Shown: in pieces, positions 1 to 64,000 of the stretch
Layout of the letters: each line of letters opens with the position of its first letter
Numbering within the stretch: the first letter of the stretch is position 1
Made by a program: the position numbers and the translations under genes
DNA from: Rhizobium sp. Q54
Lineage (GTDB): Bacteria > Pseudomonadota > Alphaproteobacteria > UBA2966 > CAIVPW01
NCBI GenBank assembly: GCA_945947575.1
Contig: CAMEYM010000007.1
Location: forward strand, 26,862-90,861
Length of the DNA stretch: 64,000 nt
Direction of reading: 5' to 3'
Notes under the pieces: generated by a model
Database searches by the model: none
What the model saw: only the letters and a program-made list of their open reading frames with translations
Told to the model about the DNA's origin: nothing

Positions 1-1214
1 GGTGCGGATGCTGTGGTTAGCGCCAACCGCAGGCTCTCCGGCAGGTTCAGGAAGAACCGCCGGGCGAACAGCAGTTGGTGTTTCATGTATCCGTAGAAGA
101 CCTCGTCGGCTCCGACGCCGGCGATGCCGAACGTGCATCCCTGTGCAACGGCGACCGCGCCCATCTGCTCCGCCGCCCCGACGGTGATGTTGTCGCTCGG
201 CTGCCCGAACATCCCAAACTGGTACCTCGCCGGTTCGCGGTACTCGTTGTCGGCAGCGACGACGACGCTGTGCGGCAGTCCAAGGGCGGCGGCAACCCAA
301 CGCGATGCAGCCGCCTCATCGTGGGTGGCTCCGGTCGGAAAGCTTACGGTCAGGCAATCCGGCGTCTGGCCCAGGTCACGCGCCATCATGGCGGCGATCA
401 GCGACGAGTCGACGCCACCCGAAAGAAAGATGCACGACCGTACGTCACCAGCGAGCCGAGCGCGCAGGCTGTCCGCCAACGTCTCCTGGATGCGATCCAG
501 TTGCGATTCGGTCAGCGGATGGATCTTGCCACGACCCGGCTCCCCGCGCGGCGGGGTCCAGTAGCGTTGGCGCGAAACGATGCGGCCCCGCGCAACCTTG
601 AGAATGGTTCCGGGCGGAATACGGGTGATGTTCCGGTATGCGGTGTCAGGTGCGAGCACCGACCCGGTCGAGAGGAACGGAAGCAGCCAACGGTCATTGG
701 TCTCCGGGCCGAGGAGCTTGACGAGAGTCCGAAGCTCCGAGCTGACGTACAACCCGTCGGGGGTGTCCGCCAGGTAGAGCGACTTCTCACCGAACCGATC
801 GACGGCCAGCCACCCGACCTCGCCGTCCCAAAGAGCGAACGCAAACATGCCGTCGATGACATCGAGGGACGCCGGGCCGAAATGGCGCCATGCTTCGAGC
901 AGGACCTCCGTATCGCCCGTCGTCGTGAACCTGGCGCCGAGGCCCTCGAGCCGGGCACGCAGTTCGGGAAAGTTGTAGGCCTCGCCGTTGTACGAGATGA
1001 CGTGGCTGTCGCGCGCCAATGGCTGGTTGCTCGAGGCAGAGAGGTCGATGATCGAGAGCCGCCGGTGTCCGAGGTAGACGCCGGCGCGGCGATCCAGCCA
1101 CTCGCCGCCGTTATTCGGGCCGCGATGCGCGAGGCTCGCAGTTCCTTCGCGGCCAACCACGACATCCCTCTCTGTCAGGGGGCGGCGCAGGAACAACGCG
1201 AAGACACCACACAT
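1..1214 (-). CDS. asnB: Asparagine synthase-like glutamine amidotransferase (WbpS/AsnB type, glycan amidation); runs off the left edge
   Basis: Manual translation from ATG at 1214: MCGVFA (Ntn Cys), HRGP, GHRRLSIIDL, YNGE, DTEV, GMFAFALWD, DRFGEKSLY, LSGGVDSS, GADE. It is absent from the ORF track because the stop lies outside the window. Confidence 0.92.
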   Translation of the reverse strand, partial: MCGVFALFLRRPLTERDVVVGREGTASLAHRGPNNGGEWLDRRAGVYLGHRRLSIIDLSASSNQPLARDSHVISYNGEAYNFPELRARLEGLGARFTTTGDTEVLLEAWRHFGPASLDVIDGMFAFALWDGEVGWLAVDRFGEKSLYLADTPDGLYVSSELRTLVKLLGPETNDRWLLPFLSTGSVLAPDTAYRNITRIPPGTILKVARGRIVSRQRYWTPPRGEPGRGKIHPLTESQLDRIQETLADSLRARLAGDVRSCIFLSGGVDSSLIAAMMARDLGQTPDCLTVSFPTGATHDEAAASRWVAAALGLPHSVVVAADNEYREPARYQFGMFGQPSDNITVGAAEQMGAVAVAQGCTFGIAGVGADEVFYGYMKHQLLFARRFFLNLPESLRLALTTASA

Positions 1215-1245
1215 TTCAGATGCTCAAATCTACAGTGGGTAGGGT

Positions 1246-2115
1246 TTAGGCCGCTCCCGGCGAAACCCAGTCACTCACTGCCAGCCGGCCCGCGGCCGAA
1301 GTGCCCGCCGCAGCGAGGCCGGCGCGCGACGACACGAAGTAGTAGAAGCGGCGGCCGTGGAACCCGAGGTCGTAAGCCTCCACCAACTCATAGCCCGCGC
1401 CGAACTTGCCCTCGTTGAGTTCCTTGATTGCGCGCAGCTCGCCGGACAGCGACGAGAAGTAGTTCAGGTAGGTGTCGTCGAAATAGAAGACGCAGCCGTT
1501 CGGGACGATCGGCAGGATCCGGCGGAAGATGTCCACCGTCGAGGAGTAGTAGTCGCAGTCGACAATGACCAGGAATGGCGGGCGCTTGGCGATTTCGGCA
1601 ATGACGGTGTCGGTCAGGCTCTCGCTGAACAGGCCTTTGAACAGCGTAAAGTTCTGGAAGCCATGTTCCTGGAGGCGCTTACGCACGTCCTCTTCGTTGG
1701 CGGCGAAGCTACCGGTCGTCCAGTCCTGCTGCTTGACGCCAATGCCTTCGAAGACGAAGTCGGCCTTGTCGTTGCTCGCCGGCATGCCTTCGAACGTGTC
1801 GAAGCCGTAGTGCCAGACCTTGTCGGAGCCGTTGGCGACCTCGACGAAGTGCAGCAGCCGCTGACTGAGGGCGCCTGCCGAGGTGCCGAACTCCAGGATC
1901 GACGAGGGCCGATCGAGCTTAGGGACGCGTTTCATGATGACGGCGGCAAGCGTGTACTCGCGCTTGCCGAGCGGGGCCGCCTCACGGTTCCGGACCGGCC
2001 CGTGAATCTTGTACCAGATCTTCGTCTGCAGCTTTGCCGGAAGGAGGCGCAGGATCCATCGGCCGAGCAAGACCGACAGAACGACGCGTATCCAATAGAA
2101 TCGCAAATAGATCAA
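1246..2115 (-). CDS. TylF/MycF/NovP-family O-methyltransferase
   Basis: LEFGTSAG, GFDTFEGMP, KGLFSESL, VDCDYYSST and FDD motifs; TTG start with a purine-rich RBS. Confidence 0.8.
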   Translation of the reverse strand: MIYLRFYWIRVVLSVLLGRWILRLLPAKLQTKIWYKIHGPVRNREAAPLGKREYTLAAVIMKRVPKLDRPSSILEFGTSAGALSQRLLHFVEVANGSDKVWHYGFDTFEGMPASNDKADFVFEGIGVKQQDWTTGSFAANEEDVRKRLQEHGFQNFTLFKGLFSESLTDTVIAEIAKRPPFLVIVDCDYYSSTVDIFRRILPIVPNGCVFYFDDTYLNYFSSLSGELRAIKELNEGKFGAGYELVEAYDLGFHGRRFYYFVSSRAGLAAAGTSAAGRLAVSDWVSPGAA

Positions 2116-2165
2116 GCTAGGCCCCCTTCATTATTCTCATCTGGATCGCGATGGCCGTCCCTGAC

Positions 2166-3056
2166 TCAGGCCGTGCGCCAACGGCGCGGATCGATGAGGG
2201 CCTCGTCGGGCGGCGGTTCGGGCAGGTCGAATTTTGGCGAGTTCGGCCCGGCGGTATCCCAGGCGTCCAGGACCTGCCTGAGTTCCTGCGTCGTCGTGAC
2301 GCCAACCAGCACGGTGTCGACGCCGCCGACGTTGCGCGCAAAGGACAGCGCGGCCGCAAGGGGCGACAGACCCGCGAACTCGCCCGCCTTGCGAAAGGCT
2401 TCCACATAGGGCCGAACGCCCAACAGATGGGCCGGCAACTCCTCGGGGCGCATCAACAGGGCGCCCTGCAGGAACACTGATCGAACGTGAACCGCCACTC
2501 CGATGGAGGCGAGTTTCGCGACGTGACCGCTGCGCACTAGACGCTGATCGAGTGCGCTCAAGGGCAGCTGGACGATGTCGGGTCGGAATCGGCGCAGCAC
2601 GGCGTCGATCTGATTGCCGTCATAGGCCGAGACGCCGATGGCAGAGACGCGTCCGGAAGCTCTGAGCGATTCCAGCGCGCCGACAAAGCGTTCGCCAGAC
2701 GGCTTCAGCAGGTCTGCAACGTGATGAATCAGGACTCCGAAGATCTTCGATTGTCCCAAGCGCGCGAGCGACGCGTCGAGGTCCCTGTGGATATTCTCCA
2801 CTTCCGCATCACCGATGCTGGCCGCGGCCACGCGGCGAGTCTTGGTGACCAGACGAAAGGTGTGCCGTGCCGGCAGGGAACTACCGATGACCGCTTCCGA
2901 ATCGCCGTACTCCGGCGCCGTGTCGATCACTGAGATGTTGCCGGCTGCAGCCGTTGCAAGCATCCGGGCGACGTCGGCCTGCGCCGGCTTGCCGACACGA
3001 TTGGAAACGCCGTAGTTGAGCCCAAACTGGACCGCGCCGAGACCAAGCGACGCCAC
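2166..3056 (-). CDS. Aldo/keto reductase
   Basis: LGLGAVQFG, IDTAPEYGDSE, VTK, LIHH, IGVSAY, SVFLQG motifs. Confidence 0.88.
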   Translation of the reverse strand: MASLGLGAVQFGLNYGVSNRVGKPAQADVARMLATAAAGNISVIDTAPEYGDSEAVIGSSLPARHTFRLVTKTRRVAAASIGDAEVENIHRDLDASLARLGQSKIFGVLIHHVADLLKPSGERFVGALESLRASGRVSAIGVSAYDGNQIDAVLRRFRPDIVQLPLSALDQRLVRSGHVAKLASIGVAVHVRSVFLQGALLMRPEELPAHLLGVRPYVEAFRKAGEFAGLSPLAAALSFARNVGGVDTVLVGVTTTQELRQVLDAWDTAGPNSPKFDLPEPPPDEALIDPRRWRTA

Positions 3057-3058
3057 GG

Positions 3059-3760
3059 TCAGGGCTCGCCGATCCTTCCGACGCGACGCACCGTCACGAA
3101 CGCTTCGGCTGCCTCACGGCCGCACTGGCCGCCGCGCCAGCGTGCCAGGGCCTCGATGCCTTGGGCCGAACGCGGATGCGGCCACTTGCGCAACTCGCCG
3201 CGATAGGCGCGCATTGCGGCCACCTTGGCGGTCAGGGCGTCTTCGAGGTCGAGGAATTCTGTCGGGATGAAGGGGGGCAGCGTGGCGGGCGCCCATTCGG
3301 TGGACGATGGGACTTCGCACGCAAGCACGACGCGATCGGGAACTCCCGGCAGAGGGCGCGCTGCGGTCGCGACGGCTTGGTGGGTGACGCGATGGTCGAC
3401 GTTCAAGTCGCCGCCGTGGTGGGTGTAAATGCGGGTCGCCGGAAAATCTGCGAGGAAGGCTTCGACGCGGGCCACCACCTTCAGGAGCGGAATCGAGTCC
3501 ATCGCGTTGTCGGGGAAGTCGCGTAACTCGACGCTGCGACCGCCCAAGATCGCGCAAGCTTCTTCCGCCTCGCGACGCAAGGCACGGATTGCCGCCGTGC
3601 TGGTCTTGCCGCGCGACGTTAGGCCGGTCGCCAGGATCAGGATGCGAACCTCGTCGCCCCGACGCGCATGCAGGCTGAGTGCGCCGCCACAGCCGAGCAC
3701 CTCGTCGTCTGGATGCGCGAAGATGGCGGCGACGCGCGCTAGCGCGCCGGCCGACGTCAT
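3059..3760 (-). CDS. PIG-L/LmbE-family N-deacetylase
   Basis: AHPDDEVLGCGG metal motif, DFPDN, HHGGDLNVDH, AEAF; start assigned to ATG 3760. Confidence 0.9.
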   Translation of the reverse strand: MTSAGALARVAAIFAHPDDEVLGCGGALSLHARRGDEVRILILATGLTSRGKTSTAAIRALRREAEEACAILGGRSVELRDFPDNAMDSIPLLKVVARVEAFLADFPATRIYTHHGGDLNVDHRVTHQAVATAARPLPGVPDRVVLACEVPSSTEWAPATLPPFIPTEFLDLEDALTAKVAAMRAYRGELRKWPHPRSAQGIEALARWRGGQCGREAAEAFVTVRRVGRIGEP

Positions 3761-3770
3761 GCGCGAGGGC

Positions 3771-4466
3771 TTAGGGTTTGTGGGCACAGACGATGAACTC
3801 GGTGATCTCGCTGTTGAAGTACTTGTGCGAGGTGAAGCCGATGTCGTCGATCACGAATCCTGCGTTCCGCAGCAACGCTGCCAGCTTCTGCCCGTCCGGC
3901 GGGCAGTACGTCGGCACGGGCTCTTCCTTGCCGCTCAGTCCGCGGAACTCGTAGGTGTCCTCGCCGATCACCTTGCAGTTGCGGGCGAAGTCGGCGTTCG
4001 GGCCGTTGATGTCGGCGATGATCTTGGCGCCCGGCTTGGCGACCCGGAAGAATTCGCGCAGCAGAGTCTCGACGCGTTCGCGGGAGGCAAGGAGCGACAG
4101 CACGCCCATGCACACGACGTAGTCGAAATGTGCATCGGGGAACGAAAGGCGCGTGGCGCTGACGTCCACCTGGCTCAGGCGCGCACGCTGCCTCAGGTCA
4201 GGACGCGCGTCGAGCTTGCGCTCGACCATCTTGACCGCGCTGGCCGACGCGTCGAGGCCCTCGACGGTGTAGCCGCGCTCCAAGAGGTGCAGGAGGTTCA
4301 CGCCGGCGCCGAACGCGTACTCAAGCGCCAGGCCGGGCTGGGCGCCGAAGAACCAGCGCTCCAGGCGCACCAGGTCGATGGACGGGTAACGCTTTTCGGC
4401 GATGCCGTCGGCGAATGCCTTGTCCCATTTGGCGGCGACGGCGGGATGGACGAGCGTCAAAGCCAT
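3771..4466 (-). CDS. Class I SAM-dependent methyltransferase
   Basis: LEYAFGAGVN motif I-like, GLDAS, FPDAHFDYV. Confidence 0.82.
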   Translation of the reverse strand: MALTLVHPAVAAKWDKAFADGIAEKRYPSIDLVRLERWFFGAQPGLALEYAFGAGVNLLHLLERGYTVEGLDASASAVKMVERKLDARPDLRQRARLSQVDVSATRLSFPDAHFDYVVCMGVLSLLASRERVETLLREFFRVAKPGAKIIADINGPNADFARNCKVIGEDTYEFRGLSGKEEPVPTYCPPDGQKLAALLRNAGFVIDDIGFTSHKYFNSEITEFIVCAHKP

Positions 4467-4482
4467 GGAATTCTGAAACCCC

Positions 4483-5445
4483 CTAGTATCCGCGCGCCTT
4501 GTCGACAACGTTGTAGAGCGGCTCGTTGCGGACGAACCTCTGAATGTTGGCGCGCATGAGCGTGGCGCTCCGCTCGCGGTTGTAGTCAGAAAGGCCTGCG
4601 ATATGCGGCGTGATGATGACGTTGTCCATCGACCGCAACGGATGATCCGCCGGCAATGGCTCCGGGTCGGTCACGTCGAGGCCCGCGCCGGCGATGGTCT
4701 TCGCCCGCAAAGCGGCAAGCAGCGCCTCGGTATCGGTATTCGCACCGCGCGATACGGAGACGTAGAGCGCCGCCCGCTTCATCGCGGCGAACTGCGGCGT
4801 GGCCATCATGCGCATGGAGCGCGGGGTGTTCGGCGCTGCCATGACGACGACGTCAGACGCAGCCAAGCCCTCGGAAAGCCGATCGAGTGGGATGAATCGC
4901 TCGATGGCACTCACCATCGGGACGTAGTCCTCGTCGGCCGCCAGCACCTTCATCCCGAATGCGCGCGCGCGTTCGGCGACGAGGAGGCCGATGCCGCCCA
5001 CTCCGATGACTAACATCGTCTTGCGATACAACTCGAGCGGCCGCGGCTGCGACGCCGATGCGTTGCGCAGCACGAGGTGGATGTTGCGCGCCAGTGACAG
5101 CAGAAGCGCCAGCGCATGGTCCGCGACTTCGGGTCCCTGAATGATCCGACCGTTGGTGAAGACGATGTCGCTCTCGACGAACTCCGGAATCATGAACTCT
5201 TCGCAGCCGGCGCCGCCGAGGTGAACCCAGCGTAGCGTGTCGCCCGCCAGGCTAAGGATGTCGGGACTGAAGAGTTTGCGCGGACAGTTCAACAGCCCAT
5301 GGATGTCGGGCAGCGCCGCCTGGATGGCCTCCAGGGTATCGGGACAATAGGCAAACTCCGCCCCGTCGATGCCGGCAGTGATCTTGCTTGCGTGCTCGGG
5401 CGGCATGCCCCGGGACGTTACGAACAAGATGCGCGGCTTCTTCAT
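4483..5445 (-). CDS. D-2-hydroxyacid dehydrogenase (NAD-dependent)
   Basis: IGVGGIG Rossmann motif, VSRG, LDVTDPEP, TPHIAG; start MKKPRI at 5445. Confidence 0.88.
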   Translation of the reverse strand: MKKPRILFVTSRGMPPEHASKITAGIDGAEFAYCPDTLEAIQAALPDIHGLLNCPRKLFSPDILSLAGDTLRWVHLGGAGCEEFMIPEFVESDIVFTNGRIIQGPEVADHALALLLSLARNIHLVLRNASASQPRPLELYRKTMLVIGVGGIGLLVAERARAFGMKVLAADEDYVPMVSAIERFIPLDRLSEGLAASDVVVMAAPNTPRSMRMMATPQFAAMKRAALYVSVSRGANTDTEALLAALRAKTIAGAGLDVTDPEPLPADHPLRSMDNVIITPHIAGLSDYNRERSATLMRANIQRFVRNEPLYNVVDKARGY

Positions 5446-6011
5446 CGATTGGCTTCCGTTGGTGCGTGAGGCGAGGAGGGGGATGACGGGGGGGCGAGGC
5501 GCGCCATCTGTAACACGTCGCAGAACGCTCCCTCGAACCAGGCATGGTCCTTGAGAATGGCGTCGTGGAAATACCCCGCCTTCTCGAAGCAGCGGCGGCT
5601 GGCCACGTTGGGCGCAAAGATTCCCGCGCTGAGCTTGTGGAGGCGGAGCGACGCGAAAGCGAAGTCGGTCACAAGCACGACTGCCGCGCTTGCGATTCCG
5701 CGGCCCCAGTGCGGCCTGCTGCCGACGATCAGCGCCACCTCGGCGCGAGCGTGCCGCCGACGGATGTGGGTCAGGCGGATATTGCCGACGTGCGTTCCAT
5801 CGAAATGAATGGCCCACAGTGCGCTATCGGGCGAAGTGACCGTGTTTTCGACATAGGCGCGCGCACTCTGCAGCGTCTGGCCGGCCGATACTTCCGTGAA
5901 GCGTGTGACCACGGGGTCATTGAGCCAGCCAACGTAGGCTTCGGTGACTTGCGCCGGCTCTAGCGGGGCCAGCCGCACCGGACCGTCACCATTGATTGTG
6001 GGAACGCGCAC
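5442..6011 (-). CDS. GNAT N-acetyltransferase (RimJ/PseH-like)
   Basis: HVGNIRL, WGRGIAS, NVASRRCFEKAGY; GTG start at 6011 assumed. Confidence 0.8.
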   Translation of the reverse strand: MRVPTINGDGPVRLAPLEPAQVTEAYVGWLNDPVVTRFTEVSAGQTLQSARAYVENTVTSPDSALWAIHFDGTHVGNIRLTHIRRRHARAEVALIVGSRPHWGRGIASAAVVLVTDFAFASLRLHKLSAGIFAPNVASRRCFEKAGYFHDAILKDHAWFEGAFCDVLQMARLAPPSSPSSPHAPTEANR

Positions 6012-6016
6012 GGAGG

Positions 6017-7324
6017 CTAGTTGGAGCGAACCTGGAACACGGGCTCGATCGGGTGTCCGCGCAGGAAGCGCGCCGGATCGGGAGACTGGATGGCATCGCG
6101 TACCACCGCGGCCGCGCGCTCCCAAGCGGATAGGGTTAGGCGCAGCACTTCGGGATCGTCGTGAGTCAGGGCGATGTTGATGACGCCGCTGCCGAGGACG
6201 CCGTTGGCGACAAGCTCCTGGCGGAGCACGCTCGAGACGATGCGATCCTGGACGCCGCCACCGGTCACCCGGATCACCGGATGCCAGGGCATGCCTTGAA
6301 CCACAATCCTATGCGCAACTGCGGCCCGCGCGAGAATGTCGTTGATCCCAGCGATCAGGCGCTCGCCGACGGCGTGGATGCGAGCGACGGCGTTGGTGCG
6401 CTCCAGCTTGTCGATGGTGGCGAGCGACGCCGCAAGGGACAGCGTTTCGCCACCAAACGTGCCCGAGAAGAAGATGTCCTCCATGCGCCGCATGATCGCG
6501 CCGCGGCCCACGACGGCCGCGATCGGCATGCCGTTGCCCATTGCCTTGCCGAAGGCGGCGAGGTCAGGAGTCACGCCGTAGTACCTCTGTGCGCCGCCGA
6601 GGTCGAGCCGGAAGCCGGTGACGATCTCGTCGAATACCAGTACGACTCCGTAGCGCTCGGTGAGGGACCGCAATCCCTTGAGGAACTCCGCCGAGCCCCC
6701 GAGGCCCCCGACCGGCTCTATGACGATGGCGGCGAAGTCGTTCCGGTTGTGCGCCAGAACGTCTTCAAATACCTGCAGGTCTCCGTAGGGGAGGGAGATC
6801 GATAAGTCGCGCACCGCGTTCGGCACGCCGAGGTGCCGTGTCGTGGTGCCAATGTACCAGTCGTGCCAGCCGTGATAGCCGCACACGATGACGCGGTCGC
6901 GGCCGGTGTGCGCTCGTGCGAGCCGCACCGCCGCCGACGTGGCGTCGGATCCATTCTTGCCGAAACGGACCATCTCGGCGCATGGGATGAGGCGCACCAA
7001 GCGCTCGGCAACTTGCACCTCGAGTTCGGTGGCGAGCGAAAAGATGATGCCTTTTTCCAGCTGCGCCCGAATCGCAGCGTCGACGTCCGGATCGCAATAG
7101 CCGAGGACGATGGGCATCAGGCCGAGCACGTAGTCGATGTACTCGTTGCCGTCGACGTCCCAGACTCGGCATCCCTTGCCACGGTCGAGAAACAGGGGCG
7201 AAGCGCCGCGCACGAAGTTCATCGCCGACTTCGAGAATGTCTGTGAGGCGAGAGGAATCGTCTTGAGCGCGCGCTCATAGAGTGCGTTGGATCGGGCAAA
7301 CGTGGGCGTGCGTGCGTTTGTCAC
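6017..7324 (-). CDS. Class III PLP aminotransferase (GSA-aminomutase/KdnA-like)
   Basis: DVDGNEYIDY, KNGSDATSAAVRLAR, FDEIVTGFR, PDLAAFGKAMGNG, SGTFGG. Confidence 0.9.
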   Translation of the reverse strand: MTNARTPTFARSNALYERALKTIPLASQTFSKSAMNFVRGASPLFLDRGKGCRVWDVDGNEYIDYVLGLMPIVLGYCDPDVDAAIRAQLEKGIIFSLATELEVQVAERLVRLIPCAEMVRFGKNGSDATSAAVRLARAHTGRDRVIVCGYHGWHDWYIGTTTRHLGVPNAVRDLSISLPYGDLQVFEDVLAHNRNDFAAIVIEPVGGLGGSAEFLKGLRSLTERYGVVLVFDEIVTGFRLDLGGAQRYYGVTPDLAAFGKAMGNGMPIAAVVGRGAIMRRMEDIFFSGTFGGETLSLAASLATIDKLERTNAVARIHAVGERLIAGINDILARAAVAHRIVVQGMPWHPVIRVTGGGVQDRIVSSVLRQELVANGVLGSGVINIALTHDDPEVLRLTLSAWERAAAVVRDAIQSPDPARFLRGHPIEPVFQVRSN

Positions 7325-7328
7325 GAGA

Positions 7329-8132
7329 CTACTTGCGTTTGCGGAACCGCATCAGCTTGAGCGGCGCGAAGTCTCCTACCGCGGGCAGGCGGCACGACAG
7401 CTTGTTGATCTCGGCGAGATAGTCGGGATCCTTGTCCGCCGGCGTGACGTAGGCGTTGAACACGCGGCTGATCAAATAGTAGAGGCTGGCGAATCGGTCC
7501 GTCTCGACGTGCTCGAGCTGCTCCGGTAGCCGCGCCAGCACATCGCTCTCGCGCATGTACAGGTTGTGCCACTTGTAAGAGATCGCCGGCAGGCCGACGG
7601 ACTGGCGCAACTCGTTGATGCGCTCCTGACCCTCCTCGAAGTGCTCGATCATCACGATCTCGCCGCCGGGCGGCAGGATCGCGGCGAGATTAGCGAGGGC
7701 CCGCGCTTGGTCATCGCGTGAAGGCAGGTTGATCAAGCACCGCACGGTGAAGATCTGGGGGAACATACCCAGGTGGCGCAAGTCCTCCAGGACGCTGGCG
7801 ACGGCGAACTTCAGCGGGACTCGAGGAGAACGCTCCTTAGCGAGACCGTTGGCGACGGCGATCATCCGATCCGAATAGTCCACGCCCGTTAGCGGTGCTT
7901 CGAACCACTCGGTCATCTGCAGCAAGTTGACGCCGTTGCCACAGCCGACCTCTAGCGCCGGAACCTTGCGATCTAGGTGCTGCTGCAAAGCCGCGACCTC
8001 CAGCTCCTTGGCGAGTGGGTCGTACATCGTTGCCTTGAGGTCGGCGCCGTAGCGTTCGGCCTGGCCGTTCCAGAAGGCGCGGATCTCGTCGACGGAGTGG
8101 CCTGTTTGCATGCGGGTGGCTGCTTCGGTCAT
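7329..8132 (-). CDS. Class I SAM-dependent methyltransferase
   Basis: LEVGCGNG, GVDYS; ATG 8132 overlaps the upstream stop (ATGA). Confidence 0.82.
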   Translation of the reverse strand: MTEAATRMQTGHSVDEIRAFWNGQAERYGADLKATMYDPLAKELEVAALQQHLDRKVPALEVGCGNGVNLLQMTEWFEAPLTGVDYSDRMIAVANGLAKERSPRVPLKFAVASVLEDLRHLGMFPQIFTVRCLINLPSRDDQARALANLAAILPPGGEIVMIEHFEEGQERINELRQSVGLPAISYKWHNLYMRESDVLARLPEQLEHVETDRFASLYYLISRVFNAYVTPADKDPDYLAEINKLSCRLPAVGDFAPLKLMRFRKRK

Positions 8133-8875
8133 GGACGGGCCTGTATGGCTGAGGAAGGGGCTGGCTGCGTGATTCCCAGCAGGTGCGGCGCGCGCATGGC
8201 TGCCGATAGCGCCTGCATCCAGGTGTACCCGGCGGGCAGCAGCGCGATCAATTCGCGGATGCGGGCGAGGTCGGCAGGCGTGTCCAGCGTCCAGCGGACG
8301 AAGCCAAAGTCGGCGGGCGCCAGCAGATTGCCAACGCGGAAGCCGCCCGCGCCATATTGCGGATGCGATCCGCGAATGAAGGGCGTTACATGCTCGCGCA
8401 GGAATGGATGACGCGCTTCCTCGTCGGCGCGGCGCAAGGCGTCGGCGCTGAATACTTCGCAGTCGAGGCCGTCCGGGAAGCTGCGTACATTGGCGTTCGA
8501 GGTGTAGTCGTAGGAGTCGGTGTCGAACAGCGCGAACGTCTGGTCGATCAGCGCAGGATCGATCATCGGGCAATCCGCGGTAAGGCGCACGACGACGCGT
8601 GCGCCGGTGCGGTCTACAACGCCGACGAACCGGCCGAGGACATCGTGCTCGTCGCCGCGAAACGTCTCGACGCCCAGGCGCTCGCAGAGCGCGACCACTG
8701 GATCGTCGGTCGCATTGGCGGTCGTAGCGACGACGACGTGGTCGATGGACGTCGCCTTGCGCACTCGGGCCAGCATGTGCTCCAGGGCGGGCGACCCGCC
8801 GATGTCGACCAGCACCTTGCCAGGCAGGCGCGTCGACGTCATGCGCGCCTGGATGACAGCCACGACGCGCTGCAT
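8129..8875 (-). CDS. SpsF/PseF-like cytidylyltransferase (CTP_transf_3)
   Basis: IQARMTSTRLPGKVL, RGDEHDVLGRF, VRLTADCP, REHVT, WTLDTPAD. Confidence 0.88.
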   Translation of the reverse strand: MQRVVAVIQARMTSTRLPGKVLVDIGGSPALEHMLARVRKATSIDHVVVATTANATDDPVVALCERLGVETFRGDEHDVLGRFVGVVDRTGARVVVRLTADCPMIDPALIDQTFALFDTDSYDYTSNANVRSFPDGLDCEVFSADALRRADEEARHPFLREHVTPFIRGSHPQYGAGGFRVGNLLAPADFGFVRWTLDTPADLARIRELIALLPAGYTWMQALSAAMRAPHLLGITQPAPSSAIQARP

Positions 8876-9843
8876 CAGCGGGCGCGCAGCCGGACGTCCG
8901 CGCTGGCGAGGATCGGCCGCATGCGGTCCGCCAGTTCCAAGGCGATGCGACGCTGGCCCTCGGCGGTGCTGGCGCCGATGTGAGGCGTCACCAAAACGCG
9001 CGGATGGCCGAGGAGGGGGTGCGCATAGGACGTACCGGAGGTCTTGTCGAACGGCGGCTCTGGATACAGGACGTCGACGGCCAGGCGCGCGACGCGGCCG
9101 TCGTTCAGTGCCTCCAGCATGGCGGCGTCATCGACCACGGCGCCGCGACACGTGTTGATCAGCAGCAGGCCTGGCTTCGCCGTGACCAACAGCGGGCGCG
9201 AGACCAATGCTCGCGTTCCCTCTGTCAGCGGCACGTGCAGGGTGATCAGGTCGGCCTGCTTGAATACGTCGTTCAACGAAGCCAGGATGCGCCCGCCCAT
9301 GCGTTCGAACGCCGCCGCGTCGCGCGGCGCCGGATCGTGTCCGAGCAGCTTGCAGCCAAAGCTCTGCAGGCGCTTGGCGACCGCCATACCGGCGCGTCCC
9401 AGGCCGACGATGCCGACTGTCATCTCGGCGATCTCTCGGCCTTCGAACAACTGGCGGCGGAAGTCGCCACGTCTCACGGCGGCTGCTGCATCGACGACGT
9501 TGCGCGCCAGCACGACGACGAGGCCGACAGTGAACTCCGCCACCGCCACCGTGTTCTGGTCCGGCGTCGTAATGAGGGCGATCCGCTGGGCCTCCACCGC
9601 ACGCAGATCGATGTTGTCGGTACCCACCCCGGCGCGGCCAATGCACCGCAGGCGCTGGGCTACCCGAAGGAGGTCGGTATCGACGGACGTCACGCTCTTG
9701 ATTACCGCGGCGTCGAAGCCCGGAATCGTGTCGAGCAGCTCGGCGCGGGAAAGGCCCAGATGGACGTCGACCTCGGCATATGCGCGCATGGACTCGACAC
9801 CGTCAGCATGGATCGATTCGAGGATGACGATGCGCGGAGTCAT
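8875..9843 (-). CDS. D-3-phosphoglycerate dehydrogenase-like 2-hydroxyacid dehydrogenase
   Basis: RAGVGTDNID, GIVGLGRAG, LHVPLT, INTCRG, DVLYPEP, TPHIGAST. Confidence 0.87.
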   Translation of the reverse strand: MTPRIVILESIHADGVESMRAYAEVDVHLGLSRAELLDTIPGFDAAVIKSVTSVDTDLLRVAQRLRCIGRAGVGTDNIDLRAVEAQRIALITTPDQNTVAVAEFTVGLVVVLARNVVDAAAAVRRGDFRRQLFEGREIAEMTVGIVGLGRAGMAVAKRLQSFGCKLLGHDPAPRDAAAFERMGGRILASLNDVFKQADLITLHVPLTEGTRALVSRPLLVTAKPGLLLINTCRGAVVDDAAMLEALNDGRVARLAVDVLYPEPPFDKTSGTSYAHPLLGHPRVLVTPHIGASTAEGQRRIALELADRMRPILASADVRLRAR

Positions 9844-10889
9844 CGCGAGGACGGTTGCAAGGCACGATATGGAACGACGGTGCGCCCGGCGGGAAACGGC
9901 ACTTCGGCGACGGCCTCGCCGCGGGCGAGGGCGACGATGTCGTCGTAGAGCGGTACGCCGGCGCAGATCGTCACGGTGACGCTGCCGCTCGGACGTGGAT
10001 TGATCTCGACGACGTACGGCATGCCGGCCGCGTCGAACATCACGTCGCAGTCGTACAGCCAGCTCAGATTGAAATGCTCGATCAGGCTCCGGCCGAGTTG
10101 CAGGAGTGCCGGACTGTTCACGACAGTATGCCCTTCGTTCGGCTGCTGCGAGTTCAGCCGTCTGCGTGCGACGACGCGAACGGGCTGGCCGTGCCAGCCC
10201 AGCATGTCGATGTCGTGCACGGGCTCTTCGAGACGCTGCATCACGATCGCTGGCAACGAAGACTCGCTGTGCGCCAGCAGGTGTTCGCGGTAGTAGGTGA
10301 CGCCGCAGTGGATCTCCCGCGCCCCCGGCAAAGGGGGCGCAACACCCTCGATATCCTTTTGGATAACCACAGCGCCGCGGCCACCGCGTCCGCCCGATGG
10401 CTTCACCACAGCCTCGCCACGCGCCTGCAGCATCTTGTCGACCGCCACGGTCAGCTGGGCGAGGGTGGTGACCTCGGTCCACTCTGGAACGGCAAGCCCG
10501 GCCCGGGCGATTGCTGCGTGCGTTGCCGCCTTAGAGGAGAACACCCGAATGGTCGCCGCGTCGGTGCACGCCAGCAGGCGGCCGCCCTTCTCGAGTGCCG
10601 CCCGGCCAGCGGACAGTGCGATCGCTTCCTCGTCCGACGAAGGCAGGACGATCTGCACGCCCTCCCGCTCGGCCACCGCGCGAACGGCGTCGACGTAGCC
10701 GGCTTCGGTGCCGCGCGGAACGACATGAAATGCATCGCAGAAGTGCCGTCCCACCGCCGACGGACTGGCATCGACGCCGACGGTTCGGATGCGGTAGCGC
10801 GTCGAGTTGCGCATGTACTGCAACGCCTGCGGCGCAAGCTCGCCGCCGACGCACGTCATCAACAGCGTGGCTTCAGGCTTCGAGGACAT
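9840..10889 (-). CDS. ATP-grasp domain protein (probable amide ligase)
   Basis: PSSDEE, VVKPSGGRGGRG, MQRL, EINPRPSGS. Confidence 0.85.
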   Translation of the reverse strand: MSSKPEATLLMTCVGGELAPQALQYMRNSTRYRIRTVGVDASPSAVGRHFCDAFHVVPRGTEAGYVDAVRAVAEREGVQIVLPSSDEEAIALSAGRAALEKGGRLLACTDAATIRVFSSKAATHAAIARAGLAVPEWTEVTTLAQLTVAVDKMLQARGEAVVKPSGGRGGRGAVVIQKDIEGVAPPLPGAREIHCGVTYYREHLLAHSESSLPAIVMQRLEEPVHDIDMLGWHGQPVRVVARRRLNSQQPNEGHTVVNSPALLQLGRSLIEHFNLSWLYDCDVMFDAAGMPYVVEINPRPSGSVTVTICAGVPLYDDIVALARGEAVAEVPFPAGRTVVPYRALQPSSR

Positions 10890-11925
10890 GCACGGGGACC
10901 GGGTCGTCGCATCGCAAGGCAAGGGGCGCGCGGCGACCGAGCACCTTGCCCCAATCGCGCGGCGCCAGACCGGACATGCCGGGCAGCGGACGCTTCAGGG
11001 CCAGGTTGCTCTCCTCGAAGGTTTCGCCGGCGGCAATGTCGCGCCCGGCGACGATGATCCGTCGGAAGCGTGGTGCCTGGCCGCGCTCTTGCTGCGTCAG
11101 CGTCTTGGCGTAGCTACCAAGCACGACGTGCGCATCGCGGACTCCGCGAACCAACTCCGCCATCCCCGCCTGATCCAGGGAGATGTGATGGTCGAAGCCG
11201 GGCCGCTTGGTGTCGAGGGTGAAGTGCTTCTCGATCATGCAGGCCCCGGCCGCGACGGCAAGCGCCGCTGCCGACGTGCCTACGGAATGGTCCGAGAATC
11301 CCACTGGAGCGCGGTAGCGCGCTTCCATCCAGCGCATTGCGCCGAGGTTGAGGTACTCCCGCGCCGTGGGGTACAGCGAGGTGCATTGGAACAGGCCCAG
11401 CTCCATTGCGCCGGCTTCCCGCGCCGCGGCCACTGCCTCGTCGATCTCGGCAGAATCGGCCATTCCGGTGGACATCAGTATGGTGCGCCCGGTGCGCGCC
11501 GCATGCTGCAGGGCGGGCACGTTCGTCAGGAGGCCGGACGAGATCTTGTGAGCCGCCGGTTCGAGGCGTTCGATCCAATCGATCGTCGGCGCGTCGCCAG
11601 CGGTAGTGAAGGCCTCCATCCCCAGGAAGCGCGCGAAGTCGAACATGGCCGCGGTGTCCTCGCGGCTCAGCACGGCGCGGCTGAACAGAAGGTAGCTCTC
11701 GGACCCACGCATATAGTTCTGGTCGGGATCCATCGTCTGCAGTTTGATCGCATCCGCGCCCGCGCGTGCGGCGGCCTCGATCATGGCCGCGCAGACAGAC
11801 GCGTCGCCTTCGTGATTGATGCCGATCTCGGCGATGACGGCTACAGGCTGGCCGACGCCAATCCGGCGGCGCCCGAAGCGGATTGCGGCCGCACTGCGCA
11901 AGAGATCAGAGGGCGACGATTGCAT
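10873..11925 (-). CDS. NeuB-family nonulosonate synthase (PseI/SpsE-like) with SAF domain
   Basis: IAEIGINHEG, DAIKLQT, KISSG, STGM, CTSLYPT, GFSDH, IEKHFTLD, RRIIVAGRDI. Confidence 0.92.
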   Translation of the reverse strand: MQSSPSDLLRSAAAIRFGRRRIGVGQPVAVIAEIGINHEGDASVCAAMIEAAARAGADAIKLQTMDPDQNYMRGSESYLLFSRAVLSREDTAAMFDFARFLGMEAFTTAGDAPTIDWIERLEPAAHKISSGLLTNVPALQHAARTGRTILMSTGMADSAEIDEAVAAAREAGAMELGLFQCTSLYPTAREYLNLGAMRWMEARYRAPVGFSDHSVGTSAAALAVAAGACMIEKHFTLDTKRPGFDHHISLDQAGMAELVRGVRDAHVVLGSYAKTLTQQERGQAPRFRRIIVAGRDIAAGETFEESNLALKRPLPGMSGLAPRDWGKVLGRRAPLALRCDDPVPVHVLEA

Positions 11926-13726
11926 CCGCGGCTCTCTTGCCCGACCGGCCGTCGACGTGCCCGAAGTAGTGCGCCACCACCTGCGCGCGGCGTGCCGCCT
12001 TGTCGGCCCATCGCCGACGAATCTCGTTTAGGGGAAGCATCAGGAGGGTACGCAATGCCTCATGGAACCCCGGCTGCGCGCGATCGAAGACGAAGAAGGC
12101 CTCGTCGAAGGCGAGCCGCGCATTCGCAAACAACGGCAAGTCGCGGGGATGATCGAGGAATATGAAGGGCCTGCCGGAGACGGCGCCCCAGGCGATGCTG
12201 CTGGTCGCGCGGGAGGAAAGGACGATGTCCGCATCCGGGATCAGGAATGAAACGTCGTCACGGCCGCCATATACCTCGACGTTCTTGTGTCGAGCGGCGG
12301 CCACCAGGATCGGGTCAGGGTCGCAGTAGCGCACCGCGGGGTACGGTTTGAAGACCACGCGGAACGGCACGACACCAAGCACTTGTTCCACCAGCGCGAC
12401 GTCGTTGGCCGCCGCCTCGAGGTCGCTCAGGCCGCGCGAGCCGATCATCTGGCTCTCATGGCCAGCATACAGGGTCGAGGAGATCACCAGTAGGGTCGGC
12501 GCCGTGGCACGCGAGGGACGATAGGTTGCACACCGCGAGAACTCGGCCGGCATGCCGACGGCCACGCACTTGGCGGAGTTGAGCGGGGACCGCTCAGACA
12601 CTTCCGCAGCCGCCGGACTGTAGGTGAAGAAGTAGTCCGCGGTGTTGCCCTCGAAGTACGCTTCGATGCGCTGATTGTTCTGCGAGATTTCGCGCGCGGT
12701 TCCGTGCTGGAAACCGATCACCGGCAAGCCCACGCTGCGGCATACGTGAAAGAGGGCCGGAGTCTCGGGCAGCATCAGCATGTTGGTGAGCACGCCGCGC
12801 AGCGACCGGCGGGGCCGCTGCGCGAGGGCCGTGCGCCACCAATGCAGTGCGCCGGTGTAGCGGTCGGCGGCCTCTAGGAGGTCCTCCAGGATCACAGCGC
12901 GGACGACGCTCCAGACGAACTTCGGTACGAGCGGTTGCAGGTGGTGCTCGATCACCGTGGTTATCAGGCGCCCCAGGCGCTCGCGCTCCGGATCGGCCGC
13001 CATTGTCTGAGATTGACTCAGCCAGGCCAGTCCGTAGCCGCGCATGGCTAGGCTGGTCACGGCCTCGCGCAACAGGGAATTCTCGCGCAGGATCAAGTAG
13101 GTGCCGCGCGGCGAGCGGAAGGAGCGATCGCGCCAGAAGCCGGAAGTCGCCTGGAAACCGAGTTTGGCGCCGCGACCGAGGCGCTGGCGATCCCAGAACC
13201 GGCTCGTCTCCTGTTGCGGGCCGGCAGCTGCGGCGACCGCTGCGGGAACCTCAAACGTCTGCACGTGGGCGACCTGGCGCAACAGGCGCTCCCAATGCGG
13301 GCGCTGGGCGACCGCGTACGGCAGGCCTTCCTTCGCAGGCAGAAGCACGGCCACGCGCCGGCCGGCATCGCCGGCGCGCAGGGTCATCGCGTTGAGCACC
13401 AAGCCGCCGACCCGCAGCACCCTCTGCGCCAGCACGATGCCGTGGCCCTTGATGGCCGTGTCCAGATGGCACCCTGCGTAGAGATCGAGCGAGCACTGGT
13501 GGATCGCTTCGCCCAGGGTATCGTGCAGGATCACTCCGGCGGGCTCGGCCGGACTCGCGCTGCCGGCCAACAGGAGCGCGGGAGCCACGCTGCGTAGCTC
13601 CGCGCTGCTCGGCAGACCGGCACGACGGGCCGCGTCCAACACCTCGCGGCTGTCGACGAAGGCAAGCTCGACATCCTGCAAGCCGAGGGCCGGCGCCGGG
13701 TTTCGGATGGCGCGTGCTGTCTTCAT
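11906..13726 (-). CDS. Uncharacterised 606-aa protein with a GT-B-like C-terminus; candidate nonulosonate transferase
   Basis: Long ORF overlap-coupled to both neighbours; GFQHG, VFKPYP, DIVLSSRATSS motifs. Confidence 0.6.
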   Translation of the reverse strand: MKTARAIRNPAPALGLQDVELAFVDSREVLDAARRAGLPSSAELRSVAPALLLAGSASPAEPAGVILHDTLGEAIHQCSLDLYAGCHLDTAIKGHGIVLAQRVLRVGGLVLNAMTLRAGDAGRRVAVLLPAKEGLPYAVAQRPHWERLLRQVAHVQTFEVPAAVAAAAGPQQETSRFWDRQRLGRGAKLGFQATSGFWRDRSFRSPRGTYLILRENSLLREAVTSLAMRGYGLAWLSQSQTMAADPERERLGRLITTVIEHHLQPLVPKFVWSVVRAVILEDLLEAADRYTGALHWWRTALAQRPRRSLRGVLTNMLMLPETPALFHVCRSVGLPVIGFQHGTAREISQNNQRIEAYFEGNTADYFFTYSPAAAEVSERSPLNSAKCVAVGMPAEFSRCATYRPSRATAPTLLVISSTLYAGHESQMIGSRGLSDLEAAANDVALVEQVLGVVPFRVVFKPYPAVRYCDPDPILVAAARHKNVEVYGGRDDVSFLIPDADIVLSSRATSSIAWGAVSGRPFIFLDHPRDLPLFANARLAFDEAFFVFDRAQPGFHEALRTLLMLPLNEIRRRWADKAARRAQVVAHYFGHVDGRSGKRAADAIVAL

Positions 13727-14733
13727 TCCCGGGATGCAGCAGCGAGCAAGGCGGACGCTGCGCGCTGTGCGCCGCGTCCGTCCACTGCGGCGCGCGCCTT
13801 GGCAGCCATTGTGGTTCGGTGTTGCGGGTCGCGCGCCAGGCGCACGACTGCAGCGGCAATGTTGCTGGGTGTGGCGTCGGCCAGATCCCCGAGCAGCAGC
13901 GTGGCCTCAGCCCGCTCCGCCTCGCGGGCGTTACTCCATTGGTTGTCAGCCGACACGATGGTAATCGTCGGTGTCGCGCACGCCATCCGCTCGAGCAGAC
14001 CGACGCCACCGTTGCCGATCGCCAGATCGGTCTTGAGCAGTAGCGGGCGCAAGTTGGTGAGGGTCGTCACGACTTCGGCGCTACCAGGGAAGGACTTGGC
14101 CAGCTCGGCGCTGACGCGGGCGAGATGAGGCGCGTGCGACCCCAGGACTACCGTAACTCGCGGCGCGACCCCGGCGGCGCGGGCCTGCAGGAGGCCGGCG
14201 ATGGCAGTGGACGTCCCGTCGGCCGAATCGCGCAACCCAAACGCCACGACGACGTGCCGCAGCTCTGTCGTTGGCTCGCGAAGCGGTGCGTCCGCATACT
14301 GGGGTGCGAGGAGGGCGTACGAGATTCCGGCAACGCCCGCCCCATATGCCACACTTGGCGCAGAGGTACGCAGAACGAAGTCAGCGTGGTCGGGAGCGGC
14401 GTCCAGATCGTCGATGACCGCGAGGTAGGCCGCGGCCTGTCGCCAGCGTCGCCTGTCCGCCGCGGTGAAGGTGTAGCCATCCAGGACGCACCCGGCCCAC
14501 GGTCCGGTTTCCGCACCGCTGTCGAACCGTGCGCCAAAGCCAAGCTGCGACAGTTCGCGTTGCCACTCGAACGACCCTGGATCGAGGATGAACTCCACCC
14601 GCACCGAGCGGCGGAGCTCCACGGCGAGGGCCTGGCAACGACGCACGTGTCCGCCACCGACTTCCGCGCGCGAGGCGACGCGGATCGCCCAGGGCAGCGA
14701 CTGCGATTGGAGGGGCACCGGGACCGGGACCAT
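13723..14733 (-). CDS. pseG: PseG-like nucleotide-sugar hydrolase (GT28-like fold)
   Basis: VGGGHVRRCQALA, VLDGY, IDDL, GGVG...ERMACATP, ADNQ. Confidence 0.8.
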   Translation of the reverse strand: MVPVPVPLQSQSLPWAIRVASRAEVGGGHVRRCQALAVELRRSVRVEFILDPGSFEWQRELSQLGFGARFDSGAETGPWAGCVLDGYTFTAADRRRWRQAAAYLAVIDDLDAAPDHADFVLRTSAPSVAYGAGVAGISYALLAPQYADAPLREPTTELRHVVVAFGLRDSADGTSTAIAGLLQARAAGVAPRVTVVLGSHAPHLARVSAELAKSFPGSAEVVTTLTNLRPLLLKTDLAIGNGGVGLLERMACATPTITIVSADNQWSNAREAERAEATLLLGDLADATPSNIAAAVVRLARDPQHRTTMAAKARAAVDGRGAQRAASALLAAASRE

Positions 14734-14736
14734 CGC

Positions 14737-15942
14737 CTAGGCGGACAGAGCTCGCGCCAGCGCCGCAACGGCACGGTCGCAGTCCTCGTCGCGCATTGAA
14801 GCGAACATCGGCAGGGACAATGTGCCGGCGTAGTAGGCCTCTGCGCCCGGCAGCCTCGTTGGGGCGCCGTGCCGCTGGTAGTAAGGGTGGCGATACACCG
14901 GGATGTAGTGGACCTGCGTGCCGACCCCATGCGCACGCATGATGTCGACCACCCGCTGCCGTGAGCGTCCCGCGGCAGCGAAGTCGATATGCACGGCGTA
15001 GAGGTGCCAGCACGGCCGGCAGTTGGGCACGCGCACCGGCGTGCGCACCACCGGCGCCATATGCCGGAGCGCCTGGTCATACCGGTCGGCGAGCGCTGCG
15101 CGGCGGGTGCGCATCTCCGGCAGGCGCTGCAGCTGGTGGACGCCCAGCGCGCACTGAAAGTCGGTGAGGCGATAGTTGAACGCGGGCTCGACCAACTCGT
15201 AGTACCAAGACGGCGCCGAGTTGCGGCCTTCGTCCGTAACGTAGTCGGCGGCGTCCCGCGTCAGCCCGTGGTTGCGCAAGAGTCGCAGGCGCGCCGCGAG
15301 GGTACCGTCGTTGGTACACACGGCGCCGCCTTCGCCGGTTGTGATGTTCTTCACGGCGTGGAACGAGAACGACGCCATGGCGGCGTGACGCGCGCTGCCG
15401 ACAGGGTGCCAAGCGCCGTCGGCCTCGTACGCCGAGCCGACCGCGTGGGCGCTGTCGTCCACCACGGTTATCCCGCGCCGTGTCGCGATCGCGGCGATTT
15501 CGACCTTGGCCGGCGTTTGCCCAGCGAGATCGACTGGTAGCACGACGCGCACTGGCTTCCCTGCCGCGCGCCGCAGCGCGTCCTCGAACGATTCCGGCGT
15601 CATTAAGCCGGTGCGCGCGTCGACGTCGGCGAATACGACTTCCATTCCGACTAGTCGCGCGGCGTTGGCCGTCGCGACAAAGGTGATGGCGGGCACCACG
15701 GCGACCGAACCAGGCTCCACGTCCAAAGCGGTCAGCGCCAGGTGCAAGGCAGCGGTGCCGTTCGCGCAGGCGACGGCCTCCTTGGCGTCTACCGCCTGGG
15801 CGAGCGCGCGCTCGAATGTAGGAACGCCCGGCCCAGTGGTGAGCCAATCGCTGCGCAGCACGTCGATGACGGCTTGCACATCCCCGTCGGTAATGGACTG
15901 GCGGGCGTACGGCAGGAAGGGCGTAGTGGCCGGTTTCGACAT
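14737..15942 (-). CDS. pseC: PseC-like DegT/DnrJ aminotransferase
   Basis: LPYARQSI, WLTTGP, NGTAALHLA, SFHAVKNITTGEGG, FNYRLTD, VHYIPV. Confidence 0.88.
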   Translation of the reverse strand: MSKPATTPFLPYARQSITDGDVQAVIDVLRSDWLTTGPGVPTFERALAQAVDAKEAVACANGTAALHLALTALDVEPGSVAVVPAITFVATANAARLVGMEVVFADVDARTGLMTPESFEDALRRAAGKPVRVVLPVDLAGQTPAKVEIAAIATRRGITVVDDSAHAVGSAYEADGAWHPVGSARHAAMASFSFHAVKNITTGEGGAVCTNDGTLAARLRLLRNHGLTRDAADYVTDEGRNSAPSWYYELVEPAFNYRLTDFQCALGVHQLQRLPEMRTRRAALADRYDQALRHMAPVVRTPVRVPNCRPCWHLYAVHIDFAAAGRSRQRVVDIMRAHGVGTQVHYIPVYRHPYYQRHGAPTRLPGAEAYYAGTLSLPMFASMRDEDCDRAVAALARALSA

Positions 15943-15943
15943 G

Positions 15944-17140
15944 CTAGGCGAATAGGGCCTGTATCTGACGTACGATGTCGCGGCCCTCAGCGATACGGAA
16001 TGACTCGCGGTCCTTGGGCTCCCGTGCAGGCGGCTCACCGTTCGCAAGCAACAAGGCGACGTTTGTCCGCAAGCGCTCCGGATCGCGGAGGTCGGAGAAA
16101 TAGTCCACGAAGGGCGCCAGGAGGGATTTCCCCTCGGCGGCGGCGGCCAGACCGGGCGAGTAGCGGACGTGGTCGATGGTGGGTACGCCGAGCGCAAACG
16201 CGTCGAGCAAGACCGTCGACGAGTAGTAGGCCAGCGCAAAGCGGGCGCCGCGCAGGAGCTGCAGGGGGTGCGCGTAGCTGATCACGTAGTTCGAGTAGCC
16301 GATCTCGTCGATCAGGCGTCGTAGGTGCGCCATGTCGGTCACCGGGTGCGGCTTGAACACGGTGCGAATCTGGTCGCAGAACGGCTTCAGCAGGGTGAGG
16401 ACTTCGCGCACCAGCGCGTCGGTATCCTTGTTGCCTGCGGCGGGATCCGGATTGAGGATGTTCTGCAGGACGAACAGGAAATAAGGGGCCTGAACGTCGG
16501 GTCCCAGCAGCCGCGTCCGCGTGCGATCCAAGAAGCGGAGCCATTCGGGCAGGATGCGCGGATAGCCGATCCAGACAGGCGTCGGGCCCGAGGGCGCGTG
16601 CGCCAGCCGCTCGCTCGTCAAGACGCCGTCGTAGTTGCGCAGGGTCGCGATCTTCTCCGCAATGCTCGGCTCGAGCTCAGCCTTGCGGCCGCGATCTGCC
16701 TGCCATCCCTGATTGGCGGCACGGAAGCGGGCGTCGATGAACTCCGGCATGACGCTCAGCATGGAGTAAACCGAACGGCCGCCATGTATCGCCCGGTTGA
16801 TGCGCGTCAGCACGGCGAAGAGCCCGCCGAATTCGGTCGTGGCGATGGCCACGCACCGGTGCAATAGGAGGACGCGAAGCAGCCAGATCGCCTTCAGCTT
16901 GCGCATCAGGACGTTGCCCGACGGCAGCGCCGTCAGTGTTGCTCCGATCGCTTCAATGCCGGCCATCAACGTGACGTTCTGGCGGATCGGCGACAGGTGC
17001 CGCTGTTGTGCCACGACGATGAGCGGCTTCTCGATCACACCGGCTGCGTGCAGCTCGACCAGCAGCGGCAGGGTGTTGTCGAGGAACTTCACCTTCTGCT
17101 TCAGCAGCACGACGCAACGCACGGGGGCTCTTGTTGGCAT
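15944..17140 (-). CDS. Uncharacterised protein with KPHP motif; candidate nonulosonate transferase
   Basis: Coupled ORF; IGYPR, VFKPHP, YYSSTVLLDAFALGVP, resembling the C-termini of GT-B ulosonate/CDP-glycerol transferases. Confidence 0.6.
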   Translation of the reverse strand: MPTRAPVRCVVLLKQKVKFLDNTLPLLVELHAAGVIEKPLIVVAQQRHLSPIRQNVTLMAGIEAIGATLTALPSGNVLMRKLKAIWLLRVLLLHRCVAIATTEFGGLFAVLTRINRAIHGGRSVYSMLSVMPEFIDARFRAANQGWQADRGRKAELEPSIAEKIATLRNYDGVLTSERLAHAPSGPTPVWIGYPRILPEWLRFLDRTRTRLLGPDVQAPYFLFVLQNILNPDPAAGNKDTDALVREVLTLLKPFCDQIRTVFKPHPVTDMAHLRRLIDEIGYSNYVISYAHPLQLLRGARFALAYYSSTVLLDAFALGVPTIDHVRYSPGLAAAAEGKSLLAPFVDYFSDLRDPERLRTNVALLLANGEPPAREPKDRESFRIAEGRDIVRQIQALFA

Positions 17141-18189
17141 CACTTGGGGTGCCACTGATGAACGTCCAGTTCGGCGCGTCCAAGGTCGTCCGGGCGTCCG
17201 ACGTCGAGCCAATACTCGTGGATAGGAAACAAGCCGACGCGCTTGTTCTGTTGCACCGCGCTACGCAGCAACTCGGGCATATCCAGGCGCACTGCGGGCT
17301 GCGCCAAGCGGTAGATTGAGGGCTCCAGGACATAAAGCCCGGCCGCGATAAAGTTCGAATAGCGGGGCTTTTCGCGGATGCCGACGATGTCGCCGTGGTC
17401 GTCGAGATCGAGGACGCCGAAGGGGACGTCGATCTCGTAGCGTGCCGCTCCCACCGTCGCGTCGCGGCCGCTGGTTTGATGGTGCACCATCATGGCTCCA
17501 TAGTCCGCGCGCGTCAGGATGTCTCCGTTGAGCACCAGTATTGGCCCATCGACGTTGCGGGGCAGAAGCGACAAGCCGCCCGCCGTGCCCATCGGCTGGG
17601 TCTCGGTCAGGACGTCAATCGCGGCGCGAAAGCCGGCTCCGGCGCAGTAGCTGCGAATCTGATCACCGAGGTAGTGCACGGTGACGAACACCCGCTGAAC
17701 GCCCTGTTCTTCAAGGTTGCGGACTAGGTGCCACAGGATGGGTTTGCCGCCAACCGAGAGCATGGGTTTCGGGGTGGCGCGGGTTCGTTCGCCCAGGCGG
17801 CTGCCGAAACCTCCGGCCATGATGACGGCTGTGTGCAGACCGGGCGTCTCCGGCGAATCGCTGACCATGCACACCAATCGATCCCGTGCGTCCAGCACGG
17901 GCACGCAGCGATGGCGGCCGCTGATGGTATCCAGCATGGCAATCGCTGCTGAAACCTCGCGTGCCACGATCGGCTTGCGGTGCATGCAGTCACGGATGGG
18001 TGAATCCAGTCCGACTCCCTGCACCAGTCCGCGCCGGATGTCGCCGTCGGTGGCGATGCCGACGACGCGCCGCTCGCCGTCGACCACGACCTGGACGAGA
18101 TGGGGTGTCGCGTTCAGGCGCGCAAGAGTCTCCCGGACCGTCGACGTCTCTGCCACGGTCAATGGATCGATGTTGTTGTCGACGATCAC
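17140..18189 (-). CDS. CBS-domain nucleotidyltransferase (PtmE-like, GDP-GlcNAc route)
   Basis: TDGDIRRGL (CBS), MAGGFGSRL...PKPM, GTAGGL, NGD, YWLDVG; GTG 18189 overlaps the upstream stop. Confidence 0.88.
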   Translation of the reverse strand: MIVDNNIDPLTVAETSTVRETLARLNATPHLVQVVVDGERRVVGIATDGDIRRGLVQGVGLDSPIRDCMHRKPIVAREVSAAIAMLDTISGRHRCVPVLDARDRLVCMVSDSPETPGLHTAVIMAGGFGSRLGERTRATPKPMLSVGGKPILWHLVRNLEEQGVQRVFVTVHYLGDQIRSYCAGAGFRAAIDVLTETQPMGTAGGLSLLPRNVDGPILVLNGDILTRADYGAMMVHHQTSGRDATVGAARYEIDVPFGVLDLDDHGDIVGIREKPRYSNFIAAGLYVLEPSIYRLAQPAVRLDMPELLRSAVQQNKRVGLFPIHEYWLDVGRPDDLGRAELDVHQWHPK

Positions 18190-18827
18190 AACGAGACGAA
18201 GCGCGAGAGGATCGACAAGCCGCTGCTGCCGCTTTTTTCGGGGTGGAACTGACAACCATAGTGATTGCGATCGTGAATCACGGCCGCGATACGATTGCTG
18301 TGGTAGTCGGCCTCGGCGAGCGAGCTCGCCGCCCGTTCGGGAACGACGGCATAGGAGTGCACGAAGTAGACCGACTCGTCTTCGCTGCAGTCGTGCAGGA
18401 TGGTGCCCCTCCAGTCCGCGCCCTCCGGCCGCCGCAAGGGGGTCCACCCCACGTGCGGCACTTTGTATGCCGGGCCACCAACTGGGGCGTCGGGGATGCG
18501 GCGCACGACGCCACGAATCGCGCCCAGACCCTTGTGGCGGCCGAACTCCTCGCTGTAATCGACCATCATCTGCATGCCCACGCATATGCCGAGGAAGGGG
18601 CGGTCCGTCATCAGGAAGCGTTCGAGGGCGCCGAACAGGCCGAGCGTCTCGAGCGTGTCCACACAATCGCCGAACGCACCGACCCCGGGTACGACAAGAC
18701 GTTCGGCGCGCGCGATCTCCGCTTCCTGCCGGACAATCTCGACCCCGGCACCGACGTGCGCCAGAGCTGCGTGCACCGAACGAAGGTTCCCAATGCCGTA
18801 GTCGAGGAGGGACACTTGGTGCGTCAT
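18186..18827 (-). CDS. HisH-like glutaminase subunit (glycan amidino module)
   Basis: DYGIGN, PGVGAF, GICVGMQ, YFVHSY, QFHPEKS. Confidence 0.9.
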   Translation of the reverse strand: MTHQVSLLDYGIGNLRSVHAALAHVGAGVEIVRQEAEIARAERLVVPGVGAFGDCVDTLETLGLFGALERFLMTDRPFLGICVGMQMMVDYSEEFGRHKGLGAIRGVVRRIPDAPVGGPAYKVPHVGWTPLRRPEGADWRGTILHDCSEDESVYFVHSYAVVPERAASSLAEADYHSNRIAAVIHDRNHYGCQFHPEKSGSSGLSILSRFVSL

Positions 18828-19633
18828 CCGCCGACTGCTCGCTGGTCGTCCGGTTGGACGACAGCGCGCTTGGCGACGCGGCGCACGGGGATCTCCACTG
18901 CGCCCATTTCCCGACGGACGTCGTCTAGGGCTAGGCGCCGATAGTGCAGCACGTCGGCCATCACCACTGCGTTGGCACGCCCGTCGCGGACTGCGCGAAT
19001 CGCGTGCTCGCCGCTGCCCATTCCACCCGAAAGCATCACGGGGATCGAAACCGCATCTGCGATCTGACGAGAGAGCTCCAGGTCAAAGCCGCGGCGCGTT
19101 CCCTCTTGGTCGACGGAAGTCACCAGGATCTCGCCGGCGCCGAGCTCGGCGCCGCGCCGGGCCCACTGCACGGCGTCGACGCCGCTGTGCTCGCGTCCGT
19201 TGTCGGTATATGCCTCCCAGCCGCCCGTGGGCCGCCGCTTGGCCTCGATCGACAGCACCATGCACTGAGAGCCGAAACGCCGAGCAACCTCGGCGATGAA
19301 TTCGGGACGTCGGATCGCCGCGGTATTCACCGCGATCTTGTCTGCACCCTTGCGCAGCAGGCCCTCGACGTCGGCGAGGGTGCGAACGCCGCCACCCGCA
19401 GTGATCGGCACGAACACACGGTCGGCGGTGTATGCGAGAAGGTCTTCAAGGGTGTTGCGTTGATAAAGGGACGCAACGGCATCCATGTAGATGATCTCGT
19501 CGATGCCTTCGTCATAGTAGCGGCGCGCGAACTCGCGCGGATCGCCCACCTTGCGCACGCCCTCGAGGTTGACGCCCTTGATCAGGTACGGCGCCTTGAT
19601 GTCGAGGCGCGCAATGAGACGTACGTTGCTCAC
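18824..19633 (-). CDS. HisF-like cyclase subunit (WbuZ-like)
   Basis: RLIARLDIK, GGGVRT, GADK, GAGEILVTSVDQEGT. Confidence 0.9.
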   Translation of the reverse strand: MSNVRLIARLDIKAPYLIKGVNLEGVRKVGDPREFARRYYDEGIDEIIYMDAVASLYQRNTLEDLLAYTADRVFVPITAGGGVRTLADVEGLLRKGADKIAVNTAAIRRPEFIAEVARRFGSQCMVLSIEAKRRPTGGWEAYTDNGREHSGVDAVQWARRGAELGAGEILVTSVDQEGTRRGFDLELSRQIADAVSIPVMLSGGMGSGEHAIRAVRDGRANAVVMADVLHYRRLALDDVRREMGAVEIPVRRVAKRAVVQPDDQRAVGG

Positions 19634-20974
19634 CTATGGCTGCGAGGCCGTATGGCGCAGGGTCCACTTGCCGTTCTCGTACTTCCATATGTGCGGGGAA
19701 CGGAAGCGATCGCAGAGGTGGTCGAAATACGCACGGTCGAGGACCGGCTGCTCGAACATCTTCGACGCGACCGGGAACTCCTCGACAGGCAACGACAGGT
19801 ACCGCAGCAGCTCATCGAGGAAGCGCTCAGGGTACTCGCCATCGAAGCGCCGCACCAACGCCACGGCCTCGTCGCGCGTGATGTCCTGGTTGCGCGTTTC
19901 TTGCGCGGCATCATAGGTGGCACGGCCGATGCCGAACTTGATGAACGTAGTGTAGTAGTGCAGGTCGTCGAGCTTGTCGTCGATTGAGTTGTACTTGCTG
20001 TAGGTGCCGACCGTCCGCTCGGGGGAGGCCCGGAAGTCGCTGTGCTGCACCGCGTGGTAGTAGGCCGCCTGCGGGTGCCAGCGCTCGTAATAGCCGATGT
20101 AATGGATCTGCACGCCGCACTCGCGCAGCGCATTGGTGTCGGCCGGCAGGTACCAGGCGTAGTCGACAGGCTCCAGGCCGTAGTCCGCCTCCAGCTGCGC
20201 CAGCGGAACGCCTCCCAAGAGGAACTCGGAGCGGCCCTCGGCGCTGAAATAGCGTGCGTCCCGTGAAGCCTGTTCGTTCTCCCGCACGGGGTTGCCGTAC
20301 TCCGCCTCGTTCTCGCCGTAGAAGACGAGCTGCACGTCGTGCAGCAGGGCAACCTTGGGCGCCAAGTTCTTCTGGCCCAGGATGAACGGCTGAAACGGGT
20401 GCAGCAGGTTCTCAACCGCAAGGCGCGTGAGCAGCCGATGCACCCGCGCGTTCGGCGAATGCAGGATATTGTCGTAACCCGCTCGGATCCAGGACTGCTG
20501 GTTGTGCCAGCCCCAGTCCGTGTAGATGTGCGGGGCCCAGGTGATCGTCAGCGGGTGCATGCCGTATTTGTGCTTCAGCAGCCAAGCGGCATAGAAGCTG
20601 TCCTTGCCGCCCGAGCCCGGGGCGATGCAGTCATAGCGACCGTCGTTGCGGCGGTAGCGGTCGCACAGCGCTCGCATTTCCTGGTCGCGGCTGCTCCAGT
20701 CGATGCCAGCCTTCTTTTGGGCGAAGTGACATGCATCGCATACGCCGTGGGCATCGAAGCGGATTGTGGACTTCTTCTCACCCTTGGCGTGCTTGAACTC
20801 GATGGAGGAACTCGGGCGCTGGTTGGAGATGACGCACGACCGGCAGAACTGGACGTCGGGCGGCAGACCGTACAAAGCCTCCGTCTCGTTCAGTCCTGGC
20901 GCAAATCGGCTCGTGTCGACAAGCTGATGGCGTGGATGACGCGCGCGCGATCCCGCGGCCGCTTCGACCTTCAT
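19634..20974 (-). CDS. N-acetyl sugar amidotransferase (PseA/WbuX/WbpG family)
   Basis: CRSCV, CDAC, SGGKDS PP-loop, YGENEAEYG, IDDK..DLHYY, KFGIGRA. Confidence 0.9.
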   Translation of the reverse strand: MKVEAAAGSRARHPRHQLVDTSRFAPGLNETEALYGLPPDVQFCRSCVISNQRPSSSIEFKHAKGEKKSTIRFDAHGVCDACHFAQKKAGIDWSSRDQEMRALCDRYRRNDGRYDCIAPGSGGKDSFYAAWLLKHKYGMHPLTITWAPHIYTDWGWHNQQSWIRAGYDNILHSPNARVHRLLTRLAVENLLHPFQPFILGQKNLAPKVALLHDVQLVFYGENEAEYGNPVRENEQASRDARYFSAEGRSEFLLGGVPLAQLEADYGLEPVDYAWYLPADTNALRECGVQIHYIGYYERWHPQAAYYHAVQHSDFRASPERTVGTYSKYNSIDDKLDDLHYYTTFIKFGIGRATYDAAQETRNQDITRDEAVALVRRFDGEYPERFLDELLRYLSLPVEEFPVASKMFEQPVLDRAYFDHLCDRFRSPHIWKYENGKWTLRHTASQP

Positions 20975-20982
20975 TACTCGTC

Positions 20983-22155
20983 TTACCTCGCGCCTTCGGC
21001 AGGTTGATGGACGTCGACAAAGCGTTTGCGAATCAGCGCCTTCGGGTCGGCGATGTTCTTCAATGCCGAGACGATGCGGGCCGACGTATGACCATCCCCA
21101 TAGGGGTTGACCACCGAGCGGCAATCGAGTTCGAACGCTTGGCGGATTGCTGACTCAATGGCGTCGGCCGCGGCAAGGCAATTGAGGATCGAGGCCGCTT
21201 GCTGCCGGCCGCGCTGGCGCTCACCGATGTTGACGGTGGGCTTCTGCAACGATGGCGCCTCCATGATTCCGCTCGACGAGTTGCCGACGACCGCGTCGAC
21301 TTGCGCCATCACGCTGAGATAGCGCAGTTGGCCGAGCGAGTTCATGAACAGGGCGTTGTCCCGCTCGCGGACGAACGCCTCGATCATCGGGAACAATGTT
21401 CGGCCGTGGGTATCGGCGTTCGGTCCGGTGAGGACGATTCCCACCTCCGGTCCGAGCCGATCCAGGGCGGTCAGCAGCTGCGCAAAGGGCATTGCCGGCG
21501 CCTGGTCCGCCAAGGTCTCCGGATGAAACGTGACGAGCACGTTCCTGGCGCGAAACCGGAATGCCAGATCGCGCTCGAGTTCCCCGCGGTCCAGCAGCTC
21601 GACGCGCCGCAGGTAGTCCAGGCCGGGGCTGCCGACGTCGTGAACCGACGCGGGGTTCTCTCCTAGCTGGCGCACGCGCTGCGCCGACGCGGCATTGGTG
21701 ACGAAGTGCACGTGCGACATCTTGGTGATGCTGTGGCGGATGGCATCATCGAACGCGCCCTCGGTCAGGTCGCCGCCGATCAGGTGTGCCACGGGGAGCT
21801 GCAGGACTAGCGCCGCTTGCGCCGCCGCAAACGTCTCGAAGCGATCACCCAGAAGCAAGACCATGTCGGGGTTCATGCGCGCGAAGGCTTCGGCCATCCC
21901 CATCGTGCCGAGTCCGATCGACTTGGCGATGCTGATCGGTGTATCTCCCGACAGCAGCATCTCGACGCGATCGGCGATCTCGAAGCCGTCCGCCTCGATG
22001 GCCTTCACGGTCAAGCCGAACTCGGGCGAAAGGTGTGTGCCCGTGACGAGCAGCCGGAGCTGCAGGTGCTCGTCGTCGCGGATGGCGCGCAGCACCCAGT
22101 ACAGGAGGCCGTAATCGCTCCTCGCTCCAGTCACCGCGCAAATCGTCCGCCGCAT
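20983..22155 (-). CDS. neuC: Hydrolysing UDP/GDP-GlcNAc 2-epimerase (NeuC/LegG)
   Basis: TGARSDYG, GTHLSPEFG, GDRFE, DDAIRHSITK, VTFHPET, GNSSSG. Confidence 0.92.
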   Translation of the reverse strand: MRRTICAVTGARSDYGLLYWVLRAIRDDEHLQLRLLVTGTHLSPEFGLTVKAIEADGFEIADRVEMLLSGDTPISIAKSIGLGTMGMAEAFARMNPDMVLLLGDRFETFAAAQAALVLQLPVAHLIGGDLTEGAFDDAIRHSITKMSHVHFVTNAASAQRVRQLGENPASVHDVGSPGLDYLRRVELLDRGELERDLAFRFRARNVLVTFHPETLADQAPAMPFAQLLTALDRLGPEVGIVLTGPNADTHGRTLFPMIEAFVRERDNALFMNSLGQLRYLSVMAQVDAVVGNSSSGIMEAPSLQKPTVNIGERQRGRQQAASILNCLAAADAIESAIRQAFELDCRSVVNPYGDGHTSARIVSALKNIADPKALIRKRFVDVHQPAEGAR

Positions 22156-22166
22156 CGTGCCTCGGA

Positions 22167-23168
22167 CTAGACCGCGTAATCCGTACGCGAGTAATGCGCG
22201 AGGTTGGCTGGATCGCGGAACCACTGCGCGGTCTTCGCCAGGCCGCGGCGGAAGCCCTCGATGCCACCGAATTGCGGCGACCAATCGAGCAGGCGCTTGG
22301 CCTTGCTGTTGTCCGCAAGCAGCCGCTCGACCTCGCTCCTGGCGGGGCGCAGGCGATCCATCTCGGTGGCGATTGTCGCCCGGACGCCCATGACATTGGC
22401 GATTTCCTTGGCCGTGTCGCCGATCGAAATTTCGAAGCCGCTGCCCAGGTTGACGACCTCGCCTAGGTTCTTGTCGCTCTTCAGGGCTGCGACAAACCCG
22501 GAAACGGTATCGTCGACGAAGCTGAAGTCGCGCGTCGGCGTCAACGCGCCGAGCTTCAGCTCCGTCATTCCGCGAGCGAGCTGTGAGATGATGGTTGGGA
22601 TCACCGCACGCAGGGACTGCCTGGGGCCGTAGGTATTAAAAGGCCGCAGGATCGTCACCGGCGCGCCGAACGATAGAAAGAACGAGCGGGCAATCTGGTC
22701 AGCGCCGATCTTCGACGCAGCGTACGGAGATTGCCCCACCAGGGCGTGCGCCTCGCTGATCGGCACGGCCTGCGCGGTTCCATACACTTCGCTCGTCGAG
22801 GTGTGAACGATCTTCTCGACCCCGAAGTCATGCGCCGCCTGGACGACGTTAAGTGTGCCGACGACGTTGGTTTGCACGTAGGACGTCGGTGCTCGATAGG
22901 AGTAGGGAATGCCGATCAGCGCCGCAAGGTGCAGCACTGCGGAGGCGCCGCGCACTGCGGAGCGCACGCAGTCTGCATCGCGAATGTCGGCGGGGACAAC
23001 CTCGAGCTTGCCGAGGTCGAGCTTGGTGCGGTCGAGCCAGCCCCACGAGCCGAACGAGTTGTAGTAGACCAGGGCACGCACCGCATGGCCGTCGCGGAGC
23101 AGCCGTTCGACGAGGTGGGAGCCGATAAAGCCGTCGGCGCCGGTGACGAGGATCGGCTTGCTTGTCAT
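22167..23168 (-). CDS. legB: NAD-dependent GDP-GlcNAc 4,6-dehydratase (LegB-like)
   Basis: TGADGFIGSHL, LAALIGIPYSY, TSTSEVYG, QSPYAASK, RPFNTYGPRQS.RAVIP. Confidence 0.88.
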   Translation of the reverse strand: MTSKPILVTGADGFIGSHLVERLLRDGHAVRALVYYNSFGSWGWLDRTKLDLGKLEVVPADIRDADCVRSAVRGASAVLHLAALIGIPYSYRAPTSYVQTNVVGTLNVVQAAHDFGVEKIVHTSTSEVYGTAQAVPISEAHALVGQSPYAASKIGADQIARSFFLSFGAPVTILRPFNTYGPRQSLRAVIPTIISQLARGMTELKLGALTPTRDFSFVDDTVSGFVAALKSDKNLGEVVNLGSGFEISIGDTAKEIANVMGVRATIATEMDRLRPARSEVERLLADNSKAKRLLDWSPQFGGIEGFRRGLAKTAQWFRDPANLAHYSRTDYAV

Positions 23169-24109
23169 GCGATCCTCGAAACAGGTGCGTCCTGAGTCTT
23201 CGCCACCAGCCGCTTGCCGATTGCCAGTGCCGGGGTGCTACCCGGGCCGACGACACCGCCCTCGACCGCCGCCATTTGGGTGACTCGGATGCTGCTCGTG
23301 CCGGTCTTCACGACGATGCTGCCGTGCTGACGTCCCACGACTTCGCCGGGAGTTGCCAGATATGCGGGCGCGCCAGGAATTGCCTCTGCCTGCAGGATGG
23401 CGACGACTTGGTCACCGACCATGGCGCGCGCGCCAGGCGCCGGTGGAGCGATGCCGCGTACGAAGTTGACGACGCGCTCGCTCGGCCACTGCCAATCAAT
23501 CCACTCGTCACCGTCGCGGCGACGTGGGCAGTAGAATCCGACCGGATGGATGCTCGCCTGCGGCGTGCGTTTCGCTGTACCGGCGGCGATATGGAGCACC
23601 GCCTCATGCAAGAGCGTGGCGCAGGCCCCCTCAGCCTTGGTCAGCACGCTCGCGTAGTCGTCGGTCGCGGAGATCGGAATGTGCTGCTGCAGGATGATGT
23701 CGCCCGTGTCTATTCCAGTATCGACATGGTGCACGGTGACCCCAAACGTCCTTTCCCCGTTGATGAGCGCCCAGTTAAGTACGTTGCGGCCGCGGTAGAA
23801 GGGCAGGGCGCCGGCGTGACAGTTGATGGTGGCCGCTGCATCCAGGAACGGAGCGCGGAAGATCTGATCGAATGACATCGACACATGCAAGTCGACCCCG
23901 AAGGGTCGCAACGCAGCCAGTGCCTCGGCCGAGTTGACGTCACGGAGGTGACGCGTCGGGATGCCTAGGCCCTCCGCCTGCTGCATGAGTTCGCGGTCGG
24001 GATTGTGGTAGCGCGGCACGACGACGGCGACCTGGACTCCCGCCGCCGTCGCGATCAGCGGCAGAGCGGATCGCGCCCAGCGGCCATCGCCGAAGTACGC
24101 GATGCGCAT
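23165..24109 (-). CDS. Sugar N-formyltransferase (Fmt-like)
   Basis: INCHAGALPFYRGRN, GVTVH, DTGIDTGDI, C-terminal Fmt_C-like region. Confidence 0.88.
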   Translation of the reverse strand: MRIAYFGDGRWARSALPLIATAAGVQVAVVVPRYHNPDRELMQQAEGLGIPTRHLRDVNSAEALAALRPFGVDLHVSMSFDQIFRAPFLDAAATINCHAGALPFYRGRNVLNWALINGERTFGVTVHHVDTGIDTGDIILQQHIPISATDDYASVLTKAEGACATLLHEAVLHIAAGTAKRTPQASIHPVGFYCPRRRDGDEWIDWQWPSERVVNFVRGIAPPAPGARAMVGDQVVAILQAEAIPGAPAYLATPGEVVGRQHGSIVVKTGTSSIRVTQMAAVEGGVVGPGSTPALAIGKRLVAKTQDAPVSRIA

Positions 24110-25179
24110 CAGATCAGGTCTTCCACCGCATAATCGCGCACCGCGGGCGTTCCCAGGCGCTCGAAGTAGTCCATCGGCGAGATGCCACTGCCCGGCCGCT
24201 TCACTGTTAGGTTGCGCTCGGTCAGGATTTCGCCGCGCGCAATGGACGTCGAAGCAACCAGGCTCTTTCGGGCGATCGCCAGGTTACGCTGCTCGGACCG
24301 CGATGGTTCTTTGATGCCTGAACCCAGCGCGCGCTCGACCTGCCGGATACTGGCGATCATGTCCCCCAGCTCGCGTGGCTCAAGGGAGGCAGCGTGGTCA
24401 GGCCCGGGCAGGGAGCGGCGCAGTGTGAAATGCTTCTCGATCACAGCCGCGCCGCGCGCGACCGCTGCGATCGATGCAACCATACCCGACGTGTGGTCCG
24501 AGTAGCCGACGCGCACCCCGAACGTGTCGCGTATCGTGTCCATTGCGCGCAGGTTGGCGTCCTCGATCGGAGCCGGATACTCCGTCGTGCAGTGCAGGAC
24601 GATGACACGCTCGCCGAGTTCGCGCCGTGCGTCCGGTTGCTCAATCGCCGACCGGAACGCAGCCAGGGACGGACGTGCGGTGGTCCCGCTGAATCCGAAA
24701 GCGAGAACGCCGAGCGCTGTTTCCACTTCCTGCAAGTCGGCCATGCCGGTCGAGAGGATTACCGGGAGCCCGGTCTTTGCCGCTGCCAAGAGCATCAACG
24801 GGTTGGTCACCTCGCCCGACGGGATCTTCAGGAAGGGCATGCGGAAGTTCGACACCAGGAAGCGCATGCTGCCCGGGTCGAACGGAGTGGACATAAAGGC
24901 GATCGACTTTGCGCGGCAGCGCTCGGCAAGCTTGGTGTGGAGGTCGGGGGAAAGCTCGAGGCGCCGCAGCATTGCATGCTGCGACTCCGATTCCCCTGTA
25001 TTGCGCAGCTGGTAGTCGGCCTTGAGTGCCGCGTGCGTCGCAAGGTCGTCTGCACGAAAGGTCTGGAACTTGACCGCATCGGCTCCAGCTGCCGCCGCGA
25101 CGTCGACCAGATCGAGCGCCAGTGCCTCGTCTCCGTTGTGGTTTACTCCCGCTTCGGCGATGACGAAGGTGTCGGTCAT
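24109..25179 (-). CDS. neuB: NeuB-family nonulosonate synthase (LegI-like) with SAF domain
   Basis: IAEAGVNHNG, DAVKFQTF, KIPSGE, LHCTTEYP, GYSDHT, EKHFTL.R.LPGPDH. Confidence 0.93.
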   Translation of the reverse strand: MTDTFVIAEAGVNHNGDEALALDLVDVAAAAGADAVKFQTFRADDLATHAALKADYQLRNTGESESQHAMLRRLELSPDLHTKLAERCRAKSIAFMSTPFDPGSMRFLVSNFRMPFLKIPSGEVTNPLMLLAAAKTGLPVILSTGMADLQEVETALGVLAFGFSGTTARPSLAAFRSAIEQPDARRELGERVIVLHCTTEYPAPIEDANLRAMDTIRDTFGVRVGYSDHTSGMVASIAAVARGAAVIEKHFTLRRSLPGPDHAASLEPRELGDMIASIRQVERALGSGIKEPSRSEQRNLAIARKSLVASTSIARGEILTERNLTVKRPGSGISPMDYFERLGTPAVRDYAVEDLI

Positions 25180-26387
25180 TTTCGTCCAAGCACCGCGCTG
25201 CTGGGCAAATTGATGAGGCGCGCAGCCACGTCCTCCGCCGTGCGGAGATCCATGCGCGGACACTCCTTGTACATTGCCAGGCGGTGCAGCAGGCGCCAAG
25301 CCGGGCGCGCACCATAGCCGGCGGCGGCGCAGGCCTCGAGCAACGGCGGCAGGTCGGCGGCATCCTCGAGCAACAGCGCGTTCAGCCAGTAATTCGAACG
25401 CGCGAAGTTCGCCTCCGTGAAGAGGCGAACACCATGTACGTGAGCGAACGCGCTTGCATAGCGTGTAGCCAGATTGCGCTTGTCTGCGAGAAACCGCTCG
25501 ATCTGCTCGAGCTGCGCGCATCCCAGCGCCGCGTTTATGTTCGGCAGCCGGTAGTTGAAACCGATTTCGTCGTGCACGTACTCCCAGCGGTGTGGGACTT
25601 TGGCGGTTGTGCTGAGATGCTTGGCGCGGCGCGCTAGTTCCGCGTCTTGAGTCAGGATCGCACCGCCGCCACCCGTAGTGATGATCTTGTTGCCGTTGAA
25701 GCTGAGCGCGGCAAGCGGCGCAAGCGTTCCGGTATGCTTGCCCTTGTAGTACGAGCCGAGCGACTCGGCGGCGTCCTCTACCAGCGCAATCCCCCAGGGC
25801 GCGCAGACCGCCTTCAATGCATCGAGATCGGCGGGATGCCCAAACGTGTGCACGCAGACCAGCGCGCGGATGGGCCGCCCGGTCTGCCGATTGAAGCAGA
25901 CGCCGCGCTCGACGCGCGCTACTTCGCGCAGTGCGTGCTCCAGCTGGCCCGCATCAATGCCGAGGGTGGTGGCGTCAATATCCGCGAAATGGCAGGTCGC
26001 GCCGGTATAGGCGACCGCGTTGGCAGTGGCCACGAACGTCAACGCGGGGATGATCACTTCGTCGCCGGCCCGCACGCCCAGTAGGTGGAGGCACAAGTGC
26101 AACGCCGCGGTGCCATTCGTCGTGGCAACGGCGAACGGGCTGCCCGTGAACGCCGCTAGGTCACGCTCGAACCGATCGACGTAGGCGCCGACCGACGAGA
26201 CCCAGCCGGTGTCGATACAGTCAAGAATGTAGGCGCGCTCGCGCCCTGCGAACTCAGGCTCGTGCAGAAATGCAGGATTCGGCACCACCCCGCGAAGCGC
26301 CCGCAGCACCTCCTCCGCGGCCATACCCTGGCGGCCGAGCCGGTTGTCGAGCGCCAGGCGTTGGCTGTCTTTCGTCACGGTGCTCAC
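25176..26387 (-). CDS. legC: LegC-like DegT aminotransferase
   Basis: LHEP, TGWVSSVG, NGTAALH, SFNGNKIITTGGGG, HDEIGFNYRLPNINAALG. Confidence 0.9.
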   Translation of the reverse strand: MSTVTKDSQRLALDNRLGRQGMAAEEVLRALRGVVPNPAFLHEPEFAGRERAYILDCIDTGWVSSVGAYVDRFERDLAAFTGSPFAVATTNGTAALHLCLHLLGVRAGDEVIIPALTFVATANAVAYTGATCHFADIDATTLGIDAGQLEHALREVARVERGVCFNRQTGRPIRALVCVHTFGHPADLDALKAVCAPWGIALVEDAAESLGSYYKGKHTGTLAPLAALSFNGNKIITTGGGGAILTQDAELARRAKHLSTTAKVPHRWEYVHDEIGFNYRLPNINAALGCAQLEQIERFLADKRNLATRYASAFAHVHGVRLFTEANFARSNYWLNALLLEDAADLPPLLEACAAAGYGARPAWRLLHRLAMYKECPRMDLRTAEDVAARLINLPSSAVLGRK

Positions 26388-28132
26388 GCTGCTGCGGCCG
26401 CCAATTCGCGCGCGACGCCATCGCTGATGTGATAGAGGCGGTCCGCGGCTTGTGCGAGCGCTGGCTGATGCGATACCGCGAGGATCGTCGTCTCGCTCGT
26501 TAGCTGGCACAGGGTGGCGCACAGCTGGGCCTCGGTCGCCGGATCGAGCGCGCTGGTCGGCTCGTCCAGCACCAGCAGCCGCGGGCGGCGCACCAGCGCG
26601 CGCGCCAGTGCGATGCGTTGGCGTTGCCCGCCTGAGAAACGCTGTGCGCGCTCGCCGATGCCGGTGTGCAGGCCTTCGGGGAGTTCCTTCACGAAGGAGC
26701 CGGCGCCCGCGAGATCGAGGGCACGCATCGCGTCCGCCTCCGTCAAGGACGGATCCATCAGCGTCACGTTCGCGAACAGCGTATCGTTGAACAGCAGGAC
26801 ATCCTGCGGCACGTAGCCGATTTGGTGGCGCCAGCTCAGCGCGTCGCGCTCGGCGAGCGGCACGCCGTCGATGCGGATCGACCCGCTGGCGGGCTCGTAC
26901 ATGCCGACCAATAGGTCGAGGATCGTCGTCTTGCCGCTGCCCGAGCCGCCGCTCAGTACGGTGAGGCGTTCCTTCTCGACGCGCAGGCTCACACCGCGCA
27001 GGACGGATTGCCCTTCGAAGGCGAACGAGACGTTCTCGACCGTCAGGTCGCGCGTCATCAACGGCGCCGCCGGCTTGCCACTTGGCTCGCGCGCCGCGCG
27101 CGCCTCCTCGAGCTCGCGCAGAATGCCCTGCACGAACCCCTCGCACGACACCAGGCCCTGGTACTGCGCCTGCAGCTTCATCACCGTCGCCGCCATGCGG
27201 TAGAGCGTCATCGCCACGACGAGAAGGGTCGCCAAGTCTCCTTGTCCAAGCACAAGAGTGGCGAACGCGATGCCGGCCATCAGGGTGACGAGCAGCGGCT
27301 CGACGAGTCCCATCAGGAATGCGTTGCTGATGGCGCTCAGGCGCAGACCGTGATGCAGGTTGGCGTTCTCTCGCATCAACATCGGCGTGAACCGATCTTC
27401 GGCCGCCATCGCCTTGATCGGCTTGATGCCGACGAGATGGTCGACCAAACGGCGCGTCACAGCGCTGTATGCGTCGCGTTGCAGGCGTCCCGCCCTGCGC
27501 GCCATGCGCACGAAGTACTGCAGCAGCGACCAAACGACGGTGCTTGCCGCCAATGCGCCCAACGTCAGCTGCCAGTTGATGAGCAAGGCGACGAGGACAT
27601 ACACGGCGATCTGCACCACAGACGCCAGGATGTCGAACGAGCTGGCGAAGGTGGCTGCTGTCTTTGAGGCCTCGGTGGTCAGAGCGTTCGCCAAGTTGCC
27701 GGTGGGCTTCTGCTTGAAGTAGCTCCAGCGCGCGTGCGCCAGTGCGTCGAACAGCTTCGCACGCAGGTCGCTGGCGAACTCGGCGCTCGCGTTACCGACG
27801 CGCACCCGCGCGCCGACAACTGCCAGGGCCTTCAACCAGAATAGGGCGGTGGCGAGCAGCAGCAGCGAGGCGACACCCGGCTCGAACCCGGTCGCGCTGC
27901 TGATCGCCGCGACGAGACCGCCGATTGGCCCGCTGTCGGTGAGCGAGCTTCCCGAAACAGTCGCGAACAGCGGCAGGAACGTCGCCAAGCCGATCCCCTC
28001 GGAAATTCCCGAGAGGATCAAAAGCGCGAGAATGATCGCCGCCTGTCCTCTGCCGATGTGGCGCACCAGGAGGAGGAGGCGCAACCCGCTGGCGTTGTCG
28101 GATTGCAGACGTTCTTTGTAGCCGAACTTCAT
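26384..28132 (-). CDS. ABC half-transporter (TMD+NBD), MsbA/PglK-like lipid-linked glycan flippase
   Basis: Hydrophobic N-half; Walker A GGSGSGKT, signature FSGGQ, Walker B LVLDE. Confidence 0.88.
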   Translation of the reverse strand: MKFGYKERLQSDNASGLRLLLLVRHIGRGQAAIILALLILSGISEGIGLATFLPLFATVSGSSLTDSGPIGGLVAAISSATGFEPGVASLLLLATALFWLKALAVVGARVRVGNASAEFASDLRAKLFDALAHARWSYFKQKPTGNLANALTTEASKTAATFASSFDILASVVQIAVYVLVALLINWQLTLGALAASTVVWSLLQYFVRMARRAGRLQRDAYSAVTRRLVDHLVGIKPIKAMAAEDRFTPMLMRENANLHHGLRLSAISNAFLMGLVEPLLVTLMAGIAFATLVLGQGDLATLLVVAMTLYRMAATVMKLQAQYQGLVSCEGFVQGILRELEEARAAREPSGKPAAPLMTRDLTVENVSFAFEGQSVLRGVSLRVEKERLTVLSGGSGSGKTTILDLLVGMYEPASGSIRIDGVPLAERDALSWRHQIGYVPQDVLLFNDTLFANVTLMDPSLTEADAMRALDLAGAGSFVKELPEGLHTGIGERAQRFSGGQRQRIALARALVRRPRLLVLDEPTSALDPATEAQLCATLCQLTSETTILAVSHQPALAQAADRLYHISDGVARELAAAAA

Positions 28133-28133
28133 G

Positions 28134-29189
28134 TTACGGCGTGGCATGCGCTGTCTCGGCTGCCGACTCCGCCAGCATGTTGCGGAACTCGTGCTCGCCA
28201 ATCCAATGCGAGTTGGTGTTGCTCGCATACTGGAAGTCGTCGGGCACCGCCTTCTCACCGGGGAAGGCGGAGTAGTGGCTGTGGATGTTGGTCCGCACTA
28301 CGTAGCGGTCGGGAAGCTCGCCCGTCGTGCGCGCGTCCTCCGCCGTCAACATCATCTCGTGCAGCTTCTCGCCCGGGCGGATTCCTGTGATGTGGACTGG
28401 CAACTCGGGTGCCAGTGCGCGCGCGAGATCGACGATCTTCATCGACGGGATCTTGGGAATGAATATCTCGCTCCCCTGCATCGTCGCAAGCACCGAGACG
28501 ACAAGGTCGACGCCCTGCCGTAGCGTGATCCAGAAGCGCGTCATGCGTGGATCGGTGATTGGCAGGCTGCTGGCGCCTTCGCGCACCAGACGTTGGAAAA
28601 GCGGTACGACGCTGCCGCGCGAGCCGACCACGTTGCCGTACCGCACTACCGAGAAGATCGGGTTGCCGGAGCCGACGATTGCACGCGCCGCCATGAAGAT
28701 CTTGTCGGCCGCGAGCTTGCTCGCGCCGTAAAGGTTGATGGGGTTAGCCGCTTTGTCGGTGCTCAGCGCTACCACCTTTTCGACGCCGGAGCGGATCGCC
28801 GCGCGCACCACGTTCTCGGCCCCGTGCACATTCGTTCGAATGCATTCGAACGGGTTGTACTCGGCGGTTGGGACTTGCTTCAGCGCCGCCGCGTGGATGA
28901 CGTAGTCGACGCCACGGAACGCCATCTCGAGTCGTTCCGAGTCGCGCACGTCGCCAATGAAGTAGCGAATGTTGGCGGCGCCGCGGAACGGCGCCTTCTC
29001 GTTCATATCGTATTGCTTCAGCTCGTCGCGCGAAAAGACGATCACCTTCTTGGGCCTGTGCCGGGTGATGAGGGTCTCGACGAACTTCTGCCCGAACGAC
29101 CCAGTGCCTCCGGTCACGAGGATGGTGCGGCCGTCCAACTGATTGTTCGCGGTCCCGCCGGCGGGGACGTGTTCAGTTCCAGGTCTCAT
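28134..29189 (-). CDS. pseB: UDP-GlcNAc 4,6-dehydratase (inverting)
   Basis: TGGTGSFG, SRDELKQ, HAAALKQVPTAEYNP, STDKAANP.NLYGASK, GNVVGSRGSV, GIRPGEKLHE. Confidence 0.93.
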   Translation of the reverse strand: MRPGTEHVPAGGTANNQLDGRTILVTGGTGSFGQKFVETLITRHRPKKVIVFSRDELKQYDMNEKAPFRGAANIRYFIGDVRDSERLEMAFRGVDYVIHAAALKQVPTAEYNPFECIRTNVHGAENVVRAAIRSGVEKVVALSTDKAANPINLYGASKLAADKIFMAARAIVGSGNPIFSVVRYGNVVGSRGSVVPLFQRLVREGASSLPITDPRMTRFWITLRQGVDLVVSVLATMQGSEIFIPKIPSMKIVDLARALAPELPVHITGIRPGEKLHEMMLTAEDARTTGELPDRYVVRTNIHSHYSAFPGEKAVPDDFQYASNTNSHWIGEHEFRNMLAESAAETAHATP

Positions 29190-30448
29190 GGCTCATACCT
29201 TGCGGAGATTCCCATTCGTTCGAAGTCGGCGACGGGCACGCGGGCACCGCGTTGCACCGCCGCGACACGCCACACCTCGCGGAGGTCGGACGCGCGGGCG
29301 CGGGCGTCACATACGCGACCGACGTGAGCACGTCCGGCTTCTCCCATGCGCCGTACGGCGCCGCGATCCTTCTCTGCCCACTCTAGGCGATCGGCGCACG
29401 CCACTGGGTCGAATTGTCCGACTAGCCAGCCGCTGACGCAGTCGCGCAGGAAGCCGTCCCACGTCCCGGTCGCGAGCATCGGCAAGCCGGCGGCAAGCGA
29501 CTCGATGACGTCGCGTCCCCACGGGTCGTTACGGCGGGTGAGGCGCGCAGTCATGTCGGCGGCGGCGAGCACCGCCTCCGGGTTCTTCACGTGGCCGAGG
29601 AACAGCACCATGTCGCCGACGCCGCGGTCAGCCGCGTAGTCGGCGAGCGTCCTTCCGGCGCGCGCCAGTTCCCCCAGCGGCGCCGGGTCGCGCGGCGACA
29701 GCGTAGCGTCGCCGCCCACGACGAAGCGGAATTTGTCTCGTCGATGGCGCTTGGCGAGTTCGACGCAAATGTCGATCGCGCGGTCGAGTCCCCGGTCATA
29801 TTGGCCGTTGGCGAGGATGGCCACGTTGAGACGGCCATCGCGCGGGACATCCGGATGCGGGGCCGCGGCCTTTGGCGCTGCGGCAGCGTTGAAGATGATC
29901 GTGCCGCGCGCGGCGTCGCCTCCGACCTCGGCGAAGCGGTCGCGCTCGTTGCTCGTGATGAACACGAAGCGATCCATGACACGGGAAAACGCACGCGCCT
30001 GCGCTGCGACGGCCACGCTCGGGCGCGGACAATGACGCATGTGCAGAACGAATGCGGCATCCGTCTTGCGTCGCAGCCAAGCGGCAAAGAGGAGCAAGGA
30101 CTCATAGTTGAAGTGAATCACGTCGAAGTCGCGCGCCGACCGCGCCAAGCTCTGTAGCGCTCGCCGCCGGCGCAGCAGCTGGGATACACCCTCCAGCAGC
30201 GTCCGCACCGTGTAGCGTAGAGTGTTCTGCGCGCGGAACAACGGGATCTCGGGCGCCACCCGGCACGGAATGCCGATCGCGGCGTAGTCGGCGGTCAGGT
30301 CGCTGGGCCGGCGGCACCAGACCTCGATGTCGAGGTCCCGCCGGTCCATATCGGAGAGCAAGAAGTACAAGCTGCGCGAAGAGCCGCCGTGCCCCCCTTC
30401 ATGGTCGATCGCCAGCACGCGCAATCGCTTGAACGGAGGCGCGCTCAT
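29186..30448 (-). CDS. Glycosyltransferase family 4
   Basis: GGSSRS N-terminus; DPWGRDVIESLAAGLP (ExxxxGxP-like). Confidence 0.8.
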   Translation of the reverse strand: MSAPPFKRLRVLAIDHEGGHGGSSRSLYFLLSDMDRRDLDIEVWCRRPSDLTADYAAIGIPCRVAPEIPLFRAQNTLRYTVRTLLEGVSQLLRRRRALQSLARSARDFDVIHFNYESLLLFAAWLRRKTDAAFVLHMRHCPRPSVAVAAQARAFSRVMDRFVFITSNERDRFAEVGGDAARGTIIFNAAAAPKAAAPHPDVPRDGRLNVAILANGQYDRGLDRAIDICVELAKRHRRDKFRFVVGGDATLSPRDPAPLGELARAGRTLADYAADRGVGDMVLFLGHVKNPEAVLAAADMTARLTRRNDPWGRDVIESLAAGLPMLATGTWDGFLRDCVSGWLVGQFDPVACADRLEWAEKDRGAVRRMGEAGRAHVGRVCDARARASDLREVWRVAAVQRGARVPVADFERMGISARYEP

Positions 30449-31143
30449 CGGTTCGTATGCGTCACCTCGCGCTCGGCGAGGATGGCCCGGGCGAACAAGA
30501 GGTCGAGGTCGGTGTCGATGTCGATGGAGCGCTCCGGCGGCATCATGTAGGCCCGCGTCTCATCGGCAATGAAACGCCGCGTCTTCGCCAGCCAATTGGG
30601 CCGGGCCACGTACACTGCACCGTTGGGCGTGACGACCACGCTCGAGTCCTGACGGCGGGCCGAGTCTCCTGGCATCACCTTGCGGAGCGATCCCCTCGCG
30701 TCCACGGAATAGAACCATTCGAGGGGCTTCGACACCCGGGTCACCGAAACGCAGGCGGGTACATCCTCCGCTATGCAAGTGCGCACGCAGGCGTCGATAT
30801 CGGCACCGGTGCGGAACGGCGAAGTGGCTTGGAGGAGCACGATGTAGTCGTACGGCTCGCTGAGAGCCTCAAGTGCGTGGAACAGGACGTCGTAGATAGA
30901 GGCGGTATCTGTCGCGAGCGTGGCGGGACGCTGAAAAGGCACCTCACAGCCGCAGGATCCTGCCACCGAGGCGATCTCATGGTCGTCCGTCGACAGGATG
31001 ACGCGCGAGAGGGTCGTGGCTTCCGCGGCGGCCGCTACGGACCAGACCACCAGCGGCCGCCCGCCCAGGTCGAGCACGTTCTTCCTCGGCAGGCCCTTCG
31101 AGCCGCCGCGAGCGGCGATGACCGCCAGGGTTCGCGGTTTCAC
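30445..31143 (-). CDS. neuA: Acylneuraminate cytidylyltransferase (NeuA/LegF-like)
   Basis: ARGGSKGLPRKN, STDD, LQATSPFR, PNGAVY, SIDIDT; GTG start at 31143. Confidence 0.92.
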   Translation of the reverse strand: MKPRTLAVIAARGGSKGLPRKNVLDLGGRPLVVWSVAAAAEATTLSRVILSTDDHEIASVAGSCGCEVPFQRPATLATDTASIYDVLFHALEALSEPYDYIVLLQATSPFRTGADIDACVRTCIAEDVPACVSVTRVSKPLEWFYSVDARGSLRKVMPGDSARRQDSSVVVTPNGAVYVARPNWLAKTRRFIADETRAYMMPPERSIDIDTDLDLLFARAILAEREVTHTNR

Positions 31144-31354
31144 AAGAAGACGCCGAGGAGTTAAGAGTATCTGGGCTGGAGGCGGCCCGCAGGGCTTGCC
31201 CACGCTGCCGCAGCGCGGGTGACAGGCACCCGGCGCAAGCTCGGACCCTCTCAGGTCGCCAGGCCCGCTGTCAACCCTGCGCAATCCAGGAGTCGGGCGG
31301 TTTCCTTGCGCGGACCGATGGCGTCCCGCTAGTGTCACCCCCGGGGCCCCTCCT

Positions 31355-32794
31355 GTGGCCCCACGGATACGATCCCCGATGTCTTGGCGGGCCTGGCGCC
31401 CCGCGTCCACCTTTCGCGAGTTGACAGTGTTTCCGGACGCTTCAATTGGGGACCCCGCCCCGTGGGCCACAACTGGCCTTCTCGCCATTCTCTTCCTGGT
31501 CGTCGTGGCCGTCTTGCTCGCGCTCGCCGATGCCGATTGTTACAGGTTGGGCGGCGCCTGCTTTGCCAGCATGGACCGCTATTACGGTAGCTCCGTTGCG
31601 CTAGGTCTCCTGGAACATGGCCGCCTGGTGACGTTGGCGAACCCGGACCAGCCCTATACTGACCATCCCCCCATCTACGGGTTCACCATGGCGGCCGTCA
31701 TCGCCACCTTCGGCACCGCCACCATGGTTCCGATGGCGGTGGTAAACGCCCTCCTGATCTTGGCAGCCGGCTTGCTCCTACGCCGGTTCGCAGTGCACTA
31801 CGCGCCAGGTACGGGCAACCTCGCCCTGGCATTGCTCCTGTTCAATCCGAACGTCCTCGGGCAAGGCCTGCTGCCGCAGACCGAGGCCATGCACATGGCG
31901 GCCGTCGCCGCGGGCATGACGGCAACCGCAGCGGCGGTTGCCCACAGCAATGTGAGGCGCGGCGCCGTAGCTGGAGCGTTGCTGGGATTGTCGGCGCTTG
32001 TGCGCCCGGCGAGCCTCATCCTCGGCTTCATTCTGCCATTGGTTATCCCCGTCGCCGCCCTCGCGCGCTTTGGCCGTCGGAACCTCGGTCTTGCGTTCGC
32101 GGCGGGCGTTGCCGGCGCGGTTGCATGCACGGTAGTGGTTACACCCTGGGCGATGCACCAGTACCGCAGCGGTGAAGGCTGGCGGATTTCCTCCAATGCG
32201 ATCGAAGACCTGCTGCTGGTGATCGGCGTCATGTACCTCGATCCCGCGCGGCCCGGCGAGGTCAACGGCGACATCGCCGAGGAACTCACGGTCGAACGCG
32301 ACGCCGCCCTACGCGCGCGTTACCCCCAGTGGGACGAGATGACGGCGGCGGAGCAAGGCAACGCAAATCGCGACTACGTCGTCGATCACTACCTCGCCGT
32401 CGCTGCCGAACAACCGGGCGTCATGGCCACGGCCGTCGCCAAGTCCTGGGCCCGGTTCCTCTTCGTCGGTGGCGAAGGTGCGCTGCACGACCTGTTCGGT
32501 GTGGCCGGCAGCGATGGCCAGATTGCCGTCGGCATCAAGGTGGTCGCACTGTTGTTCGTCGCGGCGTCGCGCGCGCTCGCTGTGATCGGAATCGTCTGGC
32601 TGATGCGGGCGCGCCGATGGGACGCGCTGCTCTTATGCGGCGGCTTGGTGCTGTGGTTCATGGCAAGCTCTGCCCTGATCGGACAGCCGCGCTATCGTAT
32701 GCCGGCGGAACCGGCCCTCATGCTCTGTGCCGCCGTGGGCCTTGCTCAGGTCACCGATTGGTTCCGGCGACGTCGCCGTCAAGCCATTTCGTAA
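31355..32794 (+). CDS. Polytopic GT-C (ArnT/PMT-like) glycosyltransferase; start uncertain
   Basis: Many hydrophobic segments; DHPPIY, TEA, LVRP, QPRYRMP motifs. Confidence 0.65.
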   Translation: MAPRIRSPMSWRAWRPASTFRELTVFPDASIGDPAPWATTGLLAILFLVVVAVLLALADADCYRLGGACFASMDRYYGSSVALGLLEHGRLVTLANPDQPYTDHPPIYGFTMAAVIATFGTATMVPMAVVNALLILAAGLLLRRFAVHYAPGTGNLALALLLFNPNVLGQGLLPQTEAMHMAAVAAGMTATAAAVAHSNVRRGAVAGALLGLSALVRPASLILGFILPLVIPVAALARFGRRNLGLAFAAGVAGAVACTVVVTPWAMHQYRSGEGWRISSNAIEDLLLVIGVMYLDPARPGEVNGDIAEELTVERDAALRARYPQWDEMTAAEQGNANRDYVVDHYLAVAAEQPGVMATAVAKSWARFLFVGGEGALHDLFGVAGSDGQIAVGIKVVALLFVAASRALAVIGIVWLMRARRWDALLLCGGLVLWFMASSALIGQPRYRMPAEPALMLCAAVGLAQVTDWFRRRRRQAIS

Positions 32795-32822
32795 CCGACA
32801 CTTCATCTTCCTCGGAAGGCCG

Positions 32823-33722
32823 ATGCTCCAAACCGCCGCGCGCCCCCACTGCTGGATCTGCGGCGATCAGGCGCTGGTGCGCGTGAAGCCCTCTGGGCTC
32901 GGCCAACACCGGCTGTCGTCGAGCGACTTCGCCATCACGGACCGTCGGTATGGCCTCACCGCCGCCATCGACCGTTGCAGTGCCTGCGGCTTCCTGCAGT
33001 GCTCGGACATCGCGGACGAGCTGAAGTTCTATTCCGATCTCGATGACACCGAGTACGACGCAGGACGCGCCCAGCGCGCGTTACAGGCGCGCGCCCTCCT
33101 GCGCAAGCTGGACAATCCCGGCGCCCGGTCACTCTTGGACGTGGGCGCCGGCTCCGGAATACTCGTCGAGGAGGCGTTGCGCCTCGGATACCGGGCCGAA
33201 GGCGTCGAGCCGTCCGCCCACCTGGCCGCAGAAGCCACGGCACACGGAGTCGCGGTGCACCGCGGCGCGTTGCCTCATCCCGCTCTGGAGGGACGCGCCT
33301 TTGATATCGTCACGTTGGTCGATGTCATTGAGCACGTCTCCGACCCCATCACGCTCCTGCGGCATATGCGCGCCGCGCTCGCCCCCGACGGGATCGGCAT
33401 AGTAGTGACGCCGGACGTCGAATCGGTCGCCGCGCGCTTGCTTGGCTGGCGCTGGTGGCACTACCGCATCGCCCACATCGGCTATTTCAATCGCAGCACG
33501 CTCGAACTTGCGCTGCGGAAGGCCGGGCTACGCGCTATAATGTTCGGCCGACCCCGATGGTATTTCAGCGGCGACTATCTGGGGGAACGGCTCGTTTCCT
33601 ACCTTCCGGGACCGCTATCGCGAGTTACGTTCAAATGGGCCAGGCGAATCACGGTACCGCTCGACCTCCGCGACTCGATGTTCGTGCTGTTCCAGCCGGC
33701 GGAGAACTGCCCCGAGATGTAG
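32823..33722 (+). CDS. SAM methyltransferase with N-terminal Cys-pair (zinc ribbon)
   Basis: CWIC...CSAC, LLDVGAGSG, GVEPS, DVIEH, HIGYF. Confidence 0.85.
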   Translation: MLQTAARPHCWICGDQALVRVKPSGLGQHRLSSSDFAITDRRYGLTAAIDRCSACGFLQCSDIADELKFYSDLDDTEYDAGRAQRALQARALLRKLDNPGARSLLDVGAGSGILVEEALRLGYRAEGVEPSAHLAAEATAHGVAVHRGALPHPALEGRAFDIVTLVDVIEHVSDPITLLRHMRAALAPDGIGIVVTPDVESVAARLLGWRWWHYRIAHIGYFNRSTLELALRKAGLRAIMFGRPRWYFSGDYLGERLVSYLPGPLSRVTFKWARRITVPLDLRDSMFVLFQPAENCPEM

Positions 33723-33745
33723 TCGAGGTAGGCTTCACCGCGAAG

Positions 33746-34672
33746 GTGAGGCCCTACCTGCGTATTGCGCGCCCGGACCACTGGTTCAAGAACGTGTTCC
33801 TGCTGCCGGGTGTCGCACTCGCTTACGTGTTCTTCCCGAGCAGCGATTGGCAGGGGCTTTTCCTCAGTGGCGTTGGCGCGCTTGCAGCGGCATGCCTGAT
33901 TGCATCCGCGAACTACGTCATCAACGAGTTCCTTGACGCGGAATTCGATCGGCATCATCCGATCAAGAGCGCGCGTCCGGCCGTCTCAGCGCAGGTGCGC
34001 GGCTCGTTCGTGGCCTTGGAGTATTTGCTGCTCGCCGTTGCCGGATTGCTTGTAGCGGCGGCGGTGAACTGGTTGTGCGCCACCGGCGCGGCCGCACTGC
34101 TCGTGATGGGAATCATTTACAACGTGCGTCCCATGCGGTCGAAGGACTACGCGTTCCTTGACGTGGTGTCCGAGTCCGTGAACATGCCGATCCGGCTCGT
34201 TATCGGCTGGTCGGCGGTTACGGCCGGAGCGTTTCCGCCGAGCAGTTTCCTGCTGGCGTTCTGGTTCGGCGGCGCCTACCTGATGGCAGTGAAGCGTTTC
34301 TCCGAGTACCGCCAGATCGGCGATCCCGCGCGTGCAGGACTGTATCGCGCGTCATTCCGCACCTACTCTGACGAGCGTCTCTTGGCTTCCGCGTTCTTCC
34401 ACGGGATGAGCGCCGCGTTCTTCATTGCGATCTTCCTGTTCAAGTACAAGATCGAATTCATCCTCTCGTTCCCCGCGATCGCGGCCCTATTCACTTGGTA
34501 CTTGATGATCGGAATGGGCCAAGACTCAGCGGCGCAGGCTCCTGAGCGGCTCTACCGTGAGGGCGCCTTTGTCACGTTCGCTCTTGTGGTCGTTGCTTGG
34601 ATCGCATTCCTGCTGTGGGTGGAGGTGCCGGCGCTGCATTCCTTCCTCGAGCCGAATGTCTACGCGAAGTAG
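33746..34672 (+). CDS. UbiA-family polyprenyl-phosphate phosphoribosyltransferase (Rv3806c/NoeC-like)
   Basis: RPDHWFKNV, SANYVINEFLDAEFDRHHPIKSARP, YN, KR..E; start uncertain. Confidence 0.82.
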   Translation: MRPYLRIARPDHWFKNVFLLPGVALAYVFFPSSDWQGLFLSGVGALAAACLIASANYVINEFLDAEFDRHHPIKSARPAVSAQVRGSFVALEYLLLAVAGLLVAAAVNWLCATGAAALLVMGIIYNVRPMRSKDYAFLDVVSESVNMPIRLVIGWSAVTAGAFPPSSFLLAFWFGGAYLMAVKRFSEYRQIGDPARAGLYRASFRTYSDERLLASAFFHGMSAAFFIAIFLFKYKIEFILSFPAIAALFTWYLMIGMGQDSAAQAPERLYREGAFVTFALVVVAWIAFLLWVEVPALHSFLEPNVYAK

Positions 34673-35375
34673 ACTTGCGGTCTTCGATGTCGACGGCACG
34701 CTCGTTAGAGGCGATGCGTACCTGCACTATCTGGTGTACGTCTGGCTGCGCCGACCGTCGCGGTGGCCTCGGGGTCCGGCGCTCGGTTGGGGTGTCTTGT
34801 TGTTCGCGACCGGTATACGCGGCAACACCTGGCTGAAGGAATGGTTTCTACGCCATGTGCTCTCGGGCCTCGAATCGGCACGCGAAGCGCGACTGACCCA
34901 GGCCTTCTTGCACGACGTCGTGCAGTGCCGGCTCAAGGGAAAGGGCCTTGCGACCCTGCGGCACCACTTAGCGCATGGCAACCGGGTGGTCCTCCTCAGC
35001 GCGGGAATGGACATCTACCTGCGCTCCTGGGGAGACGCGCTCGGCGTCGACGACATCCTCTGCTCAGTGGCCGAACGCGGCGTGAATGGACGCATAACCG
35101 GCCGCCTCGTCGGGGCCAACTGTCGCGGCGCCGAGAAGGTTCGCCGTCTTGACGAGTATCTTGCGGACTTCGGCGATAGAGGGGAATCGCCGCACATTAC
35201 GGTGTATTCTGATCATCACAGCGACCTGCCGTTGCTGCAGCGAGCGGATGTCGCCGTTGCCGTCGATCCGACGCCGCGCCTTCGGGCCTTGTGCCGTCTC
35301 CACGGCTTCGGCATAGAACGGTGGCTGGACAACGACGGAGGGTCGAGTGCGGAGTCACAATCGGGGCGGCGTTGA
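34656..35375 (+). CDS. HAD-IB family phosphatase
   Basis: FDVDGT motif I, LSAG, K, YSDHHSDLP. Confidence 0.87.
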   Translation: MSTRSRLAVFDVDGTLVRGDAYLHYLVYVWLRRPSRWPRGPALGWGVLLFATGIRGNTWLKEWFLRHVLSGLESAREARLTQAFLHDVVQCRLKGKGLATLRHHLAHGNRVVLLSAGMDIYLRSWGDALGVDDILCSVAERGVNGRITGRLVGANCRGAEKVRRLDEYLADFGDRGESPHITVYSDHHSDLPLLQRADVAVAVDPTPRLRALCRLHGFGIERWLDNDGGSSAESQSGRR

Positions 35376-35667
35376 TCGCCGCGATGCGATAGCATTCTTC
35401 GTGGCCGCTGCAGCGGGGCTGCTGTTTCTGCGGCCCACGCGCGCGAGCTCGGACCTGTCGCAGCCAGAGCGAGAGTTGCGTACGCTGCTCGGGCGAGTGC
35501 CCGAACTCGCGAGCGTGCTGGTGGCCGACGCCATGACACCCCGGTCTCGGGCGGAATACAGCTTCCAGCGGACACACGATTTTGCCGAAGGTAGTGTAAT
35601 CAGGATCAACGGGTGGCAGTTCGCCCACGCCGAACTCCGGTACCTCGCGTTCCTCGCAGCGCGCTGA
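35347..35667 (+). CDS. Small protein with twin-arginine (Tat) signal-like N-terminus
   Basis: VDRRDAIAFFVAAAAGLLFL; C-terminal DFAEG..I.INGW...E.R motif. Confidence 0.65.
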   Translation: MRSHNRGGVDRRDAIAFFVAAAAGLLFLRPTRASSDLSQPERELRTLLGRVPELASVLVADAMTPRSRAEYSFQRTHDFAEGSVIRINGWQFAHAELRYLAFLAAR

Positions 35668-35680
35668 GGACGCTGGCGCC

Positions 35681-37240
35681 GTGATCGAGGACGGGCGCAG
35701 CGTTCCCTCAGGCGCGATCCTAGAGGCGGACGTCTGCGTCGTCGGCGCCGGTGCTGCCGGCATCACCCTTGCGCGCCGGCTCGCGTCCTCGTCGCTCCGG
35801 GTCGTTGTCCTCGAAAGCGGCGGGTACGATCTCGATCCTGACATTCAGTCGCTCTACGCAGGCGATGCGGATGCGCCAAGTCCGTATTACTTGGACGGCA
35901 GCCGGCTCCGATACTTCGGCGGGTCGACCAACCATTGGGCCGGCTTTTGCCGCCCGCTCGACTCCACCGACTTTGAGGCGCGACCTTGGGTTCCGGCGCG
36001 CGGATGGCCCATCGATCCGGCGTCCCTCGTCGGGTATTACCGCGCTGCGCAAGCGGATTGCGAAATTGGGCCGTTCGACTATGACGGCGAATCCTGGGTG
36101 CGCCGAATCGGACGCGACGCATTTCATACGCTCCCACTGGGGGATCACTTCAGCACGTCGATCATCCAGTACAGTCCGCCTACGTTGTTCGGAAAGAGGT
36201 ACGGCGGCGAGCTGGAGCGCGCTTCCAATATCCGCGTTCTGCTCTATTCCAACGCCGTCAACGTGGACGCCGAGGATCGGCTCGTCACTGGAGTCGACGT
36301 CCAAGCATGGCGCGCATCACAGTTCCGGGTCGAAGCCCGAGCGACCGTCTTGGCGTGTGGCGGCGTCGAGAATGCGCGCCTGCTATTGGCGTCGAACGCC
36401 AAGCGTCCGCGCGGGGTCGGCAACGAGCGCGACCTTGTGGGCCGCTACTTTGCGGACCACCCCATCTTGGAAACCGGCGAGATCGCACTGCGAGATGGTC
36501 TCTCGCTCGAGCTGTATGCCGGATGGCGCGCCGGCGAAACTGCCGGGCAGGGAGTCGTGGTGCTTACGCCGAGCGCGATGGCGAAAGGCGGGTTACTGAA
36601 CGGCGGGTTCTTCCTGTTCCCACACTTCACGGACGAGCAGTCCGACGCATTCCAGGCACTGCTCGAGATAGCGCGAAAGACGCGCGCCGGCGAGACGCCG
36701 GAGGACCTCGGCTCGCGTCTCGCGACCATCCTACGCGACCTGGACGATGTCGTCGGCCCGGCCGTGCGTCGCTTGCTCCGGCGCGGACGTCGAGTTTCGT
36801 CGTTGCAGCTGCGGCTGTTCTCAGAACAGGCGCCCAATCCGGACAGCCGGGTGACCCTGGACACTGCGCGCGACGCGCTGGGCATGCCGCGCGCCAAGCT
36901 GGATTGGCGCTTGAGCGAAATTGATCGCCGATCGTTCGAGGAGTCGTTCGCGCTCTTGGGAAGGGCGTTTGGCGCCGCCCAGCTTGGCCGCATCCGCTAC
37001 GACCTCGCGGAAGCGCGAACGGCCGGCGGATTCCATCACATGGGCACGACACGTATGAGCGACGACCCTGCGCAGGGAGTCGTTGATGCGAACTGCCGGG
37101 TACATGGCCTCGGGAACCTGTACGTCGCTGGAAGTTCAGTGTTTCCGACGACGGGCTGCTCCAATCCGACTCTTACCATTGTCGCACTGGCGCGCCGGCT
37201 GGCCGATCACCTCGCGGCCGACCTTGCAATTCTCCGCTAG
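35681..37240 (+). CDS. GMC-family FAD oxidoreductase
   Basis: VVGAGAAG, LESG, GGSTNHWAG, LACGGVENARLLL, HHMGTTRM, GSSVFPT..NPTLTI; no signal peptide. Confidence 0.9.
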   Translation: MIEDGRSVPSGAILEADVCVVGAGAAGITLARRLASSSLRVVVLESGGYDLDPDIQSLYAGDADAPSPYYLDGSRLRYFGGSTNHWAGFCRPLDSTDFEARPWVPARGWPIDPASLVGYYRAAQADCEIGPFDYDGESWVRRIGRDAFHTLPLGDHFSTSIIQYSPPTLFGKRYGGELERASNIRVLLYSNAVNVDAEDRLVTGVDVQAWRASQFRVEARATVLACGGVENARLLLASNAKRPRGVGNERDLVGRYFADHPILETGEIALRDGLSLELYAGWRAGETAGQGVVVLTPSAMAKGGLLNGGFFLFPHFTDEQSDAFQALLEIARKTRAGETPEDLGSRLATILRDLDDVVGPAVRRLLRRGRRVSSLQLRLFSEQAPNPDSRVTLDTARDALGMPRAKLDWRLSEIDRRSFEESFALLGRAFGAAQLGRIRYDLAEARTAGGFHHMGTTRMSDDPAQGVVDANCRVHGLGNLYVAGSSVFPTTGCSNPTLTIVALARRLADHLAADLAILR

Positions 37241-38205
37241 GGTTTGGGTTCGCGGCGCCGGTGCCAGTTCCAGGCGGTGCTGACAATCGTGTCAATGTCC
37301 GAGCGGAGCGGCTTCCAACCTAGTCGTCGTTTTGCGGCTCCGATGTCCGCGACGAGACGTGGCGCGTCGCCGGTCCGGCGGGCTCCTTCCCGGATGGGCA
37401 CGGGCGCGCCGCCGACGCGCCTGACCGCCGCAACCAAACTGCGCACGGACGTGCCCCGACCAGAGCCGACGTTCAGTGCAATGGAAGCGCCGCCGCCGCC
37501 CAAGTACGCAAGCGCACGGGTGTGCGCCGCGGCGAGATCGCTGACGTGGATGTAGTCCCGCACCGCGGTCCCGTCCGGAGTCGCGTAATCCGCGCCGTAA
37601 ATCGTGAAGGCAGGCCCACCTAGAGCCGCCGCTATCGCCAAAGGCACTGCGTGCGTTTCCGGTTCGTGGGCCTCGCCGATCTCACCACTTCCATCAGCGC
37701 CGGCGGCATTGAAGTACCGCAGGGACACCCACTGGACCCCGGCCCCCGCGATCAGCGTTTCCGCTTCGGCTTTCGTGCTGCCATAGGGCGTCAGTGGGGC
37801 GATCGGCGAGTCCTCGACGATCGACGCGGCCGCTGGTGCGCCATAGACGGCCGCACTCGACGAGAACACCAGTGTCCCGACCCCGTGCCGGGCCATTGCC
37901 TCCAGCAGCGTCTTGGTGCCCCCAACGTTGACGCGGCGGTAGCGCTCGCTCTGGCGCACGGAATCGGCAGCGTCGATCAATCCCGCAAGATGGATGACGG
38001 CGTCCGGACTGTGCGCCTGCATCGCGGCGTCCAGTGCGCTCGCGTTGGTCACATCGGCTTCGACCATCGGACCCCAGCGCACGAAGTCTCGCCGGCCGCC
38101 GCTCAAGTCATCGAGGACAACTGGCTGAAACCCGGTCGCGGCAAGCTGCATAGCGGTGTGGCTGCCGATATAGCCAGCGCCGCCGGTGACAAGAATAGTT
38201 TTCAA
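37237..38205 (-). CDS. galE: UDP-glucose 4-epimerase
   Basis: LVTGGAGYIGSH, FSSSAAVYG, PYGSTK, LRYFNAAGA, GTAVRDYIHV; TTG start at 38205. Confidence 0.9.
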   Translation of the reverse strand: MKTILVTGGAGYIGSHTAMQLAATGFQPVVLDDLSGGRRDFVRWGPMVEADVTNASALDAAMQAHSPDAVIHLAGLIDAADSVRQSERYRRVNVGGTKTLLEAMARHGVGTLVFSSSAAVYGAPAAASIVEDSPIAPLTPYGSTKAEAETLIAGAGVQWVSLRYFNAAGADGSGEIGEAHEPETHAVPLAIAAALGGPAFTIYGADYATPDGTAVRDYIHVSDLAAAHTRALAYLGGGGASIALNVGSGRGTSVRSLVAAVRRVGGAPVPIREGARRTGDAPRLVADIGAAKRRLGWKPLRSDIDTIVSTAWNWHRRREPKP

Positions 38206-38310
38206 GCTTCGCTGCCGCTCCAAGAACTGTTTGCCATTTCTGCCGCCCGGCTGCAATGAAGTCGTGGTCCAACAGTGGCGCGAGCAATACAGGAACCTTC
38301 GCCTTTGGCA

Positions 38311-39135
38311 ATGCGCTGGCCCGATTTCATATACATTGGCGTGTCGCGTGCCGGTTCGACGTGGCTCTACCAAGTTCTCTCTGAGCATCCCGGCATAACG
38401 ATGCCGCGCGCGAAGGAAATCCAGTTCTTCGACAAGAACTACGAGCGGGGGGCCGCGTGGTACGGAACGTTCTTCGCCGGAATAGGCGCGGGCCAGATCA
38501 CGGGCGAAGTTTGGCACGACTACTTCATAGACCCGCTCGTCGCCGCTCGGATGAACGAGCACTGTCCCAACATTCGTCTGCTGGTCACCTTGCGTGAGCC
38601 CATCGACTGGACGCGATCCCGTCTGGCCTGGGCGCGCGAGGTCGAGGGCGTTGGCGCACTGACGCTCGAAGCGTACTTGGCGCGGCCCGCCGTCGCTCGC
38701 GAGCTGGACTACTACCGGAACTTGCTGCCGTTCTACGAACGCTTTTCGCCGGACCGCGTCTTGGTTCAGTTTTATGACGATCTCCGGACAGACCCCGCCG
38801 CGTTCGCTCGCAACGTGTACCGCTTCCTCGGGGTGGCCTCTGACGTGCGCGTGCCGTCCATGGACGTGCGCGCGAATCCAGCTCGCCGCGCCAGATTCCG
38901 CGCGGCAAATCGTGCGGCACTTGCCGGAGTGCGCGTGCTGCGCGCCGTCGGTGCGGCGGGAGTCGTCGGGAGGCTCAAACAGAGCGCGGCGGTCCAGCGC
39001 ATACTGTTTCGCGACACGCAGCCCGAGTCGCCGGCTGCAAACGAGCGCATCCAGTTGCGCTATGCAGCTTCGTTCGACGATCTCGAACGCTTGATCGGAC
39101 GGCCCGTGCCAGCCTCCTGGCGACCCTCCGGCTGA
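38311..39135 (+). CDS. PAPS-dependent sulfotransferase
   Basis: 5'-PSB-like IGVSRAGSTWL, KEIQFF, 3'-PB-like LREP.D...S, FYDDL. Confidence 0.85.
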   Translation: MRWPDFIYIGVSRAGSTWLYQVLSEHPGITMPRAKEIQFFDKNYERGAAWYGTFFAGIGAGQITGEVWHDYFIDPLVAARMNEHCPNIRLLVTLREPIDWTRSRLAWAREVEGVGALTLEAYLARPAVARELDYYRNLLPFYERFSPDRVLVQFYDDLRTDPAAFARNVYRFLGVASDVRVPSMDVRANPARRARFRAANRAALAGVRVLRAVGAAGVVGRLKQSAAVQRILFRDTQPESPAANERIQLRYAASFDDLERLIGRPVPASWRPSG

Positions 39136-40361
39136 GTTAATCGGAGGCGGGCCGCGTGCAAGATCTGGTCCGCGCCGAGGCCGGCGAGAAAGATCAGCAA
39201 GGGGTACATGGGCGCGCGGTAGCGCCAGTCGAAATCGAGGATCGTCATGGCGTGAAAGCTAGCCACGCAGAAAACGTAGGTGGCCGCCGACAGGGCGGCA
39301 ACTCGAAGCGCCGGAGGCAACTCGACACGGAGGCGCAGGGCAAGAACCAGGCCCGCGAGGGCGAGGATGTACAGCGGCACGTGTCCCACCCAGTTGATCA
39401 GCTGATGGGAGCCGCTGAATCCGTCGGCGCGAATCTCGAAGAAGTAGGGCAGGCGGACGAGGCACGTCCGCACGAACCCCCAGTAGGAGTCCGTGTCCTG
39501 GAGGTATGTCTCCGGCCGCGAAATGACGACGACACCTTGTTCGAGGAACGGGCGCCAGCGCGCGACCGCCCCCGATAAGAGGTCTCCGGGGAGGAGTGTG
39601 GGGTTCCACATAATCGCTGCTGAGAGCAGTGTAGCGCCGAATGCGAGGACCGCAGCCAGTGCCATGAGCCGTGTCCAGTCGCCGACGATACGCCCCGGAG
39701 AAGCTTGTGCGCGCAGCGAGAGCCAAGCGGTAGCGGCGGCGGCGGCGGCCAAGGGTGGCCACGTCGGTCGCACGAACGCACCCACAGCAATCAGGGCACA
39801 GCACCCCATCAACAGCGCGAACCTCCAGCGCGGTGAATCCCCGGACGTCGCTATCCACGACAGCGCCCAGGTTCCGGCGACGATCGGTACGAACAAGGCG
39901 TCCGATTGCGACATCGCCACCCATTGGTAGCCCTCGAAGCACGCGAAACTAAGGGCAACCGCGACGGCAATGCCAATCCCGCCGACGCCGGCGAGACGCA
40001 GCAACCACGCAGTCAGCACAACTGCGACCGTCTGCGCGAACGCATTCAACACAACCAGAGCCGATAGCCAAAGCGATCCGAGCGCCTGCTGGAGGAACGC
40101 GAGCAGGGCGATGAAAATCAGGTAGCCGGCGAGTGAAATGGGATGGTTGTGGCCGGTGGCCTCTTCCGCACCAGCCAAGTAGGCAAAGGGGTCGTAACCG
40201 ACCGCCGACATGTAGCGGGCGTACGCCGCGTCACGGGCGCCGTCGGCCGTCAGCATCGGCCCGTAGGTAAAGGCGAACAGCAAGAAGAATGCCGCGCTGG
40301 CAACCGTGAGGGCAAACCAAGCGACCGGCCCGATTCGTGACCCGCCCTGGCCGCCACTCAC
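39060..40361 (-). CDS. Polytopic membrane protein, GT-C-like
   Basis: Many TM segments; SDALF, FVRP, DFDWRYRAP; GTG 40361 overlaps the upstream stop. Confidence 0.6.
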   Translation of the reverse strand: MSGGQGGSRIGPVAWFALTVASAAFFLLFAFTYGPMLTADGARDAAYARYMSAVGYDPFAYLAGAEEATGHNHPISLAGYLIFIALLAFLQQALGSLWLSALVVLNAFAQTVAVVLTAWLLRLAGVGGIGIAVAVALSFACFEGYQWVAMSQSDALFVPIVAGTWALSWIATSGDSPRWRFALLMGCCALIAVGAFVRPTWPPLAAAAAATAWLSLRAQASPGRIVGDWTRLMALAAVLAFGATLLSAAIMWNPTLLPGDLLSGAVARWRPFLEQGVVVISRPETYLQDTDSYWGFVRTCLVRLPYFFEIRADGFSGSHQLINWVGHVPLYILALAGLVLALRLRVELPPALRVAALSAATYVFCVASFHAMTILDFDWRYRAPMYPLLIFLAGLGADQILHAARLRLTQPEGRQEAGTGRPIKRSRSSNEAA

Positions 40362-41080
40362 GAGATCTTCTCCGCCACCGCGATCACGGAGAGTCCGAAG
40401 GGAGCGGGCACCAGGTTCTCGACCCTCCGCATCAGCGGAATGACCGCATTCATCACCGTGTAGTGCGATCCTTGGTGTGACCGCACGCGGCGAATCCGTC
40501 CGGCGACCAGCCAGCCCGCCGCTCCAACCATGTTGAAGTACTTGAGCCGGTGTACTCGCAGCGCCTGTGTACCCAGCAGCGCGCGCACGCTTGCCGTCGT
40601 GTAGCGGCGGAAGTGGCCATCCAACGTGTCGAGTGTGCCATAGAGCGCGGGATGTGCTGGCAGAAGAAGACACAGCCGCCCGCCGTGGGGCAGGGCGGCG
40701 ACCAGATTGGCAAGCGCCAAGCCGTCGTCGTGCACGTGCTCAAGCAGGTTGGCGCAGACCACGGTGTCGATGGTCCGCTCCAGCAGGGCCCTCGCGAGGG
40801 CTGGATCCGTTACGTCGGCGGCCAACGTATCGATGTTGGTTCGCGGGCCGAACTCCGCCTGCAGGGCGGTGAGCATCTCTGGATCTTGGTCGATCCCGAC
40901 GTAGAGCTCTCGGTCGAGCATGCAGGTGGTGAGGTTACCCGGCCCGCAGCCGACGTCCGCGACGCGCGTCCCAACCCACGGTGCGAACTGCTCGAACTGC
41001 CAGCGGAAGTAGGGCAGGGCGAGGGTATGCCAGTCGCGGTAGCGGTCGAGCCTCCCTTCTGCGGCGCGATCCTCGGTCAT
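40358..41080 (-). CDS. Class I SAM-dependent methyltransferase
   Basis: VADVGCGPGN, GIDQD, NLLEHV, PAHPALYG..D...GHFRRY. Confidence 0.85.
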   Translation of the reverse strand: MTEDRAAEGRLDRYRDWHTLALPYFRWQFEQFAPWVGTRVADVGCGPGNLTTCMLDRELYVGIDQDPEMLTALQAEFGPRTNIDTLAADVTDPALARALLERTIDTVVCANLLEHVHDDGLALANLVAALPHGGRLCLLLPAHPALYGTLDTLDGHFRRYTTASVRALLGTQALRVHRLKYFNMVGAAGWLVAGRIRRVRSHQGSHYTVMNAVIPLMRRVENLVPAPFGLSVIAVAEKIS

Positions 41081-42093
41081 CGCTCGCCGAGGCGCGGCAA
41101 TCGAAGCACGCCGAACAGGAACGCGGTCGAGACGAACTCGACTCCGAGCATGACGAGCGTCGTGCCTAGAATCACGAGCCGGGTCGCGCCCGTGCCTGCC
41201 AAGCCGCCGAATCCCAACTGCTGCCATTGCGCGAACGCCCAGCCCACCAGTCCGATGCCGATGATCAGCGCAATCGCGCCGACGGCAATTCCGTATTCGA
41301 ACGGCGAAGGCGTGCGCTGGGTCGGCGCCGGCAGAAGGTTCTCCTCGGCGACGAACGTGTGGGCGAGCAGGCCCAACAGCGTCACCTGCACGCCAGTCAG
41401 GAACGCCATCGCCCCGACCAGCATTGTGTTTGTGTCGAAGGTCGTAGGCCCGATCTGCAGGGGTCCACGCGCAAGCGCCAGCAGCGTGACGCCGCCGGCA
41501 GCCGCCAGAACCACGCCCGGCAGGCCGAACAACCATTTCGGCGAGTACAGCAGCATCATCCGCAGGTGCCGCCATCCGTCGCGCCATGTTCGTAGGTGCG
41601 CGACGCGAGTTCGCGGCGAGCGCCGTAGCGTCACCGGCACCTCGTTCGTGCGCAGGCGTAACAGTGCCGCCTTAAGTACCATCTCACTGGCGAGTTCCAT
41701 CCCGATCATGCGCAGCTGCATGCGCGCCAACGCGTCGCGGCGAATGGCTCGAAACCCGCAATTCACGTCGCTGGCGGTCGTGCCGAACAACAGGCGCGCA
41801 AGTGCGGTTAGCACCGGCGTGCCGAGCCAGCGATGCAGCGGCGGCATTGCGCCGGGATGAATGATGCCGCCGGCGCCAGGAAATCGCGTGCCCATGACGA
41901 AGTCGGCGCCCCTGGCCGCCTCAATGAAGCGCGGGAGTTCATCGAGGCAGTAGGTCGCATCGGCATCGGCCATGACCAGTAGATCGCCACGCGCTTCGGC
42001 AAATCCGCCGCGCACCGCCGCACCGTAGCCACGCCGGGTCACCGGCACGACGCGTGCGCCGGCCGCCGCCGCGATCTGCTGCGAGCCATCCGT
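41077..42093 (-). pseudogene. GT2 polyprenyl-phosphate glycosyltransferase (DPM1-like with C-terminal TMs), 5'-truncated
   Basis: TDGSQ...GARVV, RGYGAA, MADADATY, DVNCGFR, EMVLKA. Homology stops at TDGS (about 42093). Upstream the frame reaches a TAG with no plausible N-terminus. Confidence 0.75.
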
Positions 42094-42151
42094 ATAGCAG
42101 TGGCGCTGTACCTGCCGTACGCCCGCCTCCTTCCAGCCCGCCGACAGTAGA

Positions 42152-43083
42152 CTGGTGGGCGCATTTGCGTTCGCGCTGTGGGACCCGCGCCAGAACTTGC
42201 TGTTGCTCTGCCGCGATCGCGTCGGCGAGCGTCCCTTGTTCTATTGCCAACGCGGCGCCGACGTGCCCAGCGCGCGGCATCGGAGGGCCTCCGGTTCGTG
42301 CTGTCGGGCGAAGGAGCAGACGAGCTCTTCGGCGGCTATCCGTCCTACATCGGCGCCCAGGTTGCCGACGTTTACGTCCGACAACCTCGGTTCGTACGCG
42401 GTGCCATCGGCGCGGCGGTTCGGGCGATGCCGCAGAGCGAGCGCAAAGTGCCGCTGCGATTTTTGGCTCAGCGCTTTTTGTCGGCGGTGGACCTGCCCGG
42501 TCTGGAACGCCACCGCGAGTGGACGTCGTCGATCTCGTCGCCCGTGATGGGCCGTCTCGGGATAGCTGTCGAGCGGTCGCCGGAGGCCGACGCCGGTGCC
42601 ATCCTGGATGTGGTGCAGCGTTTCGATCTCGAGGTGACTTTGGCGGAGGGGCTTCTGACGAAGTCCGATCGCGGAGGCATGAGCTCGGCGATCGAGATCC
42701 GCTCGCCCTTCCTGGATCGTGACGTGCTCGAATTTGCCGCGTCGCTGCGACGTGAGGATCGGGTCGGCCGCTTGATGACCAAGCGATTCCTGAAGCGCTA
42801 CGCGGAGCGCTATCTGCCTGGTGCCATCGTGCATCGCCGCAAACGCGGCCTTTCGGTGCCGCTTGCCCGTTGGCTGCGGGGTCCGCTCGAAGCGTGGGCT
42901 CGGAAGCGCCTCCGCGCCGGCCGACTCGCCGAGACAGGCCTGGACTCGGCTAGCGTGCTCGGCCTGTTCGATGAGCATCAGGCCGCCCGTGCCGACCACG
43001 CCCGTGCGCTGTGGACGCTATTGGTGCTCGATGTGTGGCTCGAGTGGGCGTCGCAGCTCGGGCGAGAAGCGTCGCGCGCCTAG
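42152..43083 (+). pseudogene. asnB: AsnB-like amidotransferase remnant (N-terminus lost, internal deletion with frameshift)
   Basis: [23 protein letters not shown] in one frame joins [12 protein letters not shown]...TKSDR..M...E.RSPFLD...RKRG in another frame. Confidence 0.85.
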
Positions 43084-43466
43084 GTCGGCTGCCCGCGGGC
43101 GGGTGCAAAGGTCCAGTGTTTCTGGAACAGAAACACGAGGGGTGGGGTCACGACGATGCTGCCCGCGATTCCCCACCAATAGGAAAGGCCGAGCGCCTTC
43201 GTGGCGAGGAACATCAGGCCGGCATTCAGTCCCAGACCGGCGAGCTGTCCCACGAAATACTTCGGTACCTGCTCGACATGGCTACCCATTGCGGCAAATG
43301 TCCACCATCGATTGAGTCCATAGGAAACCGCGAACGCCGGCACGAATGCCGCGACGACGGCGAGGGTTGCGTTCATATCGGCGAATTCGATAAGCAGGAC
43401 CAGGGCGAGGCTATTGACGGCCGTCGCTAGTCCCCCGATGACCACAAACTTCGCATACTGCATCAT
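43080..43466 (-). CDS. gtrA: GtrA-family small flippase
   Basis: KFVVIGGLATAVN, SYGLNRWWTF, four TM segments, 128 aa. Confidence 0.85.
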   Translation of the reverse strand: MMQYAKFVVIGGLATAVNSLALVLLIEFADMNATLAVVAAFVPAFAVSYGLNRWWTFAAMGSHVEQVPKYFVGQLAGLGLNAGLMFLATKALGLSYWWGIAGSIVVTPPLVFLFQKHWTFAPARGQPT

Positions 43467-44472
43467 GTCCGGGGCCGACCTTCTTCCATGCTTGCTCCGC
43501 TTCGTTGATCGCCGGTATGGCGGATTCGACCAGATAGAGAGGGCGCTGCTTCACCTCCTGGAAGATCCGGCCCACGTATTCCCCAAGAATGCCGAGCGAC
43601 AGGAGTTGGATTCCTCCCAGAAAGAGTATCAGTACGACGACCGTCGCGAACCCGGGCACGTCTCGCCCAAGGAGTAGCGTCTGGGTGACGATCACTAGCG
43701 CGTAGAGGATCGACGCCGCGGCGACGAGCGATCCGACGTACATCCACGCTCGCAATGGCACGGTGCTGAACGACGTGATGCCGTCTAGGGCGAAGTTCCA
43801 TAGCCGCCACAAGCTCCACGACGAGCTGGCATGCAGGCGATCGCGTACGTCGTACTCGATGCCCACACTCCGAAAGCCGGCGACAGCGAAAATCCCCTTC
43901 ATGAATCGATTCCGCTCGCGGTATTGGCGGAGGGCGGCGACCACCTTACGGTCGAGAAGGCGGAAGTCGCCAGCGTTCGCCGGAAGACGCACGTCGACCA
44001 TCCAATTGAGCAGGTCGTAGTACCAGGTCGATAACCAGCCACGTAGCGCTGATTGGTCCGGGCGCGCCCGGCGCTGGGCGTAGACGACGTCGAATCCCTC
44101 GCTCCACTTTGCTAGCATCGCCTTGATCAGCAGCGGATCGTGCTGGAGGTCCGCGTCCATCAACGCGACGACGTCGCCACTCGCGTAATCGAGTCCAACG
44201 GTTAGCGCGATTTCTTTGCCGAAGTTGCGCGATAGATTGAGGAGACGAAAGCGCCGATCGCGCACACACACGGCGGCAAGGGCGGAGGCCGTGTTGTCAA
44301 CGCTGCCATCGTTGATGCAAAGCACCTCGACCTGAGAAGGCAGTTGCGCGGCAAGGCTGCCCACTTCTTCAACCAGGCGCGGAACGTTCCGCTCCTCGTT
44401 AAATAGGGGGATGACGATCGAAAGCAGCGACGCCCTCCGGTCCGAGGCGCCACTCGTCATTCCAATAGCCAT
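43411..44472 (-). CDS. gtrB: GtrB/YfdH-like bactoprenol glycosyltransferase (GT2)
   Basis: VIPLFNEE, NDGS.D, SRNFGKE, DADLQH, GDFRL.DR, RNRFMKG, GEYVGRIF.EVK.RP.Y. Confidence 0.9.
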   Translation of the reverse strand: MAIGMTSGASDRRASLLSIVIPLFNEERNVPRLVEEVGSLAAQLPSQVEVLCINDGSVDNTASALAAVCVRDRRFRLLNLSRNFGKEIALTVGLDYASGDVVALMDADLQHDPLLIKAMLAKWSEGFDVVYAQRRARPDQSALRGWLSTWYYDLLNWMVDVRLPANAGDFRLLDRKVVAALRQYRERNRFMKGIFAVAGFRSVGIEYDVRDRLHASSSWSLWRLWNFALDGITSFSTVPLRAWMYVGSLVAAASILYALVIVTQTLLLGRDVPGFATVVVLILFLGGIQLLSLGILGEYVGRIFQEVKQRPLYLVESAIPAINEAEQAWKKVGPGHDAVCEVCGHRGTSDGRQ

Positions 44473-44532
44473 TGCCGTGAACTCCGCACCGCTTCGGAAC
44501 CAACCATAGACGTTGTTGCGAGCAACAGGATA

Positions 44533-45759
44533 GTGTCGGGCCTCCCCTCCGTGACGCCCCCGCCCTCGAAATCATTGCTGCTCCGCGCCGCAGGGTCCCC
44601 CCTGCTGCCCGTGATAGCGTTGGGGCTGATCTACGCGTGGAGCCTAACGTTTGGTTACTTGTGGGACGACATTTTCGAGGTGCGCCGAGACTTCCCCGAC
44701 TCGTTGTCCCGACTCCAGGAGCACTTCCGGCCCCTCTACTACCTCTCGTTCGCGCTCACCAACCCGCTGTTCGATTCGGCATTCGAGCACCGGTTAGTCA
44801 ACTACGTGCTTCTGCTGGCAACCGCGGGCATCGGCGCGCTGTGGGCCGCGCGCCTGGGCGTGCCTGTCGCGGGGCTGGTCATCCTCGCGACGTTCCTGCA
44901 CCCGACGTTCGTTTATCCGGCGACGTGGATATCGCAGCGCAACGACCTACTCTTGCTGCTGCTCCTGTTCCTGGCCCTTTTGCACCTCAGGGAAGTCCGG
45001 GGCTTTTGGTATCTCCTCCTGTCCGATCTTTCGAAGTCGCCGTTCGTCCTGCATACGCTTTGGTTCGCCGGCCGGTTCTGGCTCGATGGTCATCGCGTTC
45101 GCGCCCTCATGGCGTTCGCCATCGTGCCGTTGCTGATCGCCCACATGTTGCTGTTTTGGCAGGGCGTCTCGGAAACCGCGAGCAGCCCGATGGGTGGCTT
45201 CGAACGCGAGGGAATCGTCGGTCTCGCGGTGATGCTCCTGGTGCGTGGCGCCAAAGTCGCGGAAGGAGTCTTTCTCGCTCTGGCCCCGATCGCCGCCTTC
45301 TATGAGGCGGTGCCGCACGCGATGCTGGCCTTGATCGTCGCTGTGTACGCAGGTGCGTGGGGCGCGCTGCTGTGGTCGGCGCGGGGCTCGCAATGGCCGA
45401 TGCGGCCCGTCACCTACGTCGTGCTTGCTCTGCTGAACGCGCTGCCGTTTGCAATCAACAGCGACCCGAGGGTCATAGGGCCCGTCATCGCTCTACTTTG
45501 GCCGGCGCTCTTCATGTTTGCGCGGAAGGGCAGCGGACTTGCGCCCACCGCAGCGGTCGTGCTTCTTGCGCTCAATCTGTGGGGGACGATGCTGAACTAT
45601 GGCATCTCCGACACGGGGGCGTATCGGCCGGACGAAGCACCGGACTATGTCCTATGCGCCGAGCGGGAGGTGCAGTATCCGATGGAGCGTTGGCGCTGCG
45701 AGCGAAACGCCTTCGCCCACCAGATCATTCAGGGGGTAAATCGTACTTTCCAGCACTAG
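44533..45759 (+). CDS. GtrC-like polytopic GT-C glycosyltransferase
   Basis: YLWDD, HFRPLY, ATWISQRND motifs, many TMs; divergent from gtrBA. Confidence 0.7.
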   Translation: MSGLPSVTPPPSKSLLLRAAGSPLLPVIALGLIYAWSLTFGYLWDDIFEVRRDFPDSLSRLQEHFRPLYYLSFALTNPLFDSAFEHRLVNYVLLLATAGIGALWAARLGVPVAGLVILATFLHPTFVYPATWISQRNDLLLLLLLFLALLHLREVRGFWYLLLSDLSKSPFVLHTLWFAGRFWLDGHRVRALMAFAIVPLLIAHMLLFWQGVSETASSPMGGFEREGIVGLAVMLLVRGAKVAEGVFLALAPIAAFYEAVPHAMLALIVAVYAGAWGALLWSARGSQWPMRPVTYVVLALLNALPFAINSDPRVIGPVIALLWPALFMFARKGSGLAPTAAVVLLALNLWGTMLNYGISDTGAYRPDEAPDYVLCAEREVQYPMERWRCERNAFAHQIIQGVNRTFQH

Positions 45760-45945
45760 CCGGCACCGCGGCGCGGTCGCGTGTTTCGGCGCAGGGCTTG
45801 CCCCGTCCGACTAGGCTTCGTCGGAAGGGCGTGACCTGTCTTCGGTCCCTGCATGGGGAATTGGCGCCACGGCCCATCGGATAGCCGAGTGGGCGGTAGC
45901 GCGGTCATGCCTCGCCGACGGGGGGGCCGGCGGCGCCGGCGCGGC

Positions 45946-46641
45946 CTACGTCTTTAGCTGGCGATGGCTGTGTCTAGCGAGGGCATCTTGCACCCGGCGC
46001 GGCACGAGTCGAACCGCGCATCGTCTAAGACGGTACAGTGGTGGCGCTAGGTCGGCCACGGGAGCATGCCGCTCGACTTTCGTAGCAGCAATTCTTGCCG
46101 GCACGTCGCCACGCACGAACAGCAAGATGTTATAGCGGTACCAAGGGGCAATTGTGGCTTGCGCGATGCGCGGTCGTACGAAGTCGTACAGCTGGAAGCC
46201 CCTGTCAGCGAACAGGTCGCGCCAGAACCCGTAGGGGCGCTCATTTACATGCCGCATTCCTCCCTGTCCCGGCGGGGCGGCGGAAAACAGCACGGCAGGC
46301 GCGTGGGACGTAAGCGTCTCTACGAACTGTGCCGACGACTCGCAGGGCAGATGTTCGGCCACTTCCAGGCTTTGCGCCATGTCGAACGTGCGGTCCAGCC
46401 TAACAGGCGCGGACAGGTCGGCAGCGGTCAGATGCTCGCTGGCCGGAAGCCATGGCCCGTCGATGCCATGCGTATCTCGCGCACCGTTTACTCTCCACGC
46501 TGCGAGCCAAGCGCCTCTGCCGCAGCCGAAGTCCGCAACCGAACGAATAGGAAATTCGCGAGCGAGCAGCGGCACCACGACACGCGCCCCGCGTACAGCG
46601 TGGCGGTCTGTGTATCCGTAAAAGGCCGAATCGTATGTCAA
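45946..46641 (-). CDS. Class I SAM-dependent methyltransferase
   Basis: VADFGCGRG, DLSAP, SLEVAEHL, GQGG..HVNE. Confidence 0.85.
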   Translation of the reverse strand: MTYDSAFYGYTDRHAVRGARVVVPLLAREFPIRSVADFGCGRGAWLAAWRVNGARDTHGIDGPWLPASEHLTAADLSAPVRLDRTFDMAQSLEVAEHLPCESSAQFVETLTSHAPAVLFSAAPPGQGGMRHVNERPYGFWRDLFADRGFQLYDFVRPRIAQATIAPWYRYNILLFVRGDVPARIAATKVERHAPVADLAPPLYRLRRCAVRLVPRRVQDALARHSHRQLKT

Positions 46642-46942
46642 CCCAATCGCTCATGTCGGTGACGGGTGATGCGCAATCCAATGCGGCATCTAACCCGATC
46701 GATCTCCCGGCCATTGGACTGCAAACGCCGCGAAAAAGGAATGGCAAACACCTGCTGGTGCTTCCCTCGCGGATCTCCTCGACCCCCGTCGCTCGATGCC
46801 TCCATTGCCGTGTGGCAAGCTAGAGATGGTCCGCGTCGATGCCCTGCTGACAGGTGAAGCGCGGTACTGGGCGGAAGTGGCGGTGAGCGAAGTGTGGGAA
46901 GTCGCTCGTGGGCGTGGCAAAGCTGATCGATAGGCGCGCTGC

Positions 46943-47320
46943 TCATCGCGCGGCGCGGCCCTCGCAACGACCGAGCTCGCTCACGAATGCTGCAACCGCA
47001 TCCCCCATGACCGCGCATCCCGCGGCGTTGAAGTGATTCGCCTTCCGGCCGGGGAAGAACGCCAGAGGGTCATCGTCGGCGTGCATAATCGGCGTCAGGT
47101 CGAGCCACGGGACTTCCAGTCGCGTCACCGCGTTGCTTACGACCTTATCGGGCGGCTCGCGAATTGGAGCGACACGGCTTGGACCGTGCGCCAATACAAT
47201 CCCGCCGAAGGGTATGATTTGCCCCGCAAGCAGTGGCAGCGCGCCCATGTAGTAGTGGGCCGCTTCAATCGGCGCTAAGCCGCGCTCCGCGTAGCTCCTT
47301 GAGAGCGCGCTTTCGACCTC
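46943..47320 (-). pseudogene. C-terminal fragment of an SGNH/GDSL-like hydrolase
   Basis: PWLDLTP...DPLAFF....NHFNAAG (block V DxxH-like); catalytic GDS block absent; frame begins directly after the TAG at 47321-47323. Confidence 0.5.
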
Positions 47321-48100
47321 CTAGCGCTGACTGAGCGCTTTGAGCGGATCGTCTGAGTTGTGCGCAGTATGTCGGTGCTCCGCGATGATTTCCCGGGCAC
47401 GATCCACGGTCGCGTCGCGCGGACCACGAGTGAGCCGCGGATCGTAGAGCGTGCGCAGTAGCACAAGGTCGTTCCTCGTCAGCCGGCGCTCTGCCAACAG
47501 CGCTGAGTCGATGCCGACCGGATGCGCTTGGAAACCGAACACGTGCATCAGCTCATGCCAGATGCATGCCTCTATCTCGTAGTGAGGCGACTCGTCCGGA
47601 ATCACGATCGTGGCGCGCCGGGCGCGCAGGTTTTGCAGCTGCGTGACCGTGTAGCAGAGGGTGTGTTCCGACAGATAGTCGGCACCCTCCTGCGTTGCAC
47701 CAAGGCGCCCCGCCATCAGGCCGTACTCCCTCGGCGGCACCAGCTCAATGAGCACATTGAACGACTCAGCACCCTGCGGAGCGAGTTGGGCGTCTATGCC
47801 CGTCAACATCGTAAAGCGCGCCGCAGCCTCCGCAACTTGAGGCGTGTATTGCTCCGAGCCTTTGCCCGTCAGCGCGATGCGCAGGGGCATTTCCCATGTA
47901 CGCAAGCCGGCGCCACGCAACGCCATGCGTTCGAAGTTGTCGGAGAGCACTTCGGCAGAGGCGAGGTTATCAACGCTAGGGGCACGCGCCAGCCAGACCA
48001 GCAATACGGTTAGCATCACGAAGAACGACAGCAGCCCAGGCCACAGCGCAAAGCGCCGTGGTGGTGGCTCTGGTCCCAATTCCTCAATGTCAATGAACAC
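47321..48100 (-). CDS. DUF2927-like membrane-anchored protein with HExxH zinc motif
   Basis: N-terminal TM; CIWHELMHVFG; D...LRTLYDPRL. Confidence 0.65.
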   Translation of the reverse strand: MFIDIEELGPEPPPRRFALWPGLLSFFVMLTVLLVWLARAPSVDNLASAEVLSDNFERMALRGAGLRTWEMPLRIALTGKGSEQYTPQVAEAAARFTMLTGIDAQLAPQGAESFNVLIELVPPREYGLMAGRLGATQEGADYLSEHTLCYTVTQLQNLRARRATIVIPDESPHYEIEACIWHELMHVFGFQAHPVGIDSALLAERRLTRNDLVLLRTLYDPRLTRGPRDATVDRAREIIAEHRHTAHNSDDPLKALSQR

Positions 48101-48140
48101 GCCGACAGCCTAGCTCCGGCTATGCGCCCAGCGTAAGCAG

Positions 48141-49547
48141 ATGGGGAGAGCGGTCTCGGCAATCCAGTTGAAAAGTCCCGAAGCGAGGGCTCAATTGCCG
48201 CCCCGCGATTGGCCCTATTGGTTCCGCATCGGCCGGGCGCGTTTCTTGGGATATTTCAGGCCCAGGGCAGGGTCGGGCACTTGGCAGGTTCAGTTCGGGT
48301 ATGTGTCCGAGGGTCGCACCAAGTATCGGCAGGAGCGACTTGGTTCCGCGGACGACTCCGTACCCTCGAACGGCGACCACGTCCTCGACTTCGACCAAGC
48401 ACTTGGTGCCGCGAAGCACGTCATCGCCGTCAACGGTCAAAAGGTCGTTCGGGCCAACTTCGGCGCGTCGCCCGACCGCCTACTGTATTGGCCCATTGGG
48501 GACACCTACACGGTCGGGCACGCCGTCCACGACTACTTGCGGTACATCCTCCTCTATCGCAGGTCGGGAGCATCGGTCATCTACCAAGCGAACCGATACA
48601 TTCTGCCGGACCTCGGCACGATCGCCGTATCCGAGCTTTCGCCGGACCGTTTGCGCGACTGGTTCGAGATCCTATCGCGCATCCCCGCTGCGCGCGGCAC
48701 CGGCCAACCCCTTCTGAACCCAAGCGCAGACGATATGCGTCGCCGTAAGGTCGCGGCAAATCGCATCCTGTCCGTGCTTACGTCCGCACTCAACCTTGCC
48801 TTTCGCGATGGCAAGGCGAACGACGATCGCGCTTGGCGCCGGGTGCGCCAACACAAGGTGCCCAGTATTCGCCTCCGCTACCTCACTGAGGACGAGGCAC
48901 GCGACTTCCTGCGGGAGTCGCCAGCGGATTTTCGCGACCTTGTGCTCGCAGCTCTTTGCACGGGCTGTCGGCAGGGGGAGCTGATACGCATGAAGGTGGA
49001 TGCCTTCGATAGCGCCCACAGTCGCGTCTACGTGGCGCCAAGCAAGAATGGCCGAGACAGGTGGCTTGCTCTGCCACCGGAAGGGGCAGACTTGTTTGCG
49101 CGCCTCGTGCGGCGTCGTGCCTCCACGGAACCTATGTTCCTAGGAGAGAGCGGCCAACCCTGGACGAACGGGCTTGCCGGCGATCAGATGCGCGCAACTA
49201 GGACGCGCTTGCGCCTTGGGCGCGACGTAGTGTTCCACACGCTGCGCCACACGTACGCCAGCTATCTGGTAATGGCCGGTGCGCCGCTGCTGGCGGTGAT
49301 GAAGTTGCTCGGACATTCGAGTTTGGACCAGGTGATCCGCTACGCGCACCTAAGCCCGGACTTTCTCACGGAGTCCGTTCTTCAACACTTTCCCCCAATG
49401 CTGCAGGGGGCGCCCGATGCAGCACCGGTGGTCAGTAACGCGACAGCAGCGCGCCGCGATTGGGATGCGTTTCAAGGCCATCCCGTTCAGAGGGCTCGGG
49501 AGTGGAGGGGTTGGCGCAACTCACTGCCAGCCTGGGCACGGGCCTAG
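48141..49547 (+). CDS. Tyrosine recombinase/integrase with arm-binding-type N-terminus
   Basis: Catalytic residues TGCR(QGEL), FHTLRH, LLGHS, RYAHL; N-terminal PYW..LGY..GTW. Confidence 0.93.
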   Translation: MGRAVSAIQLKSPEARAQLPPRDWPYWFRIGRARFLGYFRPRAGSGTWQVQFGYVSEGRTKYRQERLGSADDSVPSNGDHVLDFDQALGAAKHVIAVNGQKVVRANFGASPDRLLYWPIGDTYTVGHAVHDYLRYILLYRRSGASVIYQANRYILPDLGTIAVSELSPDRLRDWFEILSRIPAARGTGQPLLNPSADDMRRRKVAANRILSVLTSALNLAFRDGKANDDRAWRRVRQHKVPSIRLRYLTEDEARDFLRESPADFRDLVLAALCTGCRQGELIRMKVDAFDSAHSRVYVAPSKNGRDRWLALPPEGADLFARLVRRRASTEPMFLGESGQPWTNGLAGDQMRATRTRLRLGRDVVFHTLRHTYASYLVMAGAPLLAVMKLLGHSSLDQVIRYAHLSPDFLTESVLQHFPPMLQGAPDAAPVVSNATAARRDWDAFQGHPVQRAREWRGWRNSLPAWARA

Positions 49548-49747
49548 CGCACGACCAGCTTGGGCATGGCTGCGCCTCTCACTGCGGCGTGGAGGCAGGT
49601 CTCAATACGCTTGCGCCGATTGTTTGTAGGTGCGGCTGCTTCGGCACAACGGCACCGGGTGCTCGCGACTGCTCCAGATGCTTGCGCGCCCAGGCCCGCC
49701 CCCTGGCGCCAACAAAGCAAGTGCGAGCGCCGTTCCAGCGCGCCCGC

Positions 49748-50026
49748 TTAGCGTTTGGGGCGCGCTCGGTTGGTCCGGGCACTTCGGTGGCTAGCAAACC
49801 GAACGCCTTCGCCGCTCCCGTTCTCAGCAAGGAAGGAGAGGCCGGCGCGTTCGAGGGCTCGACGAATATCTGCGAGGGTTCGTGAGTACGGTTTTCGCCG
49901 TCCCCCCTCAAAGTCGGCAATGGTCTTGATCGCGACTTCCGCCGCCAGGGCCAAGTGACCTTGGGTCCAGCCCAACAGTCCGCGGCCGGCCCGGCATTGC
50001 TCAGGGGTCAAATCAGGCTCACTCAT
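49748..50026 (-). CDS. XRE/Cro-family HTH transcriptional regulator
   Basis: LTPEQCRAGRGLLGWTQ.HLA....V...TI.DFE.G, typical of small alphaproteobacterial XRE proteins. Confidence 0.88.
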   Translation of the reverse strand: MSEPDLTPEQCRAGRGLLGWTQGHLALAAEVAIKTIADFEGGRRKPYSRTLADIRRALERAGLSFLAENGSGEGVRFASHRSARTNRARPKR

Positions 50027-50058
50027 AGGATTACTTCTATACGATAACCTTACCGATT

Positions 50059-50070
50059 TCAAGTTGACTT
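50059..50070. promoter_or_regulatory. Overlapping palindromes in the xre/gp157 divergent spacer (candidate operator)
   Basis: TCAA-G-TTGA (50059-50067) and AAGT-TG-ACTT (50061-50070) in an AT-rich 100-bp spacer. Confidence 0.35.
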
Positions 50071-50126
50071 GCGGTCGGGGTGGAGCGTCATTGCGGCCGT
50101 AGACCACTTCAAACCTGCGAGGACCG

Positions 50127-50627
50127 ATGACCCACTTGACCCAAGAACTCGGCATTCACCTCCGGCTGCGGCAGCGGATTCAGGAGCTCTTTCCAAACAC
50201 GGATGAGGAAACTCTGGCAGACACCGTCGAGGGCTTAACCCGGCTAGACGACGTGCTGGCCGAGGTCGTGCGCTCGACGCTGCATGATGAAGCGCTCGCC
50301 GAGGCGCTGAAGGCCCGCATCAGCGGGATGCGTGCCCGCCTAGATCGGCTCGAAGCGGCGGCGGAAACAAAGCGCGCGGCTGTGGCGGCCGCGATGTCGG
50401 ATGCACAAATGCGCATCTTCATGATGCCGGAGGCAACGGTGTCGCTACGCGACCTGCCGCCGAAGTTGGTTGTGACCGACGAGGAAGCGATTCCCGATGC
50501 CTACTGGAAGCCGCAGCCGCCGAAGCTTGATCGCCGAGAGCTGGGCGATGCTCTCAAGGCAGGCGCGAACCTGCCCGGCGCGGTATTGGGAAATGGCGGT
50601 GTGACCCTGGCGGTGAGGGTGAAATGA
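50127..50627 (+). CDS. Siphovirus Gp157-family protein
   Basis: DEETLADTVEG, coiled-coil, IPDAYWK...KLDR..L.DALKAG..LPGA.L; GTGA-coupled to the Rad52 gene. Confidence 0.82.
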   Translation: MTHLTQELGIHLRLRQRIQELFPNTDEETLADTVEGLTRLDDVLAEVVRSTLHDEALAEALKARISGMRARLDRLEAAAETKRAAVAAAMSDAQMRIFMMPEATVSLRDLPPKLVVTDEEAIPDAYWKPQPPKLDRRELGDALKAGANLPGAVLGNGGVTLAVRVK

Positions 50628-51514
50628 CCGGCTTCTCCGCAAAACAGACTGTCACCCTTCGAGGCAAGCTCGATGGGGCACGGATACGCACCAGGGAGTG
50701 CAATGGCTCAACGCGGTCGTATCTTGAGGGTTGGTACGTCATCGCTGAGGCCAATCGGATCTTTGGCTTCGACGGCTGGGGTAGGGAGACCGTCGATGCG
50801 CGATGCATCTGGCAGGGGCGGGACGGGAGCAGCCTTGGATGCTCCTACATCGCCAGAGTCCGGATCATCGTCTACGCGGGTGATCGTGTCCTGACCCGAG
50901 AAGGGTCCGGCGCGGGTCACGGACGAGCTGATTCAGCGGGCGAGGCACACGCCAACGCCGTCAAGGAGGCTGAGACAGACGCTACCAAGCGCGCCCTGGC
51001 GACCTTTGGCAATCGCTTCGGATTGGCCCTCTATGATCCGAAACAGAACGGAGTCCGACAGCCATCACCAGCACGCGAGCGTACTGTCCGACACGAGCCG
51101 CGGGCGCTGCGAGCCGACGAGAGGTCGGGCGCGCAAATCGAGCGAAGCCTCGCGGAAATCGCTCCCATGCTTGTCCGTCCAATTCGTAGACGTGACAAAC
51201 AACATCTTCAGTTCGTCGGCAGCCAACCGTGCCTCGTGTGCGGCCGAACGCCGTCCCACGCGCATCATGTGAACTTCCTGCAACCGCGCGGTATGGGTCA
51301 AAAGGCCAGCGATGAATTCACCGTACCGCTATGTGCGATTCACCACCGCGCACTGCATGACTCAGGAAAGGAGCAGGACTGGTGGACGGCCACAAACATT
51401 GATCCGGCGCCGCATGCACTCAGCCTCTGGCAAATGAGCCAGCGAACGCTAGTCGACGAATCTCATTCGACCGCACCAGCCTTGCCACCGCTTAGCCAAG
51501 AACCAAGGACCTGA
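50624..51514 (+). CDS. Rad52/Rad22 (Sak-like) single-strand annealing protein with C-terminal DUF968/HNH-like domain
   Basis: YLEGWYVIAEANRIFGFDGW, KEAETDATKRAL.TFGN.FGLALYD; C-terminal CLVCG..HAHH..SDEFTVPLCAIHH..LH. Confidence 0.85.
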   Translation: MTGFSAKQTVTLRGKLDGARIRTRECNGSTRSYLEGWYVIAEANRIFGFDGWGRETVDARCIWQGRDGSSLGCSYIARVRIIVYAGDRVLTREGSGAGHGRADSAGEAHANAVKEAETDATKRALATFGNRFGLALYDPKQNGVRQPSPARERTVRHEPRALRADERSGAQIERSLAEIAPMLVRPIRRRDKQHLQFVGSQPCLVCGRTPSHAHHVNFLQPRGMGQKASDEFTVPLCAIHHRALHDSGKEQDWWTATNIDPAPHALSLWQMSQRTLVDESHSTAPALPPLSQEPRT

Positions 51515-51517
51515 CCC

Positions 51518-51543
51518 CCTTGGCGGTCGGGTTAGCGCCAAGG
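51518..51543. terminator. Hairpin between the convergent recombination and packaging operons
   Basis: CCTTGGCG-10 nt-CGCCAAGG; no clear U-tract. Confidence 0.4.
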
Positions 51544-52968
51544 CCGACGAACGTATCCCATTGCAGCCTCAAGGACGGGATCGCGGTCCCAGTACACGTC
51601 AAAGCGATTCTGGGCGCGCTGGTCAGCCCACTTTAGGAACTGCGACACGCTATCGACCTGATCGTCGTGCCGGCTGCTTGGGAATGCCAACAGCTCCTCG
51701 AGGAAAGCAGACAACCAAGGCGCGTCCTCGGGGATGTGGACCCTGCCCGCCTCAATCATAGTGGCTTGAACGTCAAGGCGGGAAACCTTGTCGCTTCCGG
51801 GCTCAATGGCGATGACCGAGATGCCTCCCTGCTTCCGCAGTTCTTGCAATAGGGCGATGCCCGACCCCTTGTCTTCGATGAGGACCGCGTTCGCAGAGAA
51901 CTTCTTGTGTAGCCGGAGAGCCGCGGTTCTGAGGGCCGGATACTCGAGGCGCTCCCGGTAGACGTCTACCAGAAAGTAGTTCTCGCCCGCCTCGAACCAC
52001 GTCGTGCAGACCGAATAATCGTTGCCCGCGTTTCCCTTCATCGCGGTATCCCAACTCTGCACAATGCGACTTGGTTGAGGTGCGATTGCGTAGGGTTGGA
52101 GCCACTCTCGCTTGACGAGATTGCCGGCATCCGGCACGGGGCGCTGCAGGTATTGCGCCGAAAAGTTGGACGACCCCATCGTCTTCTGCAGCTCGTCCAA
52201 CACGCTCTTTGGTTCGCGTGCCGGATGAAGGAGTTCGCCGCGGCGCATGTGGTGCACCACGCCCGGGCCCGTCGGAACCGATAGGTCCTCAGCAGCGATC
52301 GCGGGTAGGCAGAGATGGTGCCAACCACCGTCGAGAAGTAGGTGGCCAATGAGGTCCTCCACGTGCAGGCGCTGCATGACGACAATGATCGCCCCCGTGC
52401 GCTTGCTATTCAGGCGGGTCGAGAGCGTCGAGCGATACCAATTGATGACCTTATCGCGTGCCACCTTCGACATCCGCTCTTCAGGCTTCATGGGATCGTC
52501 GACAATGAGAACGTCGGCGCCACGCCCGGTAAGCGTTCCGTCAACGGACGTGGCGTAGCGCGAGCCTCCCTGCGTGGTTTTGTACTCCGACGCAGTATCG
52601 CTGGCCGCCGCCGTCGCCGGAAACGTGTCGCGGTACCAGTCAGCCTTCATCGTCAGGCGCGCCTTCCCCGCCAGATCGTTGGCGAGATCCTGGGAATAGC
52701 TCGCGCATGTGACGTGCTTGCGGGGATCGCGGCCCAGGATCCAGGCCGGCAACGCCACGGACGCGCAAATGGACTTGAGGTTACGTGGGGGCATCGAAAT
52801 CAGCAGACGCCGCTGGGCCCCATTGGCGCAACGTGCCAGTTGGTGACAGATGGCGTCGATATGCCAGTTCCGCTCGAATTGCGCTCCGGTGACCGTCTGG
52901 AACGTTCGCTCCACGAAGGCGCCGAAGTCGTTACGCAGGACAGCTTGCAGTTCGGCCTTAGTCGACAT
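51532..52968 (-). CDS. terL: Phage terminase large subunit
   Basis: Walker A-like MPPRNLKS, Walker B LIVDDP, nuclease SWDTA, IEDKGSG, HDDQVDS; reading frame intact. Confidence 0.9.
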   Translation of the reverse strand: MSTKAELQAVLRNDFGAFVERTFQTVTGAQFERNWHIDAICHQLARCANGAQRRLLISMPPRNLKSICASVALPAWILGRDPRKHVTCASYSQDLANDLAGKARLTMKADWYRDTFPATAAASDTASEYKTTQGGSRYATSVDGTLTGRGADVLIVDDPMKPEERMSKVARDKVINWYRSTLSTRLNSKRTGAIIVVMQRLHVEDLIGHLLLDGGWHHLCLPAIAAEDLSVPTGPGVVHHMRRGELLHPAREPKSVLDELQKTMGSSNFSAQYLQRPVPDAGNLVKREWLQPYAIAPQPSRIVQSWDTAMKGNAGNDYSVCTTWFEAGENYFLVDVYRERLEYPALRTAALRLHKKFSANAVLIEDKGSGIALLQELRKQGGISVIAIEPGSDKVSRLDVQATMIEAGRVHIPEDAPWLSAFLEELLAFPSSRHDDQVDSVSQFLKWADQRAQNRFDVYWDRDPVLEAAMGYVRRPWR

Positions 52969-53440
52969 CGGGGCGCTCCGTCGTTGCCTCGTTTGCGATC
53001 TCCTCGGAAGTAGCCTGAGCCGCCTCACCCTCCGCTGGTGTGCGGCCACCCGCCGCCTGGGCCTTCGCTTGTGCGCGCCGCAGCGCGCGTTCCTCGAAGT
53101 GCGCCAAGATCGCGGCCTCATCGTCGCTAAGCGTTGCTGCCTCCATCTGTTCGATCTCCGGCCCCATTAGACGGGCCATGATGTTGAACAAGGTGGCCTG
53201 AGCGCGTCCGTCACCTTTGATTGCATTGTTGAGAAGGCTCTTCACAACAGCACGCTGCTTGCTGATCTTTCGCTGGATCGGTCCCTCTCGGACGGCGATC
53301 CGCTCGCTCAGCTCCTCTGCTAGGTCCGTCTTCAGGTTCTTCGTTCCGCGCGGGCGCCCCTTCGGGTTGCCCGACTGGCCCTTCTTGAAGCGGTGTTCGC
53401 GCGGGGGCTTGCCATAGCCGACGTCGTCTGCGTCAGTCAT
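52958..53440 (-). CDS. DUF5681 protein (probable terminase small subunit)
   Basis: VGYGKPP..HRFKKGQSGNPKGRP signature; directly upstream of and overlapping terL. Confidence 0.82.
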   Translation of the reverse strand: MTDADDVGYGKPPREHRFKKGQSGNPKGRPRGTKNLKTDLAEELSERIAVREGPIQRKISKQRAVVKSLLNNAIKGDGRAQATLFNIMARLMGPEIEQMEAATLSDDEAAILAHFEERALRRAQAKAQAAGGRTPAEGEAAQATSEEIANEATTERPDVD

Positions 53441-54797
53441 GATCAACTCCGTCGGCCGGCAGCTGATCGCCATGCGCCGCATTGCGATCACCAGCCACCT
53501 GCGAGAACGTGCGGTGCGACGTGGCGTGATTTGCCTCTGTCCGGCTGTAGCGCTCCCAGCGACGCACAGCAGAGTCAACGTAGTAGGGATCAAGCTCGAC
53601 AAGGCGCGCGCGACGCCCGGTCATCTCGGCAGCAATCAATGTGGTGCCACTGCCGCCGAATGGATCCAGAACAACAGCGCCGCGCGTCGAGCAGTCCTTG
53701 ATCGCGTCAGCCACAAGGGCTGCCGGTTTGACGGTGGGGTGCATTGCAAGCGCCTCGGCACGGTTGATGTCGGGCGCGTCCGCCGCCGAGTACTCCCAGA
53801 CATTGGTGCGGGTACGGCCGTGCTGACCCAGCTCAAAGTTGTTGATGTGAGGTGCGTCGCCGTTCTTTAGGACGAAGACAAGCTCGTGTTGCGAGCGATA
53901 GAACGTTCCCATCCCGATCGCCGCCTTCTTCCAGACGCAGAGGTTCTTCCAGGTGAGGCGGGCCCCATGAGCGGCGTGGAGAATCTCGGGCGTGTGACGC
54001 CAGTCCATGCAGACAAAGTGGATCGAGCCGCTTGCGCTGTGTGCAGCCGCCAGGCGCAGAAAAATGCCCAGGAACGCGCTGTACTCATCCGACGACATCT
54101 CGCCGGATGCCATCGCGAACTCGCGGTGCTGGATCGCACCGAGACCTCCGGCGTGCCCGGCAATGCGGACGTTGTAGGGCGGATCGGTAAACACCATCTG
54201 GGCGAGCTCGCCGCCGAGGAGCACGTCGTAGCTCTCGCCCGCACACGCATCGCCGCACACAATTCGATGCGGGCCGCATTCCCACATGTCGCCCGGTCGG
54301 CTCACCGCCGGACCGGCACGTTCGACCGCCGCGACGACGTCTGCCTTCGGGTCAGCTTTTCCGCGTGCGGCCCCCTCGATGATCAAGTCGATCTCGGGCG
54401 CACTGAAACCTGTTACCGTGGTGTCGAATGAGACGGCGGTAAGGTTCTCGAGCTCAGCCGCGAGAATCTCCATGTTCCAGCTGGCGTTTTCTGCGATCTT
54501 GTTGTCGGCGAGACGTAGGGCCGACTTCTGGCGGTCAGTAAGGCCAAAGACCCGCATGACCGGGAAAGACTGAAGCCCGATCTGCTGTGCAGCAAGCCAA
54601 CGGCCATGCCCGGCGATGATCTCGCCCGTCGGATCTGCCACGATCGGATTGGTGGCGCCAAACTCGCGGATGCTGCGGGAAATTTGTCGAATCTGACCCT
54701 TTGAATGCGTGCGCGCATTGCTCGGGGACGGTCGTAGTGAGTTTAAGGGTGCAATCTCTGCCCGAACCCACTTGGTAATATCGGTCGGCAACGCCAT
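53433..54797 (-). CDS. ParB-like N-domain fused to a beta-class N6A/N4C DNA methyltransferase
   Basis: NARTHS..QI..SI.EFG.TNPI, IIAGHGR; motif IV FTDPPYN precedes motif I DPFGGSGTT; HPTVKP. Confidence 0.9.
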   Translation of the reverse strand: MALPTDITKWVRAEIAPLNSLRPSPSNARTHSKGQIRQISRSIREFGATNPIVADPTGEIIAGHGRWLAAQQIGLQSFPVMRVFGLTDRQKSALRLADNKIAENASWNMEILAAELENLTAVSFDTTVTGFSAPEIDLIIEGAARGKADPKADVVAAVERAGPAVSRPGDMWECGPHRIVCGDACAGESYDVLLGGELAQMVFTDPPYNVRIAGHAGGLGAIQHREFAMASGEMSSDEYSAFLGIFLRLAAAHSASGSIHFVCMDWRHTPEILHAAHGARLTWKNLCVWKKAAIGMGTFYRSQHELVFVLKNGDAPHINNFELGQHGRTRTNVWEYSAADAPDINRAEALAMHPTVKPAALVADAIKDCSTRGAVVLDPFGGSGTTLIAAEMTGRRARLVELDPYYVDSAVRRWERYSRTEANHATSHRTFSQVAGDRNAAHGDQLPADGVDHD

Positions 54798-55300
54798 GTG
54801 CACGCTCCTGCCTTCGGGAGCGCAGAATGCGATCTCCCTACAAGCACCGTTTTGCAAAGGCGTTAGCAGGATCGGTCGATTGTTCGACCCTAGACGCATC
54901 GCGGAGGGTCGGAAGCCTCTCGGCGCTCATTCTGATCTGTTAGATCTTCAATCGGATTTGCAGATCTATTCGGCGCAGCTCTATCGATCCTCGCGGGTCG
55001 AGGCGCGGATGACCGGTTCGAGCTCCGGGTTGACCATACCTCTCGCTCAAGCTGAGGGCGCAGACTCGGGGCTGTTCCGATCCTGTCGGGCCCTCAATTA
55101 ATTGGATTTGCAAGCACGGTCGATGGGACCCAGCATCCGTCGAGGCGCGCGGCGCGGCCGACCGGTTATTGCCTCTCCGACATTGTTAAGACGTGGCGAT
55201 CCTGCAGATCCGCATCTGGGTTTGCGGCACGTCGCCGGCGCGCAACTCACCCGCTGTTGCGCCCCCTGGCGTCATCGCCCCTCATCCTTGTTGTTCGCGA

Positions 55301-55471
55301 ATGAGTCGTATTCGTTTCCCTGTTCCGCCGCTCAGCGAACAGGCGACGGAGGCCGCAGCGCTTGGCGAACTCGCCCGCGAGGTCGAACTGTTCCCTCTAT
55401 TTTCCCTCAGGATCAGGGAATGCGTACGAGCTCGACCCGACCGTTGGTCGTTCAACGGTCACCGGAATTGA
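55301..55471 (+). pseudogene. Possible type I restriction specificity subunit (HsdS) fragment
   Basis: IRFPVPPLSEQ matches the conserved HsdS spacer motif PxPPLxEQ; the rest is not recognisable. Confidence 0.35.
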
Positions 55472-55677
55472 CGGACTTCTTGTGACCAAAACGGGGGCAC
55501 CGCGCCGTGCACCTGATGGCGCGGCTTACGCTTTTGTGGGGTGTCGCTGAGCGTCGTCCGCGACCTACGCCGGGTGCGTCGACCTGCTTTGTTGCCCCTG
55601 TTGGGAATCGGCACGGTCGTATGAACTGTTACACCGGGCCGACTGGGTGCCAGATTCTGCCAGCCAGCGCTGGGTGC

Positions 55678-55878
55678 CTAGCCGGAGCTTCGCCCGAGAC
55701 GCGAGTTGAAGTTCGCTATGCGTTCGGCCTCGAGGGTACTCGCGCGGTCGTCCAACTCCCTTGCGTGTTCGAGGAGCCCGGCCCGGTCAGCGGCGTCCTC
55801 GGTAGATTCAGCGCGACTACGCATTACCTCCGCCAACATCCTTAGTTTTCGGCTGACGCCGGTGCGATCTTCACCCAT
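55678..55878 (-). CDS. Small hypothetical protein (66 aa, helical and charged)
   Basis: ATG-started ORF with protein-like composition; no motif recognised. Confidence 0.4.
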   Translation of the reverse strand: MGEDRTGVSRKLRMLAEVMRSRAESTEDAADRAGLLEHARELDDRASTLEAERIANFNSRLGRSSG

Positions 55879-55988
55879 TTACATCCAGCACTTTAGGCCA
55901 ATAAACGAAGTGACGAAGTCGGTCCGCCGGCCCTGCTCCGGCAGCTAACCAGGGCGTTGCGACAAGATCGCCGCCGGGCGCAATAGGC

Positions 55989-56153
55989 ATGCGCAAACGC
56001 TGCAGGCACTTCGATGCGGGTCCGACGTTGGCACCGCGTTACTACCACAACGTGTCGCCCAAGCAACATTTGCTGACCTACCAACAAGCGTCTCTCCGGT
56101 GGATGGGCGGGCGGTTGGAACTTCGTATTCGACAAGCGCGGCTCAGCGTGTGA
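55989..56153 (+). pseudogene. Possible IS1595-family transposase C-terminal remnant
   Basis: Manual translation MRKR...RYYHNVSPKQHLLTYQQASLRW resembles the IS1595 C-terminal YHxVSxKHLxxY..F.R motif. Confidence 0.3.
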
Positions 56154-56169
56154 GTCGCGGCGGCAGGCT

Positions 56170-57123
56170 CTACCGCGGGCTTTGTGGCACGCGCAGCCCC
56201 AGCCAGATGATCAGTCCAGGCAACCCGGCGACGAACACCACCACACCAAACAGAACCGACGTGACTAGGGCCTGTTCCGGCGGCAGTCCCATCAGCCCAT
56301 AGAGGCCGATCATCACCACCTCACGCACGCCCCAACCGGCCATGGAGATTGGGATCGAGACGGCCAGCACCAGAGGGCCGGCGATCGCGATCGCCCGTGA
56401 CAAATCGAGGTCGTCGCAGCCGCACGTCGCGGCGTTCAGGAGAAACAGCGTTATTCCGACGAGGACAACAATCGGCACCGACGCAACGATCGCGAAGAGG
56501 ACGGCGCGCAGCTTGATGCGCACGCCCAACAGCGGCGCTAGCAACCTCGACGCTCGCGATCGCAATCCTCGTGACGACGGGTCAATCCAGGCATCCGGCC
56601 GCGGAATCAGGTTCACCAGGTAGAGGACGAGGAGTCCTCCTGGAACCGCGAGCGCTAGCAGCAGCAGGACCGCACTCCACACCGCCGGAAAAATCAGGCC
56701 AAACGGCTGAAAAAGGACGACTGCCGCAGCGTACAGGATGACGCTGCTGTACCCCGCGAAGCGATCGAGGACCGTGGCAGTCAGGACGTTGGGGGCGGGT
56801 GCACCTTGGCGGACGGCGTAGACGATGCGGGCCGCGTCGCCGCCCAGCGTCGAGGGCAGACCGGAATTGAAGAATTGGGTGACAAAGAGGAGGGCCGTTG
56901 CCTGACGAAGGCTGAGCGGCGCGACGTGCGCCACCATCAGGCGCCGCCATCGGAACGCGTTGACGGTGGTTGCAGCCATCATGGTAGCCGGCGCCAGCAG
57001 AAGGCGAAGGGGGTCGACTGAGTCAACGGAGGCGAAGGCGGCGCCGAAGTCGATGCCCCGGGTCGCCAGCCACAGCAGGCCCACGGACGCAGCGACCTTG
57101 ATGGCGAAGAGCGCCACGGTCAT
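56170..57123 (-). CDS. Lysylphosphatidylglycerol synthase TM / UPF0104 flippase-like protein
   Basis: RWRRL, FFNSGLPSTLGGD..R, DR, PISMAGWGVRE. Confidence 0.85.
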   Translation of the reverse strand: MTVALFAIKVAASVGLLWLATRGIDFGAAFASVDSVDPLRLLLAPATMMAATTVNAFRWRRLMVAHVAPLSLRQATALLFVTQFFNSGLPSTLGGDAARIVYAVRQGAPAPNVLTATVLDRFAGYSSVILYAAAVVLFQPFGLIFPAVWSAVLLLLALAVPGGLLVLYLVNLIPRPDAWIDPSSRGLRSRASRLLAPLLGVRIKLRAVLFAIVASVPIVVLVGITLFLLNAATCGCDDLDLSRAIAIAGPLVLAVSIPISMAGWGVREVVMIGLYGLMGLPPEQALVTSVLFGVVVFVAGLPGLIIWLGLRVPQSPR

Positions 57124-57351
57124 TCCCGAGCGGCGCTGCGGCGCACCACCGGCGATCTCTGACGTGCCCATCAGGGGTTCATTCGTCCGTGTCGGCGGCG
57201 AGTAGCGGGGGGTGCGACAGCAGCGTCGGCGTTGACGTCACGCCCAATGCGCCGGCGCGGCCCCGAAGGTAGTTCCGTGATGGCCAAACGTCCACCGCGG
57301 CATGCGCCGTCGCACGGGAGCGCCCTTGCGGTCGTGCGGTGGACCGCATAG

Positions 57352-59019
<1,668 letters not shown>

Positions 59020-59085
59020 TTGGCTGGGCGAGCCGCGGTTGACACCGGCGGCCGATGCCCATACACGATGCGCTCCCCAGCGCGC

Positions 59086-60357
59086 ATGTCAGCTCCTTCG
59101 GCACCTCAACAGATCGCTGTAATTGGCCTCGGCTACGTGGGCTTGCCGCTCGCAGTCGCGTTGGCGCGCAAGTACCGCGTGGTCGGCTACGACCTCAGCG
59201 AACGCCGCGTGGCCTCCCTGCGCACGGGCCACGATTGGACGCACGAGGTCGCCGACGCGGACGTCGCGGCCACCACCTGCCGCTTCGAGTCCTCCGCTAA
59301 GGCGATGGCGGGCAGCGACATCTTCATCGTCGCGGTGCCGACCCCGGTTGACGACAAGCGCAAGCCCGACTTCGGACCGATCGTCGGCGCCTGCGAGGCG
59401 GTCGGCCCATTGCTGAAGCCCGGCAACATCGTGTGCTTCGAGAGCACCGTGTACCCCGGTGCCACCGAGGAGATTTGCGCGCCGCTGCTCGAGCGCACCT
59501 CGGGCCTGAAATGCGGCAAGGATTTCTGGCTGGGCTACTCGCCGGAGCGCATCAATCCGGGCGACCCGGTCCACACGCTCTCCAGCATCGTCAAGGTCGT
59601 CGCCGGACAGACTCCGGAAGTCGGCAAGGTGCTTGCCGAGGTCTACGGCGCCATCACCAAGGCGGGGGTGTTCATGGCGCGCGACATCGCCACCGCCGAG
59701 GCCGCCAAGGTCATCGAGAACGCGCAGCGCGACATCAACATCGCGTTCATCAACGAGGTGACGCAGATCTTCAATCGCCTCGGCCTGTCGATTTACGACG
59801 TGCTCGACGCCGCCAACACCAAGTGGAACTTTCTGAATTTCCGCCCGGGCTTGGTCGGCGGCCACTGCATCGGCGTCGATCCGTATTACCTGGCCGACCG
59901 CGCCATCCAGGTCGGCTACGACCCGACGGTGGTGCTCGCCGGCCGGCGCACCAACGACGGCATGGGTGCGTGGCTCGCCGAGTGCATCGCCAAGCAGCTG
60001 GCGCCGGGCGCCAAGGTCCTGGTGCTTGGGCTGACCTTCAAAGAGAACGTCCCCGATCTGCGCAATTCCGGCGTCGCCGGCGTGGTCGAGGGCCTGCGCG
60101 CCGCCGGCCATCTGGTCTCGGTGCACGACGCGTTTGCCGATGCGGCCGAGGCGAAGCACGAGTACGGTATCGACTTGCTGCCGAAGCTCGACGGCGCCTA
60201 CGACGCCGTCGTCGCCGCCGTCGCGCACAAGCCGTACGTCGAGTTCGACGCCAAGCGCCTGGCGGCGCTCATGCCGCGCGGTGGCCTCGTCGCCGACATC
60301 AAGGGCATCTGGCGCCACGTCAAGTTCGCCGAGCCGCTACGGGTCTGGCGTCCCTGA
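59086..60357 (+). CDS. UDP-HexNAc 6-dehydrogenase (WbpO/TviB family)
   Basis: GLGYVG, ESTVYPG, SPERINPG, GGHCIGVDP, FKENVPDLRNS. Confidence 0.92.
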   Translation: MSAPSAPQQIAVIGLGYVGLPLAVALARKYRVVGYDLSERRVASLRTGHDWTHEVADADVAATTCRFESSAKAMAGSDIFIVAVPTPVDDKRKPDFGPIVGACEAVGPLLKPGNIVCFESTVYPGATEEICAPLLERTSGLKCGKDFWLGYSPERINPGDPVHTLSSIVKVVAGQTPEVGKVLAEVYGAITKAGVFMARDIATAEAAKVIENAQRDINIAFINEVTQIFNRLGLSIYDVLDAANTKWNFLNFRPGLVGGHCIGVDPYYLADRAIQVGYDPTVVLAGRRTNDGMGAWLAECIAKQLAPGAKVLVLGLTFKENVPDLRNSGVAGVVEGLRAAGHLVSVHDAFADAAEAKHEYGIDLLPKLDGAYDAVVAAVAHKPYVEFDAKRLAALMPRGGLVADIKGIWRHVKFAEPLRVWRP

Positions 60358-61679
60358 GCGGCCGGCGGCCGCAACACTTCGCGCTCGCCCTCTATGCGGC
60401 CGCGGCGACTATCGCCGCACCGCTCCTCGCCCGCCACCTCCGCCGCCGTGCCGCCGAGGGCAAGGAGGATGCCGCCCGCCTCGGCGAGCGTCTCGGCCGC
60501 GCCTCGGCGCTTCGCCCGCCCGGGCCGCTGGTCTGGGTCCACGCCGCCAGCGTCGGCGAATCCCTCTCCGTGCTGCCCCTCCTGGCCGAGATCCGCCGGC
60601 GCTGGCCCGCGCTCGCGATCGTCGTCACCAGCGGCACGCCGACCTCGGCCGCGGCCCTGGCCGCACGCATGCCGCCCGGCGTTGCGCATCAGTACGCGCC
60701 GATCGACACGCCTGCCGCGGTGCGCGCGTTCCTGGCGCATTGGCGCCCCAGCGTTGCCTTGTGGGTGGAGTCCGAGCTGTGGCCAAACACCCTCGGCGCG
60801 CTCCGCCGCGCCGGCGTGCCGGTCATCCTGGTCAACGCGCGCCTCTCGGATCGTTCCTTCCGGCGCTGGCAGCGCATTCCCGCCGTCGCGCGCACAGTGC
60901 TCGACGCGTTCGCCGCCGTACTTGCGCAGTCTGCGGCCGACGCCACACGCTTCCAGGCGCTCGGTGCGTCGAACGTGCAAACCGCCGGCAACCTCAAGCT
61001 CGCCGGCGAGGACCTGCCTGCCGACCCGGCGCTTCTGCACGCGGCGCGCGCCTTGCTGGGCGAGCGTCCGCGGTGGCTTGCCGCGAGCACGCATCCCGGC
61101 GAGGAGGACATCGTTGCCGCGGCGCACGCGCAGCTGGCGTCGCTACATCCCGCTCTGCTCACGGTGATCGTGCCGCGACATCCCGCGCGCGGAGCCGAGA
61201 TCGCGGCAACGCTCACGGCGCGCGGCCTCGGCGTCGCGCTGCGCTCCCGCCAGGAAGTGCCCGGCCCGCGCACTGCCGCCTACGTCGCCGACACGCTCGG
61301 CGAGCTCGGTTTATGGTACCGGCTGTGTCCGATCAGCCTGGTGGGCGGGTCGCTCGTCGCGCACGGCGGCCACAACCCGATCGAACCGGCTCGGCTCGGC
61401 TGCGCCGTGCTCGCCGGCCGTCACGTACACAATTTCCAGTCGGTGACCGAGGATCTGGTCCAGGCCGGTGCCGCCACCCTGGTCGAGGCCCCGTCTCAGC
61501 TCGCCGAGGTAGTCGGGGGCCTTCTGGCCGACCCCGGCCGCGTCGCGCGGATGGGCGAGGCAGGGCGCCGCTTTGCCGCAAGCCAGGGCGACGTGCTGCC
61601 CCGGGCCGTAGCGGCGCTGGAGGCTTGGCTCGCCCCGGCAGCGACGGGAAACGGGGCGGGCCCGCTTTCTTTGCGATGA
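60354..61679 (+). CDS. waaA: 3-deoxy-D-manno-octulosonate (Kdo) transferase
   Basis: ERLG, WVHAASVGE, ESELWPN, NARLS, GNLK, ASTHPGEE, PRHP, GGHNPIEP; start probably CTG 60354. Confidence 0.92.
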   Translation: MSGRRPQHFALALYAAAATIAAPLLARHLRRRAAEGKEDAARLGERLGRASALRPPGPLVWVHAASVGESLSVLPLLAEIRRRWPALAIVVTSGTPTSAAALAARMPPGVAHQYAPIDTPAAVRAFLAHWRPSVALWVESELWPNTLGALRRAGVPVILVNARLSDRSFRRWQRIPAVARTVLDAFAAVLAQSAADATRFQALGASNVQTAGNLKLAGEDLPADPALLHAARALLGERPRWLAASTHPGEEDIVAAAHAQLASLHPALLTVIVPRHPARGAEIAATLTARGLGVALRSRQEVPGPRTAAYVADTLGELGLWYRLCPISLVGGSLVAHGGHNPIEPARLGCAVLAGRHVHNFQSVTEDLVQAGAATLVEAPSQLAEVVGGLLADPGRVARMGEAGRRFAASQGDVLPRAVAALEAWLAPAATGNGAGPLSLR

Positions 61680-61766
61680 GGCGCCGCGTCCGGCCGATCC
61701 CGCGGGAGAGCGTTGGTCGCCAAGATGGGTTTGGCGTATGGTGGCCGCGGGGGACCTGACGCACGC

Positions 61767-62807
61767 ATGCTCGTAAGCTTGTTCTTCGCCGCAGCGGCGG
61801 CGCTCGCCATTTGCCTGGCAGCCCACCCGATTGCGCGCGCCCTCGGCGTCATGGACATCCCGGATGGCCGGCGCAAGCTGCACGCCCGTCCAACGCCCGA
61901 GGTGGGGGGCATCGCCGTCGGCGTGCCGCTGCTCGCGGTGCTGCTTTGGCTCGCGTTCTCGACCATGCTGCAACCGCTATTCCTCGCCCTCACGGCCGCC
62001 ATCGCCGCGTTCCTCCTGTTGGGGTTCGTCGACGACCGCAGCCACGTGCGCCCGATGTACCGCCTGATCGCCGCAGTCGGTGTCAGCGGCCTGCTGCTGT
62101 GGTGGATGCCTGCCGAGCGCATCGCGTTCTTCCGTTTCACCTTCCTCGACGTAGCGCTGTTTCCCGAGCCGCTGATTGCATCGGCGTTCACCGTGCTGTG
62201 CATCGTTGGGCTGCAGAACGCCCTCAACATGGCGGACGGCAAGAACGGTCTCGCGGTCGGGCTGCTGTTAACCTGGACCGTGCTGTTGCTTGGCTACGCG
62301 CCGCCCGACATCGTGCCGGCCCTCACCGCCCTGATCGGGGCGCTCGCCGTGGTGCTCGCCTTCAACCTGCGCGGCGCAGTCTTCCTCGGCGACGCCGGCA
62401 CCTACGGCCTCAGTGTCGCCGTCGCCCTATTTGCGCTCTACACCTACGGGGTGAGCTTCCCCGAACTGCATGCCGACGTCGTCGCGCTGTGGTTCCTGAT
62501 TCCGGTTGTCGATGCGCTGCGCCTCATCGCCACGCGCATCATGAGCGGCCTGTCGCCATTCTCCGCCGACCGCCGCCACTTCCATCACGTCCTGCAGGCG
62601 ACCTTGCCGGGTTTGCCTTCTGGGGGACGGCTCGGGCTGTACCTCGGCCTCGTCGCCGTGCCGGGCGCCCTGGCGATCTCGTATCCCGAGTTCACCCTGT
62701 TGTGGGGCCTGCTGGCGCTCTCGGCCTACGGCACCCTGCTGGTGTTGGCGCGCCTGCCCGTCGCGCGCGCCAGCAACGCCCACCTCGGATCGCAGTCCCA
62801 CACCTAG
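61767..62807 (+). CDS. MraY/WecA-family polyprenyl-phosphate HexNAc-1-P transferase
   Basis: D.P..RKLH..PTP..GG, GFVDD, NALNMADGKNG, FLGDAG, ADRRHFHH. Confidence 0.9.
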   Translation: MLVSLFFAAAAALAICLAAHPIARALGVMDIPDGRRKLHARPTPEVGGIAVGVPLLAVLLWLAFSTMLQPLFLALTAAIAAFLLLGFVDDRSHVRPMYRLIAAVGVSGLLLWWMPAERIAFFRFTFLDVALFPEPLIASAFTVLCIVGLQNALNMADGKNGLAVGLLLTWTVLLLGYAPPDIVPALTALIGALAVVLAFNLRGAVFLGDAGTYGLSVAVALFALYTYGVSFPELHADVVALWFLIPVVDALRLIATRIMSGLSPFSADRRHFHHVLQATLPGLPSGGRLGLYLGLVAVPGALAISYPEFTLLWGLLALSAYGTLLVLARLPVARASNAHLGSQSHT

Positions 62808-62844
62808 CGGCGGTACTCTCCCCGGGTGCCTGCTACAGGCAGCG

Positions 62845-62881
62845 TTGCCGCCCGCGCCGCGCTCGGCCTAAAGTGCGCCGC
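62845..62881 (+). promoter_or_regulatory. Sigma70-like promoter of tRNA-Gln with GC-rich discriminator
   Basis: TTGCCG-18 nt-TAAAGT followed by GCGCCGC. Confidence 0.45.
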
Positions 62882-62900
62882 TCTTTCACCACACGAGTCT

Positions 62901-62975
62901 TGGGGCGTAGCCAAGCGGTAAGGCACCGGATTTTGATTCCGGCATTCCGAGGTTCGAATCCTCGCGCCCCAGCCA
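62901..62975 (+). tRNA. tRNA-Gln (anticodon TTG), encoded CCA
   Basis: TGGGGCG acceptor stem, AGCCAAGCGGTAAGGC D-arm, CCGGA-ttTTGat-TCCGG, GGTTCGAATCC T-arm, CCA end. Confidence 0.97.
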
Positions 62976-62991
62976 CTCCACAGGCAAGCTA

Positions 62992-63624
62992 TCACGCGCA
63001 CGACGCCGTGGGCCCGCCCGTCGGTGCGGCTCCAACCTCGTGGAAAGCTTGCGCGCTCGCGCGCCAGCCGAAGAATCGGAACAGGTCCGCGGCGCCGAAA
63101 GTTTCCTTCTCGCCGACCGCGACCCACAGCTTGCCTGGGCGCGCATCCGGATCCCAGGCGACGATGTAGCCGCTGCCCGATGAGGGCAGCGTCAGCGTGC
63201 GCTCGACAACAATCCACGAATCGGTGCCGGTAAATGGCTCGTGGAAGGCTCGAGATATTTCAGCGCTCAGCACCTCAACGCCCATTCCCACCGGGATGGC
63301 GAACGGGAACTGGCGCTGCGGAGGCGGCAGGCCGGGGGCGACAACGGCGAGGGTGGGACGATATCGCTCCAGCCGATCGATCTTGGGAACGCCGAGTTGC
63401 ACGAACAACCCCTTGCCAGGTTCCGGTGCGTTGAAGCGCAGCCAGAGCTGGCGATCGTCGCACGTGATCTCGTGGTAGACGACGATGGAGTGATCGATGT
63501 TCTGCACGGGATAGGCCCGGTCCGGCCCGCCGTACTGTCCATTGCTGAACGAAGGCTTGTGCGCACTGGCGGGCGACGCGACAGAGGCCGCCAAAGCCAG
63601 AGCAAACACGTGCCAAATGCGCAT
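62992..63624 (-). CDS. Hypothetical secreted/periplasmic protein
   Basis: Sec-type signal MRIWHVFALALAASVASPASA-H; 210-aa ORF. Confidence 0.7.
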   Translation of the reverse strand: MRIWHVFALALAASVASPASAHKPSFSNGQYGGPDRAYPVQNIDHSIVVYHEITCDDRQLWLRFNAPEPGKGLFVQLGVPKIDRLERYRPTLAVVAPGLPPPQRQFPFAIPVGMGVEVLSAEISRAFHEPFTGTDSWIVVERTLTLPSSGSGYIVAWDPDARPGKLWVAVGEKETFGAADLFRFFGWRASAQAFHEVGAAPTGGPTASCA

Positions 63625-63639
63625 GAGATCGTCCTTCCG

Positions 63640-64000
63640 CTAGGGGTTCACGATGAGCGCGAGCTGGTGCAGGTCGATGCTGCGTGCCCGGAATCCGCCC
63701 TCGCAGTAGGCGAGGTAGAAGTCCCACAGGCGACGGAAGCGGGCGTCGAAGCCGAGTGCCCCGACGCGCGGGAGCGCTGCTCGATATCGCGTCCGCCACT
63801 CCGCGAGGGTGCGCGCGTAGTCGCCGCCGTGTCGCGTGTTGGCGGTGATGGCAAAGCCGGCCTCTGCCGCGTGGTGGGCTAGCTTGGAGGGCGAAGGCAA
63901 CATCCCGCCGGGGAAGACTCGAGTCTGGATGAAATCCGGGTCGCGCCGATATTCGTCGAACAGGGCGTCATCGATGGTGATGACTTGAAGGGCTGCTCGG
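63640..64000 (-). CDS. cfa: Cyclopropane-fatty-acyl-phospholipid synthase, 3' part; runs off the right edge
   Basis: LQVITI, DFIQ..VFPGGMLPS, DYARTLAEW, RLWDFYLAYCEGGF. Confidence 0.9.
   Translation of the reverse strand, partial: RAALQVITIDDALFDEYRRDPDFIQTRVFPGGMLPSPSKLAHHAAEAGFAITANTRHGGDYARTLAEWRTRYRAALPRVGALGFDARFRRLWDFYLAYCEGGFRARSIDLHQLALIVNP

Follow-up and report, generated by a model that had tools for sequence, protein, structure and literature searches.

Satellites known so far either borrow the terminase of their helper, as PICIs, P4 and PLE do, or combine a terminase with their own capsid and portal, as in cf-PICIs. In lateral transduction, DNA is packaged in situ from an integrated pac site, by a complete prophage or by the TerS of a PICI acting with the TerL of its helper. 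To our knowledge, satellites are essentially uncharted in soil and freshwater Alphaproteobacteria. In cf-PICIs, which are small integrative islands, TerS, TerL and an HNH-type nuclease are self-encoded and the rest comes from the helper phage (PMC10085698; bioRxiv 10.1101/2022.09.08.507074). Classical PICIs and SaPIs and the marine VEIMEs, of 5-20 kb, contain an integrase, a repressor, a packaging-specificity gene and often defence cargo (PMC10085698; PMC9618062). In phage WO, a ParB-domain methylase or ParB-like gene is followed by a small protein, by TerL and then by the portal; a recombinase is found in WO genomes immediately 3' of a DUF2924 protein (PMC10299305).

The island described here is placed at 48112-55689 of the window, i.e. 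the whole stretch of 64,000 nucleotides that was analysed, and contains 7 intact genes in 7.6 kb. Similarly to PICIs, SaPIs and VEIMEs, it combines an integrase, a repressor and a putative packaging-specificity gene in a small element; as in cf-PICIs, TerL is present. A TerS candidate, DUF5681, is recognized by its position, and an HNH-type DUF968 is present but fused to Rad52. The block ParB-type gene, small protein, TerL is also that of phage WO and of Leptospira phage LE3. The island belongs to a widespread, apparently undescribed family of capsid-less terminase-carrying elements, whose common part is the trio of ParB-methyltransferase (MTase), DUF5681 and TerL genes. The features are the following:

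47321-48100, host-type flank, DUF2927 gene (Pfam)
48112-48133, no strand, left arm of an inverted repeat, 22 nt, AGCTCCGGCTATGCGCCCAGCG, flush with the left island junction
48141-49547, + strand, tyrosine integrase, 468 aa (Phage_integrase 4e-22; phrog_1 1e-53)
49748-50026, - strand, Xre-type HTH regulator (HTH_19, weak; PADLOC 'Control_protein' 2e-15)
50127-50627, + strand, Sipho_Gp157 protein (Sipho_Gp157 3e-20; PHROG label Gam-like end protection)
50624-51514, + strand, Rad52/Sak annealing protein fused to DUF968, of the His-Me, HNH type (2e-31 and 4e-14)
51532-52968, - strand, large terminase TerL, 478 aa (phrog_38 7.5e-115; Terminase_6C 9e-14)
52958-53440, - strand, DUF5681 protein, 160 aa, putative small terminase (Pfam 2e-24)
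53433-54797, - strand, ParB_N / N6_N4_MTase fusion (1e-25 and 1e-7; phrog_498 3.5e-122; PADLOC MTase_II 3.5e-92)
54798-55667, - strand, non-coding leader upstream of the trio, about 870 nt, candidate promoter, operator or pac region
55668-55689, no strand, right arm of the inverted repeat, proposed right island end
56170-57171, host-type flank, LPG_synthase_TM (Pfam)
57388-59019, host-type flank, pgm (Pfam)

The 22-nt inverted repeat encloses all seven genes; its two arms, which match at 20 of 22 positions, are the only copies in the window, and none is expected in shuffled sequences. On the left, nucleotide homology to the relative L138, which is 82% across the DUF2927 gene, ends at 48111/48112, where the left arm starts; the right end, proposed at 55689 from the position of the right arm, falls in a 1.7-kb segment (55512-57217) absent from the relative L001. 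With respect to the organization of Gram-negative PICIs, the integrase lies at one end, next to the left junction at 48112, and a direct-repeat att site was not found in the window, which provides the inverted repeat only. The initial annotation had described seven intact open reading frames at 48141-54797, with no capsid, portal, tail, primase, helicase or lysis gene between the host-type flanks: the genes are indeed intact, at or within a few codons of the coordinates given there, and ORF, Pfam and PHROG searches recovered none of those functions. The extent holds for the genes, while the element probably covers 48112-55689, adding the non-coding DNA upstream of the methyltransferase. Beyond the seven genes, ORFs of at least 50 aa at 48.1-56.1 kb have no Pfam match, the remaining ORFs being frame shadows. 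Elsewhere in the window, the ten largest ORFs encode surface-polysaccharide and metabolic functions rather than phage structural proteins.

The trio genes overlap by 8 and 11 nt and thus form one operon, of which the ParB-MTase is the first gene in most loci. The longest ORF for TerL runs to 53121; the start at 52968 agrees with the orthologues. Walker A (PPRNLKS), Walker B (DDP) and nuclease (SWDTA, IEDKGSG, HDDQVDS) motifs are conserved, and these catalytic motifs are common to portal-linked phage TerLs; the profile match to T7 TerL is weak. By its motifs, an ATPase with Walker A and B followed by a predicted C-terminal RNaseH-like nuclease, the protein is assigned to the TerL family. The DUF5681 gene immediately precedes that of TerL, with an overlap, both here and in more than 80 loci; in the isolated Leptospira phage LE3, a homologue occupies the same TerS position, followed by TerL and the portal. 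Its AF2 model (pLDDT 72) comprises a basic N-terminal arm, a beta-hairpin and three long helices; fold searches gave no significant match in PDB or among annotated BFVD entries, and hence no solved or annotated small terminase. DUF5681 is a candidate small terminase by gene position; thus, of the full two-subunit terminase initially annotated, the large subunit stands with intact motifs and the small one remains putative. In the leader, where no ORF has a Pfam match, positions 54798-55511 are conserved with L001 at about 85-90% identity, and the lengths of the indels are not divisible by three; the only two copies of GGATTTGCA in the window fall inside the leader, and RNA folding gives z = -2.4 (20 shuffles).

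In the other half of the island, the integrase translation contains HxxR and the C-terminal Tyr region. The longest ORF for the Xre regulator extends to 50155; the gene diverges from the gp157 operon across a 100-nt intergenic region and is likely to act as a switch. Xre homologues adjoin Gp157 in L054 and L127/L128, and an HTH gene lies two genes away from it in the Pyruvatibacter locus L143. The Cys/His motif of Rad52-DUF968, CLVCG...HHV...PLCAIHHRALH, does not vary among 4 orthologues; ordinary viral contigs encode Rad52 and DUF968 separately. The HNH-type domain of DUF968, being fused to Rad52, may therefore serve recombination rather than packaging.

No described satellite class accounts for this gene content. 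The AlpA-type regulator and the primase/replicase of Gram-negative PICIs are absent from all island ORFs, and redirection by TerS or Rpp only is contradicted by a full-length TerL with intact motifs. The cf-PICI assignment was rejected on the absence of capsid, portal, protease and connector genes in the island, in 42 related loci and in nine annotated contexts; P4-like satellites and PLE, on Pfam and PHROG searches yielding no Psu/Sid/Delta, alpha-primase or PLE core family; a gene transfer agent cluster, on the lack of structural genes in the island and in the ten largest other window ORFs. Nor was any replication gene, AlpA, excisionase, capsid-size gene or interference gene found in the island. 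PADLOC 2.0 matched the methyltransferase (MTase_II) and the HTH protein (control protein) only, and none of TerL, DUF5681, Gp157 and Rad52-DUF968; the literature searched yielded no description of the trio family or of the seven-gene set. The original view that the locus matches no known satellite class has thus held against described classes, PADLOC systems and the literature.

The trio-linked TerLs form one clade, with 85 trio loci and 14 whose upstream sequence is unknown, and none of its members is portal-linked; conversely, TerLs outside this clade in viral contigs are directly followed by a verified Mu, HK97, P22, SU10 or type-3 portal. Among the trio loci with at least 1.5 kb of downstream DNA, a portal downstream of TerL was found in none (0/42), and the nine contexts annotated in Pfam or GenBank contain no structural gene; portal or capsid genes thus do not follow in homologous loci, in favour of the initial annotation, which had suggested that the locus may be an element rather than a decayed prophage. 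In 50,697 phage genomes the best TerL match has at most 38% identity, whereas matches at 50-60% number thousands among bacterial and metagenome proteins; a TerL of this clade was found in no full-length prophage or isolated phage. TerL homologues make up more than 7,800 clusters at E <= 1e-40, a count that includes non-trio TerLs, and DUF5681 more than 1,500. By its co-oriented overlapping trio, its clade TerL and its portal-less context, the island is assigned to the trio family as defined here.

What about 100 loci have in common is the trio and not the seven-gene set, which had initially been taken as a whole; the set does recur in Pyruvatibacter. The window island is modular. In L143 the same seven functions form one island, in a different order and with 30-51% amino acid identity; a 13-bp direct repeat is found 4 nt past the int stop and at the far end, although it is one of four such repeats in the 20-kb locus, about the chance expectation, and is notable by position only. 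Elsewhere, the gene order is DUF5681-TerL-MTase (L081 and L083). A DUF3489-DUF2924-serine recombinase set lies beside the trio in more than 20 loci; tyrosine integrases, repressors of the S24 and Xre types and an M78/HTH pair are further recurrent neighbours. The cargo varies, with Thoeris-like TIR genes, a Gabija-like pair, Mrr and R-M genes among it. Satellites and other integrative islands are laid out in this way. The trio is also linked to two unrelated annealing-recombinase families, Rad52-DUF968 and ERF-DUF968 with YqaJ, in at least 4 arrangements. No recombinase was found within 9-10 kb of the trio in Sphingobium L142, Bradyrhizobium L130 and L127; these loci are at least as compatible with a cellular role of the trio by itself as with a mobile element. 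The hosts, among them Bradyrhizobium, Sphingobium, Pyruvatibacter and Pseudochelatococcus, are Alphaproteobacteria of soil and freshwater; a 40%-GC GenBank record from human faecal samples, deposited as 'Bacteriophage sp.', contains the SerRec-DUF2924 / MTase-DUF5681-TerL backbone as well.

All island genes tested are under purifying selection, with dN/dS values of 0.09-0.26, in comparisons that reach dS up to saturation; the host pgm has 0.094. For terL the value is 0.19-0.26, so that its selection is not relaxed, and values are 0.09-0.19 for Rad52-DUF968 and 0.085 for Gp157 vs L127. Two diverged MAGs carry the island next to pgm, at an unchanged site (88% and 77% nucleotide identity), and its genes are intact in three lineages differing by 12-23% in nucleotide sequence. 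In the comparison with L001, dS is 0.21-0.31 for island genes and 0.34 for pgm; this closeness indicates that the island has persisted since those lineages split. Its vertical stability at one site in three lineages counts against a mobile-element reading. The island is intact and selectively maintained, and is not a decaying prophage, which agrees with the initial suggestion; a functional prophage was likewise rejected, in the absence of structural genes.

We give about an even chance to the island being a helper-dependent, satellite-like integrative element that brings its own terminase. The hallmark of the family, as judged from gene content, is an apparently phage-derived packaging operon that has lost every virion structural gene. 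The Xre-type switch would keep the element silent. Once a helper is active, which would be a tailed phage that infects or is induced, or possibly a gene transfer agent (GTA), the element's own TerS/TerL would recognize a site in the element, for which the leader and the terS gene are candidates, cut there and pump self-methylated element DNA into helper procapsids; headful packaging would take up either excised multimers or the element together with chromosomal DNA next to it. In the recipient, integration would rely on the tyrosine integrase, or on homologous recombination driven by Gp157 and Rad52-HNH; in sister elements, a serine recombinase or the ERF and YqaJ pair would replace these functions. 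Docking of TerL on a foreign portal would be required, and we know of no described capsid-less satellite that does so. More tentatively, the three-gene cassette itself may be an independent parasite of Alphaproteobacteria, and probably beyond, which makes no virion part, would hijack a compatible infecting phage or GTA by packaging from its own chromosomal site and would install itself via an accompanying integration module, i.e. a serine or tyrosine recombinase, or a recombineering-type annealing-protein module with no att requirement.

Alternatively, the trio could be an autonomous, terminase-derived restriction-like or anti-phage cassette carried by a mobile island, which we consider unlikely. 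DUF5681 would recognize a site, TerL would translocate and cleave DNA with ATP and the methyltransferase would protect self DNA, roles paralleled by HsdS, HsdR and HsdM of type I restriction systems. The likeness, of a methyltransferase, a DNA-recognition subunit and an ATP-dependent translocase-nuclease, would be a functional analogy only; there is no sequence relationship to type I systems, and the nuclease-ATPase of the trio is a bona fide TerL. In favour of a cassette, the trio is the sole part conserved across the loci, kept even when its order changes; it is under purifying selection, has no portal partner, stands alone among host genes in the Sphingobium replicon (L142) and is often found among defence genes, with Mrr, R-M, Gabija-like and TIR genes adjoining it in several loci. 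However, these genes differ between loci, as cargo does, and no PADLOC model matches the trio except for the methyltransferase. Moreover, a ParB-MTase/TerS/TerL block with a portal occurs in real phages, WO (PMC10299305) and Leptospira LE3; the methyltransferase linkage is therefore phage-inherited and not evidence of self-protection. Repeated links to serine or tyrosine recombinases and to two annealing-recombinase families would also be unexpected for a restriction cassette.

That integrase, recombination cassette and terminase cassette were acquired separately at an integration hotspot, as a chance mosaic with no joint function, seems quite improbable. Related integrases (about 50% amino acid identity) do adjoin the DUF2927 gene of relatives, where they have other cargo (L138) or none, most loci contain the trio without the other modules, the Rad52 module occurs without the trio in 79/80 viral contigs, and the surface-polysaccharide cluster in which the island lies is a typical variable region. 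Conversely, the adjacency of trio and annealing module in at least 4 independent arrangements with two recombinase families, the presence of all seven functions in one candidate repeat-bounded Pyruvatibacter element and the inverted repeat spanning all seven genes argue against a mosaic. Finally, a temperate-prophage deletion remnant in which disabling mutations have not yet accumulated is very improbable and largely refuted: every gene has phage relatives, gp157-Rad52-DUF968 is ordinary early-region content of temperate phages and standard in 30-60-kb viral contigs, no clear direct-repeat att is found in the window and a related metagenome contig (L140) has a decayed integrase and a large deletion, but genes are intact in three lineages under the selection reported above, the portal-less architecture recurs in more than 40 independent loci with a monophyletic TerL clade, the same functions occur in differing orders and trio-clade TerLs are in no full-length prophage or isolated phage.

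If the satellite-like reading is true, the family would represent a new satellite strategy, based on its own motor and a stolen shell, would imply that TerL is functional on a foreign portal and would offer a candidate vehicle for defence cargo and for the chromosomal neighbours of the element, here e.g. the surface-polysaccharide cluster. The restriction-like alternative, in which a terminase would have been domesticated for immunity, would also be new. Since TerL-based virus detection labels trio loci as viral, virus counts are inflated; indeed, about 20 of the IMG/VR contigs examined are trio loci without structural genes.

Compared with known systems, WO/LE3-type temperate-phage packaging modules are the likely ancestral source of the trio; in those phages TerL is followed by (gpW and) the portal and a full head and tail set, which is never the case in the trio clade. 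As in lateral transduction, a terminase acting on an element still in the chromosome could package it along with the DNA next to it, which would explain trio loci without integrase and open a possible new route of lateral transduction for adjacent host and defence genes; differently from it, the whole terminase would be supplied by a capsid-less element. PICIs, SaPIs and VEIMEs have replication modules and encode at most a small terminase or a redirecting protein, using the TerL of the helper, whereas the trio family carries TerL and no replicon. cf-PICIs encode capsid, portal, protease and head-tail connectors, and usually AlpA and a primase-replicase, none of which is in the island; having its own portal, the cf-PICI provides the one on which its TerL works. 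A family with a complete terminase only would thus fill the unoccupied point between terminase-borrowing satellites and cf-PICIs.

The seven open reading frames that the initial annotation had listed at 48.1-54.9 kb are all present and uninterrupted, and each was confirmed by profile search:

48141-49547, plus strand, tyrosine integrase (int)
49748-50026, minus strand, Xre-type HTH protein (xre)
50127-50627, plus strand, Sipho_Gp157 protein (gp157)
50624-51514, plus strand, Rad52/Sak annealing protein fused to a DUF968 His-Me finger (sak-DUF968)
51532-52968, minus strand, TerL
52958-53440, minus strand, DUF5681 protein
53433-54797, minus strand, fusion of ParB_N and an N6/N4 methyltransferase (MTase)

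The MTase, DUF5681 and TerL genes, here named the trio, overlap by 8 and 11 nt and constitute a single operon, convergent with the gp157-sak operon, the stop codons of the two being 17 nt apart. Host-type genes flank the island (DUF2927, LPG-synthase TM and phosphoglucomutase, pgm); profile search gave no domain match for the remaining ORFs between them. The public record of the source contig (L126) also calls a 127-aa gene at 49502-49885 (+), overlapping the 3' end of xre, which runs the other way. This gene is without a Pfam match and the call is probably spurious, because the xre frame is what other loci conserve.

The ten largest ORFs elsewhere in the window are polysaccharide-biosynthesis and metabolic genes, in agreement with the L126 gene table. 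A surface-polysaccharide cluster surrounds the island (1-47000 and 57388-62800), with genes for Asn synthase, DegT aminotransferase, methyltransferases, an ABC exporter, GT2/GtrA, pgm and probably UDP-glucose dehydrogenase; polysaccharide genes (ManC, Wzy) also adjoin the islands of two other loci, L127 and L143. Base composition does not distinguish the island from its surroundings. An Rfam search of the window returned tRNA only, and the tRNA-Gln at 62901 was rejected as integration site, being 7 kb from the island.

Genome, viral and metagenome collections, scanned for TerL, yielded 125 loci, to which context look-ups added others. Where TerL is at least 44% identical, ParB-MTase and DUF5681 genes nearly always lie directly upstream; in a neighbour-joining tree 85 trio-linked sequences, together with 14 whose upstream sequence is truncated, form one TerL clade, inside which no portal-linked sequence falls. 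The initial annotation had described a capsid-less packaging and recombination island; homologous loci do not continue into portals (0 of the 42 trio loci in which 1.5 kb or more of downstream sequence is available). Twenty ORFs beside or downstream of trio TerLs were assigned by Pfam to host enzymes, R-M genes, Mrr, transposases and TPR proteins, and no head or tail family is found among the 25 PHROG families listed for 113 flank ORFs of 18 long loci. Out-of-clade TerLs in viral contigs are directly followed by a portal (Pfam-verified Mu, HK97, P22, SU10 and type-3); by seed search, 13 of 22 non-trio loci are portal-positive. No TerL match above 38% was obtained in 50,697 genomes of isolated phages. 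TerL clusters at E <= 1e-40 number more than 7,800 in the protein database, many with 50-60% identity, the few with an organism label being assigned to Bradyrhizobium or Proteobacteria; the names of cluster members yielded no taxonomy. Against the PDB the window TerL sequence has no match; profile search gave a weak match to T7 TerL. No trio contig has a terminal overlap, thus none is demonstrably circular. Several short "viral" contigs of IMG/VR (L006-L017, L024 and L031) consist only of the trio with or without a serine recombinase module and are devoid of structural genes; virus calling that relies on TerL probably misassigns this family. The C-terminal tails of TerL are too variable to inform on portal docking. 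In a subclade of trio TerLs, present in soil-metagenome loci such as L072, L089, L090, L097 and L104, the C-terminus is extended by about 60 conserved aa (...SGRHINVGPDGT[IV]EMS..DA..LIR.GWTKL...); the window protein does not have this extension.

The non-coding leader of the trio operon, upstream of MTase (54798-55511), is 85-90% conserved with L001, a locus in a diverged MAG, although indels disrupt every reading frame. The 9-mer GGATTTGCA occurs twice in the window, at 54954 and 55104, both times within this leader, which is a candidate promoter, operator or pac site. A P1-type pac site, suggested by a GATC cluster in the leader, was dropped, GATC being equally dense window-wide (6.7 per kb). 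Scans for sigma-70 promoters and terminators gave no excess, with counts at or under shuffle expectation, and the RNA folding score of the leader (z = -2.4 on 20 shuffles) is too weak for a claim of structure.

The surroundings of the trio are variable. A module of DUF3489, DUF2924 and a large serine recombinase adjoins it, on either side, in more than 20 loci; Pfam-annotated contexts include regulators (HTH, S24 repressor, M78/HTH pair) and a changing defence-type cargo, with ThsB-TIR and TIR_2 genes, an AAA_15/UvrD pair, RES toxin, Mrr, NaeI, and Dcm with EcoRII. Other lineages, too, carry the window's recombination module next to the trio, differently arranged: L127 and L128 have Gp157, Rad52-DUF968 and an S24 repressor with the trio, without integrase and at another chromosomal site, and in L054 the trio is accompanied by xre and gp157. 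Bradyrhizobium LLZ17 has an unrelated pair in place of the module, YqaJ exonuclease and ERF-DUF968. All seven functions are found together in Pyruvatibacter sp. (L143), in another order and with 30-51% identity to the window proteins; Rad52-DUF968, Gp157 and HTH are on one strand, MTase, DUF5681, TerL and tyrosine integrase on the opposite one, and a Wzy gene adjoins the element. One copy of a 13-bp direct repeat lies 4 nt past the L143 int stop and the other at the far end of the element, with about 10.7 kb between them; since 13-bp repeats are common by chance across this locus, only its placement is suggestive.

A backbone of SerRec-DUF2924 and MTase-DUF5681-TerL is also found in a 40%-GC GenBank "Bacteriophage sp." record from human faecal samples, and the trio with an M78/HTH pair in a locus named Myxococcota; the trio architecture therefore probably extends beyond Alphaproteobacteria. 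A link of MT839917.1 to a Mexican VLP virome study found no confirmation in the text of that paper. On a Sphingobium chromid only the trio is present, amid host genes. Pseudochelatococcus lubricantis (NZ_JBHLXC010000002.1; L004, L005) has two 4.5-kb units, each an uncharacterised 219-245-aa gene plus the trio, 88% identical, in the same orientation and 26 kb apart. Carriers that can be cultured include Pyruvatibacter sp. GCA_054602295.1, Bradyrhizobium sp. LLZ17, Sphingobium sp. TomTYG65 and Pseudochelatococcus lubricantis CCM 8528. The order is DUF5681-TerL-MTase in L081 (9390-12845), where another DUF5681/MTase pair follows 4 kb further on, and in L083 (1015-4718). A conserved pair, an uncharacterised protein of 282-416 aa and a metallo-beta-lactamase-fold protein, stands beside the trio in L003 (6240-8769), L076 and L129 (5020-7106); no conserved fourth gene was found upstream of the trio.

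A 22-nt inverted repeat (20/22 match; arms 48112-48133 and 55668-55689) has no further copy in the window, and shuffles expect none. The DUF2927 gene is shared at 82% nucleotide identity with a relative, L138, whose homology ends at 48111/48112, exactly where the left arm begins; past this junction L138 has unrelated cargo and another member of the same integrase family (about 50% aa identity). In a third relative an integrase adjoins the DUF2927 gene, with urease genes directly after. These comparisons map the left junction and show the site to be a hotspot of integration. The right end is placed by the inverted repeat, and would thus be 55689. The inverted sequences just inside both ends may be core-type binding sites of a tyrosine integrase, which would have this appearance; no direct-repeat att of at least 12 nt was found between the island ends. 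In L001, island homology stops at 55511 and restarts at 57218, so that 1.7 kb of the window (55512-57217) are absent, and the second diverged MAG, L002, likewise appears to be without the LPG-synthase region. Either the right end of the island was lost in these relatives or the segment was gained by the window; it contains the right repeat arm, a 66-aa ORF with a weak DUF6381 match and the LPG_synthase_TM gene. A metagenome contig (L140; ENA ERZ27280297 k141_233994), compared with window 47414-63389, was rejected as an empty site, as it is a mosaic or misassembly: its DUF2927 gene and decayed integrase match the window at 69-71% identity, xre and the 5' part of gp157 at 84%, and the match then jumps to mid-pgm at 98.6%. 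It reflects either a genuine deletion of 7.7 kb (50452-58135) accompanied by recombination, or chimeric assembly of the metagenome.

The island lies beside pgm, at the same site, in the two diverged MAGs (nucleotide identity 88% for L001 and 77% for L002). Pairwise dN/dS by the Nei-Gojobori method is 0.09-0.19 for sak-DUF968, 0.19-0.26 for TerL, 0.21-0.25 for DUF5681, 0.10-0.25 for MTase and 0.085 for gp157, with 0.094 for the host pgm. The dS against L001 is 0.21-0.31 for island genes, near that of pgm (0.34); the lineages have thus kept the island, with all its frames, since they split. TerL has conserved Walker motifs (A, PPRxLKS; B, DDP) and conserved nuclease motifs (SWDTA, IEDKxSG, HDDQVDS), all identical to those of portal-linked TerLs.

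The modules have phage counterparts. Gp157, Rad52 and a DUF968 gene of its own belong to the usual early-region repertoire of viral contigs of 30-60 kb (of 80, 17 have DUF968 as a separate ORF and 24 have Gp157). Very few relatives of DUF5681, a putative terS by gene position, occur in isolated phages; in Leptospira phage LE3 a ParB-like gene is upstream, and DUF5681 directly precedes TerL, followed by the portal. The order in phage WO is ParB-methylase, hypothetical protein, terminase, gpW and portal, and in a wStri region a recombinase is immediately downstream of a DUF2924 protein (PMC10299305). By sequence DUF5681 has no match in the PDB, and a fold-based proof as TerS failed, the AF2 model matching only other DUF5681 proteins. 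The island looks like a derivative of a temperate phage cut down to integration, switch, recombination and packaging.

The best-supported reading, with about an even chance of being right, is a helper-dependent, satellite-like element with its own terminase. Such an element would take capsids from a phage or GTA and package its DNA by its own terminase, the MTase protecting this DNA as phage methylases do; after transfer, integration would proceed via the recombinase or by homologous recombination driven by the annealing protein. In favour count a backbone of mobile-element type, cargo that differs between loci, a packaging trio found repeatedly with one or another integration module, and a TerL that is catalytically intact by its motifs and under purifying selection; the lack of a replicon, of a demonstrated att site in the window and of an identified helper, and the trio loci devoid of any mobility gene, count against. 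These last loci fit as well or better with the main rival, a restriction-like cassette made up of the trio and complete in itself, in which MTase would mark self DNA, DUF5681 would provide recognition and TerL would act as translocase-nuclease; PADLOC support is limited to the methylase, and the MTase-terminase linkage, inherited from phages, is alone no argument for the cassette, which we consider rather unlikely. A chance mosaic of modules is unlikely. Least credible is a plain prophage remnant: the initial proposal that the island is not a decayed prophage is well supported by its intact genes, dN/dS of 0.085-0.26 and the same site in diverged MAGs.

We rate the island as a satellite-like integrative element, which represents a large family. 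The literature searched, mostly without subscription journals, holds no description of the trio, of TerL-bearing or capsid-less satellites or of orphan terminases, and novelty is unproven. A satellite census (PMC10085698) and a paper on marine VEIMEs (PMC9618062) mention TerL only for cf-PICIs or as a helper function. Differently from PICIs, the island has neither AlpA nor primase and does have TerL; differently from cf-PICIs, it is without capsid, portal and connectors; and it fails the defining features of P4-like elements, PLE, GTA clusters and prophages. The proposal of the initial annotation that it fits no known satellite class is well supported.
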